Source: Candidatus Poribacteria bacterium | Lineage (GTDB): Bacteria > Poribacteria > WGA-4E > WGA-3G | Reading direction: 5' to 3' | Length of the DNA stretch: 64,000 nt | Assembly: GCA_963665235.2 (NCBI GenBank) | Contig: CAXXLX010000001.1 | Span: 2,560,001-2,624,000 of the forward strand | Shown here: one piece after another, positions 1 through 64,000 of the stretch | Numbering within the stretch: the first letter of the stretch is position 1 | Layout: every line of letters starts with the position of its first letter | Translations under genes and position numbers: made by a program | The notes under the pieces: generated by a model | What the model saw: the letters and a program-made list of their open reading frames with translations, nothing else | What the model was told of the DNA's origin: nothing | Databases searched by the model: none

Positions 1-696
1 ACTCTGGATGACAACCTTAGGCTCTCGCATGGCTTTCGGTTCACTGCTATAAAAGAGATAATGAGGGTCTGTGAGAAAAGCGGGTGAACTGTCGTTGAAA
101 TCGGACGTGAACGTTACACGTTGCTGTATCTGTCCGTTCACATCCATCAAATAGATTTCTGCGCTGTCTGTCCGTACTGACGAGAAGGCGATGTAGGTGC
201 CTGATGGCGAAAAGGTCGGTGCATAGTTATCCGAGTTGCCGGTTGTCAGCTGCTTTGTGTGGTAAACATCCCCGACCAATGCTGTGATGTTTCGGACTAC
301 AGCGGTGTCAGTTGTCCCTTGCAGGACTCTCCGCAGTACACGAAAAGCGGAATCCCTATCACCGAATTTGAGATACGTCCGTGCTAGTTCGAACCGGACG
401 GCGGTCTGTTTTTCAGGGTCAGTGTCGTAAAGTTGACTTGCCTTTCGGAATTGGGCAGCGGCATCGGTACTTCGTCCCAACTCACTGTAGGCTTGCCCTA
501 ACAATTCAAACACTTTTGGATTGTCGGCGTGCGTCTCAAGGAGCGGTTCCAGCAAACTTACTGCATGCTGCGGTGTTCCGGCTTGTAGGAGCTTTTCGCT
601 TTCTCTGAGTGCCACCGGTTCACGTTGACAACTGAAACTTAAAAGGCAGAGAAGCATCGTAATACTGATAAGAGAGCGGAGATGGAAAACAGTCAT
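1..696 (-). CDS. Lipoprotein with TPR-like N-region and TolB/PD40 beta-propeller repeats (3' end outside window)
   Basis: Manual translation from ATG at 696: MTVFHLRSLISITMLLCLLSFSC (lipobox-like) ... NYAPTFSPSGTYIAFSSVRTDSAEIYLMD ... SSPAF, open to position 1; absent from the ORF track because it lacks a stop in the window. Confidence 0.75.
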   Translation of the reverse strand, partial: MTVFHLRSLISITMLLCLLSFSCQREPVALRESEKLLQAGTPQHAVSLLEPLLETHADNPKVFELLGQAYSELGRSTDAAAQFRKASQLYDTDPEKQTAVRFELARTYLKFGDRDSAFRVLRRVLQGTTDTAVVRNITALVGDVYHTKQLTTGNSDNYAPTFSPSGTYIAFSSVRTDSAEIYLMDVNGQIQQRVTFTSDFNDSSPAFLTDPHYLFYSSEPKAMREPKVVIQS

Positions 697-743
697 AAAG
701 AATTTAAAAATCCGTTTGTGTATATGTCTTGTGCCAAATTTCT

Positions 744-1169
744 CTACTGCTGCACCTTTTTGGTGCCCCGGATACCGCGCCATCCATCATAGACAGCATA
801 CACCCAGCAGAGCACAGCTTGAATAAGCGAGCTGATTTTCAGCTTCCAAGATGGATGGAACGCTAACGTTTTACCGTTGTCAAACGTCCAAAGCAGATAG
901 GTTATCCTTTCCGGCTCGGAATCTCCTGTCCCTGTTGTTGATACCGCCTCCCCATGGCGACGGAAAAGTAGCAAATCGCTCCAATTTTCCAACGGAAGCG
1001 AATTTACGACGAAAATGAAAATTGCAGAAACAACCCCCAACAGAATAAAAAAGGCTTTCGCATATTGATTCAGATATATCTGACCAACTCCGGGCAGTAT
1101 CGCTGAAAGTACCATCGCAAGATAGGAACGTTTCACAGGTGCCGTTTCTTCCATTGCCGTTTCTTCCAT
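744..1169 (-). CDS. Hypothetical membrane protein
   Basis: LSAILPGVGQIY motif and hydrophobic helices; likely start MEETA at 1169. Confidence 0.65.
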   Translation of the reverse strand: MEETAMEETAPVKRSYLAMVLSAILPGVGQIYLNQYAKAFFILLGVVSAIFIFVVNSLPLENWSDLLLFRRHGEAVSTTGTGDSEPERITYLLWTFDNGKTLAFHPSWKLKISSLIQAVLCWVYAVYDGWRGIRGTKKVQQ

Positions 1170-1173
1170 ATTC

Positions 1174-1539
1174 CTATTCTCCTTGCGCGACGAGATAGAC
1201 ACCGATACAGATAATAATTGCACCAATGATGCGAACCTTGGGAATAGATTCTTTGAAAAACAGCCACGAAAATGGTATTGCTAGGACATACCCGAGACTC
1301 AACATTGGATAAGCGATACTGAGCTTGATCCGTGAAAGAATAACCAACCAGACAAGTGTTGTAAAACCGTAGATAGAGATGCCACCTATAACATAAGGGT
1401 TCAAGCATACCTGCGTAAGTTTCGGCAGCAGCTCCCGAAAGCTGTCGATACGTCCGACCGTGCTAGCACCATGTTTTAGCAAAATCTGTCCCATTACCGT
1501 CAATAAAACATTGAAAATTAGTAATAAAAAATCCTTCAT
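1174..1539 (-). CDS. Small DMT/EamA (SMR/ArnE-F-like) transporter
   Basis: Four TM helices, GQILLK and LSIAYPMLSLGYV motifs; likely start MKDFLLL at 1539. Confidence 0.8.
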   Translation of the reverse strand: MKDFLLLIFNVLLTVMGQILLKHGASTVGRIDSFRELLPKLTQVCLNPYVIGGISIYGFTTLVWLVILSRIKLSIAYPMLSLGYVLAIPFSWLFFKESIPKVRIIGAIIICIGVYLVAQGE

Positions 1540-1661
1540 GACATTATTATACCACATCTGAACGGTTTTTGCAATTTTTATGAAAAAATGGGTATCTATA
1601 AATTTTTGTTGCTTTTTCTTCAAGAAATCGTTAAAATCCTTAAGAGATAAGGAGGAGAGCA

Positions 1662-2450
1662 ATGAGCGAACTTACACGCGAAGATATTGAATTTTTCAAA
1701 AATGAAGGGTATCTGGTGAAGCGGAATGTCCTAAATTCGGAACTGATGGAACGCGCAAGAACACGATTGTGGGACGGCGCACCTGATGGAAGACTCCGCG
1801 AAAATCCTGATACATGGATTGGGCCCTTTAAACCGGAAGAAGAGAACGAAGACAATTCAAATAGGCGTAAAGGGTTCCGATGGAACTTCCGGGAACCCGG
1901 AGGCGAAGAATGGATGGTCAAACTGCTCGCTACCGACCCGAACGTCTGGCGGATGGCGGAGCAGTTCCTGGGCGAGGGAAATTTAGTGGAACCCAAGGGT
2001 GTACGCGGCATCTACTGCACGTTACCGTACGGAGATGTCCCGAAAAAGTCCATCGGATGTCACGTCGACGCGCATCCGTTTCACCTCGGGGTGGTTGGGT
2101 ATATTGACGATGTGCCACAAGAGGGGGGTGGGTTTACCGTTTGGCCGGGAAGCCACAAAACCTTCTATTACGACTACAAATCGCAATATAAGAACGAACC
2201 GACCCCACAGTACGATATAGATAGGGAACGTATCAGCAGAGAGCCGGGCGTTGAATGCTACGGTAATGCGGGGGATATTGTCTTCTGGCATCATCGCATC
2301 GGGCATGCTGCTGGACATAACTATTCACGCCATCGGCAAGCGGTCTTGTACGATTTTCGGAAGACAGAGCTCTCAGAAACACAAGAGGAGCCGCCGAATG
2401 AGGATATGTGGCGGGATTGGCCGGGCATAAAGGCGTTAGAGAACGCGTGA
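1662..2450 (+). CDS. Phytanoyl-CoA dioxygenase (PhyH) family Fe/2OG dioxygenase
   Basis: FFKNEGYLV start, HVD iron motif, PGSH, GDIVFWHHRIGH; AGGAG RBS. Confidence 0.85.
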   Translation: MSELTREDIEFFKNEGYLVKRNVLNSELMERARTRLWDGAPDGRLRENPDTWIGPFKPEEENEDNSNRRKGFRWNFREPGGEEWMVKLLATDPNVWRMAEQFLGEGNLVEPKGVRGIYCTLPYGDVPKKSIGCHVDAHPFHLGVVGYIDDVPQEGGGFTVWPGSHKTFYYDYKSQYKNEPTPQYDIDRERISREPGVECYGNAGDIVFWHHRIGHAAGHNYSRHRQAVLYDFRKTELSETQEEPPNEDMWRDWPGIKALENA

Positions 2451-2490
2451 AGGAGAGGAGGGGTGAGAAAATAGAAACCTTATCCTTCCT

Positions 2491-3312
2491 TTACCTTAGT
2501 CCTAACTCCTTCAACGTGTGTGCCATCATATCATAAGCGATTTGTGCCTTCTCCATCCGCATGTGCGGAAAGGTTTCTACAGAGATATATTTATCGTAGT
2601 TGACTTTCCCCAAACTCTCAGCGAAGGTGCGAAAATCTAACTCGTCTCCCACCTCACCGGGAATTAGGAACGTGCTGTACGGATACATTCCTTTCACCCC
2701 TTTGACGTGGCAGTGTGCGGTAACCTGCCCTAATTTTTCGGTAACCTCAGCGATGTCCTCTCCAAGGTGATAGAAGTTCGTGATGTCGTTAAGAGCTTTT
2801 AGCGCATCGGACGCGACGTGCGCGATGAGTAGGGTGACCTTAGACGATGAATCGATCGTTGTTGCCTCGTGGTTGTGAATGTTCATTGTAATGCCGAGGC
2901 CTTCAGCACGGCGGCAGATAGGTTTTAGCACATCAACGAGAAGTCGCCAGGCGAATGCGTCCCCTTTGTCGCCGCCGTAACCAGTGAGGAAATTAACACC
3001 GTTTGCTCCAAGGGCTACCGCTACGTCCTGAAGGAGGGAGTAGTGGTCTATCGCCTCCTGTTTGTTCGCTAATGCCAATTGATATAAACCCTTGCCGGTA
3101 AATGGATTGATGACAGAGACCTTTAGACCGTGGTCACTTGTCATTTTTTTCACCTCTTTGAGCAGGTTGTCCGTGATTTCACCGGAGGGGATGTGTGCCT
3201 CCGGCCCGCACATCATCTCAATTGCATCGTAGCCGACTTCGGAGAGGATAGAGATAACTTCGTGAAGTGGGCGGTCTTTCATGCCGCCTGCATGATAGGA
3301 TATGCCGAGCAT
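2491..3312 (-). CDS. Sugar phosphate isomerase/epimerase (xylose isomerase-like TIM barrel)
   Basis: GYDAIE, HNH, D..N, HCHVK, SVE metal-site motifs. Confidence 0.8.
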   Translation of the reverse strand: MLGISYHAGGMKDRPLHEVISILSEVGYDAIEMMCGPEAHIPSGEITDNLLKEVKKMTSDHGLKVSVINPFTGKGLYQLALANKQEAIDHYSLLQDVAVALGANGVNFLTGYGGDKGDAFAWRLLVDVLKPICRRAEGLGITMNIHNHEATTIDSSSKVTLLIAHVASDALKALNDITNFYHLGEDIAEVTEKLGQVTAHCHVKGVKGMYPYSTFLIPGEVGDELDFRTFAESLGKVNYDKYISVETFPHMRMEKAQIAYDMMAHTLKELGLR

Positions 3313-3327
3313 AAAGATTTTCCTTTA

Positions 3328-3361
3328 TTGACTGATTGACTGATTGACTGATTGACTGATT
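3328..3361. repeat. 8-bp tandem repeat (TTGACTGA) x4
   Basis: Directly visible in the intergenic sequence. Confidence 0.9.
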
Positions 3362-4817
3362 ACTGGAACGCCTGACTCGCTGTGATGTATGCCTTCAGAT
3401 GTTTCAGTGCACTGCCGTTGTCCATCGCTGATTGGGCACGCTTGATTGCATCCTCTGGGTCGGGACAGAGCCCTAACAGATAATCTACCATAGCCGTGTT
3501 GAGGAGAATTCTGTCGTAGATATGTCCTTTCTGTCCAGAAAGTGCGGCTACACCTACTTCCGCGAAGGCGTTTGCGTTTACGGTGTCGGGACGCGGGTTT
3601 TGTGTATAATTAAATCCGTAGGCTTTCGGCTCAATGTCCAAAGCGAATTCCTCTCGGTGACCATTGACGCGGCGGAACCCTTGCGAATAGTTTACCGCCA
3701 TCCTGTCGCTTGTAGAGGGTTTGCCGAGGCGGAGCGCGTAATGGCTTGTGCCCTCTTCTCCCTTAACAGCAACTGCGCCCTGAAATCCACGCTCCCACGC
3801 CAATTGGAGCAGCGGTTTTTCGTAACCGATATGGTAGTAGCCTAACACCATGTAGTTCGCTTCACGTGCTGAGAAGAATTGTTGTGCCTTCTCGGTGGCC
3901 GCCCACGGCGGACGTTTCTTGATATGCACCCGCAACTCCCGTATCCCGTATGCCCCTGGCGAATACTCCCGCTGACTAATATAACCAAAGCCGACTGTGC
4001 TGTTTGAAATAAGCGTGGCTGTCTGTTCCAGAGAGAGGTCGGTTTTTGCCCCAAGGGCTTGCAAGATAGATTCTTCGGTTACGCCATTTTTCGGGGGCAT
4101 TGCGTCAACGCTGTGAAGGAGCGATGCCTCGCCAAGTGCCGCGCGGACTGCCGCTACAAAGAGGGTCGGCCGAAAATAGCGTGTTGCACCATCGTAGGGT
4201 TGACCGAAATGGGTGAGTGTCCCAACATCAATTGGGCGGACCTGCTCCGGTGCAAAAAAGGCATCGAGGTATCCGCGCACCTCTTGATATGTCTCGCGAT
4301 TCATTCGCTGCCCAATAAGCGCGGCCCCTTTGAGCGCAGGTTTGACATCCTCGCTGAGGATAGCTGTGCACATCTGACAGGTTTCCGCATAGCTTAAATG
4401 TTTTCCCCTCAAAATCTTTTCCAGTGCGGTGACAACAATCGCCTCTGTCGGGTTTGTCGGGATGTACCCGTGCTCGGGTGTCATCAGAAATTGGAGCTCT
4501 GCTGGAAGCTGCTGCTGAAGTGCCGACTGATATTTATGAAAAGCGGCTTTTTCTGCTGGGCTCCACTGCGTTGCCTCTGGGAAATATTTTCGGAGCGTCA
4601 TCGCAGCGAAAAACGCTCCCATCTGTGCTGCTGAGACCGTCTCTGTTTTTGTCAAATTACCCGCCGCAGATTTCAAAATGGTCTCAAGGATTGCGTCAGG
4701 CTGTGGTCCGTCGGACGGTTTTTTTCCTAACGGACGGGTTTGATGTGGCCCGGTGCAAACACGTGCCTGTGCCTCAAGCACATCGGGATTAGGCCCTGGA
4801 TATTGTGGTGTATACAT
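3360..4817 (-). CDS. Anthranilate phosphoribosyltransferase-like (glycosyltransferase family 3, YbiB-like) protein
   Basis: QMGAFFAAM, PYDG, PPKNGVT, VKGEEG motifs. Confidence 0.75.
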   Translation of the reverse strand: MYTPQYPGPNPDVLEAQARVCTGPHQTRPLGKKPSDGPQPDAILETILKSAAGNLTKTETVSAAQMGAFFAAMTLRKYFPEATQWSPAEKAAFHKYQSALQQQLPAELQFLMTPEHGYIPTNPTEAIVVTALEKILRGKHLSYAETCQMCTAILSEDVKPALKGAALIGQRMNRETYQEVRGYLDAFFAPEQVRPIDVGTLTHFGQPYDGATRYFRPTLFVAAVRAALGEASLLHSVDAMPPKNGVTEESILQALGAKTDLSLEQTATLISNSTVGFGYISQREYSPGAYGIRELRVHIKKRPPWAATEKAQQFFSAREANYMVLGYYHIGYEKPLLQLAWERGFQGAVAVKGEEGTSHYALRLGKPSTSDRMAVNYSQGFRRVNGHREEFALDIEPKAYGFNYTQNPRPDTVNANAFAEVGVAALSGQKGHIYDRILLNTAMVDYLLGLCPDPEDAIKRAQSAMDNGSALKHLKAYITASQAFQ

Positions 4818-5188
4818 TTTTTCATCTCTCTGTTTTATTGGCTATTGCGTTAATTGAGTATACCACAACCTGATGTTTGCTGTCAAATCTGATTGAGTGT
4901 GTAAAGTTTTTGTACAAGTAGGACTTACGCATTTCCCTCCGCTCCTCTACTAGCGGGATATCGGTATTAGTCCCAGTATTCGGGCAAACAGCCCGCTCTT
5001 CAAGGACGATATCTTTATAGAAGCACAAAACGCCCACCCCCTCTTAGTCCCAGTATTCGGGCAAGCAGCCCGCTCTTCAAGGACGATATCTTTATAGAAT
5101 GAAAAAAATGTTGTGGATTATTACCAATTATTGCCCGTCGCAGCCCTGATTCTAGGAGAAAAACGCATCGCGCATCACAACCCTATAC

Positions 5189-5421
5189 ACGTGAGCTTGA
5201 TAATAAATATCCGTTTTCTCTAAACATTTTTGAGGTTCTCCGAAAAAAGTGGAATGATTCTATAAAGATATCGTCCCTACGGGACTAAGAGGTGGGATGG
5301 AAACGGCTGCTTCTATAAAGATATCGTCCCTACGGGACTAAGAGGCGGGGAACCTTTTGTCCAGTATTCGGGCACACAGTCCGCTCCTCATACTGGGTCA
5401 AAACTTTTTTCAAACTCACGT
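5189..5421. mobile_element. MITE-like element (ACGTGAG...CTCACGT TIR family) carrying REP-like cargo
   Basis: Same ends as 44844-45014 and 53911-54123; no TSD seen for this copy. Confidence 0.65.
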
Positions 5422-5425
5422 TACT

Positions 5426-5733
5426 TATAAGTTTTTAGACCTGGAAACGTTGTCTTTAATGAAAATATGCTGATAATTAGGTAATATTTGTAGCGTTCAC
5501 TTCCAATTTGCACACAAATATGCACAATCTGGAAGATTATGCTACTATGTAGCAACTTAGGTTATCTTAACCCAAGTTGCTACCTATAAGGTTTTAGACA
5601 TAAAGGTGCTTGTTTTTAGTGAAAAATGCTGAGAATGAGTCTATATTTTGTAGCGCAAACTTTCAGTTTGCACGCTTATGGAAGACCCAAACTAGAAAGT
5701 TTGTGCTACTATGTGGCAACTTAGGTTATCTTA
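5426..5733. repeat. Degenerate ~160-bp tandem duplication containing GTAGC REP-like palindromes
   Basis: TATAAG.TTTTAGAC...GCTACTATGT.GCAACTTAGGTTATCTTA occurs twice. Confidence 0.7.
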
Positions 5734-5818
5734 TGGAAAATTGCACTTGACAAAAATCGTTGTATGCGTTAAAGTGTTACAAATTCTCGTATCAGTAGAA
5801 ATTTGTGGAGGAGAAAAG

Positions 5819-7078
5819 ATGTCAGCACGTTTAGCAGTAGATGGTGGCACACCCGTTATAACAGAATCCATTCCGGGCGGGATGCACGGGCCCAGCATGG
5901 TAGACGACCGCGAAATTGATGCGGTGTCAGAGGTTTTACGCAGCGGTAAACTCTTTAGATTCGTTGAAAATTCAAATGTAGCCGCCTTTGAGAAAGAAGC
6001 AGCGGCACGACTCGGTGTCGAACACGCCTTGATGGTAAACTCCGGCACCTCGGCACTTATCTGTGCCCTCACTGGGGTCGGTATAGGTCCCGGGGATGAG
6101 GTGATTTTACCGGGGTACACCTTTATCGCGACAGCCGCAGCTATCGTTGGAGTCGGGGCGATTCCGGTAATCGCGGAAATTGACGATTCACTTGGGCTCG
6201 ACCCAGCAGATGTGGAGCGGAAGATTACACCGCATACCAAAGCGATTTTGCCGGTTCACATGCAAGGGGTACCATGCAGACTTGACGCAATTTTAGCACT
6301 TGCACGAAAGCACAATCTTAAGGTCGTTGAGGATTGCTGTCAGTGTGTCGGCGGACAGTATAAGGGGAAATATACCGGCACCTGGGGCGATGCAGGCGCG
6401 TGGAGCCTCAACTACTACAAGGTGATTACATGCGGTGAAGGCGGCCTAGTGTATTCCAATGATTACGATACCTATGAACGCGCCGCTTTTGCGTCTGAAC
6501 CCGGTTTACCGATGTGGATGAGCGATGCCGAATGGCAAAACAAACCGTTCTCTTGTCAGTGCTATCGGCCCAGCGAAATATTAGGGGCCATTGCACGCGT
6601 GCAGTTGTCAAAGTTGGATGACATCTTAGGACATACGCGGCGGCTCAAGAAGACATTTATCGCTGAACTCGCGGATGACCCGAAGGGATATATCCGACAG
6701 CACGTAGATGATCCGAGTGGCGAATGCGGTATCAGTGCCGCCATTATCGTACGCGACAATGCACTCGCCCAAAAATACGCGGATGCACTCAGGGCAGAAG
6801 GGCTGGGGGCTGGCACCGCTTACAACGAGGGGTTTCCAGACAGGCATATTTATACCTATTGGGACTCTATCCTGTTTAAACATTCACCGACCGAGGCGGG
6901 TTATCCGTGGAACGATGCGCGATATAAAGGGGATATAGAATATTCACGAGATATGTGCCCGGAGACGCTGTCCATTCTCGGACGAGCATTGCGGTTCGGT
7001 TTCAACGTGAATATGCAGGAGGAGCATGCGAGGTTAATGGCAGCAGCGATTAACAAAGTTGACGATGCCCTAGGGTAA
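5819..7078 (+). CDS. DegT/DnrJ/EryC1/StrS family PLP aminotransferase
   Basis: NSGTSAL, GDEVILPGYTFIAT, EDCCQ, SLNYYKVITCGEGG; start MSARL after GGAG. Confidence 0.9.
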   Translation: MSARLAVDGGTPVITESIPGGMHGPSMVDDREIDAVSEVLRSGKLFRFVENSNVAAFEKEAAARLGVEHALMVNSGTSALICALTGVGIGPGDEVILPGYTFIATAAAIVGVGAIPVIAEIDDSLGLDPADVERKITPHTKAILPVHMQGVPCRLDAILALARKHNLKVVEDCCQCVGGQYKGKYTGTWGDAGAWSLNYYKVITCGEGGLVYSNDYDTYERAAFASEPGLPMWMSDAEWQNKPFSCQCYRPSEILGAIARVQLSKLDDILGHTRRLKKTFIAELADDPKGYIRQHVDDPSGECGISAAIIVRDNALAQKYADALRAEGLGAGTAYNEGFPDRHIYTYWDSILFKHSPTEAGYPWNDARYKGDIEYSRDMCPETLSILGRALRFGFNVNMQEEHARLMAAAINKVDDALG

Positions 7079-7121
7079 AGCGGTAGGCACGTCCTGCTGT
7101 GCCGCAGCAATAGAGGAAGCT

Positions 7122-7919
7122 TTGATGAAGATTACGATTTTGGGTTCGGGCACCTCGACCGGTGTTCCGGAGTATAAGTGTGAGTGCGACACCTGTGAGG
7201 ATGCGATGCAGGTAGGTTCAAAGAACTATCGCACCCGTTCGTCAGTTCATATTGAGAAGGATGGAAAACACTTGCAATTCGATCTCGGTCCCAATTTCAT
7301 GGATCAGATAAATCGGAATCGGATTGAATGGATAGATGCTGTTATTTTTACGCACTGCCACGCCGACCATGTCAGTGGGACGAACGATATCGTGATGCCG
7401 TGTCGGAAACAGCGGATGGATATGCCAATCTACGGGCCTGAACAGACGCTCCAAATTTTGCAACGGAACTTTGATTATATGTTTACTAAAGAGACGTTCC
7501 AGGGGGGTGGGGTCGGGCATCTACTTCCGCACGTCGTTTCGGAGCGGTTTGAGCTGCTCGGTTTTGACATTACACCGATTCCGGTTGAGCACGGTAACGT
7601 TGACACTTACGGCTATCGGATTGACGATTTTGGGTATGTGCCGGATGTGAAGCGGTTGCCGGAAACCTCACAAGCTCTACTTGAGGGGGTTGAGGTGTTG
7701 GTTATTGATGCGTTGAGTTTCAATCCGGGGCATCCGACGCATCAATCGGTCGGTCAGGCTTTGGAGATTAGCGAGGCTTTACAACCAAGGGAAACGTATT
7801 TTACACATATTATGCATCGGCTCGATCATCGGTATTTTCGGGAGCAGTGCAAGGAGCAGCAGATTGAACTCCCTGACAACGCTGATCTCGCTTACGATGG
7901 GCAGGTGATTACTATTTAG
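7122..7919 (+). CDS. MBL-fold metallo-hydrolase, PhnP-like
   Basis: LGSGTSTGVP, CxCxxC, THCHADH, FTHI. Confidence 0.9.
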   Translation: MMKITILGSGTSTGVPEYKCECDTCEDAMQVGSKNYRTRSSVHIEKDGKHLQFDLGPNFMDQINRNRIEWIDAVIFTHCHADHVSGTNDIVMPCRKQRMDMPIYGPEQTLQILQRNFDYMFTKETFQGGGVGHLLPHVVSERFELLGFDITPIPVEHGNVDTYGYRIDDFGYVPDVKRLPETSQALLEGVEVLVIDALSFNPGHPTHQSVGQALEISEALQPRETYFTHIMHRLDHRYFREQCKEQQIELPDNADLAYDGQVITI

Positions 7920-7921
7920 AT

Positions 7922-8122
7922 CTAAAGTAATTGAGATTCCGAGGCGGTTATTTGCTCATAAAATAGATTCGGTAAATTTGCGTGCAAGTCGGCATGTTCG
8001 ATTGTTATGGCAACCGGATTCTCCTCGGAATCTAGGTCTACGTAGATGTTCTCACTGATTTCTTTTGTTTCCGCTATGGGGTATGTTGAGAACTCAATAT
8101 TATCTGCTCCTCGGACCATCAC
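7922..8122 (-). CDS. DUF2283-like small protein (possibly 5'-truncated)
   Basis: ETKEISENIYVDLD...PVAITIEHA pattern. Confidence 0.55.
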   Translation of the reverse strand: MMVRGADNIEFSTYPIAETKEISENIYVDLDSEENPVAITIEHADLHANLPNLFYEQITASESQLL

Positions 8123-8138
8123 TTTTAGTTCAAACCTT

Positions 8139-8270
8139 TCACTTAATTTTTAGTTCCTCAAGGAAAGTTTGGAGATCTGAAAAGAACGAAAGTTCTGGGG
8201 TTGCCTGACCGGTGTTTTGCGTGCGGCGGATATTTTGTAGATAACGGTTGCAGTGTGTTTGGAAGCTCAT
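8139..8270 (-). pseudogene. N-terminal stub resembling a Type IIG/ISP restriction-modification enzyme
   Basis: MSFQTHCNRYLQNIRRTQNTGQATPELSFFSDLQTFLEELKIK* (43 aa); ATxELS motif resemblance from memory. Confidence 0.45.
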
Positions 8271-8273
8271 ATT

Positions 8274-8933
8274 TTATGGCGCATCTAAAAGTCTTGATGC
8301 GTTGACAGGGAATTGGTATCCATATCGCCTAACTATCAATTCAAGCGTACTCGTAATCCATTTTTCAGCGTGTGGTGATACAATTACCTCGCTATTTTCA
8401 CCAATGAGCGTTTTAACATCAATTTCAAGGGGTTTTCCAAATTCATAAGGGGCATTAATTGATGCAATATCAATAATTGCACGTACTTCCTGTTCGTACT
8501 CAAAAGGTTTTCTCTTATAGAAGTAGGGGTAATACAGGAGACCCTCTACATCTTTAGGGCTCTCAATTTCATTGTGATTGGTAATGTACTTTATCTTACC
8601 GATAAATACATCAGGTTTATCCGGCAAGCTATTCTTCAAGTTTTCCATAGTTGTTTTGATTGCTATACCGCTGTTGCGGAGTTGGTATTTGTCCCACATC
8701 CCCATGGATTCTTCTTCTCCGTGATGCCAACAGCTACACATGATGTATTCACCAAAATTTGAAGCCTGCTCGACTGTACGGATGTATCCTTCAAATTTGT
8801 CGTCGAATTTATCGGCTCTTGTAAAAAATAAGGACCCTGTTTCTAAAATGTTGGCAAACTTCTCAAAACTCATGTACCGCCACACAGTATCTTTATCTTT
8901 GGGTTGTTCGATGCCTTTCAATTCTTTATACAT
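8274..8933 (-). CDS. DUF2971-like protein
   Basis: VWRYMSFEKF, DKFEG, CSCWH..EESMGMWDKY, KRKPFEYEQEVR. Confidence 0.75.
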   Translation of the reverse strand: MYKELKGIEQPKDKDTVWRYMSFEKFANILETGSLFFTRADKFDDKFEGYIRTVEQASNFGEYIMCSCWHHGEEESMGMWDKYQLRNSGIAIKTTMENLKNSLPDKPDVFIGKIKYITNHNEIESPKDVEGLLYYPYFYKRKPFEYEQEVRAIIDIASINAPYEFGKPLEIDVKTLIGENSEVIVSPHAEKWITSTLELIVRRYGYQFPVNASRLLDAP

Positions 8934-9007
8934 AAAATTCTTCTTTTAAAGTGAATGTGTTAGTCTACTGAAGTGCCAACGCTAATTAGGGCCGAAATTC
9001 CATAAAC

Positions 9008-9484
9008 TTAAGACAAGATTTGTTGTTCAAATTCCATAGGTGTCGAATCTTCTGACGCTGGCGGTATCTTTATAAAATCCGATGAATCATCAATGCCAAA
9101 CGCAGTTTTCTTCTTCGGTTGCCCTTGATTCGATTGCCTTGGAAAGTTTCTGAATGTGTCACGAATTTTCGAGGCTATAGATTCAATAGTTCCGATATCA
9201 AGGGTCACTATATCAGGCTCTTCCTGCTCAGTCCTGACGCTTTTTGACATTATGCCATGGATGAAATTATGAGATCTGAACCACTTATCTACCTCCATCT
9301 CAGGAATTTCAACTTCTAGGACACGCAGCCTAACGAGATATTCATCAGGTTGTAGGGGAAGAGCCTCCTTGAGTGGCATGCTATAGTGTATGTGTTTGAT
9401 TTCGACTAATGACCAATCTATACCAAAAGCTTTTGATTCTTCTTTCAAAACTTCTTCAAATTTCTCCTCAAACTTAACTTCCAT
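9008..9484 (-). CDS. Hypothetical protein
   Basis: 158-aa ORF with GGAGG RBS and upstream TTGACA-17-TATACT promoter. Confidence 0.65.
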   Translation of the reverse strand: MEVKFEEKFEEVLKEESKAFGIDWSLVEIKHIHYSMPLKEALPLQPDEYLVRLRVLEVEIPEMEVDKWFRSHNFIHGIMSKSVRTEQEEPDIVTLDIGTIESIASKIRDTFRNFPRQSNQGQPKKKTAFGIDDSSDFIKIPPASEDSTPMEFEQQILS

Positions 9485-9828
9485 GATTACCTCCCCTTAT
9501 AAAATGTAGTTTGGACAGTTTCATCTTGCCTTTCATTATTTTGCTGCTAGTCTACCTACTACGCAGACAGTCTTTATCGTGCAGCATTGGCATCTGTCGC
9601 CAGCGGTCGCGCTTAATCAACGCGCTAATTTGATTGAACACTAATAGTATAATACATATTTTGCCACTTGTCAAGGGGAGTGTGTAAGAGACAGGCGATA
9701 AATCACCCTACTACAAACTACCAACTATGATAAATGCTTCTACGATTACTGAAGGCCTACGACACAACGGGATGCCCTACTATAGGAGCGGGCTACTTGC
9801 CCGAATACTGAACGGGTGTACAAAAACT

Positions 9829-11985
9829 TTACACACCCGGGGTTTCATTTATCGGAGGGTGAGGACAGAGGAACATACCGCTTCCATCTCGGCTTAACAG
9901 TGCTGCGATGTCTTCCGGAACCTTCACACCATGCTTTGCCTCAAAGTCTGCAACGCTTTCGTAGGCGTTATGGAAGGCAGCGACGATGTCAAATCCCATG
10001 TCCTTGGCGGCACTGAGATCCGCTTTGGCTTTCTCCCATTCACTTAGATACAGCCACACCTGGCCCCGATTGACATAGACAGCGGTATACTCGGTTTTCA
10101 AATCAATGGCTTTGGTATAGTCTTGTATAGCCGTGTCTAAATCGTCTTTTTGGTGGTAAGCAAGACCCCGATTGTAATAGGCAGTGGCAAGTTCAGGTTT
10201 CAACTCTATTGCTTTGCTGAAGTCTATTATTGCCGTGTCTAAATCGCCTTTTTGGTGGTAAGCAAGACCCCGATTGTAATAGGCAGCGGTAAAATCGGGG
10301 TTCAAGTCTATTGCAGTGTTATAGTCTTGTGTAGCCGTGTCAAGTTCGCCTTTATCCTTATAAGCATTGCCCCGATTATTATAGGCAACAGGAAAATCGG
10401 GATTCAAGTCTATCGCGTCAGTATAATGCCCAATAGCTTTATCATACCACGCTTGTTTTTCCGCCGGATCCCTCTCCGAACGCCCACGTTCATGGCAGGT
10501 AAGTCCCTTATAAAACTCCGTATAGGCACTCTTGTGGGTTCTGCGGTTTTCAATGAATCCTTGGAGGTCGTTGTAGATGGTTTCGGGTGAGATGTTGTGG
10601 TGCTTTTGGAGATGGTCCAGCATGGCCCTTTTCAAGTCTGCTGGTATATCTACGACAGCGTCTGGCTCAACAACACCGCTGGGAGATTGAACGAAGAGGT
10701 GCTTCTGGACACCAGCACGTTCGATCGTTCTGGGCGGTTTTACGACTTCGTAGGCTTCGGCCTCTTTTTTAAGCAGGATGACCTTCCCGGGCTTGTAGTG
10801 GTTGCCATCGCAGGCGAAAAAGAGGGCGACGAGATAGTCCTCCGTAAAGTCAATAAGGTTTGTCTTTACACCGTGGTGCTGGAGCTCCGTGAGGATTTCA
10901 AGGTCGTCCATTTTATGGGTGGTATATTCTCTCGCTTCTCTCAGAATTTCCTCTTGGACAACCGCTATATCAAAGTTTTCTGCTTCAATATCAGCCTCGT
11001 ATTCTCGGTAAAGATTTGAGGAGACTTTATCATAGGGGGCAGAGCCAGACTCACCGCGGTAGATATAGTCCCCTTCGGCAGATTTTTCCGCTATCTCGGT
11101 GATCTTTTCCAAGACGCGGCTAAGGGGTGTTTCTCCTTTTCCATCTCTCCTCAACAGTGCTGCAATGTCTTCCGGCATCTTCACGCCAAGTTCCGCTTCA
11201 AAGGCTGCAATGCTTTCGTAGGCGTTATGGAAGGCAGCGGCGATGTCAAATCCCATCTTCTTGGAGGTAATTAGATCTGGTTTGGCTTCCTCCCATTCTC
11301 GCAAGCGCAACCACACCAACCCTCGATTGTAATAGGCGGTGGTATATTTAGGGTTCAACTCTATCGCTTTGCTATAGTTTTTGATAGCGATGTCCAAACT
11401 ATCTATTTCGTTGTAAACATTGCCCATATTGTTATAGGCGGTGGCATATTTAGGTTTCAACTCTATCGCTTTGCTATAGTCTTGTACAGCCTTATAAATC
11501 TCGCGTTTCTCCCTATAAACACTGCCTCGATTGAGATAGGCTTCGGCAAGTTCAGGTTTCAAGTCTATCACTTTATTGAAGTCTTGAAGTGCCAAGTCAA
11601 GTTCGCCTTTTTTGCCGTAAGCAATGCCCCGATTGGTATAGGCAGTGGCATAGTCAGGTTTCAAGTCTATCGCTTTATTGAAGTCTTCGATAGCTGCGTT
11701 AACATCGCCTTTTTTGCCGTAAGCAATGCCGCGACTGTTATAGGCTCCATCAAACTCAGGGTTCAAGGCTATGGCTGTATTATAGTCTTCGATAGCCGTG
11801 TCAAACTCACCTTTTGCAGCGTAAGCAGCACCCCGATTGTTATAGACATGGGCAGACTGTGGGGTCAAGTCTATGGCTTTATTGAAGTCTTGAAGTGCCA
11901 AGTCAAGTTCGCCTTTTTTATAGTAATCAATGCCCCGATTGTTATAGGCATCGGCATCCTTAGGGTGGTCAGTTTGTGTATTCAT
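9829..11985 (-). CDS. TPR - FRG domain - TPR protein
   Basis: AYNNRG TPR repeats at both ends; central YIYRGE...LQHHGVKTNLIDFTEDYLVALFFAC FRG motif. Confidence 0.85.
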   Translation of the reverse strand: MNTQTDHPKDADAYNNRGIDYYKKGELDLALQDFNKAIDLTPQSAHVYNNRGAAYAAKGEFDTAIEDYNTAIALNPEFDGAYNSRGIAYGKKGDVNAAIEDFNKAIDLKPDYATAYTNRGIAYGKKGELDLALQDFNKVIDLKPELAEAYLNRGSVYREKREIYKAVQDYSKAIELKPKYATAYNNMGNVYNEIDSLDIAIKNYSKAIELNPKYTTAYYNRGLVWLRLREWEEAKPDLITSKKMGFDIAAAFHNAYESIAAFEAELGVKMPEDIAALLRRDGKGETPLSRVLEKITEIAEKSAEGDYIYRGESGSAPYDKVSSNLYREYEADIEAENFDIAVVQEEILREAREYTTHKMDDLEILTELQHHGVKTNLIDFTEDYLVALFFACDGNHYKPGKVILLKKEAEAYEVVKPPRTIERAGVQKHLFVQSPSGVVEPDAVVDIPADLKRAMLDHLQKHHNISPETIYNDLQGFIENRRTHKSAYTEFYKGLTCHERGRSERDPAEKQAWYDKAIGHYTDAIDLNPDFPVAYNNRGNAYKDKGELDTATQDYNTAIDLNPDFTAAYYNRGLAYHQKGDLDTAIIDFSKAIELKPELATAYYNRGLAYHQKDDLDTAIQDYTKAIDLKTEYTAVYVNRGQVWLYLSEWEKAKADLSAAKDMGFDIVAAFHNAYESVADFEAKHGVKVPEDIAALLSRDGSGMFLCPHPPINETPGV

Positions 11986-12158
11986 GTGTGTTTTTCCTTG
12001 GCAGGTGCAGGGTATTCTATCTGATATTCACCGCTTGTCTTTGAAAATGCTGTTCTCAACACAGTTTCTATTAAAAGGTCTCCCTTACATTCAGAAATAT
12101 GTTAATAGGATAACATACCCGGCTTAATTTGTCAAAACACTCTTTAGCCCCTCATGCC

Positions 12159-12407
12159 TTAGAGTTGTTCTTCGTTGTCGTCACTTTCAAGCTGGATTCG
12201 ATCAAAATCATATTCAATCAGCCTGATAACCCCGGGGTGCCTGTCGTATACGACGCCGATGGATGCAATTGTTTCTCCAGTTCCCGAGGGATGCTCGAAT
12301 TCAAAAATATCGCGGATTTCCCCGGGATTACCATCTACAATGATCCTATCGCCAGCTTTCCAATCTTTTACATGTCGAAACGGAATGTAATTAGTTACAT
12401 CAGCCAT
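12159..12407 (-). CDS. Small hypothetical protein
   Basis: 82 aa, AGGAG RBS, directly downstream of the ncRNA candidate at 12437-12670. Confidence 0.6.
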   Translation of the reverse strand: MADVTNYIPFRHVKDWKAGDRIIVDGNPGEIRDIFEFEHPSGTGETIASIGVVYDRHPGVIRLIEYDFDRIQLESDDNEEQL

Positions 12408-12436
12408 AGTCTAAAATACTCCTTTCTGTTTCTATT

Positions 12437-12670
12437 ACTAAAGTTTGGACAATTTGTCTGAGTTTGCTGAGAGAAACGGAGATGTCCTCATCTATTTACC
12501 GCGTCCGGCCGGCACGTCGTCCCTCTCCTGATTTAACAAATAGTGCTCATGTTTGAAAACATCGCATCAGTCCGAAGTGAAGCACAGTTTGCTACCTCTG
12601 ATGCGCCCGTGTGCTAGGAAACGATTAGAATCTATCAGACATTTTCCAAACTTTCACTTTATCACTTTGA
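12437..12670 (-). ncRNA. Candidate structured ncRNA/leader, family 2 copy 1
   Basis: TTGATA-17-TATAAT promoter (12699-12671), closing stem AAAGTTTGGA/TCCAAACTTT, homologue at 26570-26915. Confidence 0.55.
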
Positions 12671-12732
12671 ATTATACACACAATTGCATCTTTTATCAAA
12701 TTTTTTCTGTTTTTCATCTTCGCTGTATGGGT

Positions 12733-13535
12733 TCATTTGAAAATGAGGTCAGTAGATCGGAATTTGAGTCGATCTTCTGTTTCAATCTCTGTTATAACTT
12801 TCCGCACATCAGTTTGGGATAAAATTTGCAATTCCCAGAGCAGTCGCAAAATATCAACTAATACCATTTTTATTAATTATTCTATCATTACCGGTTGTTA
12901 GAAATCAAACGGAGAACGGAAGACACGAACTGGAAGTTTATGCTACAATAAAGAGCACAAACTGGAAGTTTATGCTACAATAAAGAGCACAAACTGGAAG
13001 TTTATGCTACAATAAAGAGCACAAACTGGAAGTTTATGCTACAATAAAGAGCACAAACTGGAAGTTTATGCTACAATAAAGAGCACAAACTGGAAGTTTA
13101 TGCTACAATAAAGAGCACAAACTGGAAGTTTATGCTACAATAAAGAGACATTTTCAATTAGAAATGGTATAAGTTGATACAATGAATCCTGTTTGTTTGG
13201 CAATGATGCATTACACGTCTATCGTTGCTTGCAAGAGTCGCTGTGAAACGTTTACAGAGTGCCATAGATTCGCGTTCTCCTGCACCGAGCGTTTGCGGTA
13301 AAGAACTCATAAACTCGTGATCCGCGAGCGTTGTATGATATGTGCGGATCTGTCCTTGCGTTTGCAGCGCGATGATGTTATCAGAAAAGTGGAATCCCTT
13401 TGAGACACCGGTTTTGATTTCATTTTCCACAGCAAATGCGATATTAAGCGTCTCCTGGTCAAAAACAGTGAACAGTAACGTCAAACGTTGAATCTTTGCA
13501 AAAATAGATAGGATGTCGGTATCCACGAAAATCAA
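12733..13535 (-). pseudogene. PIN-domain (VapC-like) toxin interrupted by a MITE
   Basis: MIFVDTDIL, LGAGERES, SNDRR; removing 12861-13169 plus one TA restores ...CINLVDILRLLWELQ...LIFK*. Confidence 0.8.
12861..13169. mobile_element. TA-targeting MITE with 7 tandem 32-bp REP-like units
   Basis: TACCATTT termini, TA duplication at 12859-60 and 13170-71; units AACTGGAAGTTTATGCTACAATAAAGAGCACA at 12928-13151. Confidence 0.85.
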
Positions 13536-13861
13536 GATTCCTGCCCTTCTGTTCTACTTTTTGATTCGTGAAGACGCTTGATAGGCTCAATTCTCGCCTT
13601 CACCACTTCCGCCGACTCAACTTCGACGATTTTCCATATACCCCTCGCTGCCAAAGCCTCTTCAAACTCAAAACGGTGAATCCCTGCTAACTCAGCAGCT
13701 CTAGCAAGCGTCACTTCATCCGCTTGATATAGCGAAATCGCAGCATCCAATTGTGATTCCTCTTCAAGGGATTTAAGCAACTGCTCGCGCTCAGCTTTGG
13801 ACAGCTTATGTATGAGTGGTAATAGTTTTTCAAGTGTTATCGGTTCAGAGATTTGAATCAT
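13532..13861 (-). CDS. UPF0175-family putative antitoxin
   Basis: AAISLYQADEVTLARAAELAGIHRFEF; overlaps the PIN gene start (ATGA). Confidence 0.8.
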   Translation of the reverse strand: MIQISEPITLEKLLPLIHKLSKAEREQLLKSLEEESQLDAAISLYQADEVTLARAAELAGIHRFEFEEALAARGIWKIVEVESAEVVKARIEPIKRLHESKSRTEGQES

Positions 13862-13982
13862 GGCAATTTACTCGCTAAGAATTTATCCAAACTCACTTTA
13901 TGAAGTCACGTACCATCAGGTGTTGTCAATAATGCTTAGTGCTAAATTTGCGTAAGTCCTATAGGTATAAGTAGCAGGATTC

Positions 13983-15869
13983 CTACTTGCCCCAGCCGCC
14001 GCCGCCTTGCTGTCTTCTGCGCTGTTGAAGGACAACGCGGTCCCCATCAGCGATGCCGCTTGTGACGATGACGCTCGTCTCGTTTTGCATGCCGGTTTCA
14101 ATAGGTGTTTTTGTGCCTTCACCGCCGGTGTCCATCATCACGAACTTCCCTCTTGACACGTTCACCTTCGCTTGAACGGCATTCGCTTTCTTTTCACCTT
14201 TAACTAAGAGTGAAACGGTGGAATCTCCAGGCATAATGCCGCGCTGGGAACTGTCTAGGTTAATTGTGATGTTGCCGCTTCCGGCACTTTCAACGGTGCC
14301 GTTGAAAATTTTCTCGCTGAGCGTCTGTATGGCAATCGGTTTGCCAACTTTGTAGGGGGAGGTATCGCTTACCTGTACGCTGGCGATGGCGGTGGTTTCC
14401 CGAATAACCGCATCGATAGGTACCAGTAGCACGTTCTTTTCCTCATAAGTGATGATGTCAACGTCAGCACTCATGCCGGGGCGGATTTCAGTAGGTGAAC
14501 CGACAACCTCTATCATTACCTCAAAGGAGATGATGTTGTCTTGCTGTTGTCCGCTCGGTGAAATTTCATAAACCCTACCTTCATATCTTTTCGTTTGGAA
14601 AGCGTCGATTGTGATGACCGCACGTTGTCCAATTTTCAGTCGCTCCATATCCACCTCGTTGATGAAGGTTTTGACGACCATTTTGGAGAGATCGGCGATG
14701 GTCATGATGGGTGGACTTTGTGAGAAGGCGGACCTGCCCGAGGTTACAATTTCCCCCTCTTCTATTGCGAGTTGTGTAACGGTGCCTGCCATAGGGGCTT
14801 TGATAACTGTCCAGGCGAGCCGTTCCTCCTGATTTTTTAGGCTACTTTGTCGCCGGAGTAGGTTCGCATCGGCGCTGACGCGGGATTGCTCTGTCAGCAA
14901 TTTTTCGTTGTCAATTGTCAGTTCAAGTTCCTGCAACTGCGTTTTGACGTTATCCAACCGAATTTGACTCTCCTCCTCCGATTTCTCGCGCATTTTTTTG
15001 AGATTATCACGGTTCAATTGCTGGTATTGCAGCTGTGCCTCTCGTGTTTTGATGGCTGTTTTGCGTGCTTCAATCGTCCGTTCTTGGGAAACAATCGTTT
15101 GCTTCTGCGATTCTACCCGTTTTTTGGCATTTTCATATTGTGAATTAGCCCCTGCGTGCTGCGTTTCTGTGTCCTCTAATGCCTTTTTGGAGACTAACTC
15201 TTTTTCATAAAGGGATTTATTTCGCGCTAACTCTGATTTCGCTGAATCTAAGGAAACCTTTGAGGAGTTGAGGGACGTTTCGTATTCCGCGAGCGTCAAT
15301 TTCGCTTGTTCAAGTGAAATTTTTGCCTGTTCGAGTGCAATTTTATCTTGGTCTAACAGGTTTTTCGTGGCTTGAATATCTGTTTCCGATTGGCTGAGCT
15401 GTGTCAACGTTGTTGCCTGTGCTGTTTCGAGATTCGCTTGTGCGATTTTGACAGAGGCTCTCGCCTGTGTCAGTTGGCTCTCCAACCGCTCTTTTTTGAG
15501 TTGGATGTTTAGTTTTGCCTGCATCAGCTGCGCTTCGGCAGCATTGACATCCGCCTGTGCCTGTTTCTGATCTTCTTGATATAACTCCGGATCGAGTTCC
15601 ACTAACACTTGGTCTTTTTCAACGTAAACGCCATCGTCAACATAGAGGTTAACAACTTCACCTTCAACGTTGGACTTTACCTCGACGTCGATAAGCGGTT
15701 CCAAGTTGCCGGTTGCCCGGATGCTCATTTCAAAATTGCCGCGTTTGACAAGTTCAATTTTGGGGGCGTACGCCGGGTCTGCGTCCCCTTTGGTGCGGTT
15801 AATCAAAAACCACCCCCCGGCACCTAAAATAACTACAATAATAGCGACCGTAATAATTATCTTTTTCAA
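13983..15869 (-). CDS. Efflux periplasmic adaptor (MacA/HlyD-like) with long coiled coil
   Basis: N-terminal TM, VEVKSNVEG, IKAPMAGTV, RPGMSADVDI. Confidence 0.9.
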   Translation of the reverse strand: MKKIIITVAIIVVILGAGGWFLINRTKGDADPAYAPKIELVKRGNFEMSIRATGNLEPLIDVEVKSNVEGEVVNLYVDDGVYVEKDQVLVELDPELYQEDQKQAQADVNAAEAQLMQAKLNIQLKKERLESQLTQARASVKIAQANLETAQATTLTQLSQSETDIQATKNLLDQDKIALEQAKISLEQAKLTLAEYETSLNSSKVSLDSAKSELARNKSLYEKELVSKKALEDTETQHAGANSQYENAKKRVESQKQTIVSQERTIEARKTAIKTREAQLQYQQLNRDNLKKMREKSEEESQIRLDNVKTQLQELELTIDNEKLLTEQSRVSADANLLRRQSSLKNQEERLAWTVIKAPMAGTVTQLAIEEGEIVTSGRSAFSQSPPIMTIADLSKMVVKTFINEVDMERLKIGQRAVITIDAFQTKRYEGRVYEISPSGQQQDNIISFEVMIEVVGSPTEIRPGMSADVDIITYEEKNVLLVPIDAVIRETTAIASVQVSDTSPYKVGKPIAIQTLSEKIFNGTVESAGSGNITINLDSSQRGIMPGDSTVSLLVKGEKKANAVQAKVNVSRGKFVMMDTGGEGTKTPIETGMQNETSVIVTSGIADGDRVVLQQRRRQQGGGGWGK

Positions 15870-15913
15870 ATTTAATTCCTCCTACAAGGTTTTCGGAAAA
15901 TCCGACACATCAG

Positions 15914-17230
15914 CTAATCCGTTCTTAGTGCTTCAACGGGCGTGAGTTTTGCCGCTTTATTTGCTGGATAGAGCCCGAAGAAAATGCCGATGGCTACAGA
16001 CACGAGTAAGGCAATAAACATTGTGCCAAATGAGATGACTGAGGGCCAATTGCTGCCTTCCCAGACAAATTTTGAGATAAGTGCGGCTGTCCCGCGTCCC
16101 ATAAAAATACCTAAAATTGCGCCGAGGATGCCACCAGAGAGTGTTAGCACAGATGCCTCAACTAGAAATTGGGTTAAGATGTCGTGGCGTGTTGCGCCGA
16201 GTGCTTTCCGTAAACCGATTTCGCGAGTCCGGTCGGTTACGGAGACGAGCATGATATTCATCACACCGATGCCAGCCACGAGCAGCGCGATGCCTGCAAT
16301 ACCCCCCATCAAGGCTTTCATCACTAACCCCACCTTTCTTGCTGTTGCCAATTCCTCTGTAGCGGTCCAGTATTGGTATTCTTCTCCGGTGTTGTTGTGT
16401 TGTCTGCCTAATACCTGTTTGGCATCTAGTATTGCGAGCGGAATTGAATCTACGTCTACGGCTTCCACACGAATACGTTCCACGTCTTGTCGTCCTTTAA
16501 AACGTTCTTGGAGTGTCGTAATGGGAATGATGAATCGGTCATCCCAGCCGGTGGTATCCATTGCGTCGCCTTTCTCTTCCATGACTCCGATGACCTTGAG
16601 GCGTACTTCATAGAGTCCGCTTCTGCCGCGCCAGTAAGAGGGTCGAGAGGCTTTAATCTCTTTTCCAACCGGATCTTCGTCGAAGAAAATCTCTTCCATA
16701 ATTTTAGAGCCGATAACTGCGACACTGCTTGAGGAGTCTACCTCATCAACGTTGAAAAACCTACCACGCTGCGGATACCAATTATGGGAGCGGTCGTATC
16801 CTGCGGTTGATGCGACAATCCGGGATTCCTTTGTCCTGCCTTTGTAGCTGACACTCCAGCCGGGCATATCGTCTTCTGCGACAACGTCGACAATCCCGCG
16901 TGCGTTCTTAAGGATTTCATACGCATCGTCGGTTTCCAAATGCTCGGCGCGGTTTCTTCGCCACCGGCCTCTGCTACGCACCGCTTCTCCTGCTGCGCGA
17001 CTCAACGTGCCTGCCTGCTTATCCCACTCATCACGATAGATTTCAATGACCTTCGTGCCGCCTGTCCGTTCAATTTCACGCAGCACCATTGCACTTGACC
17101 CGTCCCCTACGGAGACCATACTCACAACGGAACCGACCCCTACAATAATCCCTAAAATTGTCAGACTTGAACGGAGCGGGTTGCGCAGCAAACTAGAAAC
17201 ACCTAAAATGATACATTCAATCAGATTCAT
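15914..17230 (-). CDS. MacB-like ABC transporter permease
   Basis: RSSLTILGIIVGV, GIGVMNIMLVSVTDRTREIGLRKALGA, GLYPA..A..L.PVEALR. Confidence 0.92.
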   Translation of the reverse strand: MNLIECIILGVSSLLRNPLRSSLTILGIIVGVGSVVSMVSVGDGSSAMVLREIERTGGTKVIEIYRDEWDKQAGTLSRAAGEAVRSRGRWRRNRAEHLETDDAYEILKNARGIVDVVAEDDMPGWSVSYKGRTKESRIVASTAGYDRSHNWYPQRGRFFNVDEVDSSSSVAVIGSKIMEEIFFDEDPVGKEIKASRPSYWRGRSGLYEVRLKVIGVMEEKGDAMDTTGWDDRFIIPITTLQERFKGRQDVERIRVEAVDVDSIPLAILDAKQVLGRQHNNTGEEYQYWTATEELATARKVGLVMKALMGGIAGIALLVAGIGVMNIMLVSVTDRTREIGLRKALGATRHDILTQFLVEASVLTLSGGILGAILGIFMGRGTAALISKFVWEGSNWPSVISFGTMFIALLVSVAIGIFFGLYPANKAAKLTPVEALRTD

Positions 17231-17241
17231 TTAAATTTCTC

Positions 17242-18543
17242 CTAATCGGTGCGGAGTGCCTCAATCGGGGAAAGTGTAGAGGCTTTTATCGCAGGATACA
17301 AGCCAAACGATATACCGATTGCCGCGGAAAACGATACCGAAATCAATACCCACCGCATTGAGATAACCGCGGGCCACATGGGAACAATCTTGACAATTTT
17401 AACAGCGAGTAGTGCCATGCCTTCCCCAGCAAGCATGCCTAAACCGACCCCGATTGCACCACCTATACTACACATGACAATCGCCTCTATTAAAAACTGG
17501 ACAAGGATATCCAACCGTTTGGCACCGAGGGCTTTCCGTAGACCAATCTCACGGGTGCGCTCCGTGACAGCGACCAGCATCATGTTCATGATACCGATGC
17601 CGCCGACAAGTAGCGAAAATCCGGCGATGCTGCCTAGGGCAATCTTTATCACCTTCCCGATTTTGTCCAGCTGTGCCATGCCTTCACGCATATCGCGAAG
17701 ACTGAAGAAGTCGTCCTGATTCTTATGCCGTGCCCTAAGCACTGCCTTCACCTCTTCAATTGCATTCGGAATATCTTCGACAGTGTTGGCGTGGACAGAA
17801 AGCATCACAATCCGATCATTCCCGGTGAAACGTTCCTGTGTCGTTGTGAGCGGAATGAATACCATGTCGTCGAGGTTCCAGCCGAAACGGAGGCTGCGTC
17901 CCCGCGGCATCATCGTTCCGATGACGGTGAAACGTTCTGTTGTACGGGTCCGGTCTCTTCGTCCCCATCGGTCATATCGGTTGCCACCTCTGCCAATTTT
18001 TATCTCTTTCCCGACAGGTGACGCTGTGCCGAATAGTGCGGTGGCAACCTCTGTTCCCAAGACGCAGACCTTCGCTCGGTCCTCCATGTCCTCATCGGAA
18101 ATGAAACGTCCTTGCTGAATTCCCCAATCCATTGCTTCTGAAAATGAGGCGTTTACACCGTTATACCCGCTACGCGTTTCCCTGCCATCCGCTGCTTGAA
18201 TGTGAACCCCGCGCCACTCAGGAATGCGCGGTACAACCACTTTGACTGATGGACATTCTGCTTCAATCGCTAGAACATCTTCATATTCAAAGTACTCGTT
18301 GCTACGGTTCGGCATCCACCTGCTTCCTACACGCTTATAACTGCTGCGATACATCGTGAACTGATTGACACCGCCCAATTTCTGAGCATCTTGCAACACA
18401 ATGACCTTAGCACCATCACCGATAGCTATCATTGCCAGCACCGAGGCGACCCCGATGATTATGCCAAGCATCGTCAATAGCGAACGCAACTTGTTGCTGC
18501 GAATTGCAGAAATCCCAACGGATAACCCTTCAAGTAGACGCAT
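17242..18543 (-). CDS. MacB-like ABC transporter permease
   Basis: Same MacB/FtsX motifs. Confidence 0.92.
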   Translation of the reverse strand: MRLLEGLSVGISAIRSNKLRSLLTMLGIIIGVASVLAMIAIGDGAKVIVLQDAQKLGGVNQFTMYRSSYKRVGSRWMPNRSNEYFEYEDVLAIEAECPSVKVVVPRIPEWRGVHIQAADGRETRSGYNGVNASFSEAMDWGIQQGRFISDEDMEDRAKVCVLGTEVATALFGTASPVGKEIKIGRGGNRYDRWGRRDRTRTTERFTVIGTMMPRGRSLRFGWNLDDMVFIPLTTTQERFTGNDRIVMLSVHANTVEDIPNAIEEVKAVLRARHKNQDDFFSLRDMREGMAQLDKIGKVIKIALGSIAGFSLLVGGIGIMNMMLVAVTERTREIGLRKALGAKRLDILVQFLIEAIVMCSIGGAIGVGLGMLAGEGMALLAVKIVKIVPMWPAVISMRWVLISVSFSAAIGISFGLYPAIKASTLSPIEALRTD

Positions 18544-18805
18544 CTCTCTTCCTCACAAATTTTTCAAAGATAAACTTATTTAAGGTTAGACAGCAGTAAG
18601 GCAAATAAAGTTCGCTTAACTAACGCAATTGTTTTGCCTGTTTTGACGTAAGTCGACGCTATCGGTTTATTATTTTTTTTCGCGCCAGGTTAATGTATAG
18701 ACGTGAAATTTGTTTGACAAACTTAACTAGAATTTGTTATCATAAGTAAGCAGTTTTGAGAATTATTGAAGGATTAGAGAGCAGATTTAGTCATGGAAAC
18801 TTGTT

Positions 18806-19546
18806 ATGGCAACCTTATCCTCAAAAATAGAGTGGACCGAATCCACGTGGAACCCGGTACGAGGCTGCACCCGTGTATCAGAGGGTTGCAGATTTTGTTA
18901 CGCCGAACGAATTGCTGCGAGGTTTTCTGGTAAAGGCATGGCTTACGAAGGATTGGCGGAAAACACGAAAGCCGGGCCCCGATGGACACAGGAAGTTCGC
19001 ACGGTCCCCGCGCTACTTGAGGCCCCATTAAAATGGAAAACCCCCCGCCGAATTTTCGTTAACTCCATGAGCGATCTGTTTCACGAGAAAATTGAAGTAG
19101 ACTATATTCAAAAGGTCTTTTCCGTGATGGAAGCGGCGGATTGGCATCAATTCCAAGTCTTGACGAAGCGGGCAGAGCGATTGGAGAAACTCAGTCCACA
19201 GTTGCCGTGGCCTCCAAACGTCTGGATGGGAGTCAGCGTTGAAGATAGTCGCGTGGTGCATCGGATTGACGCACTCTGTCGGACAGGCGCGCGTATTAAA
19301 TTTCTCTCACTTGAACCGCTTATCGGCCCGCTCCCAGATTTGGTGTTGACAGGTATAGATTGGGTGATTGTAGGAGGCGAGTCCGGTCCTGGGGCGCGCG
19401 CAATGAAAAAGGAGTGGGTTATTGATATCCGCGACCAATGCGCGACAGAAAAAGTTCCGTTTTTCTTTAAGCAGTGGGGCGGCAGATTCAAATCGAAAAC
19501 CGGAAGACTGTTGGATGGCAAACTTTACAATGAAATGCCCGATTAA
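18806..19546 (+). CDS. DUF5131 / phage Gp37-Gp68 family protein
   Basis: IEWTESTWNPVRGCTRVSEGCRFCYAE, FVNSMSDLFH, WVIVGGESG, FFFKQWGG. Confidence 0.9.
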   Translation: MATLSSKIEWTESTWNPVRGCTRVSEGCRFCYAERIAARFSGKGMAYEGLAENTKAGPRWTQEVRTVPALLEAPLKWKTPRRIFVNSMSDLFHEKIEVDYIQKVFSVMEAADWHQFQVLTKRAERLEKLSPQLPWPPNVWMGVSVEDSRVVHRIDALCRTGARIKFLSLEPLIGPLPDLVLTGIDWVIVGGESGPGARAMKKEWVIDIRDQCATEKVPFFFKQWGGRFKSKTGRLLDGKLYNEMPD

Positions 19547-19602
19547 AGTTTTTGCCGCATTTTCCATCAACATCCCATAAAATGCAAAGGGCAATGACGA
19601 TT

Positions 19603-19738
19603 ATGTATAGAAATTATACATGTTCAGGCGGATATGTATAAAAAATCGCAAAAACTATACATATCGAGCAGGATATGTATAAAAACTATACATATTAGCC
19701 GCGATATGTATAAAAAACCGCAAAAATTATACATATAC
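19603..19738. promoter_or_regulatory. Array of alternating ATGTATA/TATACAT inverted half-sites upstream of the Fic gene
   Basis: Four pairs visible directly; regulatory role inferred. Confidence 0.5.
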
Positions 19739-19758
19739 AATTATTAGGACAGTGAAAC

Positions 19759-20859
19759 ATGACACTAAAGAACCAATTCGATCAGAATATACCGTGGAAC
19801 GACATGCCCGAACTTCCACCCACATCGGAAATTGAATCGCGCAGCATACTTAAAGCGTGCATCTCCGCGGTGACTGAGCTGGCAAAGGTAAACGCCTTGG
19901 TCAGAATGTTGCCGAACGGGGAAGTTTTGGTTAACACCTTACCGCTTCAGGAAGCACGTATGAGTTCGGAAATCGAAAATATCGTTACCACAAACGATGA
20001 ACTGTACCGGGCTATGACCTCTGAAAACCTCCTACGGGTTTCACCGAGTGCCAAAGAGGTGCTGCGCTATCGAGAGGCATTATGGATGGGGGTAAATAGG
20101 CTAAATGATCAATCTACTTTGAATAGTGCTCTCTTTGAACAGATCTGTTCCTGTCTTTGTGATGCAAAAATGCCTATTCGTGAAGATGGGGTTGTAATCG
20201 TGAACAATATCACACAGCAGGTCATCTACACGCCGCCTAGGGGATACGAAAATATCGTCAGGTTGTTAACTAACCTTGAGCACTTCATCAATGACAAAGA
20301 TAACGGGTTCCACCCGCTCGTCAAAATGGCGGTCATGCATTATCAATTTGAAGCGATACATCCTTTCACAGATGGCAATGGGCGGACAGGCCGTATTCTC
20401 AATATCCTCTATCTGATACATCAAGGCCTGCTTGACGTACCAATCCTTTACCTCAGCCGTTTCTTTATCCAAAACCGGGTTGACTATTACCGTTGTCTGC
20501 GTGAGGTTACAGAAAACGGAAAATGGGAGCAGTGGATACTTTACGTGTTGGCAGCAGTGGAACAGACATCGAGAGACACCACACACACGATAGAGGTCAT
20601 TAAGACACTTATTGACAATGTAATTTCACAAGCGCAAGGTAAAACGAAAGCGGTTGAACGGGAAGGTTTTGTTAATTTGCTGTTCAGGTGGCCCTATTGC
20701 AAAATCGGCATCGTTGCAAGAGAATTGAAGTGCAGTCGTATTACTGCCACGAAATATCTGAACGAAATGACAGCCCTTGACGTGCTTGAACGCCAGAAGA
20801 TTGGACGAGAATTCTACTACATTAACAAAGGTTTTATGGAGTTGCTCTCAAATATGTGA
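19759..20859 (+). CDS. Fic family protein with Fic_N and C-terminal HTH
   Basis: SSEIEN, canonical HPFTDGNGRTGR. Confidence 0.92.
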   Translation: MTLKNQFDQNIPWNDMPELPPTSEIESRSILKACISAVTELAKVNALVRMLPNGEVLVNTLPLQEARMSSEIENIVTTNDELYRAMTSENLLRVSPSAKEVLRYREALWMGVNRLNDQSTLNSALFEQICSCLCDAKMPIREDGVVIVNNITQQVIYTPPRGYENIVRLLTNLEHFINDKDNGFHPLVKMAVMHYQFEAIHPFTDGNGRTGRILNILYLIHQGLLDVPILYLSRFFIQNRVDYYRCLREVTENGKWEQWILYVLAAVEQTSRDTTHTIEVIKTLIDNVISQAQGKTKAVEREGFVNLLFRWPYCKIGIVARELKCSRITATKYLNEMTALDVLERQKIGREFYYINKGFMELLSNM

Positions 20860-20890
20860 AGCGGAAGTTCTAGGAGCCGAGTATGTTCAC

Positions 20891-22192
20891 TTAATCTGTA
20901 CGTAACGCTTCAATTGGGGAAAGCGTAGAGGCTTTTATTGCAGGATATAAACCGAACGATATACCGATTGCCGCGGAAAACGATACCGAAATTAATACCC
21001 ACCGCATTGAGATAACCGCAGGCCATGCAGGAACGACTTTAGCAATTTTGACAGCGAGCAGTGCCATACCTTCCCCTGCAAGCATGCCCAAACCGACCCC
21101 GATTGCTCCGCCTATACTGCACATCACAATCGCCTCTATTAAAAATTGTAAAAGGATATCCAACCGTTTGGCACCGAGTGCTTTCCGTAGACCAATCTCA
21201 CGGGTGCGCTCTGTGACAGCGACGAGCATCATGTTCATGATGCCGATGCCACCAACGAGTAGCGAAAATCCGGCAATGCTGCCTAGGGCAATCTTTATCA
21301 CCTTGCTAATCTTCTCCAATTGCCCCACACTCTCCCGCATCTCAAAGATTCTGATAAAATCATCTTGGTTTCTGTGGCGTTCCCGTATGACAGCCTTTAC
21401 TTCCTCAATCGCCTTCGGTACATCCTCGACGGTATGTGCGTAAACGACAATATCCTGAATTCGCTTGTTGCCTGTAAAACGTTCCTGTGTCGTTGATATA
21501 GGCATAAAGACGAGGTTATCGAAGCTCCATCCGAATCGGAGGCTTCTGCCTCTAGGCACGAGGGTGCCGACGACGGTGAATCGTTCGGTTGTGCGTCTAC
21601 CGCCTCTTCTATCCCATCGGTCGTAATACCCGCCGCCTCTTGCGATTTTAATTTCTTGTCCTAGGGGGGATTTTTCGCCGAACAGTGCGGTGGCCACTTC
21701 ATCTCCAAGTACACAGACTCTCGCTGCGTCTGTGACATCTTCGTCTGTAATAAACCGTCCCTCTTGTATATCCCAATCCATTGCGGTTTGATATGTTGCA
21801 TCTACCCCGTTATAGCCAGCCCGGGTTTGTGCGCCGCCTATCGCTTCGATTAAGACCCCTTTCCAGTCCGGAATTCGTGGTGTGACTGCGCTAACAGATG
21901 GACATTTCGCTTCAATTGCCAATACGTCTTCGTATTCCATGAACTCATTGCTGCGGATGCGTACCCACCGGTGTCCTACCCGCTTGTACCAGGTGCGGTA
22001 GATAGTGAACTGGTTCGCGCCGCCCAATTTTTGTGCGTCTTGCAGCACAATGACCTTAGCCCCATCACCGATAGCTATCATTGCCAACACCGAGGCAACC
22101 CCGATAATTATACCGAGCATCGTCAGCAGGGAACGCAGTTTGTTCATCCGGATTGCGGATATTGCAACAGCTATTCCTTCAATTATACGCAT
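20891..22192 (-). CDS. MacB-like ABC transporter permease (close paralogue of 17242-18543)
   Basis: Near-identical C-terminal TM region to 17242-18543. Confidence 0.92.
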   Translation of the reverse strand: MRIIEGIAVAISAIRMNKLRSLLTMLGIIIGVASVLAMIAIGDGAKVIVLQDAQKLGGANQFTIYRTWYKRVGHRWVRIRSNEFMEYEDVLAIEAKCPSVSAVTPRIPDWKGVLIEAIGGAQTRAGYNGVDATYQTAMDWDIQEGRFITDEDVTDAARVCVLGDEVATALFGEKSPLGQEIKIARGGGYYDRWDRRGGRRTTERFTVVGTLVPRGRSLRFGWSFDNLVFMPISTTQERFTGNKRIQDIVVYAHTVEDVPKAIEEVKAVIRERHRNQDDFIRIFEMRESVGQLEKISKVIKIALGSIAGFSLLVGGIGIMNMMLVAVTERTREIGLRKALGAKRLDILLQFLIEAIVMCSIGGAIGVGLGMLAGEGMALLAVKIAKVVPAWPAVISMRWVLISVSFSAAIGISFGLYPAIKASTLSPIEALRTD

Positions 22193-22327
22193 CTCTCTTC
22201 CTCAATTTACAGATAAATTGATGTATTTAACGTAATTGTGGGAAATAGGTTTATTTTTAAAGATTTCGGATTGTTCGAAAAAAAAAGGCGGATATGAAAA
22301 ATCCGCCCGGTGGTAAAAATTGTGCTG

Positions 22328-23455
22328 TTATTCTGAGGGGGGATAAGCGGTGTCAAGGGCAAGAACAGCATAACAGGTTGCCAATATGGGCAGTGCTTCC
22401 ATCCAGCGACTTGTTTCATTGACCCAGAATCCTTCCGGTTTCTGCAATGTCATCAGTTTTTCAGCCAATTCCTGATACCAGTCGTGTGTGATGCCTTTTG
22501 CGTCCACAAGGGTTGTTTTGCCGTAGAACCGTAACGCCTTCGCCATTGTGTGATAGTTATAGTAGAGCCCCTGGCCTCCCATGCCGTAGTTCTCTTCCAG
22601 TGTGAAGTGCTTTTCTATCCACTTGATAGCGGCTTGGACGCGTGCGTCGTTTTTGTCGACATTTGCATAGATAAAGCTCAACAACCCGGCATAAGTCATA
22701 CTGGCATAAGAGCGGGGGCTGCCTGCTTCATCTTTTCCCGCTTTGCTTTCACCGTCTGGCGAATAGATAAACCCGCCATCGTTCCCTGCCCACGGCTGAT
22801 CATTACTTTCGCTGCGGTTTTGGGTGCGTTCAAGGAATTTAATCGCCTTGTTCCAAACCTCTTGGTCATCGGAGCCGCTCTCCTTTAGTGCTTGGATAGC
22901 AAAGTTCAAGTTAGAGAGGTCATTTACAGTTTCACGACTGCCGTAACCGATACCGCCATAGTAAACGCTCTCCTCATCTTGGATCTGCAACCCCTTCAGA
23001 AAGGCTTGCGCCTTTTCAATTATTTTAGCATACTTCGGATTTCCCGTTGATGCAAGTGCCATTACGGAGATAGAGGTGTTGTAATTCGGCAGTGCTGGTT
23101 GCTTGTTCACGTCATAGATACCCCCGTTCGGTTGCTGCATCTTAACTAATTGCTGAATCGCTTTTTGGAGGAACGGGTGTGTTGCTTCCGTGTATTTTTT
23201 CTGCGGGTGCCGCAAAAAAGCGGTAACGGCGAGAGCTGTTATCCCAGGGTGGTCAGCGAACAGCCCATCTTCGGCTTGTTGCGTTTTCATCCATGCCAAT
23301 GCCTTGTCAATACTTGCAATGACTTTCAGGTTTAATTCATGATATTTCGCTGAATCTGCGTCAGGTTGAACTGTTGGGGCTGCCTCAATGTGCATTGCGG
23401 CACTGACGAGGAGTAGTATCACTAGGAGCCCAACCATATTTTTCATTTTCATTTT
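22328..23455 (-). CDS. Secreted prenyltransferase/squalene oxidase repeat protein
   Basis: Signal peptide; QAEDG, QQPNGG, GGIGYG, DLSN, DGGFIY, QKPEGFW repeats; start uncertain. Confidence 0.8.
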   Translation of the reverse strand, partial: KMKMKNMVGLLVILLLVSAAMHIEAAPTVQPDADSAKYHELNLKVIASIDKALAWMKTQQAEDGLFADHPGITALAVTAFLRHPQKKYTEATHPFLQKAIQQLVKMQQPNGGIYDVNKQPALPNYNTSISVMALASTGNPKYAKIIEKAQAFLKGLQIQDEESVYYGGIGYGSRETVNDLSNLNFAIQALKESGSDDQEVWNKAIKFLERTQNRSESNDQPWAGNDGGFIYSPDGESKAGKDEAGSPRSYASMTYAGLLSFIYANVDKNDARVQAAIKWIEKHFTLEENYGMGGQGLYYNYHTMAKALRFYGKTTLVDAKGITHDWYQELAEKLMTLQKPEGFWVNETSRWMEALPILATCYAVLALDTAYPPSE

Positions 23456-23767
23456 CATTCTCCATTTTTCTGTAAATGTTGACGTGTCGGGTTTTACTTC
23501 GTTCACCCCGACCTACAGACGCGCCTCAGTAAGCGCGAATAGGCCTATTTTTGTTTGGGCTCATGTAAAGAATAAGTGCAGAAGAATTTAACCCGTGTGG
23601 CCATTGCGTTTACCTAGAACAATCGCACACACACTTTGATAACATGAGCCTTTGTTTGTATTATAGCAAATTTTATGCCAATTATCCAGCAGATGCTGCT
23701 AGGGGTTTCCCGCTTAGGGGCACCTGTGTTCGAAGGCAGATGCCGCTATTTAAGAGATAAATGGGAC

Positions 23768-23931
23768 TGTCCAGAATTTGAACAGTCCGCAGCGTTAAAT
23801 TGACAAGAAGTGGGGAGATAAACGTTATGTGTCTTTCGCTCGACCCTTTTATAGACAAGGCGCGTGGCACTTGCGGAATGTTGGATATGCAACTGTCCAA
23901 AAAATGAACAGCACTGTTCAGAATCTGGACA
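23768..23931. mobile_element. Small element bounded by ~20-bp imperfect inverted repeats
   Basis: CTGTCCAGAATTTGAACAGT ... ACTGTTCAGAATCTGGACAG. Confidence 0.5.
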
Positions 23932-23947
23932 GTTAGGCAGCATGAAA

Positions 23948-24431
23948 TTGACATACTCTCCCAGCTAAAGCAAGGGAGATTCTTAGAAAGAGTTCCGCTA
24001 CGCGTTAGCTATTGGATTGTGGTTTTCAGACGTGTGAACGTCAACGGGAATGCTTGAGCTGTTCAAGTCTTACTATCCCTAACTCAAAGGACAATGCCCT
24101 GCCCTCGTGCTTTCGCACCTTAAAAGAAGACTTGTGAATCAGTGCTTGGGTATCCAATGCAGCATTACCCGTCTTTTGGATACCGAAAGCATTGCACAAA
24201 ATGTGGATATTGACTGGGTATCGCCAGAACATCAGCACACAACCCTACCACAGGTTGAGGTTCGGAACTTCAACATTGTAAGAAGCGAGTTGAAGGTGGT
24301 AATCCGAACCACTGATGATACTTAATTATACTACAGTTTCGACCAAAAGTCAAGTTAAAATTTTAGCTCATGCGACTTTTCCGCACTACATCCCCCAGCT
24401 AAAGCACGGGGGTTTTGTAGCGGGGGACTTG
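23948..24431 (-). mobile_element. ORF-less IS200/IS605-type element with internal promoter and structured RNA (copy A)
   Basis: Subterminal CCC..CTTTAGC..GGG hairpins at both ends, TTGACT-17-TATAAT (24353-24325), ends ...GAGTATGTCAA; homologue 43628-44101. Confidence 0.75.
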
Positions 24432-24525
24432 ATAAATGGTCGTTCCTTGCTAAAAAAAGTGAATTGTGATAGAGTTAACAGGACAATTGTTCCTAAAAAC
24501 TGGACTAAGAGGGAGGAAACAACTA

Positions 24526-25566
24526 ATGTTAAACTGGGGAGTTATTGGAGCAGGCGGTATTGCCTACGTATTTTGCAACGGGATGCGGTTTACGGATACA
24601 GGACAGATTTTTGCCGTTGCCAGCCGCACTGAATCGAAGGCGGATAGGTTCGCTAACGATTTTGAAGTTCCGCGCAAATACAACCGTTACGAAGACCTAT
24701 TAGCAGATGCGGACGTTGATGCAGTCTATATTGCAACGATTCATCCGTTTCACGCCGAGTGGGCAATAAAGGCTGCCGAAGCAAAGAAGCATATTTTAGT
24801 CGAGAAACCGATAAGTATGAATCATGCGGAAGCCGCGGCAATGGTTGCCGCAGCACGTGAAAACGATGTGTTTCTGATGGAAGCGTTTATGTATCGGTGC
24901 CATCCACAGATACAGCGAATGGTCGAATTAATACAGGCGGGTGAAATAGGTGAGGTTCGCTTCATTCGGGCGACGTTCGGTTTTCAAGCCAATTTCAACC
25001 CAGAAAGTCGGCTTTTCAATCGTGACATGGGGGGTGGTGGCATTCTAGATGTTGGCTGCTATACCGCGTCGATGTCCCGCAAAGTGGCGGGTGCCGCTGC
25101 GAATAAACTGTTTTTGAATCCGATTTCGGTAAAAGCAAACGGAAAAATCGGGCCTACAGGTGTAGACCATATCGCTGCGGCAACGCTCAAATTTGAGAAC
25201 GACATCGTTGCGGAAATAAGCACCGCTGTGGAATGTAATATCGGAAGTGGTGTCACTATCTTCGGGTCTGGCGGGACTATCACGATTCCAGCGCCGTGGG
25301 TGCCATCTTCGCGTTGCAGAGGGGCGCGGACTCCCCTGCCATTAGATACCACTTTTCCATCGAGCCAGATTGTGCTTCACTCCTATCAGCGCGGAGAAGC
25401 CGCCGAGATAACCGTTGAAGTGGACCGTGACCTTTTTACTTACGAAGCCGATATGGTCGCCAATCATATTGCTGACCGGCAAGCCCCGGCTATGTCCTGG
25501 GATGACACGTTGGGGAATATGCAGCTGTTAGACGCTTGGCGTGAAGAGATAGGCGTTGTTTATTGA
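24526..25566 (+). CDS. Gfo/Idh/MocA oxidoreductase
   Basis: WGVIGAGGIA, VEKP, EAFMYRCHP, GGGILDVGCY. Confidence 0.92.
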   Translation: MLNWGVIGAGGIAYVFCNGMRFTDTGQIFAVASRTESKADRFANDFEVPRKYNRYEDLLADADVDAVYIATIHPFHAEWAIKAAEAKKHILVEKPISMNHAEAAAMVAAARENDVFLMEAFMYRCHPQIQRMVELIQAGEIGEVRFIRATFGFQANFNPESRLFNRDMGGGGILDVGCYTASMSRKVAGAAANKLFLNPISVKANGKIGPTGVDHIAAATLKFENDIVAEISTAVECNIGSGVTIFGSGGTITIPAPWVPSSRCRGARTPLPLDTTFPSSQIVLHSYQRGEAAEITVEVDRDLFTYEADMVANHIADRQAPAMSWDDTLGNMQLLDAWREEIGVVY

Positions 25567-25578
25567 ATTAAGGAGAGG

Positions 25579-26364
25579 ATGAGAAGCACTATGTTAGCAA
25601 TCTGTTACGACCCGTATTCTGGAACATTAGGCAAATTTAGTCGTGCCGAGATTTTTGAACTTGTCGACGAAGCCGGTTACGAAGGCATCAACATTCCTGT
25701 GAATTCCGCTTTTCTTGGCGACCTTTCAGGTGTAGAAATAGCGGATGCGGTGAATCTCGCTGCGAAACACAATCTTGTTGCCCCGACAATCGGTTTTGGC
25801 AACCATATTTTGACAACCCCTACCCGAAAAGATGAGGCGTTACAGCATTTTGAGATTGTTCTTGATGTTGCACGCCAGTTTGATGCGGCGTTTATCGGGG
25901 TTTGGGTGAACCCCTCACAAGGCGTGTCACGCCAGGATGCCCTGGACGCGCTTGCGGATAACCTCTCTCAAATGATCCCAGCCTGTCAGGCGCACGACAT
26001 AAAAATTGCCCTTGAATTTGAGAAGGGATGCCCGCTTGATAACTATCGCGAAGGGGTTGAATTCATTGCGGATAGAGGTTTGGCGGTCTATTTGACGTGC
26101 GATACGTATCATCTTTTCAACGATGGGGCAGAGCCGCATACAGCAGCACTTGCGATGGAGACGTGTTTGGGTGATGTGCATGTATCCGGCAGCAATCGCG
26201 GTGAACCGGGGGGCGGGGTCTTCGATTTTAAGACGTTCGCGAAGGGCTTGAAGGCGATAGGTTTTTCGGGCCCGCTTGTCGTTCAATACAGGATGGAGGA
26301 TGTGGCGAGTATAAAACGGAGTTGCGAATTCACGCTGAAGTTTCGAGAGATGATACAGATGTAA
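25579..26364 (+). CDS. Sugar phosphate isomerase/epimerase
   Basis: ALE, DTYH, DVHVSGSNRGEPG. Confidence 0.8.
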   Translation: MRSTMLAICYDPYSGTLGKFSRAEIFELVDEAGYEGINIPVNSAFLGDLSGVEIADAVNLAAKHNLVAPTIGFGNHILTTPTRKDEALQHFEIVLDVARQFDAAFIGVWVNPSQGVSRQDALDALADNLSQMIPACQAHDIKIALEFEKGCPLDNYREGVEFIADRGLAVYLTCDTYHLFNDGAEPHTAALAMETCLGDVHVSGSNRGEPGGGVFDFKTFAKGLKAIGFSGPLVVQYRMEDVASIKRSCEFTLKFREMIQM

Positions 26365-26569
26365 CCGTGCTTTTGGCGTGTGTTGTCTGAATGCACGTCG
26401 CATTTGGGCGAGTACGCCGCAAATCGCGGATTATCGCGGATTTTAATCTGTGTATGCATCCCATCTCAAATCATAATGCCTAATTTATTCGCCAAAATTG
26501 CAAATTTTTCGTTTTTTTTGAAAAAATCGTAAAAAAATTTGACAAAAAATGCAATTTTGTGTATAATTA

Positions 26570-26915
26570 TTAAAGTGATAAAGTGAAAGTTTGGAAAATG
26601 TCTGACAGCTTCTGCTCGTTTTCTGGCACCCGGTCGCATCAGGGGTAGCAAACCGTGCTTACTTCGGTCTGATGCTATGCCTTCAAATACGGGCACCATT
26701 TGTTATAAATCGGGAGAGGTCTGATGTGCCGCCCGGACGCGGTAATAAATAATAGATGAATACATCTCCGTGCCTCTCAGCAAACGCACAAATACGGGCA
26801 CCATTTGTTATAAATCGGGAGAGGTCTGATGTGCCGCCCGGACGCGGTAATAAAAATAGATGAATACATCTCCGTGCCTCTCAGCAAACGCAGACACATC
26901 GTCCAAACTTTAGTC
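26570..26915 (+). ncRNA. Candidate structured ncRNA, family 2 copy 2 (internal ~105-bp duplication)
   Basis: Consensus TTGACA-17-TATAAT (26539-26567); closing stem 26586-95/26902-11. Confidence 0.55.
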
Positions 26916-27480
26916 CGATGTTATCAAATTCATGTTGGTTAGCACACGGTAAGGAAAATGCAACCTGTGCAATTTTCCGAACCATAAAGCAAATGCAGGT
27001 AAGAAAGATGCAGAAAATGCACCACAATTTTAGCATCCCAAAACCGATTTTAGCAGTGCCGTACAGCTACTGTGCCGGCAGTGCGAATCCTTGTCGTGCT
27101 TGCGTTTGTTCAGTGTTAGAAATTATTGTTAATATTGAATTAACAATAATCAAATTACCCCCCCCCGTGTTAACCATAAGTTAACTATTGTTATAAATTT
27201 AACAGTCCCCGCACTTATTGCGGGACTCTATTTGTGCTCGCGCGAGTTTCGTCTTGTACGAAATGTTTCGTCGCGGGCTTTTTTTGTTGCATTGGGTTTT
27301 GCCCAATGCTCGTTATTCTCTGCCGACTGCAAGACCCATGAGACAGATGTTGTATGCTATGTTTATCTGTGCCTATTTCAGATGGGTTTCCAGACGAAAC
27401 AAATGTCGTCAGAAGGCAATTTTTAGTTTAAATACTGTAGTAATATTTTTATTAAGGAGGGACCCAGAGTGGGAAAAAAA

Positions 27481-28380
27481 ATGGAATTATTTTCAGTCAT
27501 GTTCTGGAATGTAGAGAGGTTTGGTATACCTTCAGAAGAACGGTTAGATCAAGTTGCTAATCACATACAAGGCTTAAATCCAGATCTGCTTTGTCTTTGT
27601 GAGGTTCAAGATAAACCTACATTGAGAAGTTTGTTAATGGATAAATTCAGTTGAGTACGACTTTGCTATTACTGAGAGTTACCATTTGCAATGTCGAACT
27701 ACTTGTGCGGATGGAGGCGCTTGGCAAATTTGAGCACGGATCAAATTCTTTTTACCCAACGTCGACAATTTCAGTCAGGCAGCGAAAACCTGAGACCGGG
27801 CGCGCTCTGTAGTGTCAAGCTTAAAGATAAGTTTTTTCACTTTCTTTTCCTGCACACTGACTCCGGCAGGAAACTTCGAGAACTATTATAACCGTCAAAG
27901 CATGTTTAAGAAAATATGCAGGAGCTCAAGAGAGTTCTTGCATGACATCAGTGAAGACGGTGTGAGATTTGTCGTGATGAAGGAGACACTAAACACGATT
28001 GGACAGCAAGAATATAGGTCTGCGAATCCCGCCTTGCCATCTAAGCCAGATATTCAGCGGATGATGAACAAGCGGCATTGGGAGAAGATGCCGAAGCTAA
28101 GGGATGTGTATGCTAATTTCCTAGAACCCATGATAGGACGTGGAGATCCGATCCAGATAATCAGGAGGTCTATGAGTCAACATCTTGACCACGCGCTGGC
28201 GAACCCGTAATATTTCGTTTGCAAGTCCTTTGAAATTCCAGGAAAACTCGGAGCATGATTCCAATTGCCCTAAAACTCGTGTTAATGGTTGGAATGATTT
28301 GGATAAAGGGTTGTGAATAACGATTTTCATTATAACTGTGACAGGCGACCATTGTTCAAAATTCTTGACGGTGACCGTTA
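27481..28380 (+). pseudogene. Endonuclease/exonuclease/phosphatase (EEP) family, multiply frameshifted
   Basis: MFWNVE, PDLLCLCEV, FLHTDSG, LDH and GDHC motifs spread over several frames. Confidence 0.7.
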
Positions 28381-28405
28381 GATCTGTTACAACTGTCCAA
28401 TTTAT

Positions 28406-28582
28406 CAGGACAGACGCAAATTTAGCAAACGGTGGCAGACGTAGTAAGCACTGCCGCCAATATGGCGGGGAAACCCCGCCCTCTACGAGAACCGATAGTC
28501 TCGTAGGGGCGAGGTCCCCTCGCCCCGTTAACTCTCTAAATCCGATGATCGTAGGGACTTATCAACGCGCTGCATAAGTCCT
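28406..28582. mobile_element. CAGGACTTACGCA-type MITE (degenerate) with GTAGGGGCGAGG REP-like cargo
   Basis: Homologous to 42305-42419 and 54212-54322. Confidence 0.55.
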
Positions 28583-28602
28583 TAACAAACAAAGGAGATT
28601 TT

Positions 28603-29220
28603 ATGAAAAAATGTTTTCATCTCTTAGCAATAGTTATGCTTGTCACCTGCCTTGCAGTTGGCATCACGGGCTGCGACGAGCAGGTGCCAAATCAAATTGA
28701 CAACGTGGTTAATGGAGGCACCGATACACCATCCACTGAACCGGTGCCAGAACCCACTGAACCCGCTGAACCGGAACCCGAGCCCGAACCGGAACCCACT
28801 GAACCGGAACCGATTCAAGGCATGGTCGTCACAGCGGTGCCCGCACAGACAACGTCCCCCGCAGCCGGTCAACAGCTGCAGGTACGTATCGAGATTACCG
28901 GTGCCGCCGATGTCAGCGGTTATGATGTAACACTAATTTTCGACCCGACTGCCCTGCAATATGTTTCAAGCGCAAATGCGGATTATCTACCGGCAGGTGC
29001 ATTCGTAGCACCCGCGCAAGTTACGGAGAACAGTGTTTACCTAAGTGCGGTTTCACTCTCTGGCGCAGTAACCGAAGAAAGCGGCACACTTGCAACCATG
29101 ACGTTTGAGGTGCTGACCGCCAAAGCCTCCACGCTTACGTTGGGTGAAGTTGTCCTCACAGATGCAAATGGGCAAGCGTTAACGTTCACACCTGTAAATG
29201 GGCAGCTCAACGCACCTTAA
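28603..29220 (+). CDS. Lipoprotein with PE-rich linker and cohesin domain
   Basis: Lipobox ITGC, (PE)n linker, GYDVTLIFDPTALQY...GTLATMTFEV cohesin-like pattern. Confidence 0.8.
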   Translation: MKKCFHLLAIVMLVTCLAVGITGCDEQVPNQIDNVVNGGTDTPSTEPVPEPTEPAEPEPEPEPEPTEPEPIQGMVVTAVPAQTTSPAAGQQLQVRIEITGAADVSGYDVTLIFDPTALQYVSSANADYLPAGAFVAPAQVTENSVYLSAVSLSGAVTEESGTLATMTFEVLTAKASTLTLGEVVLTDANGQALTFTPVNGQLNAP

Positions 29221-29229
29221 GTATGGGTG

Positions 29230-30680
29230 TCTTCAGTCCAGTATGGACGCTATATTTATAGAAACCCGCGTGAACACCCTCTTGAACCCCGTAGGGGTGA
29301 TATGTGAACACATCAGTTTGGGCATCACAATATGTCGTTCCTATTTCTTCAGTCCCAGTATTCGGGCAAACGGTTTCCCGCTCCTCAGGGACGCTATGTT
29401 TATAGAAAAGCGTGTGAACATAGTCTTGAATCCCGTAGGGGTGATATGTGAACACATCAGTTTGTGCGTCACAATAGGTCGCTCCTATTTCTTCAGTCCC
29501 AGTATGGACGCTATATTTATAGAAAATCGCGTGAACACCCAGTCTTGAACCCCGTAGGGGTGATATGTGAACACATCAGTTTGGGCGTCACAATATGTCG
29601 TTCCTATTTCTTCAGTCCAGTATGGACGCTATATTTATAGAAAACACCGTGAACACCCTCTTGAACCCCGTAGGGGTGATATGTGAACACATCAGTTTGG
29701 GCATCACAACAGGTCGCTCCTATTTCTTCAGTCCCAGTATTCGGGCAAACGGTTTCCCGCTCCTCAGGGACGCTATATTTATAGAAAACGTGTGAACATA
29801 GTCTTGAACCCCGTAGGGGTGATATGTGAACACATCAGTTTGGGCATCACAACAGGTCGCTCCTATTTCTTCAGTCCAGTATGGACGCATTTATAGAAAA
29901 CATCGTGAACCTCGTCTTGAACCCCGTAGGGGTGATATGTGAACGCATTAGTTTGGGCATCACAATATGTCGTTCCTATTTCTTCAGTATATTTATAGAA
30001 AACATCGTGAACACCGTCTTGAACCCCGTAGGGGTGATATGTCAACGCATTAGTTTGGGCATCACAATATGTCGTTCCTATTTCTTCAGTCCAGTATGGA
30101 CGCTATATTTATAGAAAAGCGCGTGTTTCTTCAGTCCAGTATGGACGCTATATTTATAGAAAATCGTATGAACACCCTCTTGAACCCCGTAGGGGTGATA
30201 TGTCAACGCATTAGTTTGTGCATCACAATATGTCGCTCCTATTTCTTCAGTCCAGTATGGACGCTATATTTATAGAAAATCGCGTGTTTCTTCAGTCCAG
30301 TATGGACGCTATATTTATAGAAAAATCGTATGAACACCGTCTTGAACCCCGTAGGGGTGATATGTCAACGCATTAGTTTGGTTGGGCATCACAATATGTC
30401 GCTCCTCCCGTATGGACGCTATATTTATAGAAAATCGCGTGTTTCTTCAGTCCAGTATGGACGCTATATTTATAGAAAATCGTATGAACACCCTCTTGAA
30501 CCCCGTAGGGGTGATATGTGAACGCATTAGTTTGGGCATCACAATATGTCGCTCCTCCCGTATGGACGCTATATTTATAGAAAAGCGCGTGTTTCTTCAG
30601 TCCAGTATGGACGCTATATTTATAGAAAACATCGTGAACCTCGTCTTGAACCCCGTAGGGGTGATATGTCAACGCATTAG
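29230..30680. repeat. ~1.45-kb tandem array of composite REP-like units (11 x CTTGAAcCCCGTAGGGGTGATATGT plus TTCTTCAGTCCAGTATGGACGCTATATTTATAGAAAA modules)
   Basis: Counted directly; linker segments are homologous to each other rather than unique. Confidence 0.9.
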
Positions 30681-30746
30681 TCTGAAAGTTTATGCTACAC
30701 ATCGGGGTGATAAACCCCACCAACAACTAACGAAGGAGTTTCTTTC

Positions 30747-31559
30747 ATGAAAACCCAATCTTTCAAATCTTTTAGCGGAAAAATTACTTTCGCCTTACTC
30801 ATTCTTGCCTGTTGCTTCGGTTTCACAGCGATAAGTTACGGGCAAGCGATTATCTCTTTACAACCAGCAACGATTGCAGTGCCGCAAGTCGGTAAATCCT
30901 TCACTGTGGAAGTGAACATCGCTGGCGGCAAAGGCATGGCTGGCTATCAGGTAGCTGTAGCATTCGATCCGACAGTGGTGAAGTATATCTCTGCTGCAGA
31001 TGCCGGTTATCTCAATTCAGAAGTTTTCGCTGTGCCGTTACTAGAAGCTGAGCAGACCACCTTTGTCGTTGCTGCACTTGGCGGCACTGCCACAAAAACC
31101 CTCGGCACCCTTGCCACAATGACGTTTGAAGTGCTAAAACCGAACCCCTTTAAAAGTTTTCACCTGACAGAAGTTATCTTAGCAGACGCGGATGCGGAGG
31201 TGATGGGTGTGAGATTTATACAAAACAACGTCAACCGCGCCGAGCTAACAACCCCGATGCCAGCTAACCACACATCGCTTATGCCGAACTATCCGAACCC
31301 GTTCAACCCGGAGACATGGATACCGTATCAGTTGGCTACGCCAGCGGATGTAACGTTGACCATCTTTAGTTCAGATGGGCAGTTAGTTCGAACATTGGCA
31401 TTAGGACATCAACCTGCGGGTGTGTATCAGCATAAGACCCGTGCTGCATATTGGGATGGCAGGAACGACATCGGTGAACGCGTTGCCAGCGGTTTATACT
31501 TCTATACCCTCACCGCGGGCGACTTCGCTGCCACCGGAAAAATGCTAATCCTGAAATAA
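30747..31559 (+). CDS. Secreted cohesin-domain protein with C-terminal FlgD-Ig/T9SS-like sorting domain
   Basis: Signal peptide, GYQVAVAFDPTVVKY...GTLATMTFEV, NYPNPFNPETWIPYQL...WDGRND.GE.VASGLYFY. Confidence 0.82.
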   Translation: MKTQSFKSFSGKITFALLILACCFGFTAISYGQAIISLQPATIAVPQVGKSFTVEVNIAGGKGMAGYQVAVAFDPTVVKYISAADAGYLNSEVFAVPLLEAEQTTFVVAALGGTATKTLGTLATMTFEVLKPNPFKSFHLTEVILADADAEVMGVRFIQNNVNRAELTTPMPANHTSLMPNYPNPFNPETWIPYQLATPADVTLTIFSSDGQLVRTLALGHQPAGVYQHKTRAAYWDGRNDIGERVASGLYFYTLTAGDFAATGKMLILK

Positions 31560-31573
31560 AAGGAGTTATTTTG

Positions 31574-33081
31574 ATGAAAAAACTATTTCAGAAGCAGCTG
31601 CTTTACGCCTGCTTAATAACAGTCCTCTGTTTTGGCATCACGGCACTAAGTTATGGGCAAGCCGTGGTCTCCATAAACCCCGCAGAGGTGGTGTCCCCCG
31701 CCGTGGGACAGCAGATGACGGTTACGATTAAAATAGCCAAAGGCACGCGTGTCGCCGGCTACGACTTAACAATACGGTATGATACAACTGCCCTGCAATA
31801 CGTTGAAATCACGAACAGCACGTATCTTCCGACAGGTGCGTTTGTTGCCCCGGCGGTGGTGTCCAGTGGCCGCATCATATTTGCGGCGACCTCGTTATCG
31901 GGAGCCGTAACTGCCAGTAGTGGCACCTTGGCAACGCTCAAATTCCAAGTGGTTGCGGTGAAAAAATCCACACTCCAACTCACTGATGTTGTCCTCACCG
32001 ACAAGGATGGCAACGCCTTGGCGGTCACGAAACGGAACGCCAACGTTGTTGTGAGACAATTGCTACCGACAGATATCAATAGAGATGGCAGAGTGAACGT
32101 GCAAGACCTCGTCTTAGTTGCGCGCGATCTCGGGAAGACAGGTACTCTCTCGACAGATCTGAACAGTGATAACAGAGTGAACGTGCAGGACCTTGTGTTA
32201 GTCGCACGCGACCTCGGGAAGACAACAAATAGTGGGGGGACCACGCCACCAGATGATGGCGGAACCACCACGCCGCCAGACGACGGCGGAACCACCACGC
32301 CACCGACCACTGACCCGTATGCAGGCATGGCACTAATCCCTGCTGGCGAATTTCGGATGGGAGGCAACGATGCACAGGCCCGGAGCAATGAAAAACCGGT
32401 GCATTCTGTCTATGTAGATGCATTTTACATGGATAAATATGAGGTTACCAATGCCCAATATGCAGCGTTCCTGAATGCGAAAGGCAAACACGCTGAGGGT
32501 GGTATCACCTGGTATCGCATTGGTCAAGATCGTTCTCGTATTGAGCTGGCATCTGGTAAGTATCGTGCGAAAACCGGGTATGAAAATCACCCTGTGACAT
32601 ACGTGAGTTGGTATGGTGCGATGGCTTATGCGGCGTGGAAGGGCAAACGTCTGCCGACAGAAGCGGAGTGGGAAAAAGCTGCACGTGGCGGTTTAGCCGG
32701 TCTAAAATACCCGTGGGGTAACACCATAAATTCCACCAAGGCAAATTACAATAATCATATTAAGGATACCACTGCAGTAGGTAAGTATACTGCAAATGGT
32801 TACGGTTTATTCGATATGGCAGGGAATGTGTGGGAGTGGTGCTTAGACGAGTATAACGGAGGTTTCTATTCGGTTTCGCCAGCTCGGAATCCGTTGTCGG
32901 GTGCAAATAGTGTTGAATGGTTAATAAATAATTATAAAGGTGTTAAAAGTTCCCGCGTTTTGCGTGGTGGCTCCTGGAGCGGTACGGACAGGACGTGCGG
33001 GTCGCCTTTCGCGGCAGCAAGACGCCGCCGTACTCGAACGACTACTTCGGTTTTCGTTGTGCGAGGGCTGTAACCCCTTAA
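31574..33081 (+). CDS. DGR target: signal peptide - cohesin - dockerin - linker - FGE-sulfatase (CLec-fold) domain; 1-nt deletion in VR
   Basis: DINRDGRVNVQDLVLV x2 dockerin, F.MG..., RLPTEAEWEKAARGG, NGYGLFDMAGNVWEW, RVLRGGSW; native GFRCAR end lies in the shifted frame (stop 33081), read ORF stops at 33073. Confidence 0.88.
32947..33069 (+). repeat. DGR variable repeat (VR)
   Basis: Aligns to TR 33530-33653 with 20 substitutions at TR adenines, 1 non-A change, 1 A deletion. Confidence 0.95.
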
Positions 33082-33103
33082 ATCTTTACGTCTTTACCTC
33101 TTA

Positions 33104-33135
33104 CGTCTCCAATCTGCTTTAGCAGATTGGAGACG
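33104..33135. promoter_or_regulatory. Perfect 15-bp inverted repeat after VR (DGR homing hairpin/cruciform)
   Basis: CGTCTCCAATCTGCT-TT-AGCAGATTGGAGACG, ~35 bp after VR. Confidence 0.8.
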
Positions 33136-33191
33136 CGGCTCAAAATTTTAAAAATACTAGTAAATAATTAATTAACATATTGTAATTATTT

Positions 33192-33659
33192 ATGGCAGCA
33201 TCAACAGTTCAAGCGGTTCCAAAACTATACGATGTAATTGTGTGGTTGATGGGGCGCGTTGAAAAATTTCCGCGTTCCCAAAAGTTCACCCTCGGTGACC
33301 GAACTGTCAACCTTGCTCTGGATACACTAGAGTTGCTTATTGAAGCTACCTATACGCGGGACCGCTTGGTTTTGCTACGTAAAGCCAATGTGCAACTGGA
33401 AAAACTGCGTTTTATGATTCGGTTATGCGATTTTTGCGCAAACCATTTTCCGGAAATCATAAAAGATATATTCAAAAAGCGTGTCGCTCTCGATGCCTTT
33501 GCGTCGGGAGTTCACGAGGTTTCAAGCCGAAGTTCCCGCGTTTTGCGTGGTGGCTCCTGGAACAATACAGAACAAAACGTGCGGGTCGCCTTTCGCAACA
33601 ACAATACGCCAACGAACACGAACAACAACAACGGTTTTCGTTGTGCGAAGACACTTTAG
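33192..33659 (+). pseudogene. avd: Avd (accessory variability determinant), C-terminally truncated and read through into TR
   Basis: KFPRSQKFTLGDR...LELLIEATY...ANVQLEKLRFMIRL four-helix-bundle pattern; last helix absent; ORF continues through TR. Confidence 0.85.
33530..33653 (+). ncRNA. DGR template repeat (TR)
   Basis: AAC/AAT-rich copy of VR. Confidence 0.95.
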
Positions 33660-33809
33660 AGGGTCCACCGTGACTACAAGTCACTATAAGGGGTTGCCAG
33701 AGTTGGTATGCCTCCGATGTAGGTGAGTCATATCAAGTGTGCATCAATGAAGAGTCCAAGGTTTGGGACCTGTGTTAGTCTCTTTAGAGATGAGCCGAAG
33801 ATAAAAACT

Positions 33810-33861
33810 GAGGTGTGATGGTAAGTAGGCTTCCTGCCGAATGCTATCACACCTCTTTTTT
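33810..33861 (+). terminator. Intrinsic terminator closing the avd-TR transcript
   Basis: GAGGTGTGAT...ATCACACCTC stem followed by T6. Confidence 0.7.
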
Positions 33862-33969
33862 ATGCTACTATAGGGCGGGGTTTCATGTCTCGCCTTTTCA
33901 TAATTTTTCGTTGTTTTAATTAGAAAAATTCTGTCGCGCGCGTAATAGAACGCGCACGCCCGAGGACTT

Positions 33970-35739
33970 ATGATGAACGCTGTAAAGATTGCCCCTGAGC
34001 TGCTGTTAGCCTTCCAAGACTACGTGGAGACAGCAGGCTACGAGGAGGCAGAATCAACAGATTTACCCTTAGATAATAGAACCTTGAGCCCTCAAGGCAG
34101 TGTGGTCAGGCCGGAAGCACCGCAGGTAAACGTTTTTCTACACTGTGACGAGGCAGCAGCACTTGACCATTTAGAGGAGAAAGGTATTCAAATCAATACC
34201 CGGAAAGGGTGTATCAGAACAGCCCGCTTATCCTTGGAAAATCTGGAACGCCTTTATGAGGAACCCAACCTTATGCATGTTGAGGCATCACACAAGCTGC
34301 ATCCACTGATGGACGTAGCTTTTGCCAGAGTGCAGTTTCCGGAATTTCGGAACAAAACTGATTTGACAGGTAAAGGGGTAATCATTGGTGTTGTTGACAG
34401 CGGCATTGATTCTAACCATCCCGCCTTCCAAGGACGAATTTTGCGGATCTGGGACCAAGAAATTAAACAGAAGTTGACACGTGAAAATTTCTCTCTCTCC
34501 CGGGATACCGATGGGCATGGCACGCATGTCGCCGGCATCGCAGCGGGTAACGATAATCAATACGGTGGGGTTGCTCCCGAAGCGGAATTGGTCATCGTCA
34601 AGAGTACCTTGTGGGATACAGATATCTTAGAAGGTATTCGCTATATCTTTGAATTTGCGGATGAACTCGGCAAACCGGCAGTAGTGAATCTTAGTCTTGG
34701 CGGACACCACGATCCTCACGATGGCAGTGATAGTTTGTCAAGAGAGATTGATAGGTTATCTGGTGAAGGCAAAATTGTTTGTTGTTCGGCTGGCAATGAG
34801 GGAAATTATAATATTCATGCACAAGCGCACCTTGCTCAAAGCGGGGATTCACGCAGCATGCGTTTCTTGGTGCCGGAGACTTCAGGCAGCAACGCTATTC
34901 GGAAGGTTACACTAAATGGGTGGTATTCAGTAAGGGGCCATATTGAGGTAGCTATCCAATCACCGAGTGGAGCTCGGACAGATTATCAAGGTATTCTATC
35001 CGAAAATGCCTTGGTCCCTCACGATTTGCCAGATGCCCGTATCTACACTGTCACGCCTGAAATTGATTCGACAAACCAAGACCGTTCATTCACCATTACA
35101 GTGAACGCTGGCGGCTCTGATGGAGTCGTTACGCCGGGAATATGGAAACTCTGGTTGCATGGTAGAGATGTTAGCAATACTCAAGTGGACGTGTGGGTAT
35201 TAGATGGTAAAAAGCTTCCACAGGTGGTTTTCACCGGGAGAAGTGTTTCTGACTCAATGAAGATTGGATCTCCAGGGGCAGCCCATCGGGCGGTTCCTGT
35301 CGCTTCCTACACAACTAAGGCCGAATGGCAGGATATTGATGGGAGGACATGGACGGTAGGATTGTCTCCAAACGATATTTCTGATTTCAGTAGTGAGGGG
35401 CCTTTACGTAACGGAGTCCAAAAACCGGATGTGACCGCACCGGGGGCGTATATCGCCAGTTGCCTGTCATCTGATGTGGACCAGCCGCCACGCTGGAGGC
35501 AAATAAACTCTCATTATACCATGATGGCGGGCACAAGTATGTCTGCCCCCTTTATCAGCGGTATCATCGCTCTCTTGCTCCAACACGATTCTACATTTTC
35601 ACCCGAACGCATCAAGGCCTTTTTACAAGCGAGCAGTTCCATCCTTGGAAACCGACCTGGCCGTTTCCATCCAAAATGGGGGTATGGACTGATAGATGCC
35701 GATGCACTCGCGGATGCTCTTTTCTCTCTAACTTCGTAA
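33970..35739 (+). CDS. S8 subtilase with N-terminal prodomain and inserted beta domain (Csp-like layout), no obvious signal peptide
   Basis: Catalytic triad motifs GVVDSG, DGHGTHVAG, GTSMSAP. Confidence 0.92.
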   Translation: MMNAVKIAPELLLAFQDYVETAGYEEAESTDLPLDNRTLSPQGSVVRPEAPQVNVFLHCDEAAALDHLEEKGIQINTRKGCIRTARLSLENLERLYEEPNLMHVEASHKLHPLMDVAFARVQFPEFRNKTDLTGKGVIIGVVDSGIDSNHPAFQGRILRIWDQEIKQKLTRENFSLSRDTDGHGTHVAGIAAGNDNQYGGVAPEAELVIVKSTLWDTDILEGIRYIFEFADELGKPAVVNLSLGGHHDPHDGSDSLSREIDRLSGEGKIVCCSAGNEGNYNIHAQAHLAQSGDSRSMRFLVPETSGSNAIRKVTLNGWYSVRGHIEVAIQSPSGARTDYQGILSENALVPHDLPDARIYTVTPEIDSTNQDRSFTITVNAGGSDGVVTPGIWKLWLHGRDVSNTQVDVWVLDGKKLPQVVFTGRSVSDSMKIGSPGAAHRAVPVASYTTKAEWQDIDGRTWTVGLSPNDISDFSSEGPLRNGVQKPDVTAPGAYIASCLSSDVDQPPRWRQINSHYTMMAGTSMSAPFISGIIALLLQHDSTFSPERIKAFLQASSSILGNRPGRFHPKWGYGLIDADALADALFSLTS

Positions 35740-35828
35740 CCGAAAAAAGTACCAATTCTCTTGAGAATATGTTATCATATAGAGTGTTTATTAAATAGCA
35801 TTTTCACTTCTGTAAAGGAGATATTTTT

Positions 35829-36104
35829 ATGAACTATCAGAAACTTGGTATTGCACTTGCTATGGCCGTTACTGACGCTGAAACATTAGATGAAGAGGGA
35901 GGCGCATTCAACGTTTTTATCCACACGACTCGTGCCCTTGGTATTAACGAGGTTACCTACCTTGAAGGATTGGGGGTTTCGTGTGAGCCTGCGGATCGAC
36001 AGGTATTTACAGCAACACTCTCGGCTGAGGCGGTTGATGAGTTGTCTAAACAGCCCTGGGTGAGTTCCCTTGAACTTTCGCAGAAACTGCAGTTGCACAG
36101 ATAA
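35829..36104 (+). CDS. Small protein resembling the subtilase prodomain (putative inhibitor/chaperone)
   Basis: NVFIH...LEGLGV...TATLS.E.VDELSKQP.V..LELSQKL vs NVFLH...LEEKGI...TARLS.E.LERLYEEP.L..VEASHKL; AAGGAG RBS. Confidence 0.75.
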   Translation: MNYQKLGIALAMAVTDAETLDEEGGAFNVFIHTTRALGINEVTYLEGLGVSCEPADRQVFTATLSAEAVDELSKQPWVSSLELSQKLQLHR

Positions 36105-36375
36105 ATATATGAAGATAGGTTTTGTCCAGTCAGGATGAAACGCTTCCTGCTGCTGCCCGATTGTTAGTTGATTATCTACAAAAACATTCGCGCCCGATGG
36201 CTTATGATGAGGGGTAAACGCCTGAAAACAATTTTTGAGGCGAAGAAACGCTTCTCAACCCATTATTTGTCTGAAGAAGGTTTTGTAGGAGTCGGCATTG
36301 GTCGTCATAAAAATGCTGATGCCTTGCTGGTTTACGTAGAGAGTGTGGATTGCATCATCGCGCAGCAATTCAAAG

Positions 36376-38004
36376 TTAAGGTTCGGGAGATAAAGGCTTG
36401 AGCGTGTTCGGGCCTGCTTCATACAGATAAGCATCCCTACCGGTAAAATATTGCGCGTATACCGCTTTCCAATCGCTGTTTGTCAATTTCCACTGGGGGG
36501 CAGGACCAAGTTTAAAGTAGACGATATCCGCCTCTTTCAGACTCTGAAACGGATAATCGCCAATCGGTGCGTCTCGGGTGCCGGGTATGAAAATAACAGC
36601 ATTGTGAATATCTGTCTCCTTAACCAGCGGAGGCAATTTCTGATATACCGAGCTCCAATTTTGATACACCTTCCCGATACGGACATAACTCCACACAGTG
36701 TTGACACTTAACAACAGCAGGCAGAGTCCAGCCACATAGACAAGCCTATTTTCCCAAATCGGTCTTTTGAGCTGTTCATAGAGAATAAACATCCCCCTGG
36801 CTACCAATGGAATGAAACCTATAAATATGGCTTCAGTGTAATAACGCGCATTGACCGGTGTAAATCCCCATGTGGAGCCTTCAAAATAGAAGAAGGCATA
36901 GAGCAACAGGCTTCCGACAATTAACGCGATAGATAGCATATCATATCTGTTTCGTGACGGGTGAAAGAGCGGGAGGAGCGCGAGGGCCCACGGTAGAAGT
37001 AGCGGCAAAAAGTCAAGGAGGAAACCGGGGGACACTTTCGGCTCTACAAGCAGGTTGGGTCGATAGTTGCCCCACCCGAGTGCGTTGAAACTGATACACG
37101 GGAGGATATGTCGCCATGTCCTTTTGACTGCCCACTCCGGCTTGAATTCAAAGGCATGTGCTATGTTTGGGTCGTAGCCTTCCATGCGTTTGCCGAACCC
37201 AATTTTATCGTAAGGTTGGGCGGCGGTATGTGTGAACGTGAAGACATCCTCCGTAAAATGATAGTTCCACGCCATACAGACAATAATCATCACTGCAAAC
37301 GGAATTAAGAAAACGCCTAACCGAGCAATTAACCGTCTTCGTAGGTCTTGTGCACCTGTCCCATCGGATTCGTCTGGCATTCGGGGTTTGTAGAGATGGT
37401 AAAGCGCGAAACCCGCACCGACAACACCAAAGACAATGGCGGAGAGCGGGCGCGTATTGAATGCGTACCCTAACGCAAATCCTGAGAGGAGCGGATAGAG
37501 GATATTGCCTGTTCCGTTTAGTGTGCGGACCAGCGTAAATAGATATAGCGTGAGGTAAAATCGGCTTACCGGTTCACTAAACCATGTCGAGCCCATACCT
37601 GCTGTCGCAGGTGAGATGAGTGCAATTATCGCAGCGATGAGCGCAATAGGTTTTCCATAGGTCTGTTTGACAAGGAGGAATAGCAGGAACAACGCGCCGC
37701 CTGTCGCAAGGGCAGGAATAAGCCACGGGGCGTTCACAAACACACCAAACATCAACATCAAGGCGTTTCCGAACGGATATTTGGAATACCATTTGTCGTT
37801 GAGAATGTTAATATGTGGCGAAGACGAGAACCCGTGTTCAGGGGGAGTAGGTATTGAGATTTTACCTTCCGCAAACAGCTTCGCCTGAAATAGATACGAT
37901 ACGGTGTCAGGCTCGAAGTAGGAGAAGCTGAGATAAATGCCGCTTAGGATTATTGAGAGCAGCACACCGAGTATAGCGATGATGAGAATAACTCTGTTTT
38001 TCAT
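36376..38004 (-). CDS. ArnT/PMT-like (GT-C) membrane glycosyltransferase
   Basis: D..SYLFQAKLFA.G, YSKYPFG, many TM helices, RYY. Confidence 0.8.
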   Translation of the reverse strand: MKNRVILIIAILGVLLSIILSGIYLSFSYFEPDTVSYLFQAKLFAEGKISIPTPPEHGFSSSPHINILNDKWYSKYPFGNALMLMFGVFVNAPWLIPALATGGALFLLFLLVKQTYGKPIALIAAIIALISPATAGMGSTWFSEPVSRFYLTLYLFTLVRTLNGTGNILYPLLSGFALGYAFNTRPLSAIVFGVVGAGFALYHLYKPRMPDESDGTGAQDLRRRLIARLGVFLIPFAVMIIVCMAWNYHFTEDVFTFTHTAAQPYDKIGFGKRMEGYDPNIAHAFEFKPEWAVKRTWRHILPCISFNALGWGNYRPNLLVEPKVSPGFLLDFLPLLLPWALALLPLFHPSRNRYDMLSIALIVGSLLLYAFFYFEGSTWGFTPVNARYYTEAIFIGFIPLVARGMFILYEQLKRPIWENRLVYVAGLCLLLLSVNTVWSYVRIGKVYQNWSSVYQKLPPLVKETDIHNAVIFIPGTRDAPIGDYPFQSLKEADIVYFKLGPAPQWKLTNSDWKAVYAQYFTGRDAYLYEAGPNTLKPLSPEP

Positions 38005-38630
38005 TTTTTATCCTGTAAGCCCCATGTCCCCTTGAGAAAAGGGGACATGGGGAAATGCGTAAACTCTAGGTATTATAACATGAGTCGCAAAAATTGTGCA
38101 TAAAAAATTAAGAATAACAGTTCCCCGCTCCTCTAACTGGCGTGAAACCCCGCTCCTTTAGTCCAGTATGGACGATATGTTTATAGAGGCACAAAACCCC
38201 ACGCCTCTTAGTCCCATCGGGACGGTATGTTTATAGGCACCTGGGTTTCTGTCCACCTCAAAAAAACTAAACCTATAATCCCAAAACTTTGATTGTTACG
38301 CATGTTAAACTCCGCGCCCTCTGCGCCCTCTGTGTAATCCGCGATTTGCGGCGTACTCGCCCAGATGCGACGTGCATTCAGACAAAAAAACACAACATCA
38401 CTTAATCACAAAACCTTGAGGCACACACCTCTTAAAATCCGCGTAATCCGATAAATCCGCGATAATCCGCGATTCAGACGAAAACACACGAAATCCATCC
38501 TTCCAATCTTCCATCCTTCCATCTATCCTTTGTACAAAAACTTTACACACCCTTCCGAATATTTGTTGTTGATTTTCTCTGCGAAATTTGCTAAAATAAC
38601 GAAAAAATTCTTTTGAGGGGAGAAATTTAA

Positions 38631-39038
38631 ATGGCGTGCATCTTTTGTGAAATTGTTGCGGGTAGGATTCCCTCTGCCACAGTGTATGAGGATAAGCATG
38701 TTTTTGCTTTTATGGATATTGCCCCTGCGAACCCGGGGCATCTTCTCATCATACCGAAGCAGCATTATAGAAATATCTTTGATATGCCTGCGGAAGTGGG
38801 CAGTAAAATTATGGAAGCAGCGGTACCGCTTGCGGGAGCGATTCGGAAAGCGTTAGACCCAGATGGACTTAACCTATTCCAGTCCAACGAAGCGGCGGCA
38901 TTTCAGACCGTTTTCCATTTTCATCTCCACCTTATCCCTCGGTGGAAAACCGACCCGTTGCGGCTGCCGTGGCAACCGAGCGAGGGGGATATAGAGGAAA
39001 TCGGTGAGATTGCGTCGAAAATTCGTGAAGTTTTATAG
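38631..39038 (+). CDS. HIT family protein
   Basis: CIFC, HFHLHLIPR. Confidence 0.93.
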   Translation: MACIFCEIVAGRIPSATVYEDKHVFAFMDIAPANPGHLLIIPKQHYRNIFDMPAEVGSKIMEAAVPLAGAIRKALDPDGLNLFQSNEAAAFQTVFHFHLHLIPRWKTDPLRLPWQPSEGDIEEIGEIASKIREVL

Positions 39039-39077
39039 ACCCCATCTAAACAGACTAAACAGATAAAGGCATCTCTT

Positions 39078-39797
39078 ATGAACGTTTTAATTACCTCGGC
39101 AGGTTCCGAATTGGCGCGCAGCTTAGCTGAGGCTGTAGCGGAATCACACACGCTCCGCCTAACGGAGCTTGAACCTGTTGATACCGAGTTTGAATTTGTG
39201 CAGAGTGCGTTGGGACATGACGAGTCAACGGACGAATTGGTGGCAGGCATGGACGCTATCGTTCATATTGCCGAAATACCGCCAAATGTTTTGGCAGCGT
39301 CGGACCAACCCGGGAATTTTGAAATTGATTATCAGACGCGTTGTACCTATAACCTGATGATGGCAGCAGCGGCAGCAGATGTGAAACATTTCATCTATGC
39401 CAGCACGCTCCGCCTGTTTGAACAGCACGGTGAGGACTGGACAGTTGGCGAGAATTGGCGACCGCGCCCCACTGTGGATAGTTTTGTGCTTGCAAAACAC
39501 CTGGGTGAGTTCACATGCAGGGAATTCGCGCGGGAGCGGAAGCTGCATGTGACGTGCCTACGGCTCGGTGTTCTTACCACAGCCGAAGCGGCAGCGGCGG
39601 AGCCGTTTAATTCCATGTGGCTTGAAATGAACGATGCCGTCACCGCTTTTCAAGGGGCATTGGAAGCCCCCTCGCGATGGGGTATCTTTCACGTCCAATC
39701 AGAGTTCCCCGGCTCCCGTTTTGCTGTTGACAACGCCAAGGGGCATCTGAAGTTCACCCCACAATTCGTACCACCTCACAAACAGGAGGCGAAATAG
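39078..39797 (+). CDS. NAD-dependent epimerase/dehydratase (atypical)
   Basis: Degenerate Rossmann motif, DAIVHIA, F...K. Confidence 0.75.
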   Translation: MNVLITSAGSELARSLAEAVAESHTLRLTELEPVDTEFEFVQSALGHDESTDELVAGMDAIVHIAEIPPNVLAASDQPGNFEIDYQTRCTYNLMMAAAAADVKHFIYASTLRLFEQHGEDWTVGENWRPRPTVDSFVLAKHLGEFTCREFARERKLHVTCLRLGVLTTAEAAAAEPFNSMWLEMNDAVTAFQGALEAPSRWGIFHVQSEFPGSRFAVDNAKGHLKFTPQFVPPHKQEAK

Positions 39798-39799
39798 CG

Positions 39800-40525
39800 A
39801 TGAAAGTTCTCATTTTAGGCGGTAACGGTTACCTCGGCCCGCATGTCGTTAAGGCGTTAGAGTCGGACTATACTTTGCGCGTAACGGACATTAACGATAT
39901 TGAAACGAAGCATGAATCCATGCACATTGATGTCGGTTCACTAACACAGGTCATGCGTGCTGCGGAGGGGATGGACGCTATCATCAACTGTTCCGTGCTA
40001 CGACACGACCGGCAGTTGGCGTTTGATGTTAGTACGCGTGGATGCTATAACACAATGCGTGCCGCCGTCGAACACGGTATACGACGCGTTATTAACACCG
40101 GCCCACATTTCACGGTGCAAGGCGATGATTACACCTCTTACGATTTTGAGATTAACCCCGATGTGCCGCCACACACCAGCACGGGACTCTATCCGTTGAC
40201 GAAGGGGCTCGGGCAAGAAATCTGTAAAGTCTTCACCGAGCATTACGACATCTATGTCCTCTGTTACCTATTTCTCAGTTTCCGGGAACACGACGACGCG
40301 GCAGCGGGCAGCGACCTCAACCCATTTTCGGTCAGTTGGCGGGACGCAGGTGAGGCATTCCGGCTCGGTTTGGAAATTGACCTTGCCGAACTTCCATCGC
40401 GCTGTGAGGTTTTCAATATTTTCGCTGACCTACCGCATCAGCAGTTCTCAAATGTCAAAACGAAACGAATTTTAGGATTTCAACCGCAGGATAACTTTGA
40501 GCGGATGTGGCACAAGAAGAGGTAA
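39800..40525 (+). CDS. NAD-dependent epimerase/dehydratase
   Basis: GGNGYLG, YPLTK. Confidence 0.85.
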   Translation: MKVLILGGNGYLGPHVVKALESDYTLRVTDINDIETKHESMHIDVGSLTQVMRAAEGMDAIINCSVLRHDRQLAFDVSTRGCYNTMRAAVEHGIRRVINTGPHFTVQGDDYTSYDFEINPDVPPHTSTGLYPLTKGLGQEICKVFTEHYDIYVLCYLFLSFREHDDAAAGSDLNPFSVSWRDAGEAFRLGLEIDLAELPSRCEVFNIFADLPHQQFSNVKTKRILGFQPQDNFERMWHKKR

Positions 40526-40585
40526 TTGTCTATCAATATCTTTGCCAAAAAACTAGTTGTCGATCACATTTGACCTCGAGCTCCT

Positions 40586-42300
40586 CTAATCGTCCCTTTG
40601 CGCCGCGGAGGACGATTGCTCAAGATGGGCTTGATAGAGTCGATTCTTGAAATCCGCATTGATTTCAGATTTTGACAATTTATTGTAAAGTTCCAGCTTG
40701 TTATTGACAAAATCCAATAAAATATCATCAACTACTTGTTCAAACTTATACCGTTTGTTGGTTTCCGCTGAAACGCTGCTTGGAGCTGTTCTGGTTCATT
40801 CACGAAGTCAAGCACTAGCGTATCGGTTTTACCAGTAGCGACACGGTTCAGACGGCTCAAGGTTTGGACACATTGTAACCCATCCAATCGCTTATCAACG
40901 TACATCGTCTGCAGCAGCGGCTCATCGAAACCTGTCTGGAACTTGTTCGCGACAATCAGAATCCGATATTCAGGACTCTTGAAACTGTCCTCGACGGAAG
41001 TGCTCGGCGGCAACAGATTCATCCCGCTTTCCGTGTATTCCTGCCCGTTATCGGTGTCTTGCACTGTGTTGCTGAACGCTACCAAACACCCGTAGGGAAG
41101 TCCCATCTCCTTCATCTGCCGATCAAACTCCTGCTTGTATCTGACGCAGTGCAGTCGGGAGGGTGTAACCAACATCGCTCGTCCCTTCCCTTCAATCGTT
41201 TTTGCCGTGTGTTCGGTGAAGTGTTCAAGGATAATCCGGGTTTTGGTCTCAATACTATGGGGTTGCAGGTCAACGTAATTGGTCAGTGCTCGAAGCGTTC
41301 GCGCCTTCTCGTACTCTCTATCCTCCTGTGCACTTTTAACCAATTGGAAGTATCTCTTAAAGGTGGTATAGTTCTGCAGCACGTCCAGTGTGAAACCTTC
41401 GCTGATACTTTGGCGCATGGAATAGACATGAAACGGGACAAATTTTCCTTCTGCGTCCTTCTGTCCAAAGAGTTCTAAGGTCTTGTTTTTCGGGGTGCCG
41501 CTGAAACCGAAATAGGAGATATGCTCTTGCATTCTGCGTTGTTCCATCTGTTCAAGGATTTTAGCGTCTATATCCGATACTTCATCGGCATCATGTTCCG
41601 TTTCCCCCTCTTCTATCCCCTTTGAGAGTGAAGCCCTGAGATTTCTCTCCGACTCCCCGCTCTGTGAGGAGTGCGCTTCGTCAATAATCACGGCGAAGGT
41701 CTTGCTTTTGAGTTTGCCTATCTCCTCGGCAATCACGCTGAACTTCTGAATCGTTGAGATGATGATGTCTTTGCCGGATTCGAGGAAACCTCTGAGTTGC
41801 GCTGAGGTCTTATCAACGGCATGGACTACCCCCTCGACCTGTGCTACCTGCTTGATTGTGTTCTGCAGCTGCTTGTCAAGGACGCGCCGGTCTGTTACGA
41901 CAATAATGGAGTCAAAGATGCGATTGGTATCGCTCTCCGACCGATACAGATGCGTGAGTAGGTGCGCCAACCACGCGATGGAGTTCGACTTCCCACTCCC
42001 TGTGGTGTGTTGGATGAGATATTTATGTCCAACCCCCTCTTTCTCGATAGCCGCTTGCAATTGACGAATCACATCCAGCTGATGATACCGTGGAAAAATA
42101 AGGACGCGGCGTTTCTCATCTGTCACAATTTTACTTCACGATTCTTTCCATTCAACAAAGGTATTGAAAACCCTCCAAACCCGCATGGGCACAAGACCGC
42201 CTACCTTTGGGAAGACATCCTGCAGCCCGATAATCTGATGACGTTAATCAACAACTTTATCTACGAGCAGGAAACCACAGAAAAGGTTTACAATCTGACA
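40586..42300 (-). pseudogene. hsdR: Type I restriction subunit R, truncated, internally deleted, with an inverted fragment
   Basis: PRYHQL, HTTGSGKS, DEAH, FQTGFD, QTLSRLNR; C-terminus in another frame; upstream PFNKG...YLWEDIL segment on the + strand. Confidence 0.85.
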
Positions 42301-42304
42301 AGTA

Positions 42305-42419
42305 CAGGACTTACGCAGCGCGTTGATAAAGTCCATAGATAATAGGATTTAGAGAGAGATCTAGCGGGCGAGGGGACCTCGCCCCTACGAGGATATCGCC
42401 TAAATTTGCGTAAACCCTG
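42305..42419. mobile_element. CAGGACTTACGCA-type MITE at the hsdR breakpoint
   Basis: TIRs CAGGACTTACGCA / TGCGTAAACCCTG, internal REP-like palindrome. Confidence 0.7.
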
Positions 42420-42427
42420 GCAAACAA

Positions 42428-42649
42428 TTAATTTTGGGGGTTGGGTGTTTCTGGTTTAGGTGCTTCTGGTTTGGGTGTTTCTGGTGTAACAACTGGTCTA
42501 TCGTCAGGCTTAGTCTCTGGTTGAACTGGCTTAGGTTCAATAGGAGTTACAGGCCTAACTTTAGCGGGTGGTTTGGGACCTGTCCAAGACTCCACATGTT
42601 TTGGCTTTTTTGGCTTAGCAGACCGATTTTGACTATTTTTGCGTGCCAT
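42428..42649 (-). CDS. Small Pro/Lys-rich hypothetical protein
   Basis: GGAGG RBS, PETPKP repeats. Confidence 0.5.
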   Translation of the reverse strand: MARKNSQNRSAKPKKPKHVESWTGPKPPAKVRPVTPIEPKPVQPETKPDDRPVVTPETPKPEAPKPETPNPQN

Positions 42650-42650
42650 T

Positions 42651-43218
42651 TTATTCACCTCCTTTTACCTCTAAAATACCAAATATCATTAATAGTGCAA
42701 TTGCCAATATCCCTACAATAAATAAAATTATAGAAGTGACAATTAGAAATGTACCTATTTTATTTGCTGTACTCCTCTTAGTGGCTGCTTCCTCTATATT
42801 ATACCATTTCTAATTGAAAATGTCTCTTTCTTGTAGCATAAACTTCCAGTTTGTGCCGTTCTCCGTTTCATTTCTAACAACTGGTAATGGTAGAATAATT
42901 AATAAAAATGGTATTATATAGGTAATATTGTTCGTTAAATTCCCTCTGTTTATGTAAAGCCCTTTGGATAAACAAATAGGAAATTACACCCAGGATAATG
43001 GAAAAAACAAATGGCGCATAACTAATTAGCATGATCCATGTTCTATGATTAATGTCCCAATTGATATACGCAGTCAATAGTATCAATATAACGCCAGAAA
43101 AATATCTCATAGACTTATTGAGTTCCACATCGTTACTCATCAGGCTATCAAATATAGTTTTTTCTTCAGCGAGATATTGTGCGTACCTTTCTTTTTGCAA
43201 TTCTTCTTCATTTGACAT
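42651..43218 (-). pseudogene. Membrane protein interrupted by TA-MITE
   Basis: Removing 42802-42914 plus one TA restores ...QYYLYNIEEAATKRS...GILEVKGGE*. Confidence 0.75.
42802..42914. mobile_element. TA-targeting MITE (single REP unit)
   Basis: Inverted homologue of 12861-13169; TA at 42800-01 and 42915-16. Confidence 0.85.
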
Positions 43219-43627
43219 AATATACACCGATTTCTGTTGATTACATCAACATTAACAGTATAATCAGTATTGGCAAAGTCCTGAAACTACCCCCTTAAAT
43301 CATACTACATTCCAGAAACTTTGTCATAAAATCCACTGAGCCTCCGGCAGTCACAATTTTGCGAATACGGTCGGGTTACCGAAAAACTCGACAGCAAACG
43401 ATCTTAGCGTCCCTAAAACCGATTACTTGCCAAGCAGAAAATTGTCGGCACGCTCACAGGGAGAAATTGTTCAACCCTGCCTCTTTTCTAACCGTAGAGG
43501 CAGGATTGGCAAAGTTTCCAAAGCTACGTCTTAATTATACCACATTCCAGAAACTTTATCAAATTAAAATTAACTGAATATTTGGAAAAGAACTTGACTT
43601 ATCTTGGGTTAAATGTTATAATATTAT

Positions 43628-44101
43628 CAAGTCTTCCGCTACAAAACCCCCGTGCTTTAGCTGGGGGATGTAGTAGCGGCGCATGAGCTAAAATTTTAAT
43701 TTGACTTTTGCATTAAAATGTGGTATAATATATATATCATCAGTGGTTCGGATTACCACCTTCAACGCCACCAATGTTGAAGTTCCGAACCTCAACCTAT
43801 GGTAGGGTTGTGTGCTGATGTTCTGGCGATACCCAGTCAATATCCACATTTTTGTGCAATGCTTTCGGTATCCAAAAGACGGGTCATGCTGCATTGGATA
43901 CCAAAGCACTGATTCACAAGCATAAAGAAGGTGCGAAGCACGAGGGCAGGGCATTGTCCTTTGAGTTAGGGGCAGTAAGACTTGGAACAGCCCAAGCATC
44001 TCCGTTGACGTTCACACGTCTGAAAACCACAATCCAATAGCTAACGCGTAGCGGAACTTTTTAAAAGAATCTCCCTTGCTTTAGCTGGGAGAGTATGTCA
44101 A
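43628..44101 (+). mobile_element. ORF-less IS200/IS605-type element with internal promoter and structured RNA (copy B)
   Basis: Preceded by TTAT; TTGACT-17-TATAAT at 43701-43729; right end GAATCTCCCTTGCTTTAGCTGGGAGAGTATGTCAA. Confidence 0.75.
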
Positions 44102-44153
44102 TGTGCAGGACTGAACCCTCCCTCGGTGGGGGATGTAGGCCCTGCTTTTTTTT
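44102..44153 (+). ncRNA. Candidate small hairpin RNA/terminator convergent on the DUF3800 gene
   Basis: GCAGG...CCTGC stem then T8; orphan promoter at 43594-43622 on the other side of the inserted element. Confidence 0.4.
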
Positions 44154-44167
44154 ATGCTATTTTTTAT

Positions 44168-44815
44168 TCAGGAAGTTGGTCGTATAATTCCTTCAGATAT
44201 TGGTTCTAACAAATTAAATGCCTGGTCGAGACCATACTTCGTTTTAGAAGCGATCGGACGTTCTTGACGAAGCAACGCATAAGCGCAAAAATCAGACAAC
44301 TGAATGAAATATGACTGATCGGATTTCTTAAAAAACGGATCTTCAATAATACGATCAATTGCACCATTTTTTGAAGTTTGCATGCGTCTAACTAATCTTG
44401 TATAGATAGCATCTTTTCCTTCATCACAGATTAAGATCGCATGACTATTCCACCTTTGTAAAGTCCGATTGATATCCTCGAGTAAAGCTGCATAAGCGTG
44501 CTTGCTCGCTTTAGCTGGGAACACGCTGCTAAAAAGTCGTGTTTCTGGCAAGGTTGCCACCATTTGAAGTGTCTGTTTGAAAATTTGGCATCGCCGCCCT
44601 TTGGGAACTACGCCATCAGCAATTCTTCCGCGCCCTGAAACAAATTTCCACGCATGGAATTCAGTGTAAACAGAGATGCTGTCACTCGTCTGTATATCGT
44701 GACGAAAGTCTTTTATTTTCTTAAGACAAGAGTTCCATTTATCATCACGAATCGTTAAGGCTGAAAATATACATAGTTTCTCATCTCCAGAGTCGTCAAT
44801 GTAAATTAGGTGCAT
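44168..44815 (-). CDS. DUF3800 domain protein
   Basis: YIDDSG, EFHA, DEG, IQLSDFCAY (QxxD). Confidence 0.85.
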   Translation of the reverse strand: MHLIYIDDSGDEKLCIFSALTIRDDKWNSCLKKIKDFRHDIQTSDSISVYTEFHAWKFVSGRGRIADGVVPKGRRCQIFKQTLQMVATLPETRLFSSVFPAKASKHAYAALLEDINRTLQRWNSHAILICDEGKDAIYTRLVRRMQTSKNGAIDRIIEDPFFKKSDQSYFIQLSDFCAYALLRQERPIASKTKYGLDQAFNLLEPISEGIIRPTS

Positions 44816-44843
44816 CCTGTCTCCTATGTAAAATACATATCTA

Positions 44844-45014
44844 ACGCGGGCTTGATAATAAATGTCCGTTTGTGCTAGCCTCTATAAACATATCGTCCTT
44901 GAGGAGCGGGAAACCGTTTGCCCGAATACTGGGACTAAGAGGCGGTGGGGAGACGGCTGCTTCTATAAACATATCGTCCCTACGGGACTAAAGAAACTTT
45001 TTTCAAACTCACGT
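44844..45014. mobile_element. ACGTGAG-type MITE with 6-bp TSD (TATCTA)
   Basis: TATCTA at 44838-43 and 45015-20. Confidence 0.8.
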
Positions 45015-45065
45015 TATCTAACACAATTATATTTCTATCACCACGTGTAACGCGTCGACTGCCAG

Positions 45066-45155
45066 CTAGTCGAAAAGGGTAGTTAATGGTGCAAACTGTA
45101 GAGGCCCCGTATCTTGCCATGATTTGAAATTTTGTGCTCTGAGTTCGGTAATCAT
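45066..45155 (-). pseudogene. N-terminal stub of an ABC/AAA-type ATPase
   Basis: MITELRAQNFKSWQDTGPLQFAPLTTLFD*; stops just before the expected Walker A. Confidence 0.55.
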
Positions 45156-45167
45156 AATTTATCCCTT

Positions 45168-46895
45168 TTATAAACCCAACACCTCATTCAGCAAACCTGC
45201 ACTTCTCCGTTCCAATGCCAATATTTCATCGGCAATCTCCTTCAGTGAGCGCAGCGGCGTGTACTGATAGAAATACCGATTGAAGTTAATCTCGTACCCT
45301 ACCTTATCCCTCTTCCTATCTATCCAACTGTCGGGCACATGCGGTTTCACTTCTCGCTGGTAGGAAGCGTCAACATCCTCTGTGATGGGCACCCGTTCAT
45401 AGTCTCGCAGCTTGGTATCCGGTTTCGGATTGCCCTGTTTGTCCGTGACGATATCCCCTGTCTCCGCGTCAATGAGCGGTCTCTCAACCGTTACCTTTGT
45501 ATAACCGAAAAAGTCGTTTGGATAAATTTTTGAGTGTTCGGTCTCCTCAAAGTTGGTGTAGAGTTGTATCAGCTGACGGATATGGTTATCGGAAACGAGA
45601 ACGTTCTTGTCTCCGAGGTTTCTTTTCAGCTCGTCGCGGAAGTCAACGGCGTTGATGAGTTGGACCTTCCCTTGTCGTGCCTCCGATTTTTTGTTCGTTA
45701 GTATCCAGATATAGGTGGCAATATTGGTGTTAAAGAACAGCTTTTCAGGCAGTGCGATAATACACTCCAACCAGTCGTTCTCGATGATCCAACGTCGGAT
45801 TTCACTTTCACCGCTGCCGGCATCCCCTGTAAAGAGCGGTGACCCGTTAAAGACGATTCCAATCCGACTCCCGCGGGCCTCCATTTTGGAGAGCATGTGT
45901 TGCAAGAACAGCAATGCGCCATCGGAGGAGCGAGGCGTGCCTGCTGAGAATCTGCCGGTAGCGGTTTGCGCTTCTGCCTTCACCGCAGGTTCGTCAGATT
46001 TCCAACTGACACCGAAGGGCGGATTCGTAATCATATAATCGAACCGTTCTCCTCGGAATTGGTCCTCGGAGAGACTGGAGCCGTGTCGTATATTGTTGGG
46101 CTCCTCTCCGGTAATGAGCATATCCGACTTACAGATAGCGTAGGTCTGCGCGTTCAGTTCCTGACCCAACAACCGAATGTCAGCATTCGGATTAATCTGC
46201 TCACGGAAGTACTCCTTCCCAACGGTCAACATGCCGCCTGTCCCGCAGCAGGGATCAAAGATACTGCGGACGACCCCTTTTCCGTGCAGGTCTTCGTGAT
46301 GTTCCGCAAATAGCAGTGAGACCAATAATCGCACGACATCCCGCGGCGTGTAGTGTTCTCCGCTGGTCTCGTTGGACATTTCCGAGAATCGGCGGAGCAG
46401 CTCTTCAAAGACCGAGCCCATCGTGTGGTTATCCACCTTATCGGGATGTAAATCGATTTCGGTAAATTTATCGCAAAAGATGAACAGTCGGTTGTTTTTG
46501 TCCAGTCGCTCAATAAACCCATCGAGATTGAAGTTTTCGATGATGTCGCGCACGTCTTGACTGAATCCGCCGATGTAGTTTTCAAAGTTGAGGTGGATAT
46601 TGTTTGCATCTTCTTTCAGTCGGGAGAGGTCGTATTGTGAGATGTTGTAGAAATTAGTTTTTGTCTCTTTTAGAATAATCCGAGGTAGCATTTCTTCGGA
46701 CACTTTATCCTTAAACTCGTTATAGGTATGAATGGCTTTCTCTTTTCGTCCATCCTCGTCTAGGAGACAGTCTAATCGGCGTAACACCAGAAACGGAAGG
46801 GTGATGTCGCCGTATTCGTGTGGTTTGAACAGTCCTCTGAGCACATCATCCGCCACGTTCCAAACCAGATTTGCCAGTTCTTGATAATTTGCCAT
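45168..46895 (-). CDS. hsdM: Type I restriction-modification methyltransferase subunit M
   Basis: GEHYTPRDVV, DPCCGTGGML, NPPF, FNTNIATYIW. Confidence 0.93.
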   Translation of the reverse strand: MANYQELANLVWNVADDVLRGLFKPHEYGDITLPFLVLRRLDCLLDEDGRKEKAIHTYNEFKDKVSEEMLPRIILKETKTNFYNISQYDLSRLKEDANNIHLNFENYIGGFSQDVRDIIENFNLDGFIERLDKNNRLFIFCDKFTEIDLHPDKVDNHTMGSVFEELLRRFSEMSNETSGEHYTPRDVVRLLVSLLFAEHHEDLHGKGVVRSIFDPCCGTGGMLTVGKEYFREQINPNADIRLLGQELNAQTYAICKSDMLITGEEPNNIRHGSSLSEDQFRGERFDYMITNPPFGVSWKSDEPAVKAEAQTATGRFSAGTPRSSDGALLFLQHMLSKMEARGSRIGIVFNGSPLFTGDAGSGESEIRRWIIENDWLECIIALPEKLFFNTNIATYIWILTNKKSEARQGKVQLINAVDFRDELKRNLGDKNVLVSDNHIRQLIQLYTNFEETEHSKIYPNDFFGYTKVTVERPLIDAETGDIVTDKQGNPKPDTKLRDYERVPITEDVDASYQREVKPHVPDSWIDRKRDKVGYEINFNRYFYQYTPLRSLKEIADEILALERRSAGLLNEVLGL

Positions 46896-47104
46896 GCGTT
46901 TCCTTCTCTTTGTAGTCCTATCAATAGGTAAAAATAATAGCAGATTTCAGCCAAAACATTCAAACGGGTGGAGCCATTCAATCCGCAATTTAGACAATTC
47001 CCATTATAACACAAAGTTTCGCAAAAGTCAAATGAAAAATCAATACCTTTGCACCTTTGCAAAAAAATAGTTGACGAAATAGTGGATATATATTAAAATG
47101 GGGG

Positions 47105-47533
47105 GTGAGTACAAATAAACTATCAAATAACGTTCAACAGTTATCACCGGCGGAATTGGACGAATTCACGCAGAAGTTCACCGAATGGCAACATCAACGC
47201 GAAACGTCAATAGACGAGAAGGTCGATAAGGATGCATCGGATGCCGAAGTGTTGGCATTCATTCGGAAAAATTCCCAATTGCCTGAAAAAGAGAATAGAC
47301 GCTATTGGGAACTCCGCCGCATGTCTGACGATGAAACTTTAAGCGATGAAGACCTGCCAGAATACCGCGAACTAGTACGCTGCTTGACAGTTATGACCGC
47401 CAAACGGCTTGAGGCACTCGCTATCTTAGTGCAACGTTGGGAAAAACCTGTCGAAGATATCATGGCAGAATTGGGACTTGTTATCTCCCACTTTGACGAA
47501 CTCGGACTGGCAGAGCCACAGTTGAGGCGTTAA
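47105..47533 (+). CDS. Hypothetical helical protein (possible antitoxin)
   Basis: 142-aa ORF with upstream TTGACG promoter-like sequence. Confidence 0.6.
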   Translation: MSTNKLSNNVQQLSPAELDEFTQKFTEWQHQRETSIDEKVDKDASDAEVLAFIRKNSQLPEKENRRYWELRRMSDDETLSDEDLPEYRELVRCLTVMTAKRLEALAILVQRWEKPVEDIMAELGLVISHFDELGLAEPQLRR

Positions 47534-47815
47534 AAAAATATCCAAACGAAATTGACAGCTTTAACGAGTTGTGCTAAATGACTTTTTGTACAACATTATT
47601 TCACACGAACAGAACGTTTTGCCCGTGTTTCTCATTGGTTTGGACAATCTTCAGTCCCGTAGGGACGATATATTTATAGCTAAACGTTCCACCTTTCTCT
47701 TTAGTCCCGTAGGGACGATATGTTTGTCCGACAACATCCAATATCTGTGAGAAAAACAAAAACAATCAGTTAACTGGCACAAGTCGTAGCTTTAACAACA
47801 ATTGAGTACTGTGTT

Positions 47816-48579
47816 ATGAAAATTCAGTTTTTAGCCCATCGTGGTGGAATGGGGCGCGCCCCCGAAAATACAGTCGCCGCCTTTCAGCAAGCTCTGGCAG
47901 ATGGCGCGGATGGATATGAATGTGATGTCTGCCTCACCCAAGACAAACAACCCGTACTAATCCATGTCGACTTCAACCGAGACGATATTCGAGAAGCCAC
48001 CGGATGCACAGTACCCCTCAGCGAGCTCACGTGGAAAGAGGTACAGCAGCTCACAATGGAAACCTCTGACGAACCCGTGGCACACCTCGACGACGCACTC
48101 CGATTTACACGAGAAAACCGGATGCCGTGTTTTGTTGAACCGAAGTCCGACACGCCGGAACTGCTTTCGTGCATTATAGAACGCATTCAGCACTTTGAGG
48201 TGGCGCATCTTGTTAGCATACTCACGTTTTACTACCGGAAACATCTGCTTATAGCAACGAAAACTTTAGAGCCGAAGCTACAGACCAGCGCAATTCTCAT
48301 CAACCCGATGGCGAACTTCCTTAAAGCCGCCACTGCTATTGATGCAGACCGAATTATCTTGGGCTGGAGTGGCATAAATCACTTCAAACTCTATAATGCC
48401 CTCACGCGCACCGTAACCTCGCGCGTTAAACAACTCCAAACAATTCAGGTTATTGTGGAAGCTGGGTTTATTTTGACAGCCAAGGATGTCGCCTGGGCAG
48501 TGAAAAATGGCATCCAAGGGTTGTGGGTAGATGATGTGCCTTACATCAAACGTTGTGTTCAAGATATTGAAGAGAAAGC

Positions 48580-48583
<4 letters not shown>
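47816..48583 (+). CDS. Glycerophosphodiester phosphodiesterase family protein
   Basis: AHRGG...PENT, ECDV, VLIH. Confidence 0.88.
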
Positions 48584-50996
<2,413 letters not shown>

Positions 50997-51072
50997 TGTT
51001 AGTTGGGGACAGCAGTATTGTGCTATCAGCACTCCCGCTGGCTAGGCGTTTTACCACACAATGTGTTTCGCC

Positions 51073-53808
51073 TTATTTGTCCACACCGACTAAATCCCAT
51101 AATAGCACCGTGCCATCCTCGCTGCCACTGGCAAGAAAAAACTGACCTTTAGGATTAAACGCCACGCTATCGACCGAATCTGTATGTCCACTCAAGGGAA
51201 ACAGGAAATTGCCTGTGTTGACATCCCACAAACGGATTGTGGTATCAGTGCTGCCACTGGCAAGTACTCTACTATCCGGACTAAATGCTACGCTCCTGAT
51301 CCAACCGGTATGCCCCTTTAACGTGTGGAGCAGTTCATTTGTGCTTGCATCCCATAAACAGATTGTCCTGTCCCTACCGCCACTGGCAAGCAATTGTCCA
51401 TCCGGACTAAATGCTATGCTGTTGACACCCCCCGTATGTGCATTTAGGGTGTGCAGTTGCTCACCTGTGTTGACATCCCACAAACGGATTGTTTTATCGG
51501 TGCTGCCACTGGCAAGCGTCCCACTATCAGGACTGAAAAATATGCTCATGACAGAACCGGTATGCTCACTTAGCGTTCGGCGCAGCTCGCCTGTGCTGAT
51601 ATCCCATAAGCAGATTGTGTTATTGGTGCTGCCACTGGCAAGCAGCCGCCCATCGGGACTAAACGCTACGCTCCTGATCCAACCCTTCTGTTCACTTAGC
51701 GTGTGGAGCAGTTCACCTGTGCTGACACTCCATAAGCGAATTGCTCCGTCCATGCTGCCACTCATAAGCACCCGACTGTCAGGACTAAATGCTACGGTAA
51801 AGACATCAGAGCTATCATTCATCAGTGTGTGCAAGTGCCTACCCGTGCTGGCATCCCATAAACGGATCATGTTATCGTCGCCGCCACTAGCAAGCAGTTT
51901 GCCATCGGGACTAAACGCCACACCAAAAACCCAATTTGTATGTTCACTTAGCGTGTGGCGTAGCTCACCCGTACTCACATCCCATATATCCCCAGCTCCA
52001 GTGGCAAGCGTCTGTCCATCGGGACTAAATGCCACGCTAAAAAGCCAAGAGGTATGCTCATTCAGTGTGCGGCGCAGCGCACCTGTGTTGACATCATAGA
52101 AATGGATTCTATTGTACGACCCAGTGGCAAGCAGTTTTCCATCGGGACTAAACGCTACACTATTAACATCCGCCGTATGCTCATCGAGGCTATGGCGCAG
52201 TGCACCTGTGCTTGCATCCCATAAATAGATTGTCCTGTCCCTACTGCCACTGGCAAGCAGCAGCCCCTTTCGACTAAACGCTACGCTGTTGACCTCGGCC
52301 GTATGTTCAATTAGGGTGCGCAGTCGCTCACCTGTGCTGACATCCCACAAACGGATTGTTCTATCGGTGCTGCCACTGGCAAGCAGTTTTCCATCTGAAC
52401 TAAATGATACGCTATTAACCTCACCCATCATATCCTTTTTAACCTCACCCGTCATATCCTTCAAGGTGTGCTGTTGTTCGCCTGTGTTGATATCCCACAA
52501 ACGGATTGTTCTATCGGTGCTGCCACTGGCAAGCGTCTGTCCATCAGGACTAAATGCTACACTATTAACATCCGACGTATGTCCGCTCAAGGTGCGCAAA
52601 TGTATACCTGTGTTGCCATCCCATAAACGAATTGTTTTATCGGTGCTGCCACTGGCAAGCATTCTACCCTCAGGACTAAACGCTACGCTATTAACACCCG
52701 CCGTATGTCCTGTGAGTAGTTCAGATACTTCGCCGCTTTCCGCGTCGTAGAGCCAGATGCCAATACTACTTGCAACTGCTAAACGTGTGCTATTTGGAGA
52801 GTAGGCTACCTCTGCTATTCCGCCTTTACCGAAACGGACTTTTGCCTCTTTTGGCAATTCCCATTGTGTATAGTCTTTGAGAAATTCATCTTCTGCTGTG
52901 GGACCATTATTAATTTGCTGCGCAGGATTATTATTTCGCTTATCCCCCGCGTTGACGTTTCCTATCTGTGTGCGTATATCGGGTGTAAATTCCAGGTTTA
53001 CAACTATAGGTGCGTCAACAATATCGACCGTCATCTCGGACTGCGCGTCTAAACTATAAGGGGGTTGGAAACGCGATAGGTATTGGCTGCCTATTCCGAG
53101 CATCAGGACAATCAAAACGACACTTGACGCGCTCAACGCCCACGGTAACAACGGTTTGCTGCCTGATGGTGCCGCCGGTTTGATGCGGGAAATTTTTCGC
53201 ATAATCTGCTCTGTTAGATTTGTGGATAGCTGGAAATTGCGAAGCGTTTCTCGAATCATCGGTTCCTCCTTTTTGAGTCGCTGCCGGGCCCTGTGTAGTC
53301 GCTGCTTAACCGCGCTTGTAGATATGCCTAAGAACTGACTAATCTCTTCACACGTCATTTCGCCGAAGTAGTGGAGTGTCATCACCGTGCGTTCACTCTC
53401 TTTCAGTTTTGCGAGCAGCTTTTTAACCACCTCGCGCTGTGTTTCAACTGTAGCTTTCGCCTGTTCCGCTGCGATATATTGGGAATATGCCGTATCTGCT
53501 GCCACCTCAATAGTAGTATCATCTAGCGATTCAATTTCAATCCGTTTTTTTCGGAGCCAGGCGTGACATTGCCGATTCGCGATGACGTAAAGCCATCCCG
53601 AGAACTGCTTTGCATCTCTCAGCGTTGTCAGTTTTTGATAGACTTTGAGGAAGGTGTCTTGTGTAATTTCTTCAGCGATGTGAAAGTCGCCAATTTTCCG
53701 CCATGCAAGTGCATGAACCTGCTTTTGATATTTTTTTACCAACGTCTCGAAGGCGGTTTCATCGCCCTCCAAGATGCGGTGTATCAGTTCAACATCGTCG
53801 TTTTTCAT
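51073..53808 (-). CDS. ECF sigma factor fused to TM helix and WD40 repeats
   Basis: AEEITQDTFL sigma2, EEISQFLGISTSAVKQRLHRAR sigma4, TM, many SVAFSPDG..LASGS.D.TIRLWD repeats. Confidence 0.92.
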   Translation of the reverse strand: MKNDDVELIHRILEGDETAFETLVKKYQKQVHALAWRKIGDFHIAEEITQDTFLKVYQKLTTLRDAKQFSGWLYVIANRQCHAWLRKKRIEIESLDDTTIEVAADTAYSQYIAAEQAKATVETQREVVKKLLAKLKESERTVMTLHYFGEMTCEEISQFLGISTSAVKQRLHRARQRLKKEEPMIRETLRNFQLSTNLTEQIMRKISRIKPAAPSGSKPLLPWALSASSVVLIVLMLGIGSQYLSRFQPPYSLDAQSEMTVDIVDAPIVVNLEFTPDIRTQIGNVNAGDKRNNNPAQQINNGPTAEDEFLKDYTQWELPKEAKVRFGKGGIAEVAYSPNSTRLAVASSIGIWLYDAESGEVSELLTGHTAGVNSVAFSPEGRMLASGSTDKTIRLWDGNTGIHLRTLSGHTSDVNSVAFSPDGQTLASGSTDRTIRLWDINTGEQQHTLKDMTGEVKKDMMGEVNSVSFSSDGKLLASGSTDRTIRLWDVSTGERLRTLIEHTAEVNSVAFSRKGLLLASGSRDRTIYLWDASTGALRHSLDEHTADVNSVAFSPDGKLLATGSYNRIHFYDVNTGALRRTLNEHTSWLFSVAFSPDGQTLATGAGDIWDVSTGELRHTLSEHTNWVFGVAFSPDGKLLASGGDDNMIRLWDASTGRHLHTLMNDSSDVFTVAFSPDSRVLMSGSMDGAIRLWSVSTGELLHTLSEQKGWIRSVAFSPDGRLLASGSTNNTICLWDISTGELRRTLSEHTGSVMSIFFSPDSGTLASGSTDKTIRLWDVNTGEQLHTLNAHTGGVNSIAFSPDGQLLASGGRDRTICLWDASTNELLHTLKGHTGWIRSVAFSPDSRVLASGSTDTTIRLWDVNTGNFLFPLSGHTDSVDSVAFNPKGQFFLASGSEDGTVLLWDLVGVDK

Positions 53809-53910
53809 CAAATACCTCCAGAAAATTGATTCATCGTAAACCAATATATAATGACGCGAGCTAGCGGCAAAATGGTTACATAATTCTGGAAAAAGATGGA
53901 TTTCGAGGTA

Positions 53911-54123
53911 ACGTGAGCTTGATAATAAATATCCGTTTTCTCTAAACCTTTTTCATCGCGAAAAAAGCGGTATAATTGTAGCATAAACTTCCTAGTTTGT
54001 GCTCTAAACCTTTTTCATCGCGAAAAAAGCGGTATAATTGTAGCATAAACTTCCTAGTTTGTGCTGTTTTTTGCTAAAACTACCACAGAACGCTCTAGGT
54101 CAAAACTTTTTTCAAACTCGCGT
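53911..54123. mobile_element. ACGTGAG-type MITE with 6-bp TSD (GAGGTA) and duplicated GTAGCATAAAC REP-like unit
   Basis: GAGGTA at 53905-10 and 54124-29. Confidence 0.8.
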
Positions 54124-54211
54124 GAGGTAATAAAATATGTGAACACCTCCTGATAGGCGTGGTTTCCTAACCCACCATTTATCCAAGCCTAGTAGGCGCG
54201 CTTTTATGAAT

Positions 54212-54322
54212 CAGGACTTACGCAAATTTAGCACATAGTCTCGTAGGGGCGAGGTCACCTCGCCCGCTATACCCTTAAATCCCATTATCTATGGACTTTA
54301 TCAAAGCACTGCGTAAGTCCTG
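54212..54322. mobile_element. CAGGACTTACGCA-type MITE with 5-bp TSD (TGAAT)
   Basis: Perfect 13-bp TIRs; TGAAT at 54207-11 and 54323-27. Confidence 0.8.
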
Positions 54323-54328
54323 TGAATA

Positions 54329-56223
54329 TTAATTTTTTAATAAGGAGGTGAGGTCCCATAGAAGTATTGTGCCATCTATACTTCCACTTGCGAGCGTTTT
54401 ATGATTTGGGGTTAAGACAATACTAGAAACACCTGCCGTATGTTCAATGAGCTTTCGGAAGAGCGTACCCGAATCCGTATTCCAAAAACGGATTGAATTG
54501 TCATAACCTCCGCTAACTATTGTGTTTCCATCGGGGTAAATATGAGAGCCGTGACTCCGGAAGTGTGTCCAATCAGCGTATTTTTATGTTGACCGGAGGG
54601 AACATTCCATAAACGAATTGTTTTGTCATAGCTCCCACTAGCGAGCGTACTGCCATCCGGATTGAATGCCAGCGTCTCGACACGGTCCGTATGTCCAGTA
54701 AATTTCTGAATTTGTGTTCCTGAAATCCAATTCCATATACGGATAGTATTGTCATCACTTCCACTAGCGAGCGTACTGCCATCCGGACTGAAAGCTATGC
54801 TAAGGACAGCAGCGGTATGCCCTCTAATTTTCCTTTGTTTACCTGTGTTTGTATCCCATAATCGGATAATATTATCACTCCCAGCACTTGCCAGTATACT
54901 GCCATCTGGACTGAACGCAACACTATTAATGCCTCCGCCGATTATACTCTGGAGAGTTTGCTTGTGCGCTCCCGAAACTGAATCCCAAAGATGGATAGTC
55001 GCATCGTATCCCCCACTCGCGAGTATCGCGCCATCCGGACTGAAGGCGAGGGTATTAATTTGAAATCTATGTCCAGTGAGAGTTTGCTTAGGTGCGCTTG
55101 AATCCCAATCCCATAGTCGAATGTCTGATGTATGTGCACTTGCGAGTATGTGTCCATCTGGACTGAAAGCAATCTCCCAAATTGCTGCGTGGGCATATCC
55201 AGTGAATATTTGCTTTTGTTCACCCGAAATCACCTCCCAAATACGGATGGAACCGTCTCCGCTTGCACTTGCTAGTGTTCGCATATCCGGACTGAAGGCA
55301 ACACTTGCTATATATCCCTCGTGTCCTCTGAGAACTTTCTTTGGCCTACCTGTGTTTGCATCCCACAAGCGGATAGTCATGTCCCCACTACCGGTAGCAA
55401 TTAGACTTCCATCCGGACTGAAGGTAACACAGGTAATATATTTGCTATGTCTTTTGAGGAGTCCTCCGAGGATTTTCTTTTGTTTGCCTGTGTTTGTGTC
55501 CCATATACGAGCAGTTTTTTCATCACCGCCACTTACTAGTAAACTGCCATCTGGATTGAACGCAATACTTCTGACACGCTTCTTATGTCCAAGGAGTGTC
55601 AGTTTATGCACGCCAGAAACCCAATCCCATATACGGATAGTATTATCCCTACTTCCACTTGCAAGCAGTGTTCCCTCCGGACTGAAGGTAAGACTTTCGA
55701 TACCTTTTGTATGTCCTTTGAAGGTATTCTTGTGCCGCCCCGTGTTTGCATCCCACAAGTGGATGTTTCTGGCCCTGCCACCCCCTGCAATAGTAGTTCC
55801 ATCCGCGCTAAAGGCGATGCTTGTAATACCACCGAAAACATCCTCAACCAGTTTCCGTTTTTCTTTTCCTGTAGTAGAGTCCCAAAGACGAATAGTGTCG
55901 TCTTCACCCCCACTTGCGATAGTAGTTCCATCCGCGCTAAAGGCAATGCATTCAACAAAGTCTTTATGTCCTGAGAGCAAGGCGATTTCTTTATAGGTTA
56001 TTGCATCATAGAGTCTAATCCCAATAGAGCTTGCCACTGCTAGACGTGTACCATCTGGAGAATAAACGAGATTTCCAGTTATCACCCCTTTACCGAGACG
56101 TTGTGGTTTGGCACCTTTAGGTCCATTCCATTCTGTATAGTCTTGTGCAAAAATATTGAGTGGCAAAAATATTGAAATGAAAAATAATGCCCAGAGAATT
56201 GCGAAAAATTGTGATTTTTTCAT
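54329..56223 (-). CDS. Secreted WD40-repeat protein, frameshifted near the C-terminus
   Basis: Signal peptide, WD40 repeats; final repeats continue in another frame after the G4 run at 54533-54536. Confidence 0.85.
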
Positions 56224-56249
56224 GTTTTTTTCCCACAAGAGAGGAATAT

Positions 56250-57179
56250 CTATCCTACCAAATACTTAAAGACAGCGGATAAATTGTCGTCAGGGGAATA
56301 GAGTTGAGAAATGTTCAATTCGTTTTCAATCAGAATTTGGGGCAGCCGCGCGTAAAAAGCGTCCGGCTTTGCCGTTTCAATGACAACATCCCCCACCTCA
56401 TTGCCGAAGGTGACGCTAAGAATATCCTCAAACGGCAGACAGATTTGTGCCAAGCGGCGCGGTTCGACAGCCCGCATGTAGACCTTATGCGGGTGTTCAT
56501 CGATAAGTTCACGGATGTCGGAGATAGTCCCTTCCGCGAGGATGCGTCCTTGATGAATGAGCAGAATCGTCTCTGTCATCGCTTCTATCTCATAAAGAAT
56601 ATGGCTTGAGACAACCATGCTGATACCCTGTTCCACAAGTTCCGCGAGTAGTGCTAAGATATGCCGTCTGCCAATAGGGTCAAGTCCGGTGAGCGGTTCA
56701 TCCAGGAAAAGAAGCTCCGGTTCATGGACAAGGGCTTGGGCAAGCTTGATACGTTGGCGCATCCCCTTGCTGTAGGAGCCGATAGGTTTGTCTTTTGCCG
56801 AAAGCATGTCCACCGTTTCAAGCACTTTCAAGCTCCGAGATTCTACGTCCGCTTTGTCGTATCCGCTTAACGTCGCAAAAAAGGCGATAAACTCAAAACC
56901 GCTCATAAATTGATAGGCTAATTCTATATCCGGGCAGTAGCCGATTCGGCGGGTGAGTTGAACGTTATTCCATACCGGTTGGTCTAGGACAGTGATGTGC
57001 CCCTGATTCGGTTTGAGTTGACCGGTCATTAATTTAAGTAGACTTGTTTTGCCTGCCCCGTTAGGGCCTAACAGTCCGGTGATGCCGGGGTGGATTGTCA
57101 ACGTTACGTCATTTACACCTAGGACTTCGCCGTACCATTTGGACAAGTTTTCAGTTTGAACGATTGGTGTGTTATTCAT
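56250..57179 (-). CDS. ABC transporter ATP-binding protein
   Basis: GPNGAGKT, YSKGMRQR, LDEP, SSH. Confidence 0.93.
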   Translation of the reverse strand: MNNTPIVQTENLSKWYGEVLGVNDVTLTIHPGITGLLGPNGAGKTSLLKLMTGQLKPNQGHITVLDQPVWNNVQLTRRIGYCPDIELAYQFMSGFEFIAFFATLSGYDKADVESRSLKVLETVDMLSAKDKPIGSYSKGMRQRIKLAQALVHEPELLFLDEPLTGLDPIGRRHILALLAELVEQGISMVVSSHILYEIEAMTETILLIHQGRILAEGTISDIRELIDEHPHKVYMRAVEPRRLAQICLPFEDILSVTFGNEVGDVVIETAKPDAFYARLPQILIENELNISQLYSPDDNLSAVFKYLVG

Positions 57180-58122
57180 AGTTAGCTTTCAACTGTTTAC
57201 AGATTTTGAGGGTTTCTTCAAGATTTTGGATGCCTGCCGTGGTCCCAATAGCAGTTACACATGCTGCGCCTGTTGCGGACGCTAATTCCGCTGTCGCTTT
57301 GAGCTCCCATTCCATCACTGTCCCAGCGAGGAAGCCGGCGGCATAAGCATCACCTGCCCCGGTGGCATCAATGACCTCTACACAGTATGCTGGAATAGAA
57401 AGTTCTTCAGTATCGGTAGCGACGTAGCTCCCGCGGGCTCCCATTTTGATACCAACGGTGCTAATGCCGTAGTTTCTGAAAAATTGTGCAATTTCGGGCA
57501 GCTCGGATGTACCGGTCAGGTGTTCGGCTTCTGTTAAACTTGGCAGAAAGATGTCAACGAACGGCAAACAAGGTTCCAACGTTTCCAACCACTTTCCTGT
57601 AGCGTCCCAGGCTGTGTCGAGTGAGGTAGTTATGCCCAACGCCTTCGCTTTTCGGAGCACGTTCGCCATAGGGTGTCCATCAAATTTCGGCATCACAAGC
57701 GCGCCCGCGATATGCAGAATCTTCGCGGTTTTAAGAAGTTCCCAATTGATGTCCGCTTCGCAAAGCTCTCCGTTTGCACCGATGTAGTGGCAGAAACTTC
57801 GTTCCCCATCGGAGGCAATTGCGACAAATGTAAAGGAGGTGTTGACGTTAGCATCCTGTTGTATACCGGTGGTATCAACGCCATTTTCGGTGAGCGTTTG
57901 TAAAACGACATTGCCAAAATGGTCGCTGCCGATTTTTCCCATCCCGCCAACGGAGATGCCTAACCGCGAAAGCGCAATCGCTGTGTTATTTGCACAGCCC
58001 CCGGTATGGATTTCTAGTTCATCAAAAAGCTCTAATTTCCCTTTTTCGGGAAAACGGTCTATGGGTCGTCCGAGCACATCGACGACAAAAATTCCGAGCG
58101 ATAGCACGTCCATCCGTTTCAC
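57172..58122 (-). CDS. PfkB family carbohydrate kinase
   Basis: GGCANNTA, DATGAGDAY. Confidence 0.92.
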   Translation of the reverse strand: MKRMDVLSLGIFVVDVLGRPIDRFPEKGKLELFDELEIHTGGCANNTAIALSRLGISVGGMGKIGSDHFGNVVLQTLTENGVDTTGIQQDANVNTSFTFVAIASDGERSFCHYIGANGELCEADINWELLKTAKILHIAGALVMPKFDGHPMANVLRKAKALGITTSLDTAWDATGKWLETLEPCLPFVDIFLPSLTEAEHLTGTSELPEIAQFFRNYGISTVGIKMGARGSYVATDTEELSIPAYCVEVIDATGAGDAYAAGFLAGTVMEWELKATAELASATGAACVTAIGTTAGIQNLEETLKICKQLKANYE

Positions 58123-58157
58123 CTCTTTATCTCCGCTGGTTGTGTATTGAGACTACA

Positions 58158-60113
58158 TCACTGTTTCTCCTCATGGAGATACAAAATCACTAACGTTTCA
58201 TCATTTAACGTAACGTTTCCATCTGTTGCCGTGAGCGGAATTGCTTCTGAAAACTGCTTCGGTTGCGCCATCCACCCAAGACACACCGCCCGCTTAGAAA
58301 TATCGGTTGCGGCGGTGTAGTTCTTTATCTCGGTTGTTAAGTATTGTAACACACCTTCCCGTTGTAAGATTTGCGCGAACGGTTTCCGAGCGACGTTCAA
58401 ACCTTCAGCAGGGGGCATCTTTTCTGCTAGCTTACCGGAGGTGCCAGATGCCAGTATGTCCCTCTCACCGAGTGTGACATTTCCCAAATAGGTTGCTTCT
58501 TCGCCTATAAATCGCCATGCGTCTTCTAATTCTAGAGCCGGTTGTTGCCAATCCAAAAATGCCGTTTTCAGATATGTGCTGGGGCTCCACGGTTCCACAT
58601 AAGCTGCTTGTACCTGAAACAGTGACCCTTGTGTGAGCTTTGGCAACGCTGCGCCGCTCGCTGTTTTTTCTGGTGCCAAAGGACGAATAAAGGTGTCTTG
58701 TGTCAGCACAATTGACGTTTCGGTATGGGCAGTCGCGCGTAGTGACACGTAACTTTGGTAGTGTGCGCGGGCCCGTTCCGGATAGACAGATAAAATCGAA
58801 AACCGGTCCGCCGTGAGACTTTTCGGCAGCACAGTTCGTGCTACACCGATAGTACTGATGGAAATAAGCACGAGAACCGCTCCGCCAAGCCAATAGCTCC
58901 TCGCTTTTTTTTGTGGGTACCGCCTGCCTCTGCTAAAATAGCGGAGGAAACCGCCAAAGCTGAGTAGATATACCGGTAATACTATCGATAGCAGTTTAAT
59001 GAGCGGAACCTGTGTCGGCATTTTTGACAGAAACTGTTCATAAATTTTTTCATCGTGTTTACGATACTGTGCATATCGCGTCGCCAGGAGCCGGGGTGAT
59101 TTACCGTGCGTTTTGAGTAATCCACTCCAAAAGGATTCTGCTGCATGCTGTCCGGAAAATGGAGGGGCGTTGTAATCAAACGAGAGACACAGAATCTGCC
59201 CACTCCCTAAAAGCCGTTTGGCGACGTAAATCTGTTCATTTGTACCAATTACGGTATGGCATCCGGGGTGCGGTGCAAACTGGATATGCTTAAACGGTGT
59301 CCTGATATGCTCCGACATGCCCCCCTCCGACTTAAAGCCGAATTGTTGTTGCAAGACAGGGGGTATAACGTCAAGTGTCTGCTCACGTATCAGTTGAACC
59401 GGCAAAAACTGTTCAATAAAACTCCCTTTCAGGTAACGAAAGTTGCTGCCCCCCGATACAATCAGCGTGCCCCCCCGTTGTATCCAATCTAATAGTGCTG
59501 TTTGTCGTGATTTAGAAATGCGCGTCGGCGTTAGTGCTATCTCACGGATAACGAGCACATCTATGCTGCTATAACCTATCCACTGTGTCGGCATCGCGTC
59601 CGAATTTGGAAGGTATTTGACCTGTATCTGTGTGCCTTCGGCATCTAGTTGTTTTTTGTCAATTAATTTTTGTAGCTTGTCCCCACTCGGCACTAATCCA
59701 AGCACGAAATAGTCGACGTTTTCTATCGATGTTGGCGGTAAAATCTCTTGCATCGCCCTCGGTGCTAATTGCTGCCCCGATTTTTCTATTTGTGCAAGTT
59801 TTATAACAAATTTTGCAGCTGTCTTGGGACAGTAGACATAGAGTTGTTTACGTTGCCAATCGGTTGTGCTGAGCTGCAGCGGCGTAGTGTGTCGCTGAAT
59901 AGGCACATCTGAAATCCGATTGCGAACCTCAACCGTGAGTTCTCCGTTAAACGACGTAGCTTCATTCTGGCTTCGCACGATGACATTCAGGGGCACCCAT
60001 GTTCCCGCTTTGTAGCCGTCGTTGAACCCAAAGGTTACCTCCTCAAAATTCACCGCGCAGAGGGCAGAAGATGCAGCAAAAAATGCTAATAAAAGTGTCG
60101 CTTTTGTTCTCAT
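58158..60113 (-). CDS. Hypothetical membrane protein with GATase-like domain (ABC-associated)
   Basis: Signal peptide, WIQRGGTLIVSGG, two TM helices. Confidence 0.7.
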   Translation of the reverse strand: MRTKATLLLAFFAASSALCAVNFEEVTFGFNDGYKAGTWVPLNVIVRSQNEATSFNGELTVEVRNRISDVPIQRHTTPLQLSTTDWQRKQLYVYCPKTAAKFVIKLAQIEKSGQQLAPRAMQEILPPTSIENVDYFVLGLVPSGDKLQKLIDKKQLDAEGTQIQVKYLPNSDAMPTQWIGYSSIDVLVIREIALTPTRISKSRQTALLDWIQRGGTLIVSGGSNFRYLKGSFIEQFLPVQLIREQTLDVIPPVLQQQFGFKSEGGMSEHIRTPFKHIQFAPHPGCHTVIGTNEQIYVAKRLLGSGQILCLSFDYNAPPFSGQHAAESFWSGLLKTHGKSPRLLATRYAQYRKHDEKIYEQFLSKMPTQVPLIKLLSIVLPVYLLSFGGFLRYFSRGRRYPQKKARSYWLGGAVLVLISISTIGVARTVLPKSLTADRFSILSVYPERARAHYQSYVSLRATAHTETSIVLTQDTFIRPLAPEKTASGAALPKLTQGSLFQVQAAYVEPWSPSTYLKTAFLDWQQPALELEDAWRFIGEEATYLGNVTLGERDILASGTSGKLAEKMPPAEGLNVARKPFAQILQREGVLQYLTTEIKNYTAATDISKRAVCLGWMAQPKQFSEAIPLTATDGNVTLNDETLVILYLHEEKQ

Positions 60114-60167
60114 CGCAACGCCATCTCCACGAAATGCGTCTTTATATAAGACGTAAAAACTATGTTT

Positions 60168-61001
60168 TTAGATGAGGCGCGCTGGATTTTTAGAGAGCCG
60201 TGTCTCCGTCGCGCCATCAAAAGGGGATGTGCTAAAAACCCCGTTCCCTAACATAATCATGGAGGCAACACCCCCTGCCGCCTCAATTTGTGAGATTGTC
60301 TCTATCACCCGTGCATCGCGCAGCAAACCGCTCTCCACTGAAAATTGTTTTGCGACTGCAAAACATTCGGTAAAAAGTGCCTGCTCTTTCACAGCATCTG
60401 TGAGCGATTGCAAAGCAGCTAAGGCGGTATCCGCAGCACGATTGATTCGTCTTGTCTGCTCCGGGTTTCCAAGCACCTCGCTCGTCCGAATCGGGCCGAA
60501 GTACCGATAATAGATAGGTTGTTCAGCAATCGGCAGCCTGTCAGCGACTAACGGCGCGCCCTCCTTCAACTTGACGAGACAACCGCCGTGGTATTGCGAA
60601 CAGACATCGCCTAGCCCAGTGCGATTTTCAACTTCGGCAACGTGTGCTATCATTGCAAGCTCCGCAACGGATTTACGGCGTTGCAGCAGTTCGTTAAGGG
60701 AATATGCTGTTGACAACGCAGCAGCACCGCTCAACCCGAAACCGCAACCGAGCGGCAGCGGGGAGGTAATGTCTACCTTTATGTCTACTTCAGTGAGCTG
60801 ATTGACGACATGCCGAACCGTTGGAAAATTGATACCCTCTCCGTTAAATAGGACTATTGTCTCGTCATGCACAGAGACGGTGACTTCTACACCCTCTTTG
60901 ACTGTAAACCCCATGCCGAGTGAATGCATGCGGGCTGCATCAGGATGCGGAATAACCTTGAAAACACACGAAATGTTGCCAGGGGCAAATGCGCTTGCCA
61001 T
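60168..61001 (-). CDS. GHMP kinase, archaeal pantoate-kinase-like
   Basis: AFAPGNISCVF, PLGCGFGLSGAAAL, AHVAEV..RTGLGDV, MIMLGNGVF. Confidence 0.75.
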   Translation of the reverse strand: MASAFAPGNISCVFKVIPHPDAARMHSLGMGFTVKEGVEVTVSVHDETIVLFNGEGINFPTVRHVVNQLTEVDIKVDITSPLPLGCGFGLSGAAALSTAYSLNELLQRRKSVAELAMIAHVAEVENRTGLGDVCSQYHGGCLVKLKEGAPLVADRLPIAEQPIYYRYFGPIRTSEVLGNPEQTRRINRAADTALAALQSLTDAVKEQALFTECFAVAKQFSVESGLLRDARVIETISQIEAAGGVASMIMLGNGVFSTSPFDGATETRLSKNPARLI

Positions 61002-61039
61002 GTCGCTCCTTTCTTTTTAAGATGAAGAGACTCCCTTAA

Positions 61040-61571
61040 CAATCCCAAGTCTTTAGCTTTGGGTCCAACCCGCGTCTCTTGTGCGACCGCAAATCAAAAG
61101 AAGAACTTTGACTTTTGCACTTGATTCGTGGTATAATATTAGCATAACCCGTGGCAACCTATGTCTCTCTAATACTTGTTAGAGTGGTTGCCCATCCTAA
61201 AGACATAATGGGTTAAGGTTATGGGTTTATTCCGATTTTAAACAACTTCCGTTATCCTGCTATAAGCGAAGGTTAACGGTGCAGGAATTGTAAAACAATG
61301 CTTTGCCACGAAGATAGTGAGTCAGAAAGCGTATCAGGAGGCTGCCCAAACCATTGGTCTCCTGTAGTAGCGTCTGTGGAGCGCGCCGCCTTTGTCATAA
61401 AAGGTCAAGCATTCGTGAACTGCGAATGTCGTAACTTCGGTTTTTCAGGTCACCCGAAGGGGACTTACACCGATGGAGCCGCCGATGAGCGGTAAAATGC
61501 TGCCCGTATGTCTGTAGGGAGACGGGCCTTCTTTATGAGGTCCCACTGCTTTAGCTGTGGGAGTGCTTCAC
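61040..61571 (+). mobile_element. ORF-less IS200/IS605-type element with promoter and structured RNA (element C, second sequence type)
   Basis: CCC..CTTTAGC..GGG hairpins at both ends, TTGACT-18-TATAAT (61108-61137), ends ...GGGAGTGCTTCAC; left boundary approximate. Confidence 0.65.
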
Positions 61572-61632
61572 TAGCCTTAAACGCCTTGCATGTCTACAAA
61601 GTTTATCTAAGGTAGGCTCGGGATGTCCGTGT

Positions 61633-62199
61633 CTATTGAACGCGTTTATAGATGTGCCCCAAAGACAGTTCGCAGCGAATTGAATCCACAGAAAGTACAT
61701 CCGCAAGTTCCGATAATTCGATCACTCTCCACTGCGTTCCTAAGCGAAAATGGCGTTCAACGTTTACCCTGTCTTGCGAAACAAGGATGTACTCTTGCAA
61801 GGACACAATCTGCTTATAGGATTCAAATTTTTCACCTCTGTCATACGCTGCTGTTGAGCGGAAAAGCACCTCTACAATAACAGTTGGATTGAGAAGCGTA
61901 TCAAACATATCATCTTCAAAACGGGGTTCATCACAGACCACAACAACATCCGGATAGAAGTAAGATGGTATTGGCCTCGCCTTCACGCGCATCTCGCTAG
62001 CGTAGACCTCACAATCCCGATTTACCAGTTGATTGTAAAAACCATTAAGTATATTTCCTGTGAGGAGGTTATGTGCGCGACTTGCCCCGGACATCGCGAA
62101 TATCTGTCCGCTGAGATATTCATTTTTGAAGGGTGCTTTGCGTTCCCAAGCAAGGTATTCCTCAGGTGTCAGTTGGGTTTGCACAGCAATGACAGTCAT
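61633..62199 (-). CDS. Uma2 family (PDDEXK-like) endonuclease
   Basis: TPEEYLAWE, AMSGASRAH, YPDVVVVC, VEVL..ST..YDRGEK. Confidence 0.9.
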   Translation of the reverse strand: MTVIAVQTQLTPEEYLAWERKAPFKNEYLSGQIFAMSGASRAHNLLTGNILNGFYNQLVNRDCEVYASEMRVKARPIPSYFYPDVVVVCDEPRFEDDMFDTLLNPTVIVEVLFRSTAAYDRGEKFESYKQIVSLQEYILVSQDRVNVERHFRLGTQWRVIELSELADVLSVDSIRCELSLGHIYKRVQ

Positions 62200-62218
62200 G
62201 ATTTCCTCCTTCAATTTC

Positions 62219-63622
62219 CTACACATTTCGTCGAGGCGGTGCATATCTCGGATGGAAAGAATCTTCACCATATTGCCCATCCGTAATCTTCGCCGCTTGG
62301 CCGCCCCCGGTAACGGAACATCGGGCACCGTCTAATTCTGGGAGAACGTATCGTTCGAACCATGCCCCCATCTGTCGTCGCATGTCAGATATTAGGGCGT
62401 TATGCGACTTGTCATCTATTAGATTTTTCCGCTCACGTGGGTCATTCACAAGATTATAGAGTTCGTGCGGTCCGTAAGGATAGCGGTGGACGTACTTCCA
62501 CTCCTGTGTCCGAATCATGCGTACCGGCCCGTATTCATCAAAGATAACGATTTCATCTTTGGCATCGTTTGTCTCCCCAGAAAGCGCGGGCACGAAACTT
62601 CTACCGGGTGACATGTCGTCATTCGGGTCGGGTAAACCGAGGTAATCGAGAAGTGTCGGCATAAAGTCGTATTGGCTCACCATCGCTTCGCTGACGCGTC
62701 CCGCCGGTATTCTGCCCGGATGACTTACAACAAACGGCACTTTAACAGAGTTCTCGTACATATTCAGCGGAAATGTACCGTTCCCTTTATGCCAAAAACC
62801 GTTATGTCCGCATGAATAGCCGTTGTCACTGCTGAACACAACCACCGTGTTTTCACGGATGCCCAATTGCGTAAGCCGTTCTAAAATTCGACCGACATTC
62901 AAATCAAGGGCAGTAATTGCTGCGAAATAACCTTTCAACGATTCGCGGTTTCCCATGTGTGCTGCCGCACCTTGGACCGCCCACGGATGCAACGCCTCTT
63001 GTGGACACGTCTTGAAGGGACAATCGTCGTAAGAGTCGACAATATCCTGCGGATGTCCTGTAAACGGCGTATGCGGTGCATTGTAGTTCACGCTCAAGTA
63101 AAACGGCCCTTCGCTATTTGCCGAGATAAAATCTAACGCGTCATCGGTGATTACGTCTGTCAGATAGCCGGGTTGCATTTCAACTTCGCCATCCCGAATC
63201 ATATTCGCATCGTTGTATTTGCTCCCCCCGGTCGGTAATGCGAACCAGTGGCTAAACCCGTGTTGCGGTGTTAGGCTATCCCCGAGGTGCCACTTTCCGC
63301 TCAATCCCACGGTGTAATCGTTCTCGGCGAGGACATCGGTATAGCAGGTGAGTCCATCGAGGTATTGAGAGGGGTCGGGGGGCATATTTCCATCCCGAAT
63401 CCAGTCGTGTACGCCGTGTGCTGAGGGAATACGGCCTGTCATAAGACTTGCGCGTGCTGGCGAGCAGACAGGACTTGTGCAGAAGAAATTGGGAAACCGT
63501 GTGCCTTCTGATGCCAATTGGTCGATATAGGGTGTCCGAACTTCATCGTTGCCGGCACAGCCTGCCGCCCACGGTCCCTGGTCATCTGTTAAAATAAAAA
63601 TCACATTCGGTCTGTTTTCCAT
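62219..63622 (-). CDS. Sulfatase
   Basis: PNVIFILTDDQ, CSPARASLMTG, GKWHLG, SDNG. Confidence 0.93.
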   Translation of the reverse strand: MENRPNVIFILTDDQGPWAAGCAGNDEVRTPYIDQLASEGTRFPNFFCTSPVCSPARASLMTGRIPSAHGVHDWIRDGNMPPDPSQYLDGLTCYTDVLAENDYTVGLSGKWHLGDSLTPQHGFSHWFALPTGGSKYNDANMIRDGEVEMQPGYLTDVITDDALDFISANSEGPFYLSVNYNAPHTPFTGHPQDIVDSYDDCPFKTCPQEALHPWAVQGAAAHMGNRESLKGYFAAITALDLNVGRILERLTQLGIRENTVVVFSSDNGYSCGHNGFWHKGNGTFPLNMYENSVKVPFVVSHPGRIPAGRVSEAMVSQYDFMPTLLDYLGLPDPNDDMSPGRSFVPALSGETNDAKDEIVIFDEYGPVRMIRTQEWKYVHRYPYGPHELYNLVNDPRERKNLIDDKSHNALISDMRRQMGAWFERYVLPELDGARCSVTGGGQAAKITDGQYGEDSFHPRYAPPRRNV

Positions 63623-63670
63623 ATTATATCCTCCGTTTTCATTGGTAAGATTGTTTTTCCTTAGAACGGT

Positions 63671-64000
63671 TCATTCACTTTGCAATTCTCCGAGGAGACG
63701 GACGATGTCGCGATAGCACTTGTCAAACGAATCTGCTTGACGTGCTTGTTCAAGGTCGAAGAGGGCAGTGAAAGCGGGCTGATCGTTCTTAGCACGATAT
63801 TTTTTGCCTTGCACCATCTGCTGACTCAACCACTCCTTTGCCCCACGGATTGCCTCCGGGTTATTCGGAGGTTGAATCTCGTTTTTTAACCCTCTTTGGC
63901 CACGGAGTGACTCGGCTGCTGCAAGAAACCATGCTTCGAACTCCTGCTTGGCAAGCACAACGGCAATCGGTAAATTGCCTTGGGCTTGTGTTGCCCTGCG
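63671..64000 (-). CDS. DUF4276-family protein (5' end outside window)
   Basis: EFEAWFLA, PEAIRGAKEWL, SFDK. Confidence 0.7.
   Translation of the reverse strand, partial: RRATQAQGNLPIAVVLAKQEFEAWFLAAAESLRGQRGLKNEIQPPNNPEAIRGAKEWLSQQMVQGKKYRAKNDQPAFTALFDLEQARQADSFDKCYRDIVRLLGELQSE

Follow-up and report, generated by a model that had tools for sequence, protein, structure and literature searches.

A conserved poribacterial gene trio that may display a DGR-diversified protein through cohesin-dockerin docking

How is a hypervariable protein held on the surface of a bacterial cell? To our knowledge, the holding and presentation of cellular DGR variable proteins are known in few cases only, mostly lipoproteins. 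The question is raised anew by a 64,000-nt stretch of DNA (the window) from Poribacteria, which are uncultured sponge symbionts. Here, three co-oriented genes, g1, g2 and g3, each encode a cohesin detected with Pfam, and g3 ends in the VR of a DGR (Table 1). Each gene is preceded by an AGGAG-type ribosome-binding site, and the stop codon of g2 lies 14 nt from the ATG of g3. These genes probably represent one instance of a three-gene module, conserved in Poribacteria, that displays a hypervariable ligand-binding protein, with docking as the presumed means.

Table 1. Features of the cohesin-dockerin cluster and its surroundings (positions in the window)
Feature	Positions	Strand	Size	Description
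EEP-family fragment	27427-27651			degraded adjoining gene
g1	28603..29220	+	205 aa	lipoprotein-type anchor: signal peptide, Pro/Glu/Thr linker, C-terminal cohesin
g1 Cys24	28672-28674			lipobox-like motif
g1 cohesin	28843-29205			residues 81-201
Tandem repeat array	29230..30690	+	~1.47 kb	g1-g2 interval
g2	30747..31559	+	270 aa	minimal surface anchor: signal peptide, cohesin, T9SS type A C-terminal sorting domain
g2 cohesin	30876-31151			residues 44-135
g2 sorting domain	31290-31550			residues 182-268
g3 (DGR target)	31574..33081	+		ORF start 31571/31574; assembled ORF end 33073; canonical-frame end 33081
g3 cohesin	31691-32032
g3 dockerin	32069-32215
g3 linker	32216-32320			T/P/D/G
g3 FGE-like domain	from 32321			FGE-like/C-type-lectin fold
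VR	32947..33064	+	118 nt	3' end of g3
Lost base in VR	between 32985 and 32990
Hairpin	33104..33135	+		perfect 14-15 bp, ~40 nt 3' of VR
avd fragment	33192..33431	+		first ~80 codons of DGR accessory protein Avd
TR	33530..33648	+	119 nt	35 A, AAC-type codons
TR downstream sequence	33649..33861	+		ends in terminator-like hairpin and T-run
Conserved TR flank	33695-33757
Terminator-like hairpin and T-run	33804-33861
Sulfatase gene	62219-63622

The preliminary description had read g3 as a cohesin, a dockerin, a linker and an FGE/C-type-lectin-like domain carrying the VR, and each of these parts was found in its expected place. The g3 cohesin (PF00963) was detected with an E of 8.1e-13 (49.2 bits against a cut-off of 24.1), the dockerin (Dockerin_1, PF00404) with an E of 2.4e-6 (28.1 bits against 22.9) and the tip (FGE-sulfatase, PF03781) with an E of 8.8e-62. 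A spacer of only ~5-12 residues separates the cohesin from the dockerin. With a score above the cut-off and two near-identical, EF-hand-like Ca-binding loop repeats, the dockerin is predicted to be of type I, and all 83 members of the g3 family have a pair of D-x-[NTD]-x-[DN]-x6-D loops. Two HMM libraries agree on the cohesin and dockerin assignments, and so does a family profile built from 36 g3 members and searched against PDB sequences. Residues 43-156 of this profile matched solved cohesins, best that of Clostridium perfringens NagJ (2jh2, E 6.4e-5) and also that of the adaptor scaffoldin ScaB (3l8q), residues 164-220 matched solved dockerins (2y3n_B, E 8.3e-8, and ~14 others), and the profile also matched the DGR variable protein TvpA (2y3c, E 1.7e-19). 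The g3 protein has a signal peptide and lacks an anchor of its own. No route across the outer membrane is known for it.

The last ~35 codons of g3 have been rewritten by a DGR through adenine-specific mutagenesis copied from the TR, which lies 583 nt downstream of the VR. The two repeats differ at 19 positions (17 A-to-N substitutions, one deleted A and one T-to-G), 18 of which fall on TR adenines, which bears out the earlier reading of g3 as a DGR target; 18 or more of the 19 would do so by chance with a probability of 7.8e-11. Non-A positions are identical at 83 of 84. The same pattern is visible among 35 relatives, in which the VR codons matching the AAC-type codons of the TR exceed 3 bits of entropy and the VR as a whole averages 1.79 bits, versus 0.75-0.79 for the cohesin, the dockerin and the FGE body. 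The C-terminus G[FIL]R[CF] plus 2-8 residues is kept in 75 of 83 family members. The hairpin following the VR has a predicted fold of -18.5 kcal/mol (z -5.3, equalled by 0 of 200 shuffles) and occupies what we take to be the position of the hairpin/cruciform recognition element of DGR targets. Thus g3 has the layout of a DGR target, with a VR at the C-terminal end of a C-type-lectin/FGE fold and then a hairpin, although the VR frame is broken here.

The DGR cassette of this copy is locally incomplete. The VR is one base short relative to the TR, which shifts the frame of the last ~27 codons of g3; the canonical GFRCARAVTP tail is read in a different frame, up to the 33081 given as the end in the preliminary description. 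The avd gene is partial: Pfam bAvd was matched at model positions 6-74 of 107 (37.8 bits, under the cut-off of 40) and NCBIfam DivGenRetAVD at 4-74 of 104 (63.9 bits, under the cut-off of 80), relatives align to query residues 1 to ~80 only, and the ORF continues past the avd part into unrelated sequence and across the TR, ending at 33659. A full 115-aa Avd is found in a comparison locus, L033. No RVT_1 domain was detected by Pfam among 42 window ORFs that were 120 aa or longer, a YxDD scan of all six frames of the window gave three matches, all in non-RT proteins, and a DGR-type RT was not found beside the TR within 30 kb on either side. In a relative (P0343), the C-terminus of an RT (RVT_1, E 3.2e-6) lies just upstream of an 88%-identical TR; nothing in the window matched the RT part of P0343, and a segment after the TR is conserved with the flank of the P0343 TR (95% identity over 21 aa). 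The long terminator-like hairpin further downstream has a z of -3.0. For diversification, this copy would depend on an RT from another part of the genome.

Since the g3 VR is out of frame, avd partial and the RT missing from the window, this copy may be inactive. It might even be a decaying relic, that is, a pseudogenised duplicate with a true frameshift, a truncated avd and a lost RT, from which no functional variable protein is made. Besides the deletion in the VR, the end of avd homology near codon 80 and the missing RT, the degraded state of the adjoining genes is consistent with this reading: an EEP-family gene is a fragment, and the neighbouring HsdR, 464 aa long, covers no more than positions 264-691 of a model that has 1029. 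Another copy probably exists, since a 96%-identical g1 paralogue sits on a contig of the same nucleotide size. However, the single difference among the 84 non-A positions leaves little time since the last templated copying, and the remainder of g3 is intact, with 83-88% identity to in-frame relatives. The short avd form is also carried by the closest relatives, a 99%-identical avd-TR ORF is present elsewhere, and one further full-length family member (P0067) likewise has a VR frameshift. Where a region is hypervariable and heterogeneous in the population, a single lost base is the kind of error that consensus sequences typically contain. Real decay, an indel made by the DGR and misassembly of a heterogeneous stretch are all candidate causes of the frameshift. 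A relic is a serious possibility, but we lean towards a copy that is not one.

Could the tip instead be an enzyme? In catalytic FGE, the formylglycine-generating enzyme, a C-x4-C before an R-x-A-x-R segment is the active-site Cys pair. In a relative of g3 (P0003), the Cys pair is absent where the FGEs 6s07, 6muj and 2q17 have their C-x4-C, and this segment is the VR; the g3 tip was therefore classed as an FGE fold and not as the enzyme. This bears on the idea that the cluster is a cellulosome-like machine for the breakdown of sponge glycans, with a true sulfatase-maturing enzyme on a scaffold. The high FGE-sulfatase score, the sulfatase gene within the window and a cohesin scaffold anchored by a C-terminal domain and with enzyme payloads, proposed for Cloacimonadota in PMC8542988, would suit such a machine. 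It is nevertheless highly improbable, as the segment aligned to the FGE C-x4-C is a hypervariable VR lacking Cys, the VR/TR pair marks the domain as a DGR target, and neither Pfam nor NCBIfam detected in g1-g3 any catalytic domain other than the FGE fold, or any GH or CBM domain.

The two upstream genes had been described as a lipoprotein with a linker and a cohesin, and as a cohesin with an FlgD/T9SS-like C-terminal domain; both descriptions proved accurate. By motif match, g1 is a predicted bacterial lipoprotein: its signal peptide ends in a lipobox-like I-T-G-C, such a motif occurs in all 47 g1 relatives, and Cys24 does not vary in any of 36 aligned relatives. Its linker is rich in Pro, Glu and Thr, and its cohesin was detected with an E of 4.5e-10 (PF00963, 40.3 bits against 24.1). 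The g2 cohesin was detected with an E of 2.9e-8 (34.5 bits against the same cut-off). The C-terminal domain of g2 was matched by Pfam FlgD_ig (E 4.3e-11) and, above the curated cut-off, by the T9SS type A sorting domain TIGR04183 of NCBIfam (28.9 bits against 23), while Pfam Por_Secre_tail (PF18962) alone stayed under its cut-off (19.1 against 27). This C-terminal sorting domain makes g2 a putative T9SS type A cargo. The same two domains are present in 68 g2 relatives of 257-277 aa.

The architecture is a conserved one, as judged from protein clusters. Cohesin, dockerin and FGE domains occur together in 83 clusters (at 90% identity), and all source-named entries with this set are Candidatus Poribacteria. 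The preliminary description knew of no characterised example of the combination; indeed no paper describing it was found in a literature search, but the combination is not peculiar to the window, being a family across Poribacteria. A genome scan for relatives yielded almost only FGE genes of other phyla, with no close relatives among the matches. As had been expected, the three genes appear to stay linked in relatives, judging from contigs of identical nucleotide size and not from their DNA: relatives of g2 and g3 have 24 exact sizes in common (including 3387, 6162 and 9356 nt), those of g1 and g3 have 13, those of g1 and g2 have 13 (including 3255 and 5247 nt), and seven sizes are common to relatives of all three genes. 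Some of these coinciding sizes are as small as 3.3 kb.

A cohesin with a dockerin immediately after it is also a general poribacterial didomain, found on WD40, LRR, Ig and Big_1 payloads, among others. A T9SS sorting domain was found in none of 86 FGE-type entries versus at least 20 of 34 non-FGE cohesin-dockerin entries, with domain orders checked on six of these proteins. In a quick tree, the g1, g2 and g3 cohesins formed three separate groups (SH-aLRT 86, 87 and 92, none reaching the 95% mark of the tree tool), with the g1 type sister to the g3 type.

How, then, might the three proteins work together? The cluster is real, and its mechanism is what we infer. The g3 dockerin would plug Ca2+-dependently into the cohesin of g2 and/or g1 and so keep the variable binder attached to the envelope. 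This would leave the g3 cohesin free to receive a dockerin, either from a second g3 molecule or from different cohesin-dockerin proteins (WD40, LRR, Ig), and the resulting chains would be terminated by the cohesin-only anchors g1 and g2. Such self-chaining agrees with the way the didomain recurs with many kinds of payload, whereas the cohesin of g1 and of g2 has no dockerin beside it.

The partner of the g3 dockerin could also be encoded outside the cluster, as proteins with cohesins and dockerins are numerous in Poribacteria. In its general form, this possibility makes the didomain a generic oligomerisation module: the g3 dockerin would bind cohesins of unrelated proteins from other parts of the genome, g1 and g2 would take other dockerins, and the genes would be neighbours by descent, through module duplication, without being partners. 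Such a network would account for the variety of payloads on the same didomain, and the 54% identity of the sister g1 and g3 cohesins is consistent with duplication. Distances of the dockerin, the g3 cohesin and the g1 cohesin are correlated to the same degree (r 0.85-0.96), a result that common descent would produce by itself, and they single out no partner cohesin. We consider it unlikely all the same, as the linkage extends to identities as low as ~55% and to 3-6-kb contigs, and g2, with a cohesin and a sorting domain alone, sits 14 nt upstream of the sole family without a sorting domain.

Docking within the cluster may have a particular rationale. A DGR requires the VR and homing signals at the extreme 3' end of the gene, and T9SS export and surface attachment require the sorting domain at the extreme C-terminus. 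Since both claim the same end, the sorting domain would have been moved onto the minimal partner g2, and g3 would ride via its dockerin, by T9SS piggyback or surface capture; g1 would provide a further anchor, and the unoccupied g3 cohesin would let variable binders and eukaryote-like repeat proteins be strung into daisy chains. This resolution of a C-terminus conflict is put forward tentatively and is on balance doubtful.

Among DGR systems, g3 most resembles Treponema denticola TvpA, in which the VR is likewise at the extreme C-terminus of an FGE-like domain and the differences are adenine-specific. As with variable proteins of the TvpA type, an Avd-type gene and the TR follow the target. 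However, g3 has an N-terminal cohesin-dockerin instead of a lipoprotein anchor or other domains, no RT adjoins, and cohesin-only anchor genes lie upstream.

Among cohesin-dockerin systems, the adaptor scaffoldins Acetivibrio cellulolyticus ScaB and Ruminococcus flavefaciens ScaH also combine a cohesin and a dockerin in one polypeptide, and they dock onto anchoring scaffoldins, which are separate cell-bound proteins with cohesins only. Unlike these, the cluster belongs to a Gram-negative host, uses a lipobox and a T9SS sorting domain and not SLH or sortase, has a single cohesin per protein and a short spacer before the g3 dockerin, and carries as payload a hypervariable binder and not an enzyme, with no glycoside hydrolases. 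A cellulosome, with a multi-cohesin scaffoldin and dockerin-bearing glycoside hydrolases, is thus not what g1-g3 encode, although the cluster may work like one. Assembly of non-cellulases by cohesin and dockerin is shared with the C. perfringens NagJ/NagH pair (2ozn/2jh2) and the Archaeoglobus fulgidus pair, but phylum and payloads differ, and those pairs are not known to have a link to a retroelement. The review PMC12484212 mentions the A. fulgidus pair and describes dual-binding type I dockerins as having two duplicated Ca-loop segments, as in g3. A parallel to g2 is a cohesin protein of 'Ca. Stygibacter' (Cloacimonadota) with a conserved T9SS-type C-terminal domain, proposed, in PMC8542988, to hold dockerin proteins on a Gram-negative surface. 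According to the same text, that scaffold has 3,755 aa, tandem cohesins and CBMs, and enzyme payloads, whereas g2 is a 270-aa single-cohesin adaptor adjoining a DGR target.

The arrangement of g3 beside two cohesin-only anchors suggests a display mode for hypervariable cell-surface proteins that would be new. If this is true, DGR and cohesin-dockerin systems, both well studied and not known to have been connected, become linked, cellulosome-type modules gain a role in recognition instead of degradation, and a sponge symbiont has a natural, modular, hypervariable surface display. A testable model would follow for how Poribacteria expose variable binders, together with eukaryote-like repeat proteins, to the host, to phage or to particles. 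A natural cohesin-dockerin scaffold for a mutable binding domain would also interest protein engineers. Since each module is small and self-contained, the binding claims are directly testable with recombinant domains.

The repeat array that separates g1 from g2 by 1.5 kb consists of two alternating modules, a 34-nt motif in eight copies and a 24-nt motif in 11, all on the + strand. No further copies of these motifs occur elsewhere in the 64-kb window, and an Rfam search of the array gave nothing at gathering score (best E no better than 0.45). The array contains many small hairpins, each followed by a T-rich tail, and because it intervenes, g1 may be transcribed separately from g2 and g3.

The three co-oriented genes g1 (lipoprotein-type anchor), g2 (sorting-domain anchor) and g3 (target of a diversity-generating retroelement, DGR) constitute a module for which both the architecture and the existence of a family are well supported, and the mechanism is unproven. 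An AGGAG-type ribosome-binding site precedes each gene, and the g3 ATG lies 14 nt after the g2 stop codon. The preliminary description of g1 as a lipoprotein with a Pro/Glu linker and a cohesin agrees with the end of its signal peptide and a Pfam match to PF00963 (E 4.5e-10). For g2, a cohesin joined to an FlgD/T9SS-like C-terminal domain had been described, and both parts were recovered: a cohesin (E 2.9e-8) and a beta-sandwich matching FlgD_ig (E 4.3e-11) in Pfam, the T9SS type A sorting domain TIGR04183 of NCBIfam scoring 28.9 bits against a cut-off of 23. The g3 product contains a cohesin (E 8.1e-13), a type I dockerin (E 2.4e-6) consisting of two near-identical 23-residue calcium-loop repeats, and an FGE-sulfatase domain (E 8.8e-62). 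A family profile of 36 members, run against solved structures, independently matched solved dockerins over residues 164-220 (best 2y3n_B, E 8.3e-8), the cohesins NagJ (2jh2, E 6.4e-5) and ScaB (3l8q) over residues 43-156, and the Treponema DGR variable protein TvpA (2y3c, E 1.7e-19). Thus the proposed order of cohesin, dockerin, linker and FGE/C-type-lectin domain in g3 holds, and the three domain kinds PF00963, PF00404 and PF03781 are all present, with a cohesin in each of the three proteins.

Features of the module and its neighbourhood (window positions)
Feature	Position (nt)	Strand	Description
Large eukaryote-like repeat proteins	9829-11985, 51073-53844, 54517-56238		one TPR-FRG-SUKH, two WD40
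Transporter cluster	13983-22192		three paralogous MacB-type permease genes and an HlyD-type gene, split by DUF5131 and Fic genes
Region upstream of g1	26400-28600		gene-poor, fragments only
Endonuclease/exonuclease/phosphatase-family fragment	27427-27651		first ~45 positions, E 1.7e-4
g1	28603-29220	+	205 aa; signal peptide ending I-T-G-C, Pro/Glu/Thr-rich linker, C-terminal cohesin
Tandem repeat array	29230-30690	+	1.47 kb, between g1 and g2; two alternating modules
g2	30747-31559	+	270 aa; signal peptide, cohesin, C-terminal beta-sandwich
Signal-peptide segments of g2 and g3	30747-30850, 31574-31660		shared end motif
g3	31574 (ATG)	+	signal peptide, cohesin, type I dockerin, Thr/Pro/Asp/Gly linker, FGE-sulfatase-like domain
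Variable region (VR)	32947-33064	+	last 118 nt of g3, repeated downstream
avd fragment ORF	33192-33659	+	Avd match over model positions ~4-74 only
Template repeat (TR)	33530-33648	+	119 nt, 35 A, runs of Asn codons
S8 peptidase and next ORF	33970-36104		subtilisin family, 589 aa; then 91-aa ORF
Type I restriction-modification remnant	40732-46895	-	HsdM, DUF3800, HsdR
DUF3800 gene	44168-44815		between HsdM and HsdR
HsdM	45168-46895		intact

The end of g3 was described as carrying the VR in its FGE/C-type-lectin domain. Since the downstream copy of this stretch is adenine-rich and has runs of Asn codons, it was identified as the template. The two copies differ at 19 positions, comprising 17 A-to-N substitutions, one deleted A and one T-to-G change, and 83 of the 84 non-A positions are identical. 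With 18 of the 19 differences at TR adenines (probability of at least 18 by chance, 7.8e-11), the assignment of the VR to g3 stands. Diversification was also observed across 35 relatives: entropy exceeds 3 bits at codons aligned with the A-rich codons of the TR, and mean entropy is 1.79 bits in the VR versus 0.75-0.79 in the cohesin, the dockerin and the FGE body (the FGE-sulfatase-like, C-type-lectin-fold part). A perfect 14-15-bp hairpin lies ~40 nt 3' of the VR. The cysteines of the C-x4-C motif of FGE enzymes are catalytic. At the matching stretch the relative P0003 has no Cys, and this stretch is the VR, which argues that the C-terminal domain of g3 is a binder of the C-type-lectin/FGE fold, and not an enzyme.

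The deleted VR base, located between 32985 and 32990, shifts the reading frame of g3. As assembled, g3 stops at 33073 with an Arg/Thr-rich tail that no aligned relative shares, since all 35 end in ...G-[FL]-R-[CF]-x-x-x-V...; the canonical tail ...GFRCARAVTP is present in another frame, with its stop at 33081. Among 83 family members, 75 have canonical C-terminal ends; of the other eight, five are truncated proteins, one shows a variant motif, and the window copy and P0067 carry a frameshift in the VR. The second case indicates that VR indels recur, their source being either the DGR itself or the assembly of heterogeneous populations. In P0067, the tail follows the same wrong frame as does part of the TR region of the window.

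The accessory gene avd is represented by a fragment that scores below both curated cut-offs (Pfam and NCBIfam). Its closest relatives, 71-89% identical, match residues 1 to ~80 only and then diverge from each other; a 155-aa copy of the ORF, 99% identical, is present elsewhere, and a full-length Avd in L033 has 115 aa and a different C-terminal helix. No reverse transcriptase was detected, either with Pfam in the 42 window ORFs that reach 120 aa or by scanning all six frames for YxDD. The cassette in the window is a target, an avd fragment and a TR only. A database relative, P0343, consists of a reverse transcriptase C-terminus (RVT_1, E 3.2e-6) joined to a TR 88% identical to that of the window, demonstrating that the lineage has reverse transcriptase-linked TRs. 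The flank downstream of this TR is 95% identical to window positions 33695-33757, and its reverse transcriptase part has no trace within the window. A g1 paralogue, 96% identical, was found on a contig of equal size (4,364,704 nt), so that a second copy of the module is probably present in the same genome.

The cohesin-dockerin part of g3, used as a query, retrieved 131 matches. Of the best 120, 86 contain an FGE domain and 83 all three domains, at identities from 92% to ~46%, and every named match among those 120 is Candidatus Poribacteria. Full-length relatives with the same architecture number 47 for g1 and 68 for g2. Linkage in relatives, a check suggested by the preliminary description, was judged by exact size match of the longest contig of each cluster. 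Relatives of g2 and g3 have 24 contig sizes in common (short ones 3387, 6162 and 9356 nt), those of g1 and g3 13 (8812 and 10868 nt), those of g1 and g2 13 (3255 and 5247 nt), and those of all three genes seven (17166 and 28509 nt). Because chance coincidences were roughly estimated at well below one, the linkage is taken as conserved, indirectly, from these equal contig sizes. A genome profile scan with the g3 family alignment reached at least 79 loci, FGE-sulfatase genes of many phyla. Seven of the loci listed are from Poribacteria and carry ordinary FGE genes (six of 273-368 aa, one of 1,006 aa), an eighth (L022) encodes a poribacterial-type WD40-cohesin-dockerin protein, and no close g3 relative was found among these eight.

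A quick tree built from 122 cohesins resolved the g1, g2 and g3 types as three separate groups, with SH-aLRT values of 86, 87 and 92, none at the 95% mark of the tree tool. The g1 and g3 types are sister groups, their cohesins in the window being 54% identical; the g2 type lies apart from them (~35%). Divergence of the FGE body was found to be uncorrelated with that of the cohesin-dockerin part in the g3 family (Mantel r 0.02-0.27), and the bodies of the 83 members fall into at least two subtypes (54 of 'KGKH' type, 17 'QWQK'-like and 12 other). Cohesin and dockerin track each other (r 0.85-0.97), and together these sequence comparisons suggest that recombination swaps the binding domain between N-terminal modules.

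The same didomain, a cohesin followed directly by a dockerin, is fused to other payloads in the 34 matches among the best 120 of 131 that lack an FGE domain. Six were inspected for domain order: WD40-cohesin-dockerin-sorting domain (L022), cohesin-dockerin-Big_1-sorting domain (P0007), cohesin-dockerin-sorting domain (P0099), LRR-cohesin-dockerin (P0106), and cohesin-dockerin with unrecognised N-terminal parts (P0092 and P0114). A T9SS-type sorting domain occurs in at least 20 of these 34 proteins versus none of the 86 listed FGE-type proteins; the DGR target is thus a member of the didomain superfamily without an anchor of its own. It lies directly 3' of g2, whose product is just a cohesin mounted on a sorting domain.

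Dockerin-cohesin binding is Ca2+-dependent, duplicated symmetric type I dockerins can bind in two orientations, and proteins that combine both modules serve as adaptors linking payloads to anchoring scaffoldins, according to a review (PMC12484212). By analogy, the likeliest docking site of the g3 dockerin is the cohesin of g2, of g1 or of both, which would hold the variable binder at the envelope. The cohesin of g3 itself would be left free for another dockerin, giving chains ended by the cohesin-only anchors. On the boldest reading, anchor and binder would be split because the DGR and T9SS both need the C-terminus of a protein. Co-divergence, measured as Mantel r between domain distance matrices, was used to search for the dockerin partner. 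The dockerin gave 0.93-0.96 with the g1 cohesin (n = 5-10 pairs), 0.85-0.97 with the g3 cohesin, 0.32-0.43 with the g2 cohesin (n = 15-23) and 0.40-0.46 with the g2 sorting domain. This evidence was rejected since the g3 and g1 cohesins give an equally high value with each other (0.90-0.95), making the signal indistinguishable from shared descent. The signal peptides of g2 and g3 both retain the end C-F-G-x-T-A-x-S-Y-G-Q-A. In loose form this motif occurs in 75/83 g3 and 31/68 g2 relatives, 0/47 g1 relatives and 1/34 other cohesin-dockerin proteins, and its Cys is invariant in 36 aligned g3 proteins; a special sorting role or mere shared descent could explain it.

A cellulosome or sulfatase-maturation machine was considered and rejected, as was a phage or defence context of g1-g3, for which PADLOC was empty and PHROGs gave only FGE-like and Avd matches. 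The parts are individually known: DGR targets of C-type-lectin fold, cohesin-dockerin pairs, T9SS sorting domains and lipoprotein anchors. For Cloacimonadota, a cohesin scaffold anchored through a sorting domain has been inferred (PMC8542988). The largest DGR survey notes that remote targets are undetectable by its approach (Roux et al., 2021; PMC8144416), and in ten of its supplement files there is no mention of cohesin, dockerin, PF00963, PF00404 or Poribacteria. No account joining a DGR to a cohesin or dockerin was found in the searchable open literature (subscription journals lying outside the search), nor one that reports these modules in Poribacteria (bioRxiv supplements likewise outside). 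By title and abstract, none of the listed publications on Poribacteria and diversity-generating elements concerns this system.

The array between g1 and g2 consists of a ~45-nt module (eight copies of a 34-nt core, at most one mismatch) alternating with a ~75-nt module whose 24-nt core occurs in 11 copies, each unit forming small hairpins and one long imperfect hairpin. A CRISPR was rejected because the would-be spacers that separate the 34-nt repeats also recur. There are no further copies in the window and no Rfam family match. Upstream of g1, the nuclease-family fragment is followed by short ORFs in other frames, and the region looks like a decayed gene. On the other side, the S8 peptidase gene, whose product lacks an obvious signal peptide, begins 110 nt past a terminator-like hairpin downstream of the TR, and the ORF next to it has no family match.

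The window holds no further cohesin match, and neither cohesin nor dockerin was found on its TPR-FRG-SUKH and WD40 proteins; many poribacterial WD40 proteins in the database differ in this from the proteins here. In the restriction-modification remnant, no HsdS was recognised, and HsdR (464 aa) matches positions 264-691 of a 1029-position model. Within the transporter cluster, the DUF5131 gene (PADLOC candidates PDC-M41B/M30B, E ~1e-108) and the SoFic-type Fic gene (E 1.9e-107) may form a small defence islet.

What the first reader, a model, noticed from the sequence alone, without database searches (positions are those of the whole stretch)
32947..33653. DGR TR/VR pair with adenine-specific mutagenesis
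Seen: VR (32947-33069) at the end of the FGE-domain gene aligns to TR (33530-33653). By hand count there are 20 substitutions at TR adenines (three of them in the last 5 nt, possibly the IMH/IMH* difference), one T>G and one deleted A. A perfect 15-bp hairpin (33104-33135) follows VR and avd sits between VR and TR. Established: this is the signature of DGR mutagenic retrohoming (BPP-1 paradigm), and FGE-subtype CLec folds are known DGR targets.
Basis: partly seen in the sequence, partly recalled or inferred. Interest (0 to 1): 0.8.

Follow-up and report, generated by a model that had tools for sequence, protein, structure and literature searches.

The report
DGR repeat pair missing its enzyme
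The adenine-only mismatch pattern of a diversity-generating retroelement is really there, but a 1.1-kb deletion has removed its reverse transcriptase and the variable repeat carries a frameshift, so it is most likely a recently disabled copy of a known kind of element.

Summary
VR 32947-33069 aligns to TR 33530-33653 with 20 substitutions and one 1-nt deletion at 38 TR adenines, against 1 change at 86 other bases (Fisher p=1.8e-12).

The host is a Candidatus Poribacteria chromosome (names). In 8 of its 14 related loci the cassette reads target(VR) - avd (115 aa) - RT (~352 aa) - TR - structured RNA. That is the published avd-RT-TR architecture B2.

The window carries a 1,132-bp deletion relative to L003. 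It joins avd codon 79 to the last 11 codons of the RT at a TGC microhomology (33426-33428). No RT is found anywhere in the 64 kb.

The deleted adenine shifts the frame of the target gene inside VR. All five closest homologues end in frame instead.

TR, the IMH-like 3' end, the hairpin after VR and the ~170-nt RNA with its terminator are intact. Only one non-adenine mismatch exists, so inactivation looks recent. Activity in trans from an RT elsewhere in the genome could not be tested.

Inactivated and degenerate DGR loci are already described. Verdict: an ordinary, decayed member of a known kind.

The parts
31571..33073 (+). Target gene (500 aa from TTG; 499 aa from the ATG one codon later). 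It has an N-terminal hydrophobic leader that looks like a signal peptide (read by eye; no predictor run), then cohesin, dockerin and an FGE-sulfatase/C-type-lectin domain. VR sits at its 3' end, and the frame is shifted from about codon 472.
   Evidence: Pfam gives FGE-sulfatase 8.8e-62 (residues 251-487, profile 3-240 of 255), Cohesin 8.1e-13 and Dockerin_1 2.4e-06. The five closest homologues (83-90% identical) align over only 94-95% of the query and all end with ...VRVA.R...GFRCARAVSP, which this ORF lacks.
32947..33069 (+). Variable repeat (VR). The mutagenised core is 32947-33064. 33065-33069 starts the VR-specific (IMH-like) 3' flank.
32985..32986 (+). Site of the 1-nt deletion in VR relative to TR (a TR adenine at 33569-33572), which causes a -1 frameshift. 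The shifted ORF stops at 33071-33073. The frame that encodes the conserved C-terminus stops at 33079-33081.
   Evidence: Three-frame translation. VR is 1 nt shorter than all 8 TRs compared: its own and 7 from relatives.
33104..33135 (+). Perfect inverted repeat (15+15 nt around TT) 34 nt after the end of VR. It is the candidate target-site hairpin/cruciform, the terminator of the target gene, or both.
   Evidence: By my reading, a hairpin at the same relative position but with a different stem sequence follows 11 of 15 VRs examined in the window and relatives.
33192..33428 (+). 5' fragment of avd (codons 1-79 of 115).
   Evidence: Pfam bAvd 37.8 bits, under the cut-off of 40, covering profile 6-74 of 107. 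NCBIfam Avd NF033474 63.9 bits, under the cut-off of 80, covering profile 4-74 of 104; the intact L003 Avd scores 114.8 over 4-104. The alignment with 115-aa Poribacteria Avd proteins diverges after ...IRLC.
33426..33428 (+). Deletion junction. The TGC is shared by the avd side and the RT side, and 1,132 bp are missing relative to L003 (10238-11369).
   Evidence: Anchored comparisons with L003 and L005. blastn: window 31625-33431 matches L003 8457-10240, and window 33426-33860 matches L003 11367-11780.
33427..33462 (+). Remnant of the reverse transcriptase gene: the last 11 codons plus the stop, in a different frame from the avd fragment.
   Evidence: tblastn of L003 RT residues 342-352 (8 of 11 identical; E=1.5 on its own), supported by the nucleotide match (E=1e-104).
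33192..33659 (+). Chimeric ORF (155 aa): avd codons 1-79, then the out-of-frame RT end and spacer, then TR read as protein. It is a by-product of the deletion and not a gene product with a known role.
   Evidence: The same fused ORF (99% identical) exists on another public contig (P0121).
33530..33653 (+). Template repeat (TR). It is adenine-rich (38 of 124) with AAC/AAT codons. The TR-specific (IMH*-like) 3' end starts at 33649.
   Evidence: At the VR-variable adenine positions the window TR still carries A, as the TRs of the 6 intact relatives aligned mostly do, whereas the TR of RT-less L002 has lost several.
33691..33861 (+). Conserved structured RNA element downstream of TR. Helices lie at 33695-33743, 33752-33764 and 33771-33797. 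A terminal hairpin at 33810-33855 is followed by TTTTTT at 33856-33861, which looks like an intrinsic terminator.
   Evidence: Found by local alignment in 10 of 14 Poribacteria loci. Consensus fold of 11 sequences: 47 pairs, 8 with compensatory changes. 97.7% of cells are paired against 36-47% when partners are slid, and 0-4 of 500 shuffles reach the observed values. The window RNA alone has z=-3.6. No Rfam family matches.

Best explanation
This is a chromosomal Poribacteria DGR cassette of the avd-RT-TR type that has lost its engine. In the intact form, seen in relatives, one transcript carries avd, the RT, TR and a structured 3' RNA. The RT with Avd copies TR into cDNA, misreading adenines. 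The cDNA then replaces VR at the 3' end of a probably secreted or surface cohesin-dockerin-lectin protein, guided by the shared 3' end of the repeats and a hairpin just downstream. In this window a 1,132-bp deletion between two TGC triplets removed the last third of avd and all but 11 codons of the RT. The VR still bears the imprint of the last retrohoming events: 17 adenine substitutions in the core, plus one single-base deletion at an adenine beside an AAC, which is where RT slippage is thought to occur. That deletion frameshifts the last 28 codons of the lectin domain, and with no RT in cis it has not been overwritten. Shown here: the mismatch pattern, the deletion and its breakpoints, the absence of an RT in 64 kb, the frameshift, and the intact TR, RNA and hairpin. 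Inferred: that the frameshift was made by the RT, that inactivation is recent, and that the cassette is not diversifying now.
For: Adenine bias: 21 of 38 A against 1 of 86 non-A, p=1.8e-12. Architecture: 8 of 14 Poribacteria loci have avd (115 aa) directly followed by an RT of ~352 aa and then TR. The RTs carry RVT_1 (1e-24 and 5.8e-26), and the L003 RT matches PDB chain 8ub7_A 'Reverse transcriptase' at 1.3e-63. Deletion: the avd match ends at 33428 and the RT-end/TR match starts at 33426, and only RT residues 342-352 remain. No RT in the window: no RVT_1 in 42 of the 51 ORFs of 150 aa or more. The 9 not scanned were ORFs lying inside or overlapping scanned ORFs, mostly on the opposite strand. 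tblastn with two RTs found nothing below E=0.2. A profile of 16 RTs run over all 1,527 six-frame pieces of 25 aa or more gave a best E of 0.69. The deletion is not a one-off assembly error: P0121, 99% identical over all 155 aa, comes from a different contig. Frameshift. Recency: there is one non-adenine mismatch, within the 0-3 seen for the VRs nearest the TR in intact relatives, whereas the RT-less L002 has 15 non-A against 12 A mismatches. The local TR is the best template for this VR (1 non-A mismatch against 4 or more for seven foreign TRs). A 115-aa Avd 98% identical over the shared part exists (P0123). RT loss is recurrent: 6 of 14 related loci lack an intact RT through different deletions, and P0122 has yet another breakpoint. 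Literature: architecture B2 avd-RT-TR; over half of candidate DGRs discarded as inactivated; 11 of 372 DGRs with frameshifting TR/VR indels, and indels mostly next to AAC (PMC5758913, passages read).
Against: A nearly pure adenine pattern, an undamaged TR and an undamaged 3' RNA are also what a cassette still serviced in trans would show. The other ~4.3 Mb of this chromosome could not be searched, so an intact sister DGR cannot be excluded. The single-base deletion in VR could be a consensus error at a population-variable site, because no reads were available. The RT homologue search listed no cluster representative from a contig of this contig's length. That is uninformative, since only representatives are shown.
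Confidence: 0.65

Rival explanations
1. Satellite cassette, still active in trans. The deletion left the avd promoter side, TR, the structured 3' RNA and the terminator as one short transcription unit. An intact DGR of the same family elsewhere on the chromosome supplies RT and Avd, which copy this TR and keep rewriting this VR.
For: There is only 1 non-adenine mismatch. The TR adenines, the 3' RNA, the IMH-like end and the hairpin are all intact. Poribacteria genomes can hold two or more cassettes of this family: L009 and L010 come from one MAG, and L003 and L006 from another. The VR of RT-less L006 fits the TR of L003 from the same MAG with 19 A against 5 non-A mismatches. Degenerate loci possibly diversified in trans are described for Thiohalocapsa PB-PSB1 (PMC10907252, passages read). 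avd, TR and brt work from a plasmid in trans in BPP-1, as cited in PMC5758913.
Against: The frameshifted VR allele stands in the consensus, which frequent rewriting plus selection should remove. No RT was found within 30 kb on either side. For three relatives listed as chromosome 1 assemblies of 5.7-6.7 Mb (L007, L008, L014), the Avd-based scan returned only a single locus each, and that locus is RT-less. This suggests such loci can exist without a master, but the scan finds close relatives only. RT-less L002 has clearly decayed.
Confidence: 0.2
2. The element is intact in most cells. The deletion, the 1-nt gap, or both are assembly or consensus artefacts, or a structural variant picked by the assembler at a hypervariable, repeat-containing locus.
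For: VR regions are heterogeneous in populations. Structural variants with and without an intact RT at the same DGR locus were seen with long reads in Thiohalocapsa (PMC10907252). A near-identical intact Avd (P0123) and an RT (P0257) both come from contigs listed as 12,000 nt long.
Against: The same fused ORF occurs on a second, independent contig (P0121). The junction is a clean microhomology-flanked deletion. The missing base is not in a homopolymer.
Confidence: 0.1
3. This is not a DGR at all. It is an ordinary diverged duplication of the 3' end of the FGE-domain gene.
For: None beyond the fact that the two copies are repeats.
Against: Ordinary divergence would not put 21 of 22 differences on one base of one copy (p=1.8e-12). 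The copy sits behind an avd fragment and an RT remnant, and it is orthologous to the TR of intact DGRs.
Confidence: 0.01

Closest known systems
Bordetella phage BPP-1 DGR (mtd-avd-TR-brt), the paradigm
   Same: A TR/VR pair with adenine-specific differences. VR lies at the 3' end of a C-type-lectin-fold gene. An Avd accessory gene is present. The repeats share a 3' end followed by TR- and VR-specific bases. An inverted repeat follows VR. The RT of the intact relatives matches PDB 8ub7_A 'Reverse transcriptase' (328 aa) at 1.3e-63. I recall that entry as the BPP-1 enzyme, but the tool does not say so.
   Different: The gene order in the intact relatives is avd-RT-TR, not avd-TR-RT. The element is chromosomal with no phage genes nearby. 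The hairpin is 14-15 bp with loop TT/TTTA and lies 34 nt from VR. BPP-1-like elements have 7-10 bp stems, a GRNA loop and a distance of 4-34 bp (PMC3240598). Here the RT is deleted and avd is truncated.
Architecture B2 (avd-RT-TR) of Wu et al. 2018 (PMC5758913)
   Same: The intact Poribacteria relatives have exactly this core order, with the target gene upstream. The window is a deletion derivative of it.
   Different: Wu et al. compiled only putatively functional DGRs and discarded truncated ones, and this cassette would have been discarded. I read passages of the paper but not its supplementary tables, so I do not know whether any Poribacteria entry is listed there.
'Degenerate' DGR loci of Thiohalocapsa PB-PSB1 (Dore et al. 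2024, PMC10907252)
   Same: These are loci of a DGR family in which the RT, the TR or the accessory gene is missing or pseudogenised, sitting beside complete loci. Activity in trans or intact structural variants were proposed as explanations.
   Different: The phylum and the target type differ: here a cohesin-dockerin-FGE protein, there putative antigen sensors. Here TR is retained locally and is the best template for the local VR. No population data are available here.
Treponema denticola TvpA and other FGE-subtype C-type-lectin DGR targets
   Same: The FGE-sulfatase-like fold carries VR at the C-terminus. The window domain matches TvpA (PDB 2y3c_A) at 2e-08 and formylglycine-generating enzymes at up to 2.9e-37.
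   Different: This target has N-terminal cohesin and dockerin modules, and its VR is frameshifted.

Membership tests
Diversity-generating retroelement (complete, autonomous cassette) | TR/VR pair whose differences fall almost only on TR adenines | tested here: met
   21 of 38 A against 1 of 86 non-A, p=1.8e-12
Diversity-generating retroelement (complete, autonomous cassette) | A DGR-type reverse transcriptase gene in the cassette | tested here: not met
   Only the last 11 codons remain at 33427-33462. There is no RVT_1 in the 42 ORFs scanned. An RT profile over all six frames gave a best E of 0.69.
Diversity-generating retroelement (complete, autonomous cassette) | Accessory gene avd, full length | tested here: not met
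   79 of 115 codons remain. NCBIfam NF033474 scores 63.9 against a cut-off of 80, and Pfam bAvd scores 37.8 against a cut-off of 40.
Diversity-generating retroelement (complete, autonomous cassette) | VR at the 3' end of an open target gene with a C-type-lectin/FGE fold | tested here: inconclusive
   The fold and the position are met (FGE-sulfatase 8.8e-62). The reading frame is broken inside VR, so the conserved C-terminus is not encoded.
Diversity-generating retroelement (complete, autonomous cassette) | Shared 3' end of the repeats followed by fixed VR-specific versus TR-specific bases (IMH / IMH*) | tested here: met
   17 identical nt (33048-33064 and 33632-33648) are followed by GGGCT in VR against AGACA in TR. 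The same A/G differences separate the window VR from all 8 aligned TRs and recur in the relatives' VR 3' ends. Their function was not tested.
Diversity-generating retroelement (complete, autonomous cassette) | GC-rich hairpin/cruciform shortly downstream of VR with a 4-nt GRNA loop (Guo et al. 2011) | tested here: inconclusive
   The stem is present, and a hairpin is conserved in position with varying sequence in 11 of 15 VR flanks. The loops are not GRNA, and the stem here is longer (14-15 bp).
Diversity-generating retroelement (complete, autonomous cassette) | Ongoing diversification of VR in the population | not testable with these tools
   No reads are available.
Architecture B2 avd-RT-TR (Wu et al. 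2018) | Core gene order avd, RT, TR on one strand | tested here: met
   Met for the intact orthologous loci L001, L003, L004, L005, L009, L011 and L012. The window keeps the order avd fragment, RT remnant, TR.
FGE-sulfatase / C-type-lectin-like domain (PF03781) | Profile match above the curated cut-off | tested here: met
   209.5 bits against a cut-off of 23.3, but covering only profile positions 3-240 of 255 because of the frameshift.

The most novel reading that the evidence does not exclude
The deletion did not kill the cassette but turned it into a non-autonomous satellite. A short avd'-TR-3'RNA transcript would still be made and copied by the RT-Avd of an intact sister DGR elsewhere on the chromosome. 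Poribacteria would then run master/satellite DGR networks that vary a family of cohesin-dockerin lectin proteins, which are probably secreted or surface-exposed. The conserved ~170-nt RNA after TR would be the handle the RT recognises.
Probability: 0.2. Interest if true: 0.5.

Novelty: new member of a known kind. Interest (0 to 1): 0.3.

Why it matters
This is a clean, mapped example of why a TR/VR adenine signature alone does not show a working DGR. The signature outlives the enzyme.

It also documents a DGR family that is widespread in Candidatus Poribacteria, with Avd proteins 78-93% identical across 14 genomic loci. The family targets cohesin-dockerin-lectin proteins and repeatedly loses its RT through internal deletions (6 of 14 loci).

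It points to a conserved structured RNA downstream of TR. That RNA could be the counterpart, in avd-RT-TR elements, of the spacer RNA needed for priming in BPP-1. The BPP-1 spacer is recalled from memory and was not read here.

My two searches for Poribacteria or sponge symbionts together with DGRs returned only papers whose listings showed no focus on this family. I did not open them.

Tried and rejected
- **Cluster members:** The question stayed open.
- **Sister RT on the same contig:** I searched homologues of the L001 RT for a representative listed on a contig of 4,364,704 nt. None of the 120 listed fits. This is uninformative, because only cluster representatives are shown.
- **The window's own genome:** it is not among the genome contigs representatives; the best Avd match is 93%. 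The rest of the chromosome therefore could not be read.
- **RNA families:** Rfam found nothing at gathering threshold on the whole window. At E up to 1 on 32900-33950 there was only a chance miRNA match on the hairpin. No tRNA was found.
- **Promoter and terminator scan of 32800-34100:** nothing useful on the + strand. The terminator at 33810-33861 has too large a loop for that scan.
- **Solved structures for Avd:** searching with the L003 Avd gave only a weak match (E=0.16), so I make no claim about which helix is lost.
- **Frameshift within avd:** I considered that avd might simply continue in another frame. Neither of the other two frames of 33429-33530 resembles the Avd C-terminus.
- **FGE-like Pfam match on the chimeric ORF:** the match on residues 88-153 is just TR read as protein.
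Full report
**1. The observation**

The sequence at 32700-33900 and a formal local alignment confirm that VR 32947-33069 and TR 33530-33653 are copies of each other.
- 20 substitutions at TR adenines: 13 A>G, 6 A>T and 1 A>C;
- one T>G (TR 33605);
- one base missing from VR.

In one search I placed the gap one base off. The parsimonious placements, as, all put the missing base at a TR adenine (33569, or 33571/33572). TR has 38 A among 124 nt, so 21 of 38 adenines are changed against 1 of 86 other bases (Fisher p=1.8e-12). 32 of the 38 adenines lie in codon positions 1-2, mostly in AAC/AAT codons. Only this one VR and this one TR exist in the window. The hairpin at 33104-33135 is as described.

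**2.

Pfam finds the target gene 31571-33073 as cohesin + dockerin + FGE-sulfatase. The ORF between VR and TR (33192-33659, 155 aa) matches Avd only over profile positions 6-74 of 107, below the cut-off, and then matches FGE-sulfatase, which is simply TR read as protein. The next gene, 33970-35739, is an S8 peptidase and not an RT.

Three checks found no RT in the window:
- None of the 42 ORFs scanned, out of the 51 ORFs of 150 aa or more, has RVT_1. The 9 left out were ORFs lying inside or overlapping scanned ORFs, mostly on the opposite strand.
- tblastn with two RTs of relatives found nothing below E=0.2.
- A profile built from 16 related RTs, run with filters off over all 1,527 six-frame pieces of 25 aa or more, gave a best E of 0.69.

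**3. Relatives show the intact form**

Homologues of the target and of Avd that carry names are called Candidatus Poribacteria. The window's own target protein is listed on a contig of 4,364,704 nt. A scan of genome contigs with the 80-residue Avd fragment returned 27 loci, 14 of them Poribacteria. The window's own genome is not among them.

In L003 and L005 the order is:
- two cohesin-domain genes;
- the cohesin-dockerin-FGE target with VR;
- avd (115 aa);
- an ORF of 353 or 361 aa with RVT_1 (1e-24, 5.8e-26);
- TR.

tblastn finds full-length avd plus RT in 8 of the 14 loci: L001, L003, L004, L005, L009, L010, L011 and L012. This is architecture B2 (avd-RT-TR) of Wu et al. 2018 (PMC5758913, passages read). 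The L003 RT matches PDB 8ub7_A 'Reverse transcriptase' at 1.3e-63. The window's FGE domain matches formylglycine-generating enzymes and the DGR target TvpA (2y3c).

In the intact loci, the TR and the VR upstream of avd differ at 14-25 adenines and 0-3 other bases.

**4. The deletion**

blastn shows window 31625-33431 colinear with L003 8457-10240, and window 33426-33860 colinear with L003 11367-11780. Anchored comparison puts the junction at the TGC of 33426-33428. That triplet is present on both sides in L003, and 1,132 bp are missing. What remains of the RT is its last 11 codons plus the stop (33427-33462), in another frame than avd.

Protein alignment shows the window's Avd is identical or near-identical to 115-aa Poribacteria Avds up to ...IRLC and unrelated afterwards. 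NCBIfam scores it 63.9 against a cut-off of 80, where the intact L003 Avd scores 114.8.

P0121, from a different contig, is 99% identical over all 155 residues, including the junction. The deletion is therefore real and shared.

**5. The frameshift**

The target ORF reads ...SSRVLRGGSW in frame. After the missing base it runs out of frame to a stop at 33071-33073. The frame that encodes ...VRVAFR...GFRCARAVTP stops at 33079-33081. The five closest homologues (83-90% identical) all end ...GFRCARAVSP and align over only 94-95% of the query. VR is one base shorter than its own TR and than all seven foreign TRs compared, so the change is in VR.

Wu et al. report TR/VR length differences in 25 of 372 DGRs. 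Of these, 11 cause frameshifts, and indels lie mostly next to AAC, which they attribute to RT slippage. The position here...ACAGAAC..., fits that, but a consensus error cannot be excluded without reads.

**6. What is still intact**

- **TR.** At the VR-variable adenine positions the window TR still carries A, as the TRs of the 6 intact relatives aligned mostly do. The T at 33605 is shared by 7 of the 8 aligned TRs and is therefore probably ancestral. The T>G is then a change in VR.
- **The 3' boundary.** The A/G differences at 33649 and 33651 separate the window VR from all 8 aligned TRs and recur in the relatives' VR 3' ends. They mark the IMH/IMH*-like boundary.
- **The hairpin.** By my reading, a hairpin follows VR at the same relative position, with different stem sequences, in 11 of 15 VR flanks. 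Guo et al. 2011 describe 7-10 bp stems, GRNA loops and distances of 4-34 bp (PMC3240598, passages read). Here the stem is 14-15 bp, the loop is not GRNA and the distance is 34 nt.
- **The RNA downstream of TR.** A ~170-nt element (33691-33861) is conserved in 10 of 14 Poribacteria loci. I aligned 11 copies: the window plus 10 from relatives, leaving out the truncated copy of L005. The alignment folds into four main stem-loops (six helices), the last one a terminator-like hairpin. It has 47 pairs, 8 of them with compensatory changes. 97.7% of cells are paired against 36-47% for slid partners, and 0-4 of 500 shuffles reach the observed measures. The structure was derived from the same alignment, which favours it. 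No Rfam family matches.

**7. Relic or satellite?**

RT loss is recurrent. L002 keeps RT residues 281-352 only, L007 keeps 1-51 only, and L006, L008, L013 and L014 keep none, each with different avd end points. P0122 has yet another breakpoint. RT-less L002 has decayed: it shows 15 non-adenine against 12 adenine mismatches, and its TR has itself lost adenines.

The window, with one non-adenine mismatch, looks like an intact locus in this respect, and its own TR is the best template for its VR. So either the deletion is recent or an RT acts in trans. Doré et al. 2024 describe exactly such 'degenerate' loci next to complete ones. They consider trans activity, and also intact structural variants within the population (PMC10907252, passages read).

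I favour a recent relic (0.65). The frameshifted allele stands uncorrected. RT-less loci can also apparently exist without a master: for three relatives listed as chromosome 1 assemblies of 5.7-6.7 Mb (L007, L008, L014), the scan returned only a single RT-less locus each. I give trans activity 0.2 and an assembly or variant artefact 0.1. The rest of the genome, the reads and the metagenome collections could not be examined.

**8. Novelty**

The following are all in print:
- DGRs;
- FGE-type targets;
- the avd-RT-TR order;
- frameshifting indels;
- inactivated or degenerate loci.

The new elements are modest: this particular Poribacteria family with cohesin-dockerin targets, its repeated RT deletions, and the conserved RNA after TR. 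My two searches for Poribacteria or sponge symbionts together with DGRs returned only papers whose listings showed no focus on this family, and I did not open them. The supplementary tables of the large surveys were not consulted and may list such loci.

Noticed in passing
window 29228-30690: A 1.5-kb array of about 11-12 degenerate tandem units (periods 102-150 nt, 89-97% matches) lies between the two cohesin-domain genes upstream of the target. In L003 the two orthologous genes lie about 200 nt apart. Partial copies of the unit lie at 4969-5390, 38156-38236, 44881-44993 and 47646-47738. There are no matches in the 27 related loci.
   Followed up: partly
window 23947-24435 and 43624-44102: A ~490-bp inverted repeat (90% identical overall, segments at 95-99%) brackets a 19-kb segment that contains the whole DGR locus. 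Each arm lies just upstream of an outward-facing gene (24466-25566 +, 44168-44815 -). It could mark an invertible or mobile segment, or it could be a duplicated intergenic element.
   Followed up: no
window 12892-13179; also 42799-42916 and 53975-54073: There are eight to nine head-to-tail copies of a 32-nt unit (99% identical, no spacers, so not a CRISPR array). Inverted partial copies lie at two other places in the window.
   Followed up: no
L010 11473-11620 compared with L009 11473-11600: Two cassettes from one MAG are 97% identical over target-avd-RT. In L010 the 5' half of 'TR' equals the L009 TR, while the 3' half is adenine-mutagenised and continues into VR-type flank and target-gene sequence. 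L010 also lacks the downstream RNA. This looks like a TR x VR recombinant.
   Followed up: partly
L002 10658-10775: In this RT-less cassette the TR itself has lost several adenines that all other TRs keep (for example ...GTTCAACTCCCTC... where the others have GAACAACAACAAC). It looks as if the TR had been overwritten by a mutagenised copy or by VR.
   Followed up: no
L001 3571-3740 and L013 6495-6664: Solo copies of the TR-downstream RNA element occur without an adjacent TR. L001 has a second copy 1.8 kb after the first. In L013 the element directly abuts avd codon 63.
   Followed up: no
window 40732-42126 (-), 45168-46895 (-): A type I restriction-modification remnant. An HsdM-like methylase (575 aa) sits near an HsdR-like ORF of only 464 aa, which is bordered by dispersed repeats (42304-42419).
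   Followed up: no
window 51073-53844 (-) and 54517-56238 (-): Two very large WD40-repeat proteins (923 and 573 aa) account for most of the repeat families in the window. There is also a 718-aa TPR protein at 9829-11985.
   Followed up: no

Follow-up and report, generated by a model that had tools for sequence, protein, structure and literature searches.

The window analysed here, a 64-kb stretch of DNA from the genome of what is probably a sponge symbiont, contains two closely related short elements, copy A (23948-24431, minus strand) and copy B (43628-44101, plus strand), which lie at unrelated loci and are the only close copies within it. The elements, 484 and 474 nt in length respectively, are homologous from end to end, with 90.2% identity over 488 aligned columns; they differ by about 10%, and several 1-, 2- and 5-nt indels separate them. 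As a preliminary description of this DNA had proposed, both begin immediately after TTAT (43624-43627, plus strand, for copy B; 24432-24435, minus strand, for copy A), both end in GTATGTCAA, and both stand between unrelated flanks: similarity breaks exactly between TTAT and CAAGTC on the left and directly after GTATGTCAA on the right. There is no target duplication, the right flanks (TGTG... and TTTC...) being unlike the TTAT that adjoins both left ends and that we presume to be the target and the TAM. Related loci were collected by a scan of genome contigs (at least 96 stretches), and 95 loci were compared; TTAT also precedes all 14 of the intact left ends inspected among those listed, in five of which (L016, L021, L050, L052 and L078) the left boundary was set by analogy only.

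Neither element encodes a credible protein, as had been claimed at the outset. No ORF is common to the two copies, which are interrupted relative to each other by indels, and the one ORF of at least 90 residues inside copy B (43688-43999, minus strand; 103 residues) has no Pfam match and no counterpart among the ORFs of that size in copy A. A transposase gene is likewise absent from both, on the same evidence of no common ORF and no Pfam match and given that the elements are too short to hold one.

Terminal inverted repeats are absent from these elements, and imperfect, mutually similar palindromes are found close to both termini; they form the subterminal CTTTAGC hairpins noted earlier, which are present near each end of both copies. 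The left end of copy B (43628-43700, plus strand) includes the hairpin CCCCCGTGCTTTAGCTGGGGG at 43647-43667, whose foot is immediately preceded on its 5' side by AAAA, and alignment of the copies places the corresponding hairpin of copy A at about 24412-24392 within its left end (24354-24431, minus strand). The right-end hairpin of copy B, TCTCCCTTGCTTTAGCTGGGAGA (44070-44092, plus strand), is followed by the tail GTATGTCAA at 44093-44101. The two end hairpins of copy B have the GCTTTAGCT loop region in common and differ by compensating stems, CCCCC/GGGGG versus TCTCCC/GGGAGA. A degenerate 21-nt motif covering both ends matches four times in the window and not once in 100 shuffles. Another hairpin, GGGGGATGTAG, located 3' of copy B, was considered as a second left end and rejected: it has no TTAT at the right distance, and similarity stops there.

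Counted on the sequence of copy B, 19 nt separate the presumed left cleavage site from the left hairpin; at the other end, the distance between the GGGAG hairpin foot and the presumed right cleavage site is 10 nt (AGTATGTCAA). Guide tetranucleotide and target are matched by a base-by-base pairing rule, and by analogy the AAAA 5' of the left foot may be the guide that specifies TTAT. This supports the assignment of the ends, already suggested in the preliminary description, to the IS200/IS605 type, with an IS608-like geometry. IS608 of Helicobacter pylori inserts 3' of a tetranucleotide, TTAC, which precedes the foot of its left hairpin by 19 nt, with TCAA at 10 nt on the right and a 4-nt guide (AAAG) 5' of the left foot (PMC3201880); unlike the elements described here it encodes both tnpA and tnpB, and target (TTAC versus TTAT) and guide (AAAG versus AAAA) differ.

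The 3' part of each element has clear relatives elsewhere. We constructed a covariance model, R1, from right-end regions of six loci in other Candidatus Poribacteria genomes, using no sequence from the window; three of these are confirmed tnpB 3' ends (L007, L050, L072), and in the remaining three (L086, L006, L054) the upstream DNA is too short to confirm tnpB. R1 retrieved copy B at 43938-44101 (plus strand; 86.0 bits, E = 3.9e-26) and copy A at 23948-24110 (minus strand; 87.3 bits, E = 1.5e-26), in each case across the full model (positions 1-165 of 165). These are the best matches outside the training set among 47 sources, and they stop exactly at the right boundaries of the elements, 44101 and 23948. 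A hairpin by itself scores only about 17-19 bits, as compared with 86-87 bits for the complete regions; a match of this smaller kind, 16.7 bits, was obtained on the left hairpin of copy A (24392-24412). In an alignment of 18 sequences, pairing holds for 99.2% of cells, against 39-55% in slid controls, and both sides have changed in 16 of 35 pairs, a result equalled by none of 500 shuffles, although this alignment was fitted to the model and therefore leans towards the structure. Copies A and B each retain every scaffold helix, and two scaffold pairs differ between them by double compensatory changes, a G-C/A-U exchange in helix 2 and another in helix 3. We conclude that the last 165 nt, by sequence and predicted structure, are a homologue of the omega-RNA region that TnpB insertion sequences carry at the tnpB 3' end and right end, in agreement with the omega-RNA likeness first remarked on; the scaffold is an orphan, with no tnpB in the element or in the window.

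G-U pairs are frequent on the scaffold strand, and the same fold could equally form in single-stranded DNA of that strand. Scaffold helix 1 has a conserved GGGCAU loop, for which a kissing interaction with a loop of the tnpB remnant described below was considered and rejected, as L007 and L072 do not covary accordingly. The Rfam comparison recommended earlier was negative: no family, the HEARO/IscB omega-RNA (RF02033) included, reaches its gathering score in the window, and at E-values up to 10 only two noise matches fall within 43500-44250. HEARO/IscB omega-RNA, group I and II introns (IStron) and known sRNAs are thus excluded as far as Rfam reaches. Among 12 related loci searched, HgcC (RF00062) appears weakly at the right-end regions of L049, L050 and L020 (24.7-27.5 bits against a cut-off of 50), and it has no match in the window; because nothing beyond these sub-threshold matches was obtained in the related loci, Rfam has no usable model of this omega-RNA clade.

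The loci that share these right ends include TnpB elements. At least 16 ORFs of 353-428 residues end at or in the right end of a related locus; all 13 of those submitted to Pfam matched OrfB_IS605 and Cas12f1-like_TNB, and the protein of L050 matches structures of ISDra2 TnpB (E = 1.9e-33). Loci with both tnpB and the ends of the cassette, which it had been suggested to seek, were accordingly found in other Poribacteria genomes (L050, L072, L007 and L016), where left end, promoter and right end are common to parent and cassette, and not in the window itself, where neither tnpA nor tnpB was detected by Pfam among 49 ORFs of at least 90 residues and tblastn with 22 ORFs of the related loci, including 16 that terminate at the right end, returned nothing at E-values up to 0.01. 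Positions 1-107 of copy B can be aligned with the L050 left end and promoter (score 71.5, shuffle mean 22.7; z = 16), and its scaffold with the L050 3' end (z = 34); the left end is also 74% identical over 138 nt to L064/L058.

Between these parts copy B retains a trace of coding sequence. A 55-nt stretch at 43863-43917 (plus strand; element positions 236-290) is colinear with nt 499-566 of L050 tnpB (residues 166-188, PKTGHAAGFDFG, of the RuvC-I region), with an exact 18-nt match at 43876-43893, and none of 300 dinucleotide shuffles reached its score; the same tnpB position aligns to the remnant in L072 (5 of 300 shuffles) and L007 (30 of 300). The stretch is now the predicted tip of a long hairpin. 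Left end with promoter, tnpB fragment and scaffold thus follow one another in copy B in the same order as in L050. Whether the interior might simply be a decayed tnpB ORF, an outcome considered at first to tell against an RNA element, has a divided answer: at the protein level tblastn of the 22 ORFs against both copies gave no significant match, finding just about 21 residues, with a best E of 0.035, where the right-end hairpin lies, and a decayed tnpB was rejected at that level, while at the nucleotide level the 55-nt RuvC-I remnant is present. The remnant does not undo the omega-RNA reading, because the parental omega-RNA overlaps the tnpB 3' end in any case. Since left end and promoter match L050 and the interior is colinear with its tnpB, the element is, as judged from sequence, an internal-deletion derivative of a TnpB insertion sequence, a PATE, in which the promoter, the omega-RNA scaffold and the two ends survive. 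Both copies carry the same internal deletions at unrelated sites, which shows that the deleted form has itself moved.

The predicted promoter adjoins the left end (43701-43729, plus strand, in copy B; 24325-24353, minus strand, in copy A). It is of the sigma-70 type and close to consensus, TTGACT-17-TATAAT with 11 of 12 consensus positions in both copies, and in copy B a TG stands upstream of the -10 hexamer; it reads towards the right end. As initially observed, the spacer sequence differs between A and B, and the hexamers are intact in both and in the third cassette described below. The same module occupies the equivalent place upstream of tnpB in L050 and L072; going by consensus match and conservation, the putative cassette promoter is the tnpB promoter of the parent and nothing new.

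Promoter and scaffold are separated by a predicted 5' leader of about 200 nt, at 43736-43937 (plus strand) in copy B and, with its tnpB remnant, at 24111-24318 (minus strand) in copy A by folding and alignment; in copy B folding predicts several long hairpins, and its origin is known in part. The many stems reported at first are reflected in folding energies better than those of shuffled sequences (z = -3.5 for copy B, with 1 of 100 shuffles as good; z = -2.8 for copy A, 0 of 100). The original proposal of a structured RNA of some 370 nt holds for the 3' 165 nt as a conserved structured RNA, and the upstream 200 nt or so are better described as a leader that includes the tnpB RuvC-I fragment. 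The interior of copy B (element positions of about 135-435) has no close relative by blastn among the 95 related loci listed. A model of the tnpB 5' UTR of L050 and L072 (R2) found nothing at default filters and, with filters off, a weak though correctly placed match at 43738-43833 (8.9 bits, E = 0.11). A and B differ in 31 columns, and in ten of these the difference is a substitution that falls on a position paired in the predicted minimum-energy fold of copy B; because only five of the ten keep a standard pair, the modelling can do no more than hint at structural constraint on the leader.

Beyond the right ends lie the candidate guides, assigned by their position: TGTGCAGGACTGAACC... for copy B (44102-44121, plus strand), unique in the window at up to three mismatches, and TTTCATGCTGCCTAAC... 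for copy A (23928-23947, minus strand), also unique in the window. Further downstream, a sequence scan located a terminator-like hairpin with a T-run after copy B (44125-44154, plus strand); after copy A, a GAACAG-TG-CTGTTC hairpin followed by ATTTTTT (23899-23919, minus strand) was read from the sequence, its 2-nt loop having been missed by the terminator scan.

A third, diverged ORF-less cassette occupies 61020-61571 (plus strand; left boundary approximate). It has a left-end-like hairpin at 61044-61063, the promoter module TGACTTTTG...GTGGTATAAT at 61109-61137, and the right end GGTCCCACTGCTTTAGCTGTGGGAGTGCTTCAC; R1 matches it across the full model at 61405-61571 (19.6 bits, E = 5.9e-5), and its folding z is -3.1.

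Elements of this general kind have been described before. The PATEs of Haloquadratum walsbyi (PMC3119063) resemble the cassette in lacking both terminal inverted repeats and a target duplication, in carrying palindromes near both termini that are related to IS605-type ones, and in being too short for a transposase; the cassette differs from them in being bacterial (probably from Poribacteria) and in keeping a strong promoter together with the whole omega-RNA scaffold. That description, of 2011, predates knowledge of omega-RNA. Closer are the PATE-like elements of Geobacillus stearothermophilus, which Meers 2023 (PMC10055086) describes as IS200/IS605 elements devoid of genes and conserved at their left and right ends; they "often encode omega-RNAs" and need the TnpB of another element in trans. 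Omega-RNA-encoding PATEs are therefore already on record in that source, and the cassette adds another, from a different host and IS clade and set apart, as far as the Geobacillus elements are described there, by a tnpB promoter beside the left end and a structured leader of about 200 nt before the scaffold. Among full-length relatives, the TnpB-only IS605-family elements L050, L007 and L072 (also L016) of other Candidatus Poribacteria share with it TTAT, left-end hairpin, promoter module, scaffold and GTATGTCAA right end, and carry a 400-residue tnpB where the window elements have only the remnant of about 55 nt. ISDra2 is a more distant point of comparison: its TnpB is homologous to the L050 type, its RNA ends at the right end, and the flank is the guide. 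In ISDra2 the guide lies 3' of the scaffold. A search of the literature on Poribacteria and TnpB retrieved nothing.

We consider it probable that the cassette is a PATE derived from a TnpB-only insertion sequence, its RNA used by TnpB and its DNA moved by TnpA, both in trans. Two large internal deletions in an element of the L050/L007/L072 type would have left the cis-acting parts: the left-end hairpin with AAAA, the tnpB promoter, a short tnpB fragment and the complete scaffold of about 165 nt ending at the right end. The promoter would direct an RNA of about 370 nt running into the 3' flank, and a cognate TnpB, assumed to be encoded elsewhere in the genome, would bind the 3' portion of this RNA and probably trim it; the 16-20 nt that follow GTCAA would be the guide and TTAT the TAM. 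Excision of the element, and its insertion 3' of TTAT, would fall to a TnpA acting in trans. After excision, TnpB with the cassette RNA could cut the empty joint of TTAT and flank, and the element would be regained by recombination with a sister copy, in line with the 'homing' model that Meers et al. put forward; the precise empty joints expected at the two sites are ...AATATTAT joined to TGTGCAGGACTG... and ...CCATTTAT joined to TTTCATGCTGCC.... Mobility would then probably be provided by TnpA and retention by TnpB, both in trans, and the cassette would exploit both functions of its autonomous relatives.

A more far-reaching proposal, which we regard as possible but doubtful, is that the cassettes are mobile guide-RNA genes that stand alone under a promoter of their own, each insertion programming a distant TnpB against the pre-insertion allele. 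Several families with different 5' RNA domains (the two of the window, a family of about 545 nt and the L064 type) would compete for the same TnpB in Poribacteria, and the leader of about 200 nt would be an addition with a function in stability or loading, and not debris. If this were true, the cassettes would be IS605 hyperparasites in which guide and nuclease are uncoupled, a step from TnpB towards CRISPR-Cas12.

It is unlikely, in our estimation, that the elements are inert relics, decaying deletion products without effective transcription, immobile and unused by any TnpB. The persistence of a tnpB fragment inside the element, the lack of tnpA or tnpB nearby in the window and the sighting of only two copies would fit such an origin, and IS605 elements that have lost their core are common as debris in other genomes (PMC3119063). 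Against it, the same deletion architecture recurs at unrelated loci with TTAT and GTCAA junctions intact, so that the deleted form must have moved; promoter hexamers and all scaffold helices have survived in both copies despite about 10% divergence; and two of the scaffold differences are compensatory.

Very improbable is a mobile outward-reading promoter or a TnpB-independent regulatory RNA, with omega-RNA likeness a matter of ancestry only. The strong consensus promoter does face the right end, and copy A points towards same-strand genes (23682-23954 and 22328-23506); however, terminator-like hairpins with T-runs follow within about 25-55 nt of both copies, copy B faces a convergent gene (44168-44815, minus strand), and the parent elements use this promoter for tnpB. 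Equally improbable is an exapted guide feeding a nuclease-dead TnpB-like repressor (TldR-type) or other TnpB relative for host gene control, for although TnpB relatives exapted as RNA-guided transcription factors are reported (PMC10705468), the candidate guides match nothing else in the window, fully transposon-like ends are kept and no TnpB-like gene is adjacent.

The interpretation of the cassettes as PATEs bears on annotation: three regions of the window that might be recorded as "intergenic structured RNA" are derivatives of mobile elements and not new RNA classes. Genomes of this uncultivated lineage, probably Poribacteria, hold several such cassette families. The cassette provides a clean natural case of a predicted omega-RNA gene standing apart from the nuclease gene while still furnished with the transposon ends and the promoter of its parent. 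Should its RNA be used in trans, the cassettes would represent a natural uncoupling of guide and effector, and they would offer compact scaffolds, a TAM candidate (TTAT) and matched TnpB candidates from the L050/L007/L072 clade.

The ORF-less element is real and well defined, with copy B (43628-44101, + strand) and copy A (23948-24431, - strand) aligning end to end at 90.2% identity over 488 columns. Their likeness starts directly after TTAT and ends after GTATGTCAA, the flanks are unrelated, and several indels of 1, 2 and 5 nt separate the two. A subterminal hairpin occurs at each end, having the core GCTTTAGCT in common and stems that compensate (left CCCCC/GGGGG, right TCTCCC/GGGAGA); a 21-nt degenerate motif spanning both ends matched the window four times and 100 shuffles not at all. 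Both copies carry a promoter, TTGACT-17-TATAAT, about 70 nt in from the left end; it agrees with 11 of 12 consensus positions and is directed to the right end, with spacer sequences unlike between copies. The transcripts predicted from it fold more strongly than shuffled sequence: for B one shuffle in 100 did as well (z -3.5), and for A none in 100 (z -2.8). The sole ORF of at least 90 aa within B (43688-43999, - strand; 103 aa) had no Pfam match and no counterpart in A. The preliminary description, which had reported two homologous copies directly following TTAT, hairpins near both ends, a near-consensus sigma70 promoter of variable spacer, many stems and no credible ORF, is confirmed in each of these observations.

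The ends were compared with those of IS608, which according to PMC3201880 is cleaved on the left at TTAC, 19 nt 5' of the foot of the left hairpin, and on the right at TCAA, 10 nt 3' of the right foot, with the guide tetranucleotide AAAG lying 5' of the left foot. The element has TTAT, then exactly 19 nt to its CCCCC foot, 10 nt (AGTATGTCAA) from its GGGAG foot to the end, and AAAA 5' of the left foot. By the base-by-base rule, AAAA would presumably specify TTAT as AAAG specifies TTAC. Among the matches listed from other genomes, TTAT stands immediately 5' of all 14 intact left ends inspected, the boundary being set by analogy in five loci (L016, L021, L050, L052, L078).

Scanning genome contigs with the end motif yielded at least 96 stretches, and 95 loci (designated by L numbers) were compared. 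Candidatus Poribacteria account for 30 of the 79 titled loci among the matches listed, the others including Methylobacter, Acinetobacter, Streptomyces, Rickettsiaceae and archaea; the right-end motif thus has a wide distribution. At least 16 ORFs of 353-428 aa terminate at or inside the right-end hairpin, and the 13 of them examined by Pfam encode TnpB, since all contain both OrfB_IS605 and Cas12f1-like_TNB domains; the L050 protein matched ISDra2 TnpB structures 8bf8 and 8exa (E 1.9e-33). The search for tnpB loci with corresponding ends, suggested at the outset, succeeded with L016 and L050, TnpB-only elements having the same left and right ends. Pfam searches of 49 window ORFs detected neither a Y1 transposase nor TnpB, and tblastn of 22 related-locus ORFs (16 of them ending at the right end) against the window returned nothing at E <=0.01. 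The Pfam matches included WD40, TPR, sulfatase, FGE-sulfatase, cohesin and dockerin domains, a gene content typical of Candidatus Poribacteria; this probable attribution is supported by the genomes in which relatives of the element occur.

ORF-less elements with matching ends also occur in other Poribacteria genomes among the matches listed. A multi-copy family of ~545 nt (full copies in L022, L023, L027, L034, L038, L052, L055, L065 and L078, a partial copy in L081 and a truncated one in L060) has the same TTAT...GTATGTCAA ends as the window copies, differs in its ~330-nt 5' part, and shows no obvious promoter adjoining the left end. An element of ~570 nt in L064, whose start recurs in L058, is 74% identical to the window element over its first 133 nt, and a mini-element of ~170 nt in L021 consists of left end, promoter and right end. 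By blastn, the interior of the window element occurs in none of the 95 loci, which match only its left end and last ~37-43 nt.

In both copies the final 165 nt could be aligned with the 3' end of tnpB and the adjoining right end of L007, L050, L072 and L086, revealing a common order of helices, stems that vary by paired changes, and conserved single-stranded motifs (GGGCAU loop, UUAG, AGACUUG and CCACAAUCC). A 165-position covariance model of this region (R1) was trained, with hand-drawn helices, on six Poribacteria right-end regions only: the confirmed tnpB 3' ends of L007, L050 and L072, and L086, L006 and L054, in which the upstream stretch covered does not reach far enough to verify a tnpB. 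Both window copies matched it over positions 1-165 of 165, A at 23948-24110 (- strand; 87.3 bits, E 1.5e-26) and B at 43938-44101 (+ strand; 86.0 bits, E 3.9e-26), and were the top non-training matches from 47 sources among those listed. The training sequences themselves scored 199-209 bits, ten full-length matches of the ~545-nt family 47-59 bits (39.5 bits for a single copy truncated at the locus end), remaining full-length right-end matches 19.6-39.4 bits, and left-end hairpins alone 16.7-19.4 bits. When 18 sequences (16 distinct rows) were fitted to R1, with helices taken from the training sequences, a procedure that favours the modelled structure, standard pairs filled 99.2% of cells and 16 of 35 scaffold pairs showed both-sided changes; none of 500 shuffles reached the observed pairing, both-sided changes or covariation score, and slid controls paired at only 39-55%. 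Between A and B, two scaffold pairs carry double compensatory changes and one is G-C versus G-U; G-U pairs are frequent, which points to this strand as the one that folds. The proposed check with Infernal did not place the element in any Rfam family; the HgcC family gave no match in the window and sub-threshold matches at three related right-end regions. Of the attributes of an omega-RNA, the element has the position at the right end and the homology, and lacks an adjoining tnpB. The comparison identifies these final 165 nt as homologous to omega-RNA scaffolds; the structured RNA of ~370 nt initially envisaged holds for this ~165-nt part and not for its full length.

The remainder of the element is a leftover of a TnpB element, rather than a novel RNA gene. 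Positions 1-107 of B align to L050 from its left boundary, TTTAT|CAATCTTCC, through the promoter (score 71.5, shuffle mean 22.7). Since the promoter module lies upstream of tnpB in L050 (TTGACC-17-TATAAT) and L072 (TTGACA-17-TATAAT), that of the element is the tnpB promoter of its parent; weaker forms occur in L043, L056, L064/L058 and L021. Positions 236-290 of B (43863-43917) are colinear with nt 499-566 of L050 tnpB, encoding PKTGHAAGFDFG in the RuvC-I region, and include an 18-nt exact match (43876-43893). No dinucleotide shuffle in 300 reached this score; at the same tnpB position, 5 of 300 did so for L072 and 30 of 300 for L007, and the more distant tnpB genes of L043, L056 and L016 gave no signal (62, 104 and 181 of 300). 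The blocks follow the order found in L050: left end and promoter, fragment, scaffold. The element is derived from an L050-type element and, as A and B bear identical internal deletions at unrelated sites, the deleted form itself transposed.

A structured tnpB 5' UTR may be the counterpart of the leader's first ~95 nt. A covariance model of that UTR (R2), derived from the L050 and L072 sequences, gave no match at default filters; with filters off its best match, a weak one (8.9 bits, E 0.11), fell in the expected place, 43738-43833. Of 31 columns differing between A and B, placed on the minimum-energy fold of B, 14 are unpaired, seven are insertions at a loop edge or linker, and the other 10 are substitutions where pairing is predicted, a standard pair being kept at five of them; on this predicted fold the pattern hints at structural constraint acting on the leader. 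The RuvC-I codons of L050, L072 and L007 (tnpB nt ~490-570) can themselves form a hairpin (in L050, CCGAAGTC...GACTTCGG), and the colinear remnant forms the tip of a far longer perfect hairpin, GGTATCCAA...TTGGATACC.

Copy B resides in a type I restriction-modification neighbourhood, with an HsdR-like fragment (40732-42126), a DUF3800 gene (44168-44815) and HsdM (45168-46895). Its 3' flank (44116-44154, + strand) contains the hairpin CCCTCCCTCGGTGGGGG and then ATGTAG, repeating the left-end 11-mer GGGGGATGTAG, with a T-run next; the likeness may be coincidental, may be the vestige of a further left end, or may reflect a sequence context favoured for insertion. Another ORF-less cassette, the third in the window, similar in design and of a different family (61020-61571, + strand, left boundary approximate), has a left-end-like hairpin CCCAAGTCTTTAGCTTTGGG (61044-61063), a promoter module TGACTTTTG...GTGGTATAAT as in A and B (61109-61137), and an interior of ~430 nt that folds strongly (z -3.1), and its right end reads ...GCTTTAGCTGTGGGAGTGCTTCAC; it matched the full R1 model at 19.6 bits (E 5.9e-5).

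Other repeats occur in the window. Twelve copies of a ~93-160-nt repeat with palindromic cores (e.g., AGTCCCGTAGGGACGATAT, CCCCGTAGGGGTGATATGTGAAC) form a dense array at 29228-30684, and single copies are scattered (4967-5341, 47646-47738 and, just past the DUF3800 gene near copy B, 44844-44991); the family looks REP- or MITE-like. A 32-nt unit, CACAAACTGGAAGTTTATGCTACAATAAAGAG, is repeated seven times in tandem (12892-13179), with related inverted copies at 42799-42916 and its core within a duplicated 62-nt unit at 53940-54063. The region 31571-33659 (+ strand) resembles a diversity-generating-retroelement pair: an FGE-sulfatase/cohesin/dockerin protein has at its end a 77-nt repeat (32988-33064) that recurs with 82% identity at 33572-33648, several differences falling at A positions of the second copy, and a bAvd-like ORF (33192-33659) adjoins the pair; no reverse transcriptase was among the Pfam matches of neighbouring ORFs.

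We propose that the retained promoter would yield a leader-and-scaffold RNA running into the flank, toward terminator-like hairpins with T-runs (44125-44154 beyond B; 23919-23899, ~28-48 nt past the right end, beyond A). The scaffold would be bound by a TnpB of the L050/L007 clade whose gene lies elsewhere, with the 16-20 nt after GTCAA as guide and TTAT as TAM, and TnpA would move the element in trans. The occupied site would not be targeted, since the sequence matching the guide follows GTCAA there and not TTAT; the guides of A and B had no further match within the window. After excision, the TnpB-RNA complex would cut the empty TTAT|flank joint and recombination would restore the element, following the model of Meers et al. 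(PMC10055086).

Palindrome-associated transposable elements (PATEs), as described in PMC3119063, lack terminal inverted repeats, carry palindromes close to their ends, do not duplicate the target and are too short for a transposase; they are related to IS605-type transposons, some having arisen by core deletion. The window element shows all of these features as listed there. Such elements being already described, it adds a member to an existing kind, and Meers et al. may already have shown PATEs with promoters; a literature search for Poribacteria and TnpB together found no paper. The original interpretation of an orphan omega-RNA-like cassette proves largely right, the omega-RNA part being revised to ~165 nt and the interior being traced to a TnpB element. 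The element, which comes with a candidate TAM and for which partner TnpBs can be put forward as candidates, is useful as a natural example of an uncoupled guide.

Follow-up and report, generated by a model that had tools for sequence, protein, structure and literature searches.

A pseudoknotted tnpB leader motif in ORF-less IS200/IS605 elements of Candidatus Poribacteria

Element C and its relatives in the genome

Three small elements, here called A, B and C, lie in the window, the stretch of 64,000 nucleotides of a Candidatus Poribacteria genome that was analysed (Table 1). Element C, which has the same build as B, runs from a left end (LE) with a subterminal hairpin through a promoter, a 5' leader module, a middle domain and an omegaRNA-like 3' part to a right end (RE), whose hairpin is followed by the tail AGTGCTTCAC ending at 61571. 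An earlier note on this DNA had the folded region starting just after a promoter, and such a promoter is indeed found in C, where TTGACT-18-TATAAT matches 11 of the 12 consensus positions; TTGAC...TATAAT or TATACT is found at this position in every one of the ten aligned C-type copies. The leader module always starts 5–7 nt past the -10 box. Beyond it, the middle domain of C comprises a helix, ATTCC/GGAAT, around a hairpin, then a conserved single strand, GTAAAACAA, and another hairpin before the scaffold.

Table 1. Features of element C and related elements; positions are those of the window unless a contig is named.
Feature	Position	Strand	Basis or remark
TGAAG motif, left flank of C	61024..61028	+	Candidate target/TAM, suggested by its conservation
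Element C	61029-61571	+	543 bp; ORF-less IS200/IS605 derivative (PATE)
LE of C, subterminal hairpin 61044-61063 with GCTTTAGC-like loop	61029..61107	+	Identity to the LE of tnpA-tnpB elements
Sigma-70-type promoter, TTGACT (61108)-18 nt-TATAAT (61137), TG extension	61108..61137	+	Consensus match
5' leader module (P1-P4 and pseudoknot)	61143..61223	+	Folding, covariance model, covariation
Middle domain	61224..61330	+	Alignment of C-type copies and RNAalifold
TnpB omegaRNA-like scaffold, from GTATCAGG to ...GGGAGTGCTTCAC	61331..61571	+	nhmmer profile homology
RE hairpin, inside the scaffold	61542-61561	+	Same type as the LE hairpin
Flank beyond the RE	61572..61591	+	Putative guide if transcription crosses the RE
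Element B (LE, promoter, leader module 43732-43820, middle part, omegaRNA-like 3' part, RE)	43629..44101	+	Same build as C
Element A (leader module 24230-24323)	23948..24430	-	Copy of B on the opposite strand
Element D	G000:C1:~1891806-1892355		Found by covariance model R1 in the same genome
Element E	G000:C1:~984990-985500	-	Found by covariance model R1 in the same genome

The ends of these elements recur elsewhere in the genome on transposons with protein genes. The first 55 nt of C are 93–95% identical to the LEs at G000:C1:734447-734501 and C2:795837-795891, both of tnpA-tnpB elements, and the elements that share this LE encode proteins of 137 and of 426–429 amino acids, the former a Y1 transposase (Pfam PF01797, E 6e-31) and the latter TnpB (PF07282 and PF01385). 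The RE build of hairpin plus tail is also common to both, with GAGTATCAC in the tnpA-tnpB elements at the place of the tail of C. For A and B, the first ~113 nt (hairpin and promoter) and the last 44 nt recur at the ends of ~12 elements of 1.4 kb, whose 400-aa protein is TnpB by Pfam. From this recurrence of their ends on tnpA/tnpB elements we conclude that A, B and C are ORF-less derivatives of IS200/IS605 elements. Genes for both enzymes are plentiful in the genome: the cognate Y1 TnpA gene is present within the elements that bear the LE of C, and there are 42 matches to PF07282 (the TnpB TNB domain), of which 35 fall within open frames that are at least 370 aa long, one with an internal stop. 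Among ten members of the C-type family no ORF is kept in place or strand that could represent a small protein, the longest ORFs varying in both respects, and ARAGORN finds no tRNA or tmRNA gene in the window.

The motif TGAAG lies to the left of the element in nine of the ten aligned C-type copies (TGGAG in the remaining one) and also to the left of all six full-length elements with a C-type left end; the spacing from motif to hairpin, 21 nt in C, equals that of the B family. On the right, divergence begins directly after ...TCAC, and in 10/10 C-type copies conservation stops at ...GGGAGTGCATCAC, exactly the RE boundary, with unrelated flanks beyond. A search for an empty site corresponding to C recovered none. 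The A/B family has nine full copies in the genome, with differing flanks, TTATC left of the LE in every copy and a right side that ends ...TATGTCAA; since these nine copies are 90–100% identical, the B family has transposed recently.

Public sequencing runs that match the region comprise one metatranscriptome, with a small share of it, and three runs of unrecorded kind, with most of it; all consist of assembled contigs, and comparison of these with 43400-62400 gave no start, end or strand for the RNA.

Fold and covariation of the leader module

The leader module, ~85 nt long, is predicted to form a three-way junction locked by a pseudoknot of 6–8 bp. In C, helix P1 pairs CATAACC (61143-61149) with GGTTATG (61217-61223) and P2 pairs GGCAACC (61153-61159) with GGTTGCC (61186-61192), P3 is the inner hairpin CTCTAA/TTAGAG, P4 is ATCC/GGGT, and the pseudoknot joins TATGTCT (61160-61166) to AGACATA (61201-61207). 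The equivalent P1 of B is CATCAG (43738-43743) with CTGATG (43815-43820), and its pseudoknot is TACCA (43754-43758) with TGGTA (43800-43804). The pairing coordinates quoted for C and B in the earlier note are accurate for every segment. Single-sequence folding of C recovers P1, P2 and the inner hairpin; the folds are only moderately more stable than those of shuffled sequences in both elements, with z-scores of -2.26 for C (6 of 200 shuffles as good) and -3.04 for B (1 of 200).

Covariation in the leader was assessed on a plain MAFFT alignment of ten C-type copies (nine of them distinct) that was not fitted to any structure. In this alignment 87.3% of the cells pair, compared with 71.5% in shuffles, none of 500 of which reached the observed value. 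Changes on both sides are found in 21 of the 32 leader pairs, and slid controls pair at only 38–44%, so that the selected fold between IS200/IS605 ends that had been proposed for this locus is borne out in its relatives. The kissing pairing, between the internal loop of a sequence and its own P4 hairpin loop, comprises at least six contiguous Watson-Crick pairs in 33 of 37 distinct sequences of all types, and seven in 24, whereas cross-matching with the loops of other sequences gives a mean of 3.6 pairs. Compensatory changes in related elements of other genomes confirm this predicted contact.

Covariation extends along the whole length of the element. A DNA search shows C-type elements to be ~500 nt long and ~70% identical, with some match in 17 of 101 related genomes, and ten copies were brought together in an alignment, A1, the C-type copies coming from at least seven genomes. 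RNAalifold predicts 80 pairs on this alignment, 40 of them with compensatory changes. The middle-domain helix also covaries, as judged by eye, appearing as ATTCC/GGAAT, AATTCC/GGAATT and CATTTTG/CAAAATG. G-U pairs are frequent in A1 (for example, 10/10 at two of the pairs) and A-C cells are rare; the plus (sense, top) strand is therefore the folded one. Taken together as comparative evidence, these patterns argue strongly that the whole RNA is under structural selection.

The relationship between B and C was examined with a covariance model, R1, that covers P1–P4 and was built from C-type copies only. With filters off, a search of the 64-kb window places the modules of A and B at ranks 2 and 3 (21.0 bits, E 9e-4, and 20.7 bits, E 1.1e-3, respectively), the next match having 12.3 bits and an E-value of 0.36. 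Since a model made from C alone finds A and B, we conclude that the architecture common to B and C is real and probably homologous. The two had been described as unrelated in sequence with a shared topology. The topology stands, but the complete lack of relationship does not: B and C have in common the junction nucleotides U-GG entering P2 and a single U after P3, and it is a C-derived model that finds B.

The leader upstream of tnpB

Searches of other genomes with R1 place the leader in front of tnpB genes. Among 101 related genomes, 37 have a match at E <= 0.01, distributed over the families f1 to f4 as 35/60, 0/11, 1/22 and 0/7, and an even sample of the phylum gives 58 of 151 at E <= 0.001 (55/99 in f1, 2/26 in f3 and 0/25 in the other seven families). 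An examination of 15 matches at 65–92 bits found 14 C-type elements without an ORF and a single orphan. Matches at 25–40 bits represent an 80-nt version of the module, with the LE hairpin and promoter on its 5' side and the start codon of a full-length ORF on its 3' side, and the ORF that follows is TnpB by Pfam in all five cases tested. An exact core pattern of this version occurs in at least 110 stretches of a one-genome-per-species collection, and all 80 listed records that contain it are titled Candidatus or uncultured Poribacteria. In the 59 cases where the flank is long enough to judge, 46 modules have an ORF of 300 aa or more within ~15 nt, 8 have one of 100–299 aa and 5 have none; in full-length elements the leader ends 12–15 nt ahead of the tnpB start codon. 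We conclude that the module is a tnpB 5' leader motif in the relatives and is not peculiar to the small elements. Some orphan modules lack transposon ends and stand upstream of host genes.

In the leader-bearing tnpB elements the leader is far more conserved than the protein. Across 11 such elements its nucleotide identity has a median of 81% (64–94%), compared with a median of 40% (27–86%) for the amino-acid identity of TnpB and 67% for the left-end region. Inspection by eye of leader and omegaRNA within the same element, in seven elements, reveals no likeness between them.

The pseudoknot core differs from the rest of the leader in what appears to be conserved. Among the 73 distinct 80-nt modules from public genomes, a perfect 7-nt complement is present in 64, with 28 different 4-nt cores, and P3 has only 11 variants, although the inference of constraint from these modules is limited by the collecting pattern, in which P2 and a few more positions were fixed. 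In 39 pairs of leaders that are identical in P3, its loop and the 5' side of P4, the core differs at two to four of its four positions in 26, at one in 2 and at none in 11; in leaders that are otherwise identical, all four core positions may be different, and the partner strand is then altered correspondingly. Our reading is that P2, P3, P4 and the junctions are constrained in sequence and that the core needs only complementarity. Diversifying selection on the core was considered and set aside, sequence constraint outside the core or recombination of leaders explaining the pattern equally well. A third pairing partner for the variable core was also sought and rejected, only scattered matches with one mismatch appearing in 12 of 13 full-length elements in which the pattern located the module.

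Full-length elements contain two tandem copies of the P1 3' strand just before the start codon, as in GACTTGAG-ACTTGATA-TACC-ATG. With strict 5-nt seeds, two perfect complementary sites are found in 28 of 56 leaders, one in 26 and none in 2. The offset between the two copies is 7 nt in 24/28, and the second copy ends 4–6 nt before the ATG in 23/26. Sequence inspection shows that where the 5' strand changes, both 3' copies change with it, and that no Shine-Dalgarno sequence stands near the tnpB start after the leader. C-type elements retain a decayed form of the duplication, GGTTATG-GGTTTAT-TCC, with no ORF after it. This organisation is compatible with, but does not prove, a leader with two states, one covering the start region and the other exposing it, and in full-length elements the leader probably gates tnpB translation through the choice between the two P1 3' strands. 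In pseudoknot-free MFE folds of 40 leaders, P1 is closed by copy A of the strand in 30, by copy B in 9 and by another pairing in 1, a modelled preference that does not in itself show a switch.

The mRNA of IS200 tnpA offers a partial parallel: it has a 5' leader hairpin within the left end, thought to limit translation of the transposase, and an sRNA is derived from the hairpin. Like that leader, the present one is a structured 5' UTR inside the LE that is able to live on as a separate RNA. It differs from the simple stem-loop of IS200 in being a pseudoknotted three-way junction that precedes tnpB, and the likeness is one of arrangement, with no homology shown. A wider proposal, that the leaders form a new family of cis-acting switches for TnpB, perhaps sensing TnpB or a host factor, which the ORF-less elements have co-opted as a 5' handle that stabilises or delivers a guide RNA made by itself from its own promoter, is possible but in our judgement doubtful. 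If it is true, the ORF-less elements would be long-lived 'guide-RNA-only' parasites of TnpB and a natural step towards separately encoded guide RNAs.

The tuning-fork build of the module recalls purine riboswitches and hammerheads. Such a likeness, together with the compact three-way junction and its loop-loop lock, the near-invariant junction and helix sequences of the 80-nt form and the two alternative P1 3' partners beside the start codon, might suggest that the module is a riboswitch responding to a ligand, or a self-cleaving ribozyme, and so frees or gates what lies downstream in the RNA. We consider this very unlikely. No riboswitch or ribozyme of Rfam 15 matches the C region at E <= 10 or the full-length loci at E <= 1, the junctions lack a hammerhead core by inspection, and the gene context points to no metabolite. 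More generally, no Rfam 15 family reaches its gathering score in the window; the only match on 60900-61750 at E <= 10 is HgcC (16.1 bits, cut-off 50), and the only one on three full-length loci at E <= 1 is snR107 (25.1 bits, cut-off 44).

The position of the module also bears on whether it is RNA that folds. IS200/IS605 elements move as top-strand single-stranded DNA, as the available portion of PMC10055086 describes, and the fold could act in that intermediate, compacting the element or marking it for TnpA. Covariation would look the same in either case, because it is the top strand that folds and DNA too tolerates G-T wobbles. The module is placed, however, by the -10 box and the tnpB start codon, its 3' strand is duplicated beside the ATG, and some orphan modules persist upstream of host genes without transposon ends. 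Since the landmarks that define its placement are those of a transcript and not the ends of the element, we regard a role in the DNA intermediate as very unlikely.

The 3' part and a proposed composite RNA

The 3' ~240 nt of C are homologous, in sense orientation, to the tnpB 3' end plus RE of tnpA-tnpB elements in the same genome, whose last ~190 nt (GTATCAGGG...CCCTGTAGTCG...GAGTATCAC) align with C from GTATCAGG (61331) to ...GCTTCAC (61571). An nhmmer profile of this part, made from the ten C-type copies, matches four full-length elements over positions 1–211 of 218 (E 5e-5 to 1e-3), and all four matches fall on the tnpB 3' end and right end; the profiles of the 5' and middle parts match only C and its paralogue in the same genome. 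For B the corresponding match is with 1.4-kb tnpB elements, at least ten of which align in their final ~160 nt with its last 198 nt (E 4e-11 to 1.6e-9). As the tnpB 3' end and RE are where omegaRNAs are encoded, this homology identifies the 3' part of C as a TnpB omegaRNA scaffold, which a TnpB may use. The earlier note had raised a comparison with TnpB omegaRNA; it holds for ~240 nt at the 3' end of C and ~160 nt at that of B, and the 5' fold is a separate module. The last 8 nt of the scaffold are predicted by RNAalifold to pair with GTGGAGCG, ~195 nt upstream, forming eight pairs of which two are compensatory (columns 260-267 with 456-463 of A1). A TnpB with a closely matching scaffold was not found, the best full-length relatives in the genome being those at E 5e-5 to 1e-3.

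Comparison with characterised systems places this scaffold among known ones. In Geobacillus stearothermophilus, according to the available portion of PMC10055086, PATEs 'often encode omegaRNAs' on which TnpB acts in trans; the 3' part of C is for this reason of a known kind, a PATE-borne omegaRNA. Like the Geobacillus PATEs as that portion describes them, C has hairpin-bearing ends, no protein gene and an RE-proximal omegaRNA that would need TnpB and TnpA in trans; unlike them, it has its own near-consensus promoter and ~190 nt of conserved structure before the scaffold. For ISDra2, the excerpted text of PMC10097598 gives the flank 3' of the right end as the guide of the TnpB omegaRNA, describes a pseudoknot formed by the nucleotides next to the guide with a segment far upstream, and reports that the 5' region of the omegaRNA is trimmed and dispensable. 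The scaffold of C resembles this omegaRNA, so described, in its location at the tnpB 3' end and RE, in ending at the boundary with the putative guide beyond, and in its distant pairing, whereas it is ~240 nt long, compared with 116 nt resolved in ISDra2, and lies outside any tnpB ORF (PMC10097598).

The scaffold has no detectable sequence similarity to any curated family, and its binding by TnpB is putative. Like HEARO (the IscB omegaRNA) and IS605-orfB-I/II, the RNA of C would be a large structured RNA of IS200/IS605 elements, of a kind often found in ORF-less copies, but it does not match those models, and the comparison with them and with the other models of Rfam 15, which the earlier note had called for, returned no family. 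HEARO carries its guide on the 5' side. The possibility that C is an IStron, in which a group I intron on the 5' side is fused to an IS605-type element, was rejected, the 5' module being 80–90 nt long and following a promoter, and no group I intron match appearing in the window, the C region or the full-length loci with Rfam.

The earlier note had further suggested that these RNAs might form an undescribed class of large ncRNA. In that event the whole ~430-nt RNA would be a new self-standing class, unrelated to TnpB guide RNAs and riding on IS200/IS605 ends. It is true that no Rfam 15 family matches any part of it, that it is long and structured throughout, and that the middle domain matches only C and its paralogue in the genome. 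The 3' 240 nt are, however, homologous to tnpB 3' ends and right ends, full-length tnpB genes of relatives have the 5' fold as their leader, and B has both homologies too, with another TnpB lineage. Because one end of the RNA is homologous to tnpB and the other leads tnpB genes, it is not one new class, and we regard this suggestion as extremely improbable. We instead conclude with good confidence that C is a non-autonomous, ORF-less IS200/IS605 element (a PATE) in which a tnpB-leader module is joined to a TnpB omegaRNA scaffold and preceded by a promoter.

It is the leader that appears to be undescribed. The motif is absent from Rfam 15, and a full-text literature search found no description of a structured tnpB 5' leader and no work that pairs Poribacteria with TnpB. 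PATEs and their omegaRNAs are already known; we found no description of a tnpB leader with a pseudoknot, of ORF-less lineages that have carried one over long periods, or of a composite RNA such as the one proposed here from the internal promoter.

These features suggest how C might function. It keeps both of the ends that Y1 TnpA requires and could be mobilised in trans. Its internal promoter would give rise to one composite RNA of ~430 nt, with the leader starting at the transcription start or a few nucleotides from it, and transcription passing out through the RE. TnpB from a full-length element may then bind the scaffold in trans, with the flank as guide, and cut the emptied donor site beside the TGAAG motif, so that the small element is restored by recombination copying. 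IS200/IS605 transposons are known to home in this way, by cutting the emptied donor site and copying the element back.

In the ORF-less lineages compensatory changes have kept the fold of the leader with no ORF to serve, so that whatever it does there must be done at the level of the RNA. The role that we favour, tentatively, is that of a 5' cap against 5'-end-dependent decay or of a folding insulator for the scaffold; binding of TnpB or a host protein is a weaker possibility, and the considerable remainder of our expectation falls on some other role or on none. The leader may contribute nothing to cutting, because the 5' part of the ISDra2 omegaRNA is dispensable and trimmed, as the excerpted text of PMC10097598 reports. 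If it is inert, the finding shrinks to a well-documented PATE family; if it makes the guide more stable or loads it, it could be of use for engineering the expression of omegaRNAs.

TnpB, from which Cas12 descends, is a genome-editing enzyme of compact size, but to our knowledge little is known about the natural control of its expression and of the supply of its guides. The leader is a well-supported RNA motif, with dozens of distinct sequences, at a place where tnpB expression would be controlled, and its natural compensatory variants provide a clean experimental test case. The C-type lineage suggests that transposons without protein genes can maintain guide RNAs over long periods as independent genes with their own promoters.

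The small elements probably derive from leader-bearing tnpB elements by loss of the ORF; within the genome itself, R1 finds no full-length tnpB with this leader at E <= 1. They could be nothing but decaying deletion remnants, with the fold as inherited tnpB-leader baggage and the RNA inert, and two visibly decayed relatives, D and E, are present in the genome. The C-type copies, however, although drawn from at least seven genomes and only ~70% identical, keep the promoter in 10/10 and have retained all helices and the pseudoknot through compensatory changes, and the nine closely similar B-family copies indicate recent transposition. Inert remnants are accordingly an improbable explanation, and we hold to the reading of C as a promoter-driven PATE. 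Element D has a B-type left end and the pseudoknot TTAACG/CGTTAA, and its RE is damaged, with the hairpin partly deleted. Element E has the promoter and the leader module followed by a 52-aa remnant of the tnpB 3' end, and looks like an intermediate stage in the origin of small elements by internal deletion.

Leader modules in the window's own genome

The leader module, a three-way junction with a pseudoknot just after the promoter, was found in this genome (G000) only in ORF-less elements and remnants. It is not the leader of the full-length tnpB elements of G000, whose 5' leaders are of another, simpler kind: hairpins nested in one another, for example GCGGAGAA...TTCTCCGC.

A third family without an ORF is represented by element D, whose left end and promoter are of the type seen in element B, an ORF-less element of the window. 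Its leader is a version of its own, with the pseudoknot TTAACG/CGTTAA, and its middle part is unlike the others; the 3' scaffold, the omegaRNA-like part, is again B-like (nhmmer E 0.0027), and there is a deletion within the right-end hairpin. Element E looks like a halfway form between complete tnpB elements and those lacking an ORF: promoter and leader module are followed by the final piece of tnpB only, a 52-aa open frame in which the zinc-ribbon/RuvC motif is present, and then by the tnpB 3' region. No left-end hairpin was seen upstream of it.

Features described (C1, contig of G000)
Feature	Location	Strand
Element D, ORF-less	L098 (G000:C1:1891700-1892500), ~107-656	
Element E	L099 (G000:C1:984800-985700), ~190-700	minus
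Full-length tnpB elements	G000:C1:63520-64936 and ~11 similar loci; G000:C1:1066500-1067937	
Orphan leader modules	L091:1501-1620; L074:1501-1589; L077:1501-1571; L078; L079	
Interrupted C-type element	L040:77-1579	
32-nt tandem unit	window 12892-13179; 42799-42856	
93-160-nt repeat	window 29228-30684 (dense array); 47646-47738; 38156-38236; 44881-44993; 4973-5390	
126-nt (42-codon) repeat runs	window 51094-52716; 54353-55977	minus (coding)

Orphan modules in relatives

The five orphan modules retain the promoter, with no recognisable trace of a transposon body. Ordinary-looking host ORFs lie directly downstream (151 aa in L091, 211 aa in L074), and these modules may be left-end remnants that now drive host genes. 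In the relative represented by L040, another mobile element has inserted into an ORF-less element resembling element C of the window and split it; the 319-aa ORF of the inserted element lies on the opposite strand.

Other repeats in the window

The 32-nt unit CACAAACTGGAAGTTTATGCTACAATAAAGAG occurs in ∼7–9 head-to-tail copies, 99% identical and without spacers, and one copy in inverted orientation, accompanied by flanking sequence, is located 30 kb away. The 93-160-nt repeats with CCCGTAGGGG-type hairpins, ∼12 copies of which form the array while lone copies are dispersed elsewhere, are a distinct family of short repeats. The 126-nt coding repeats form extended runs at 60–80% identity and resemble those of WD40-type repeat proteins.
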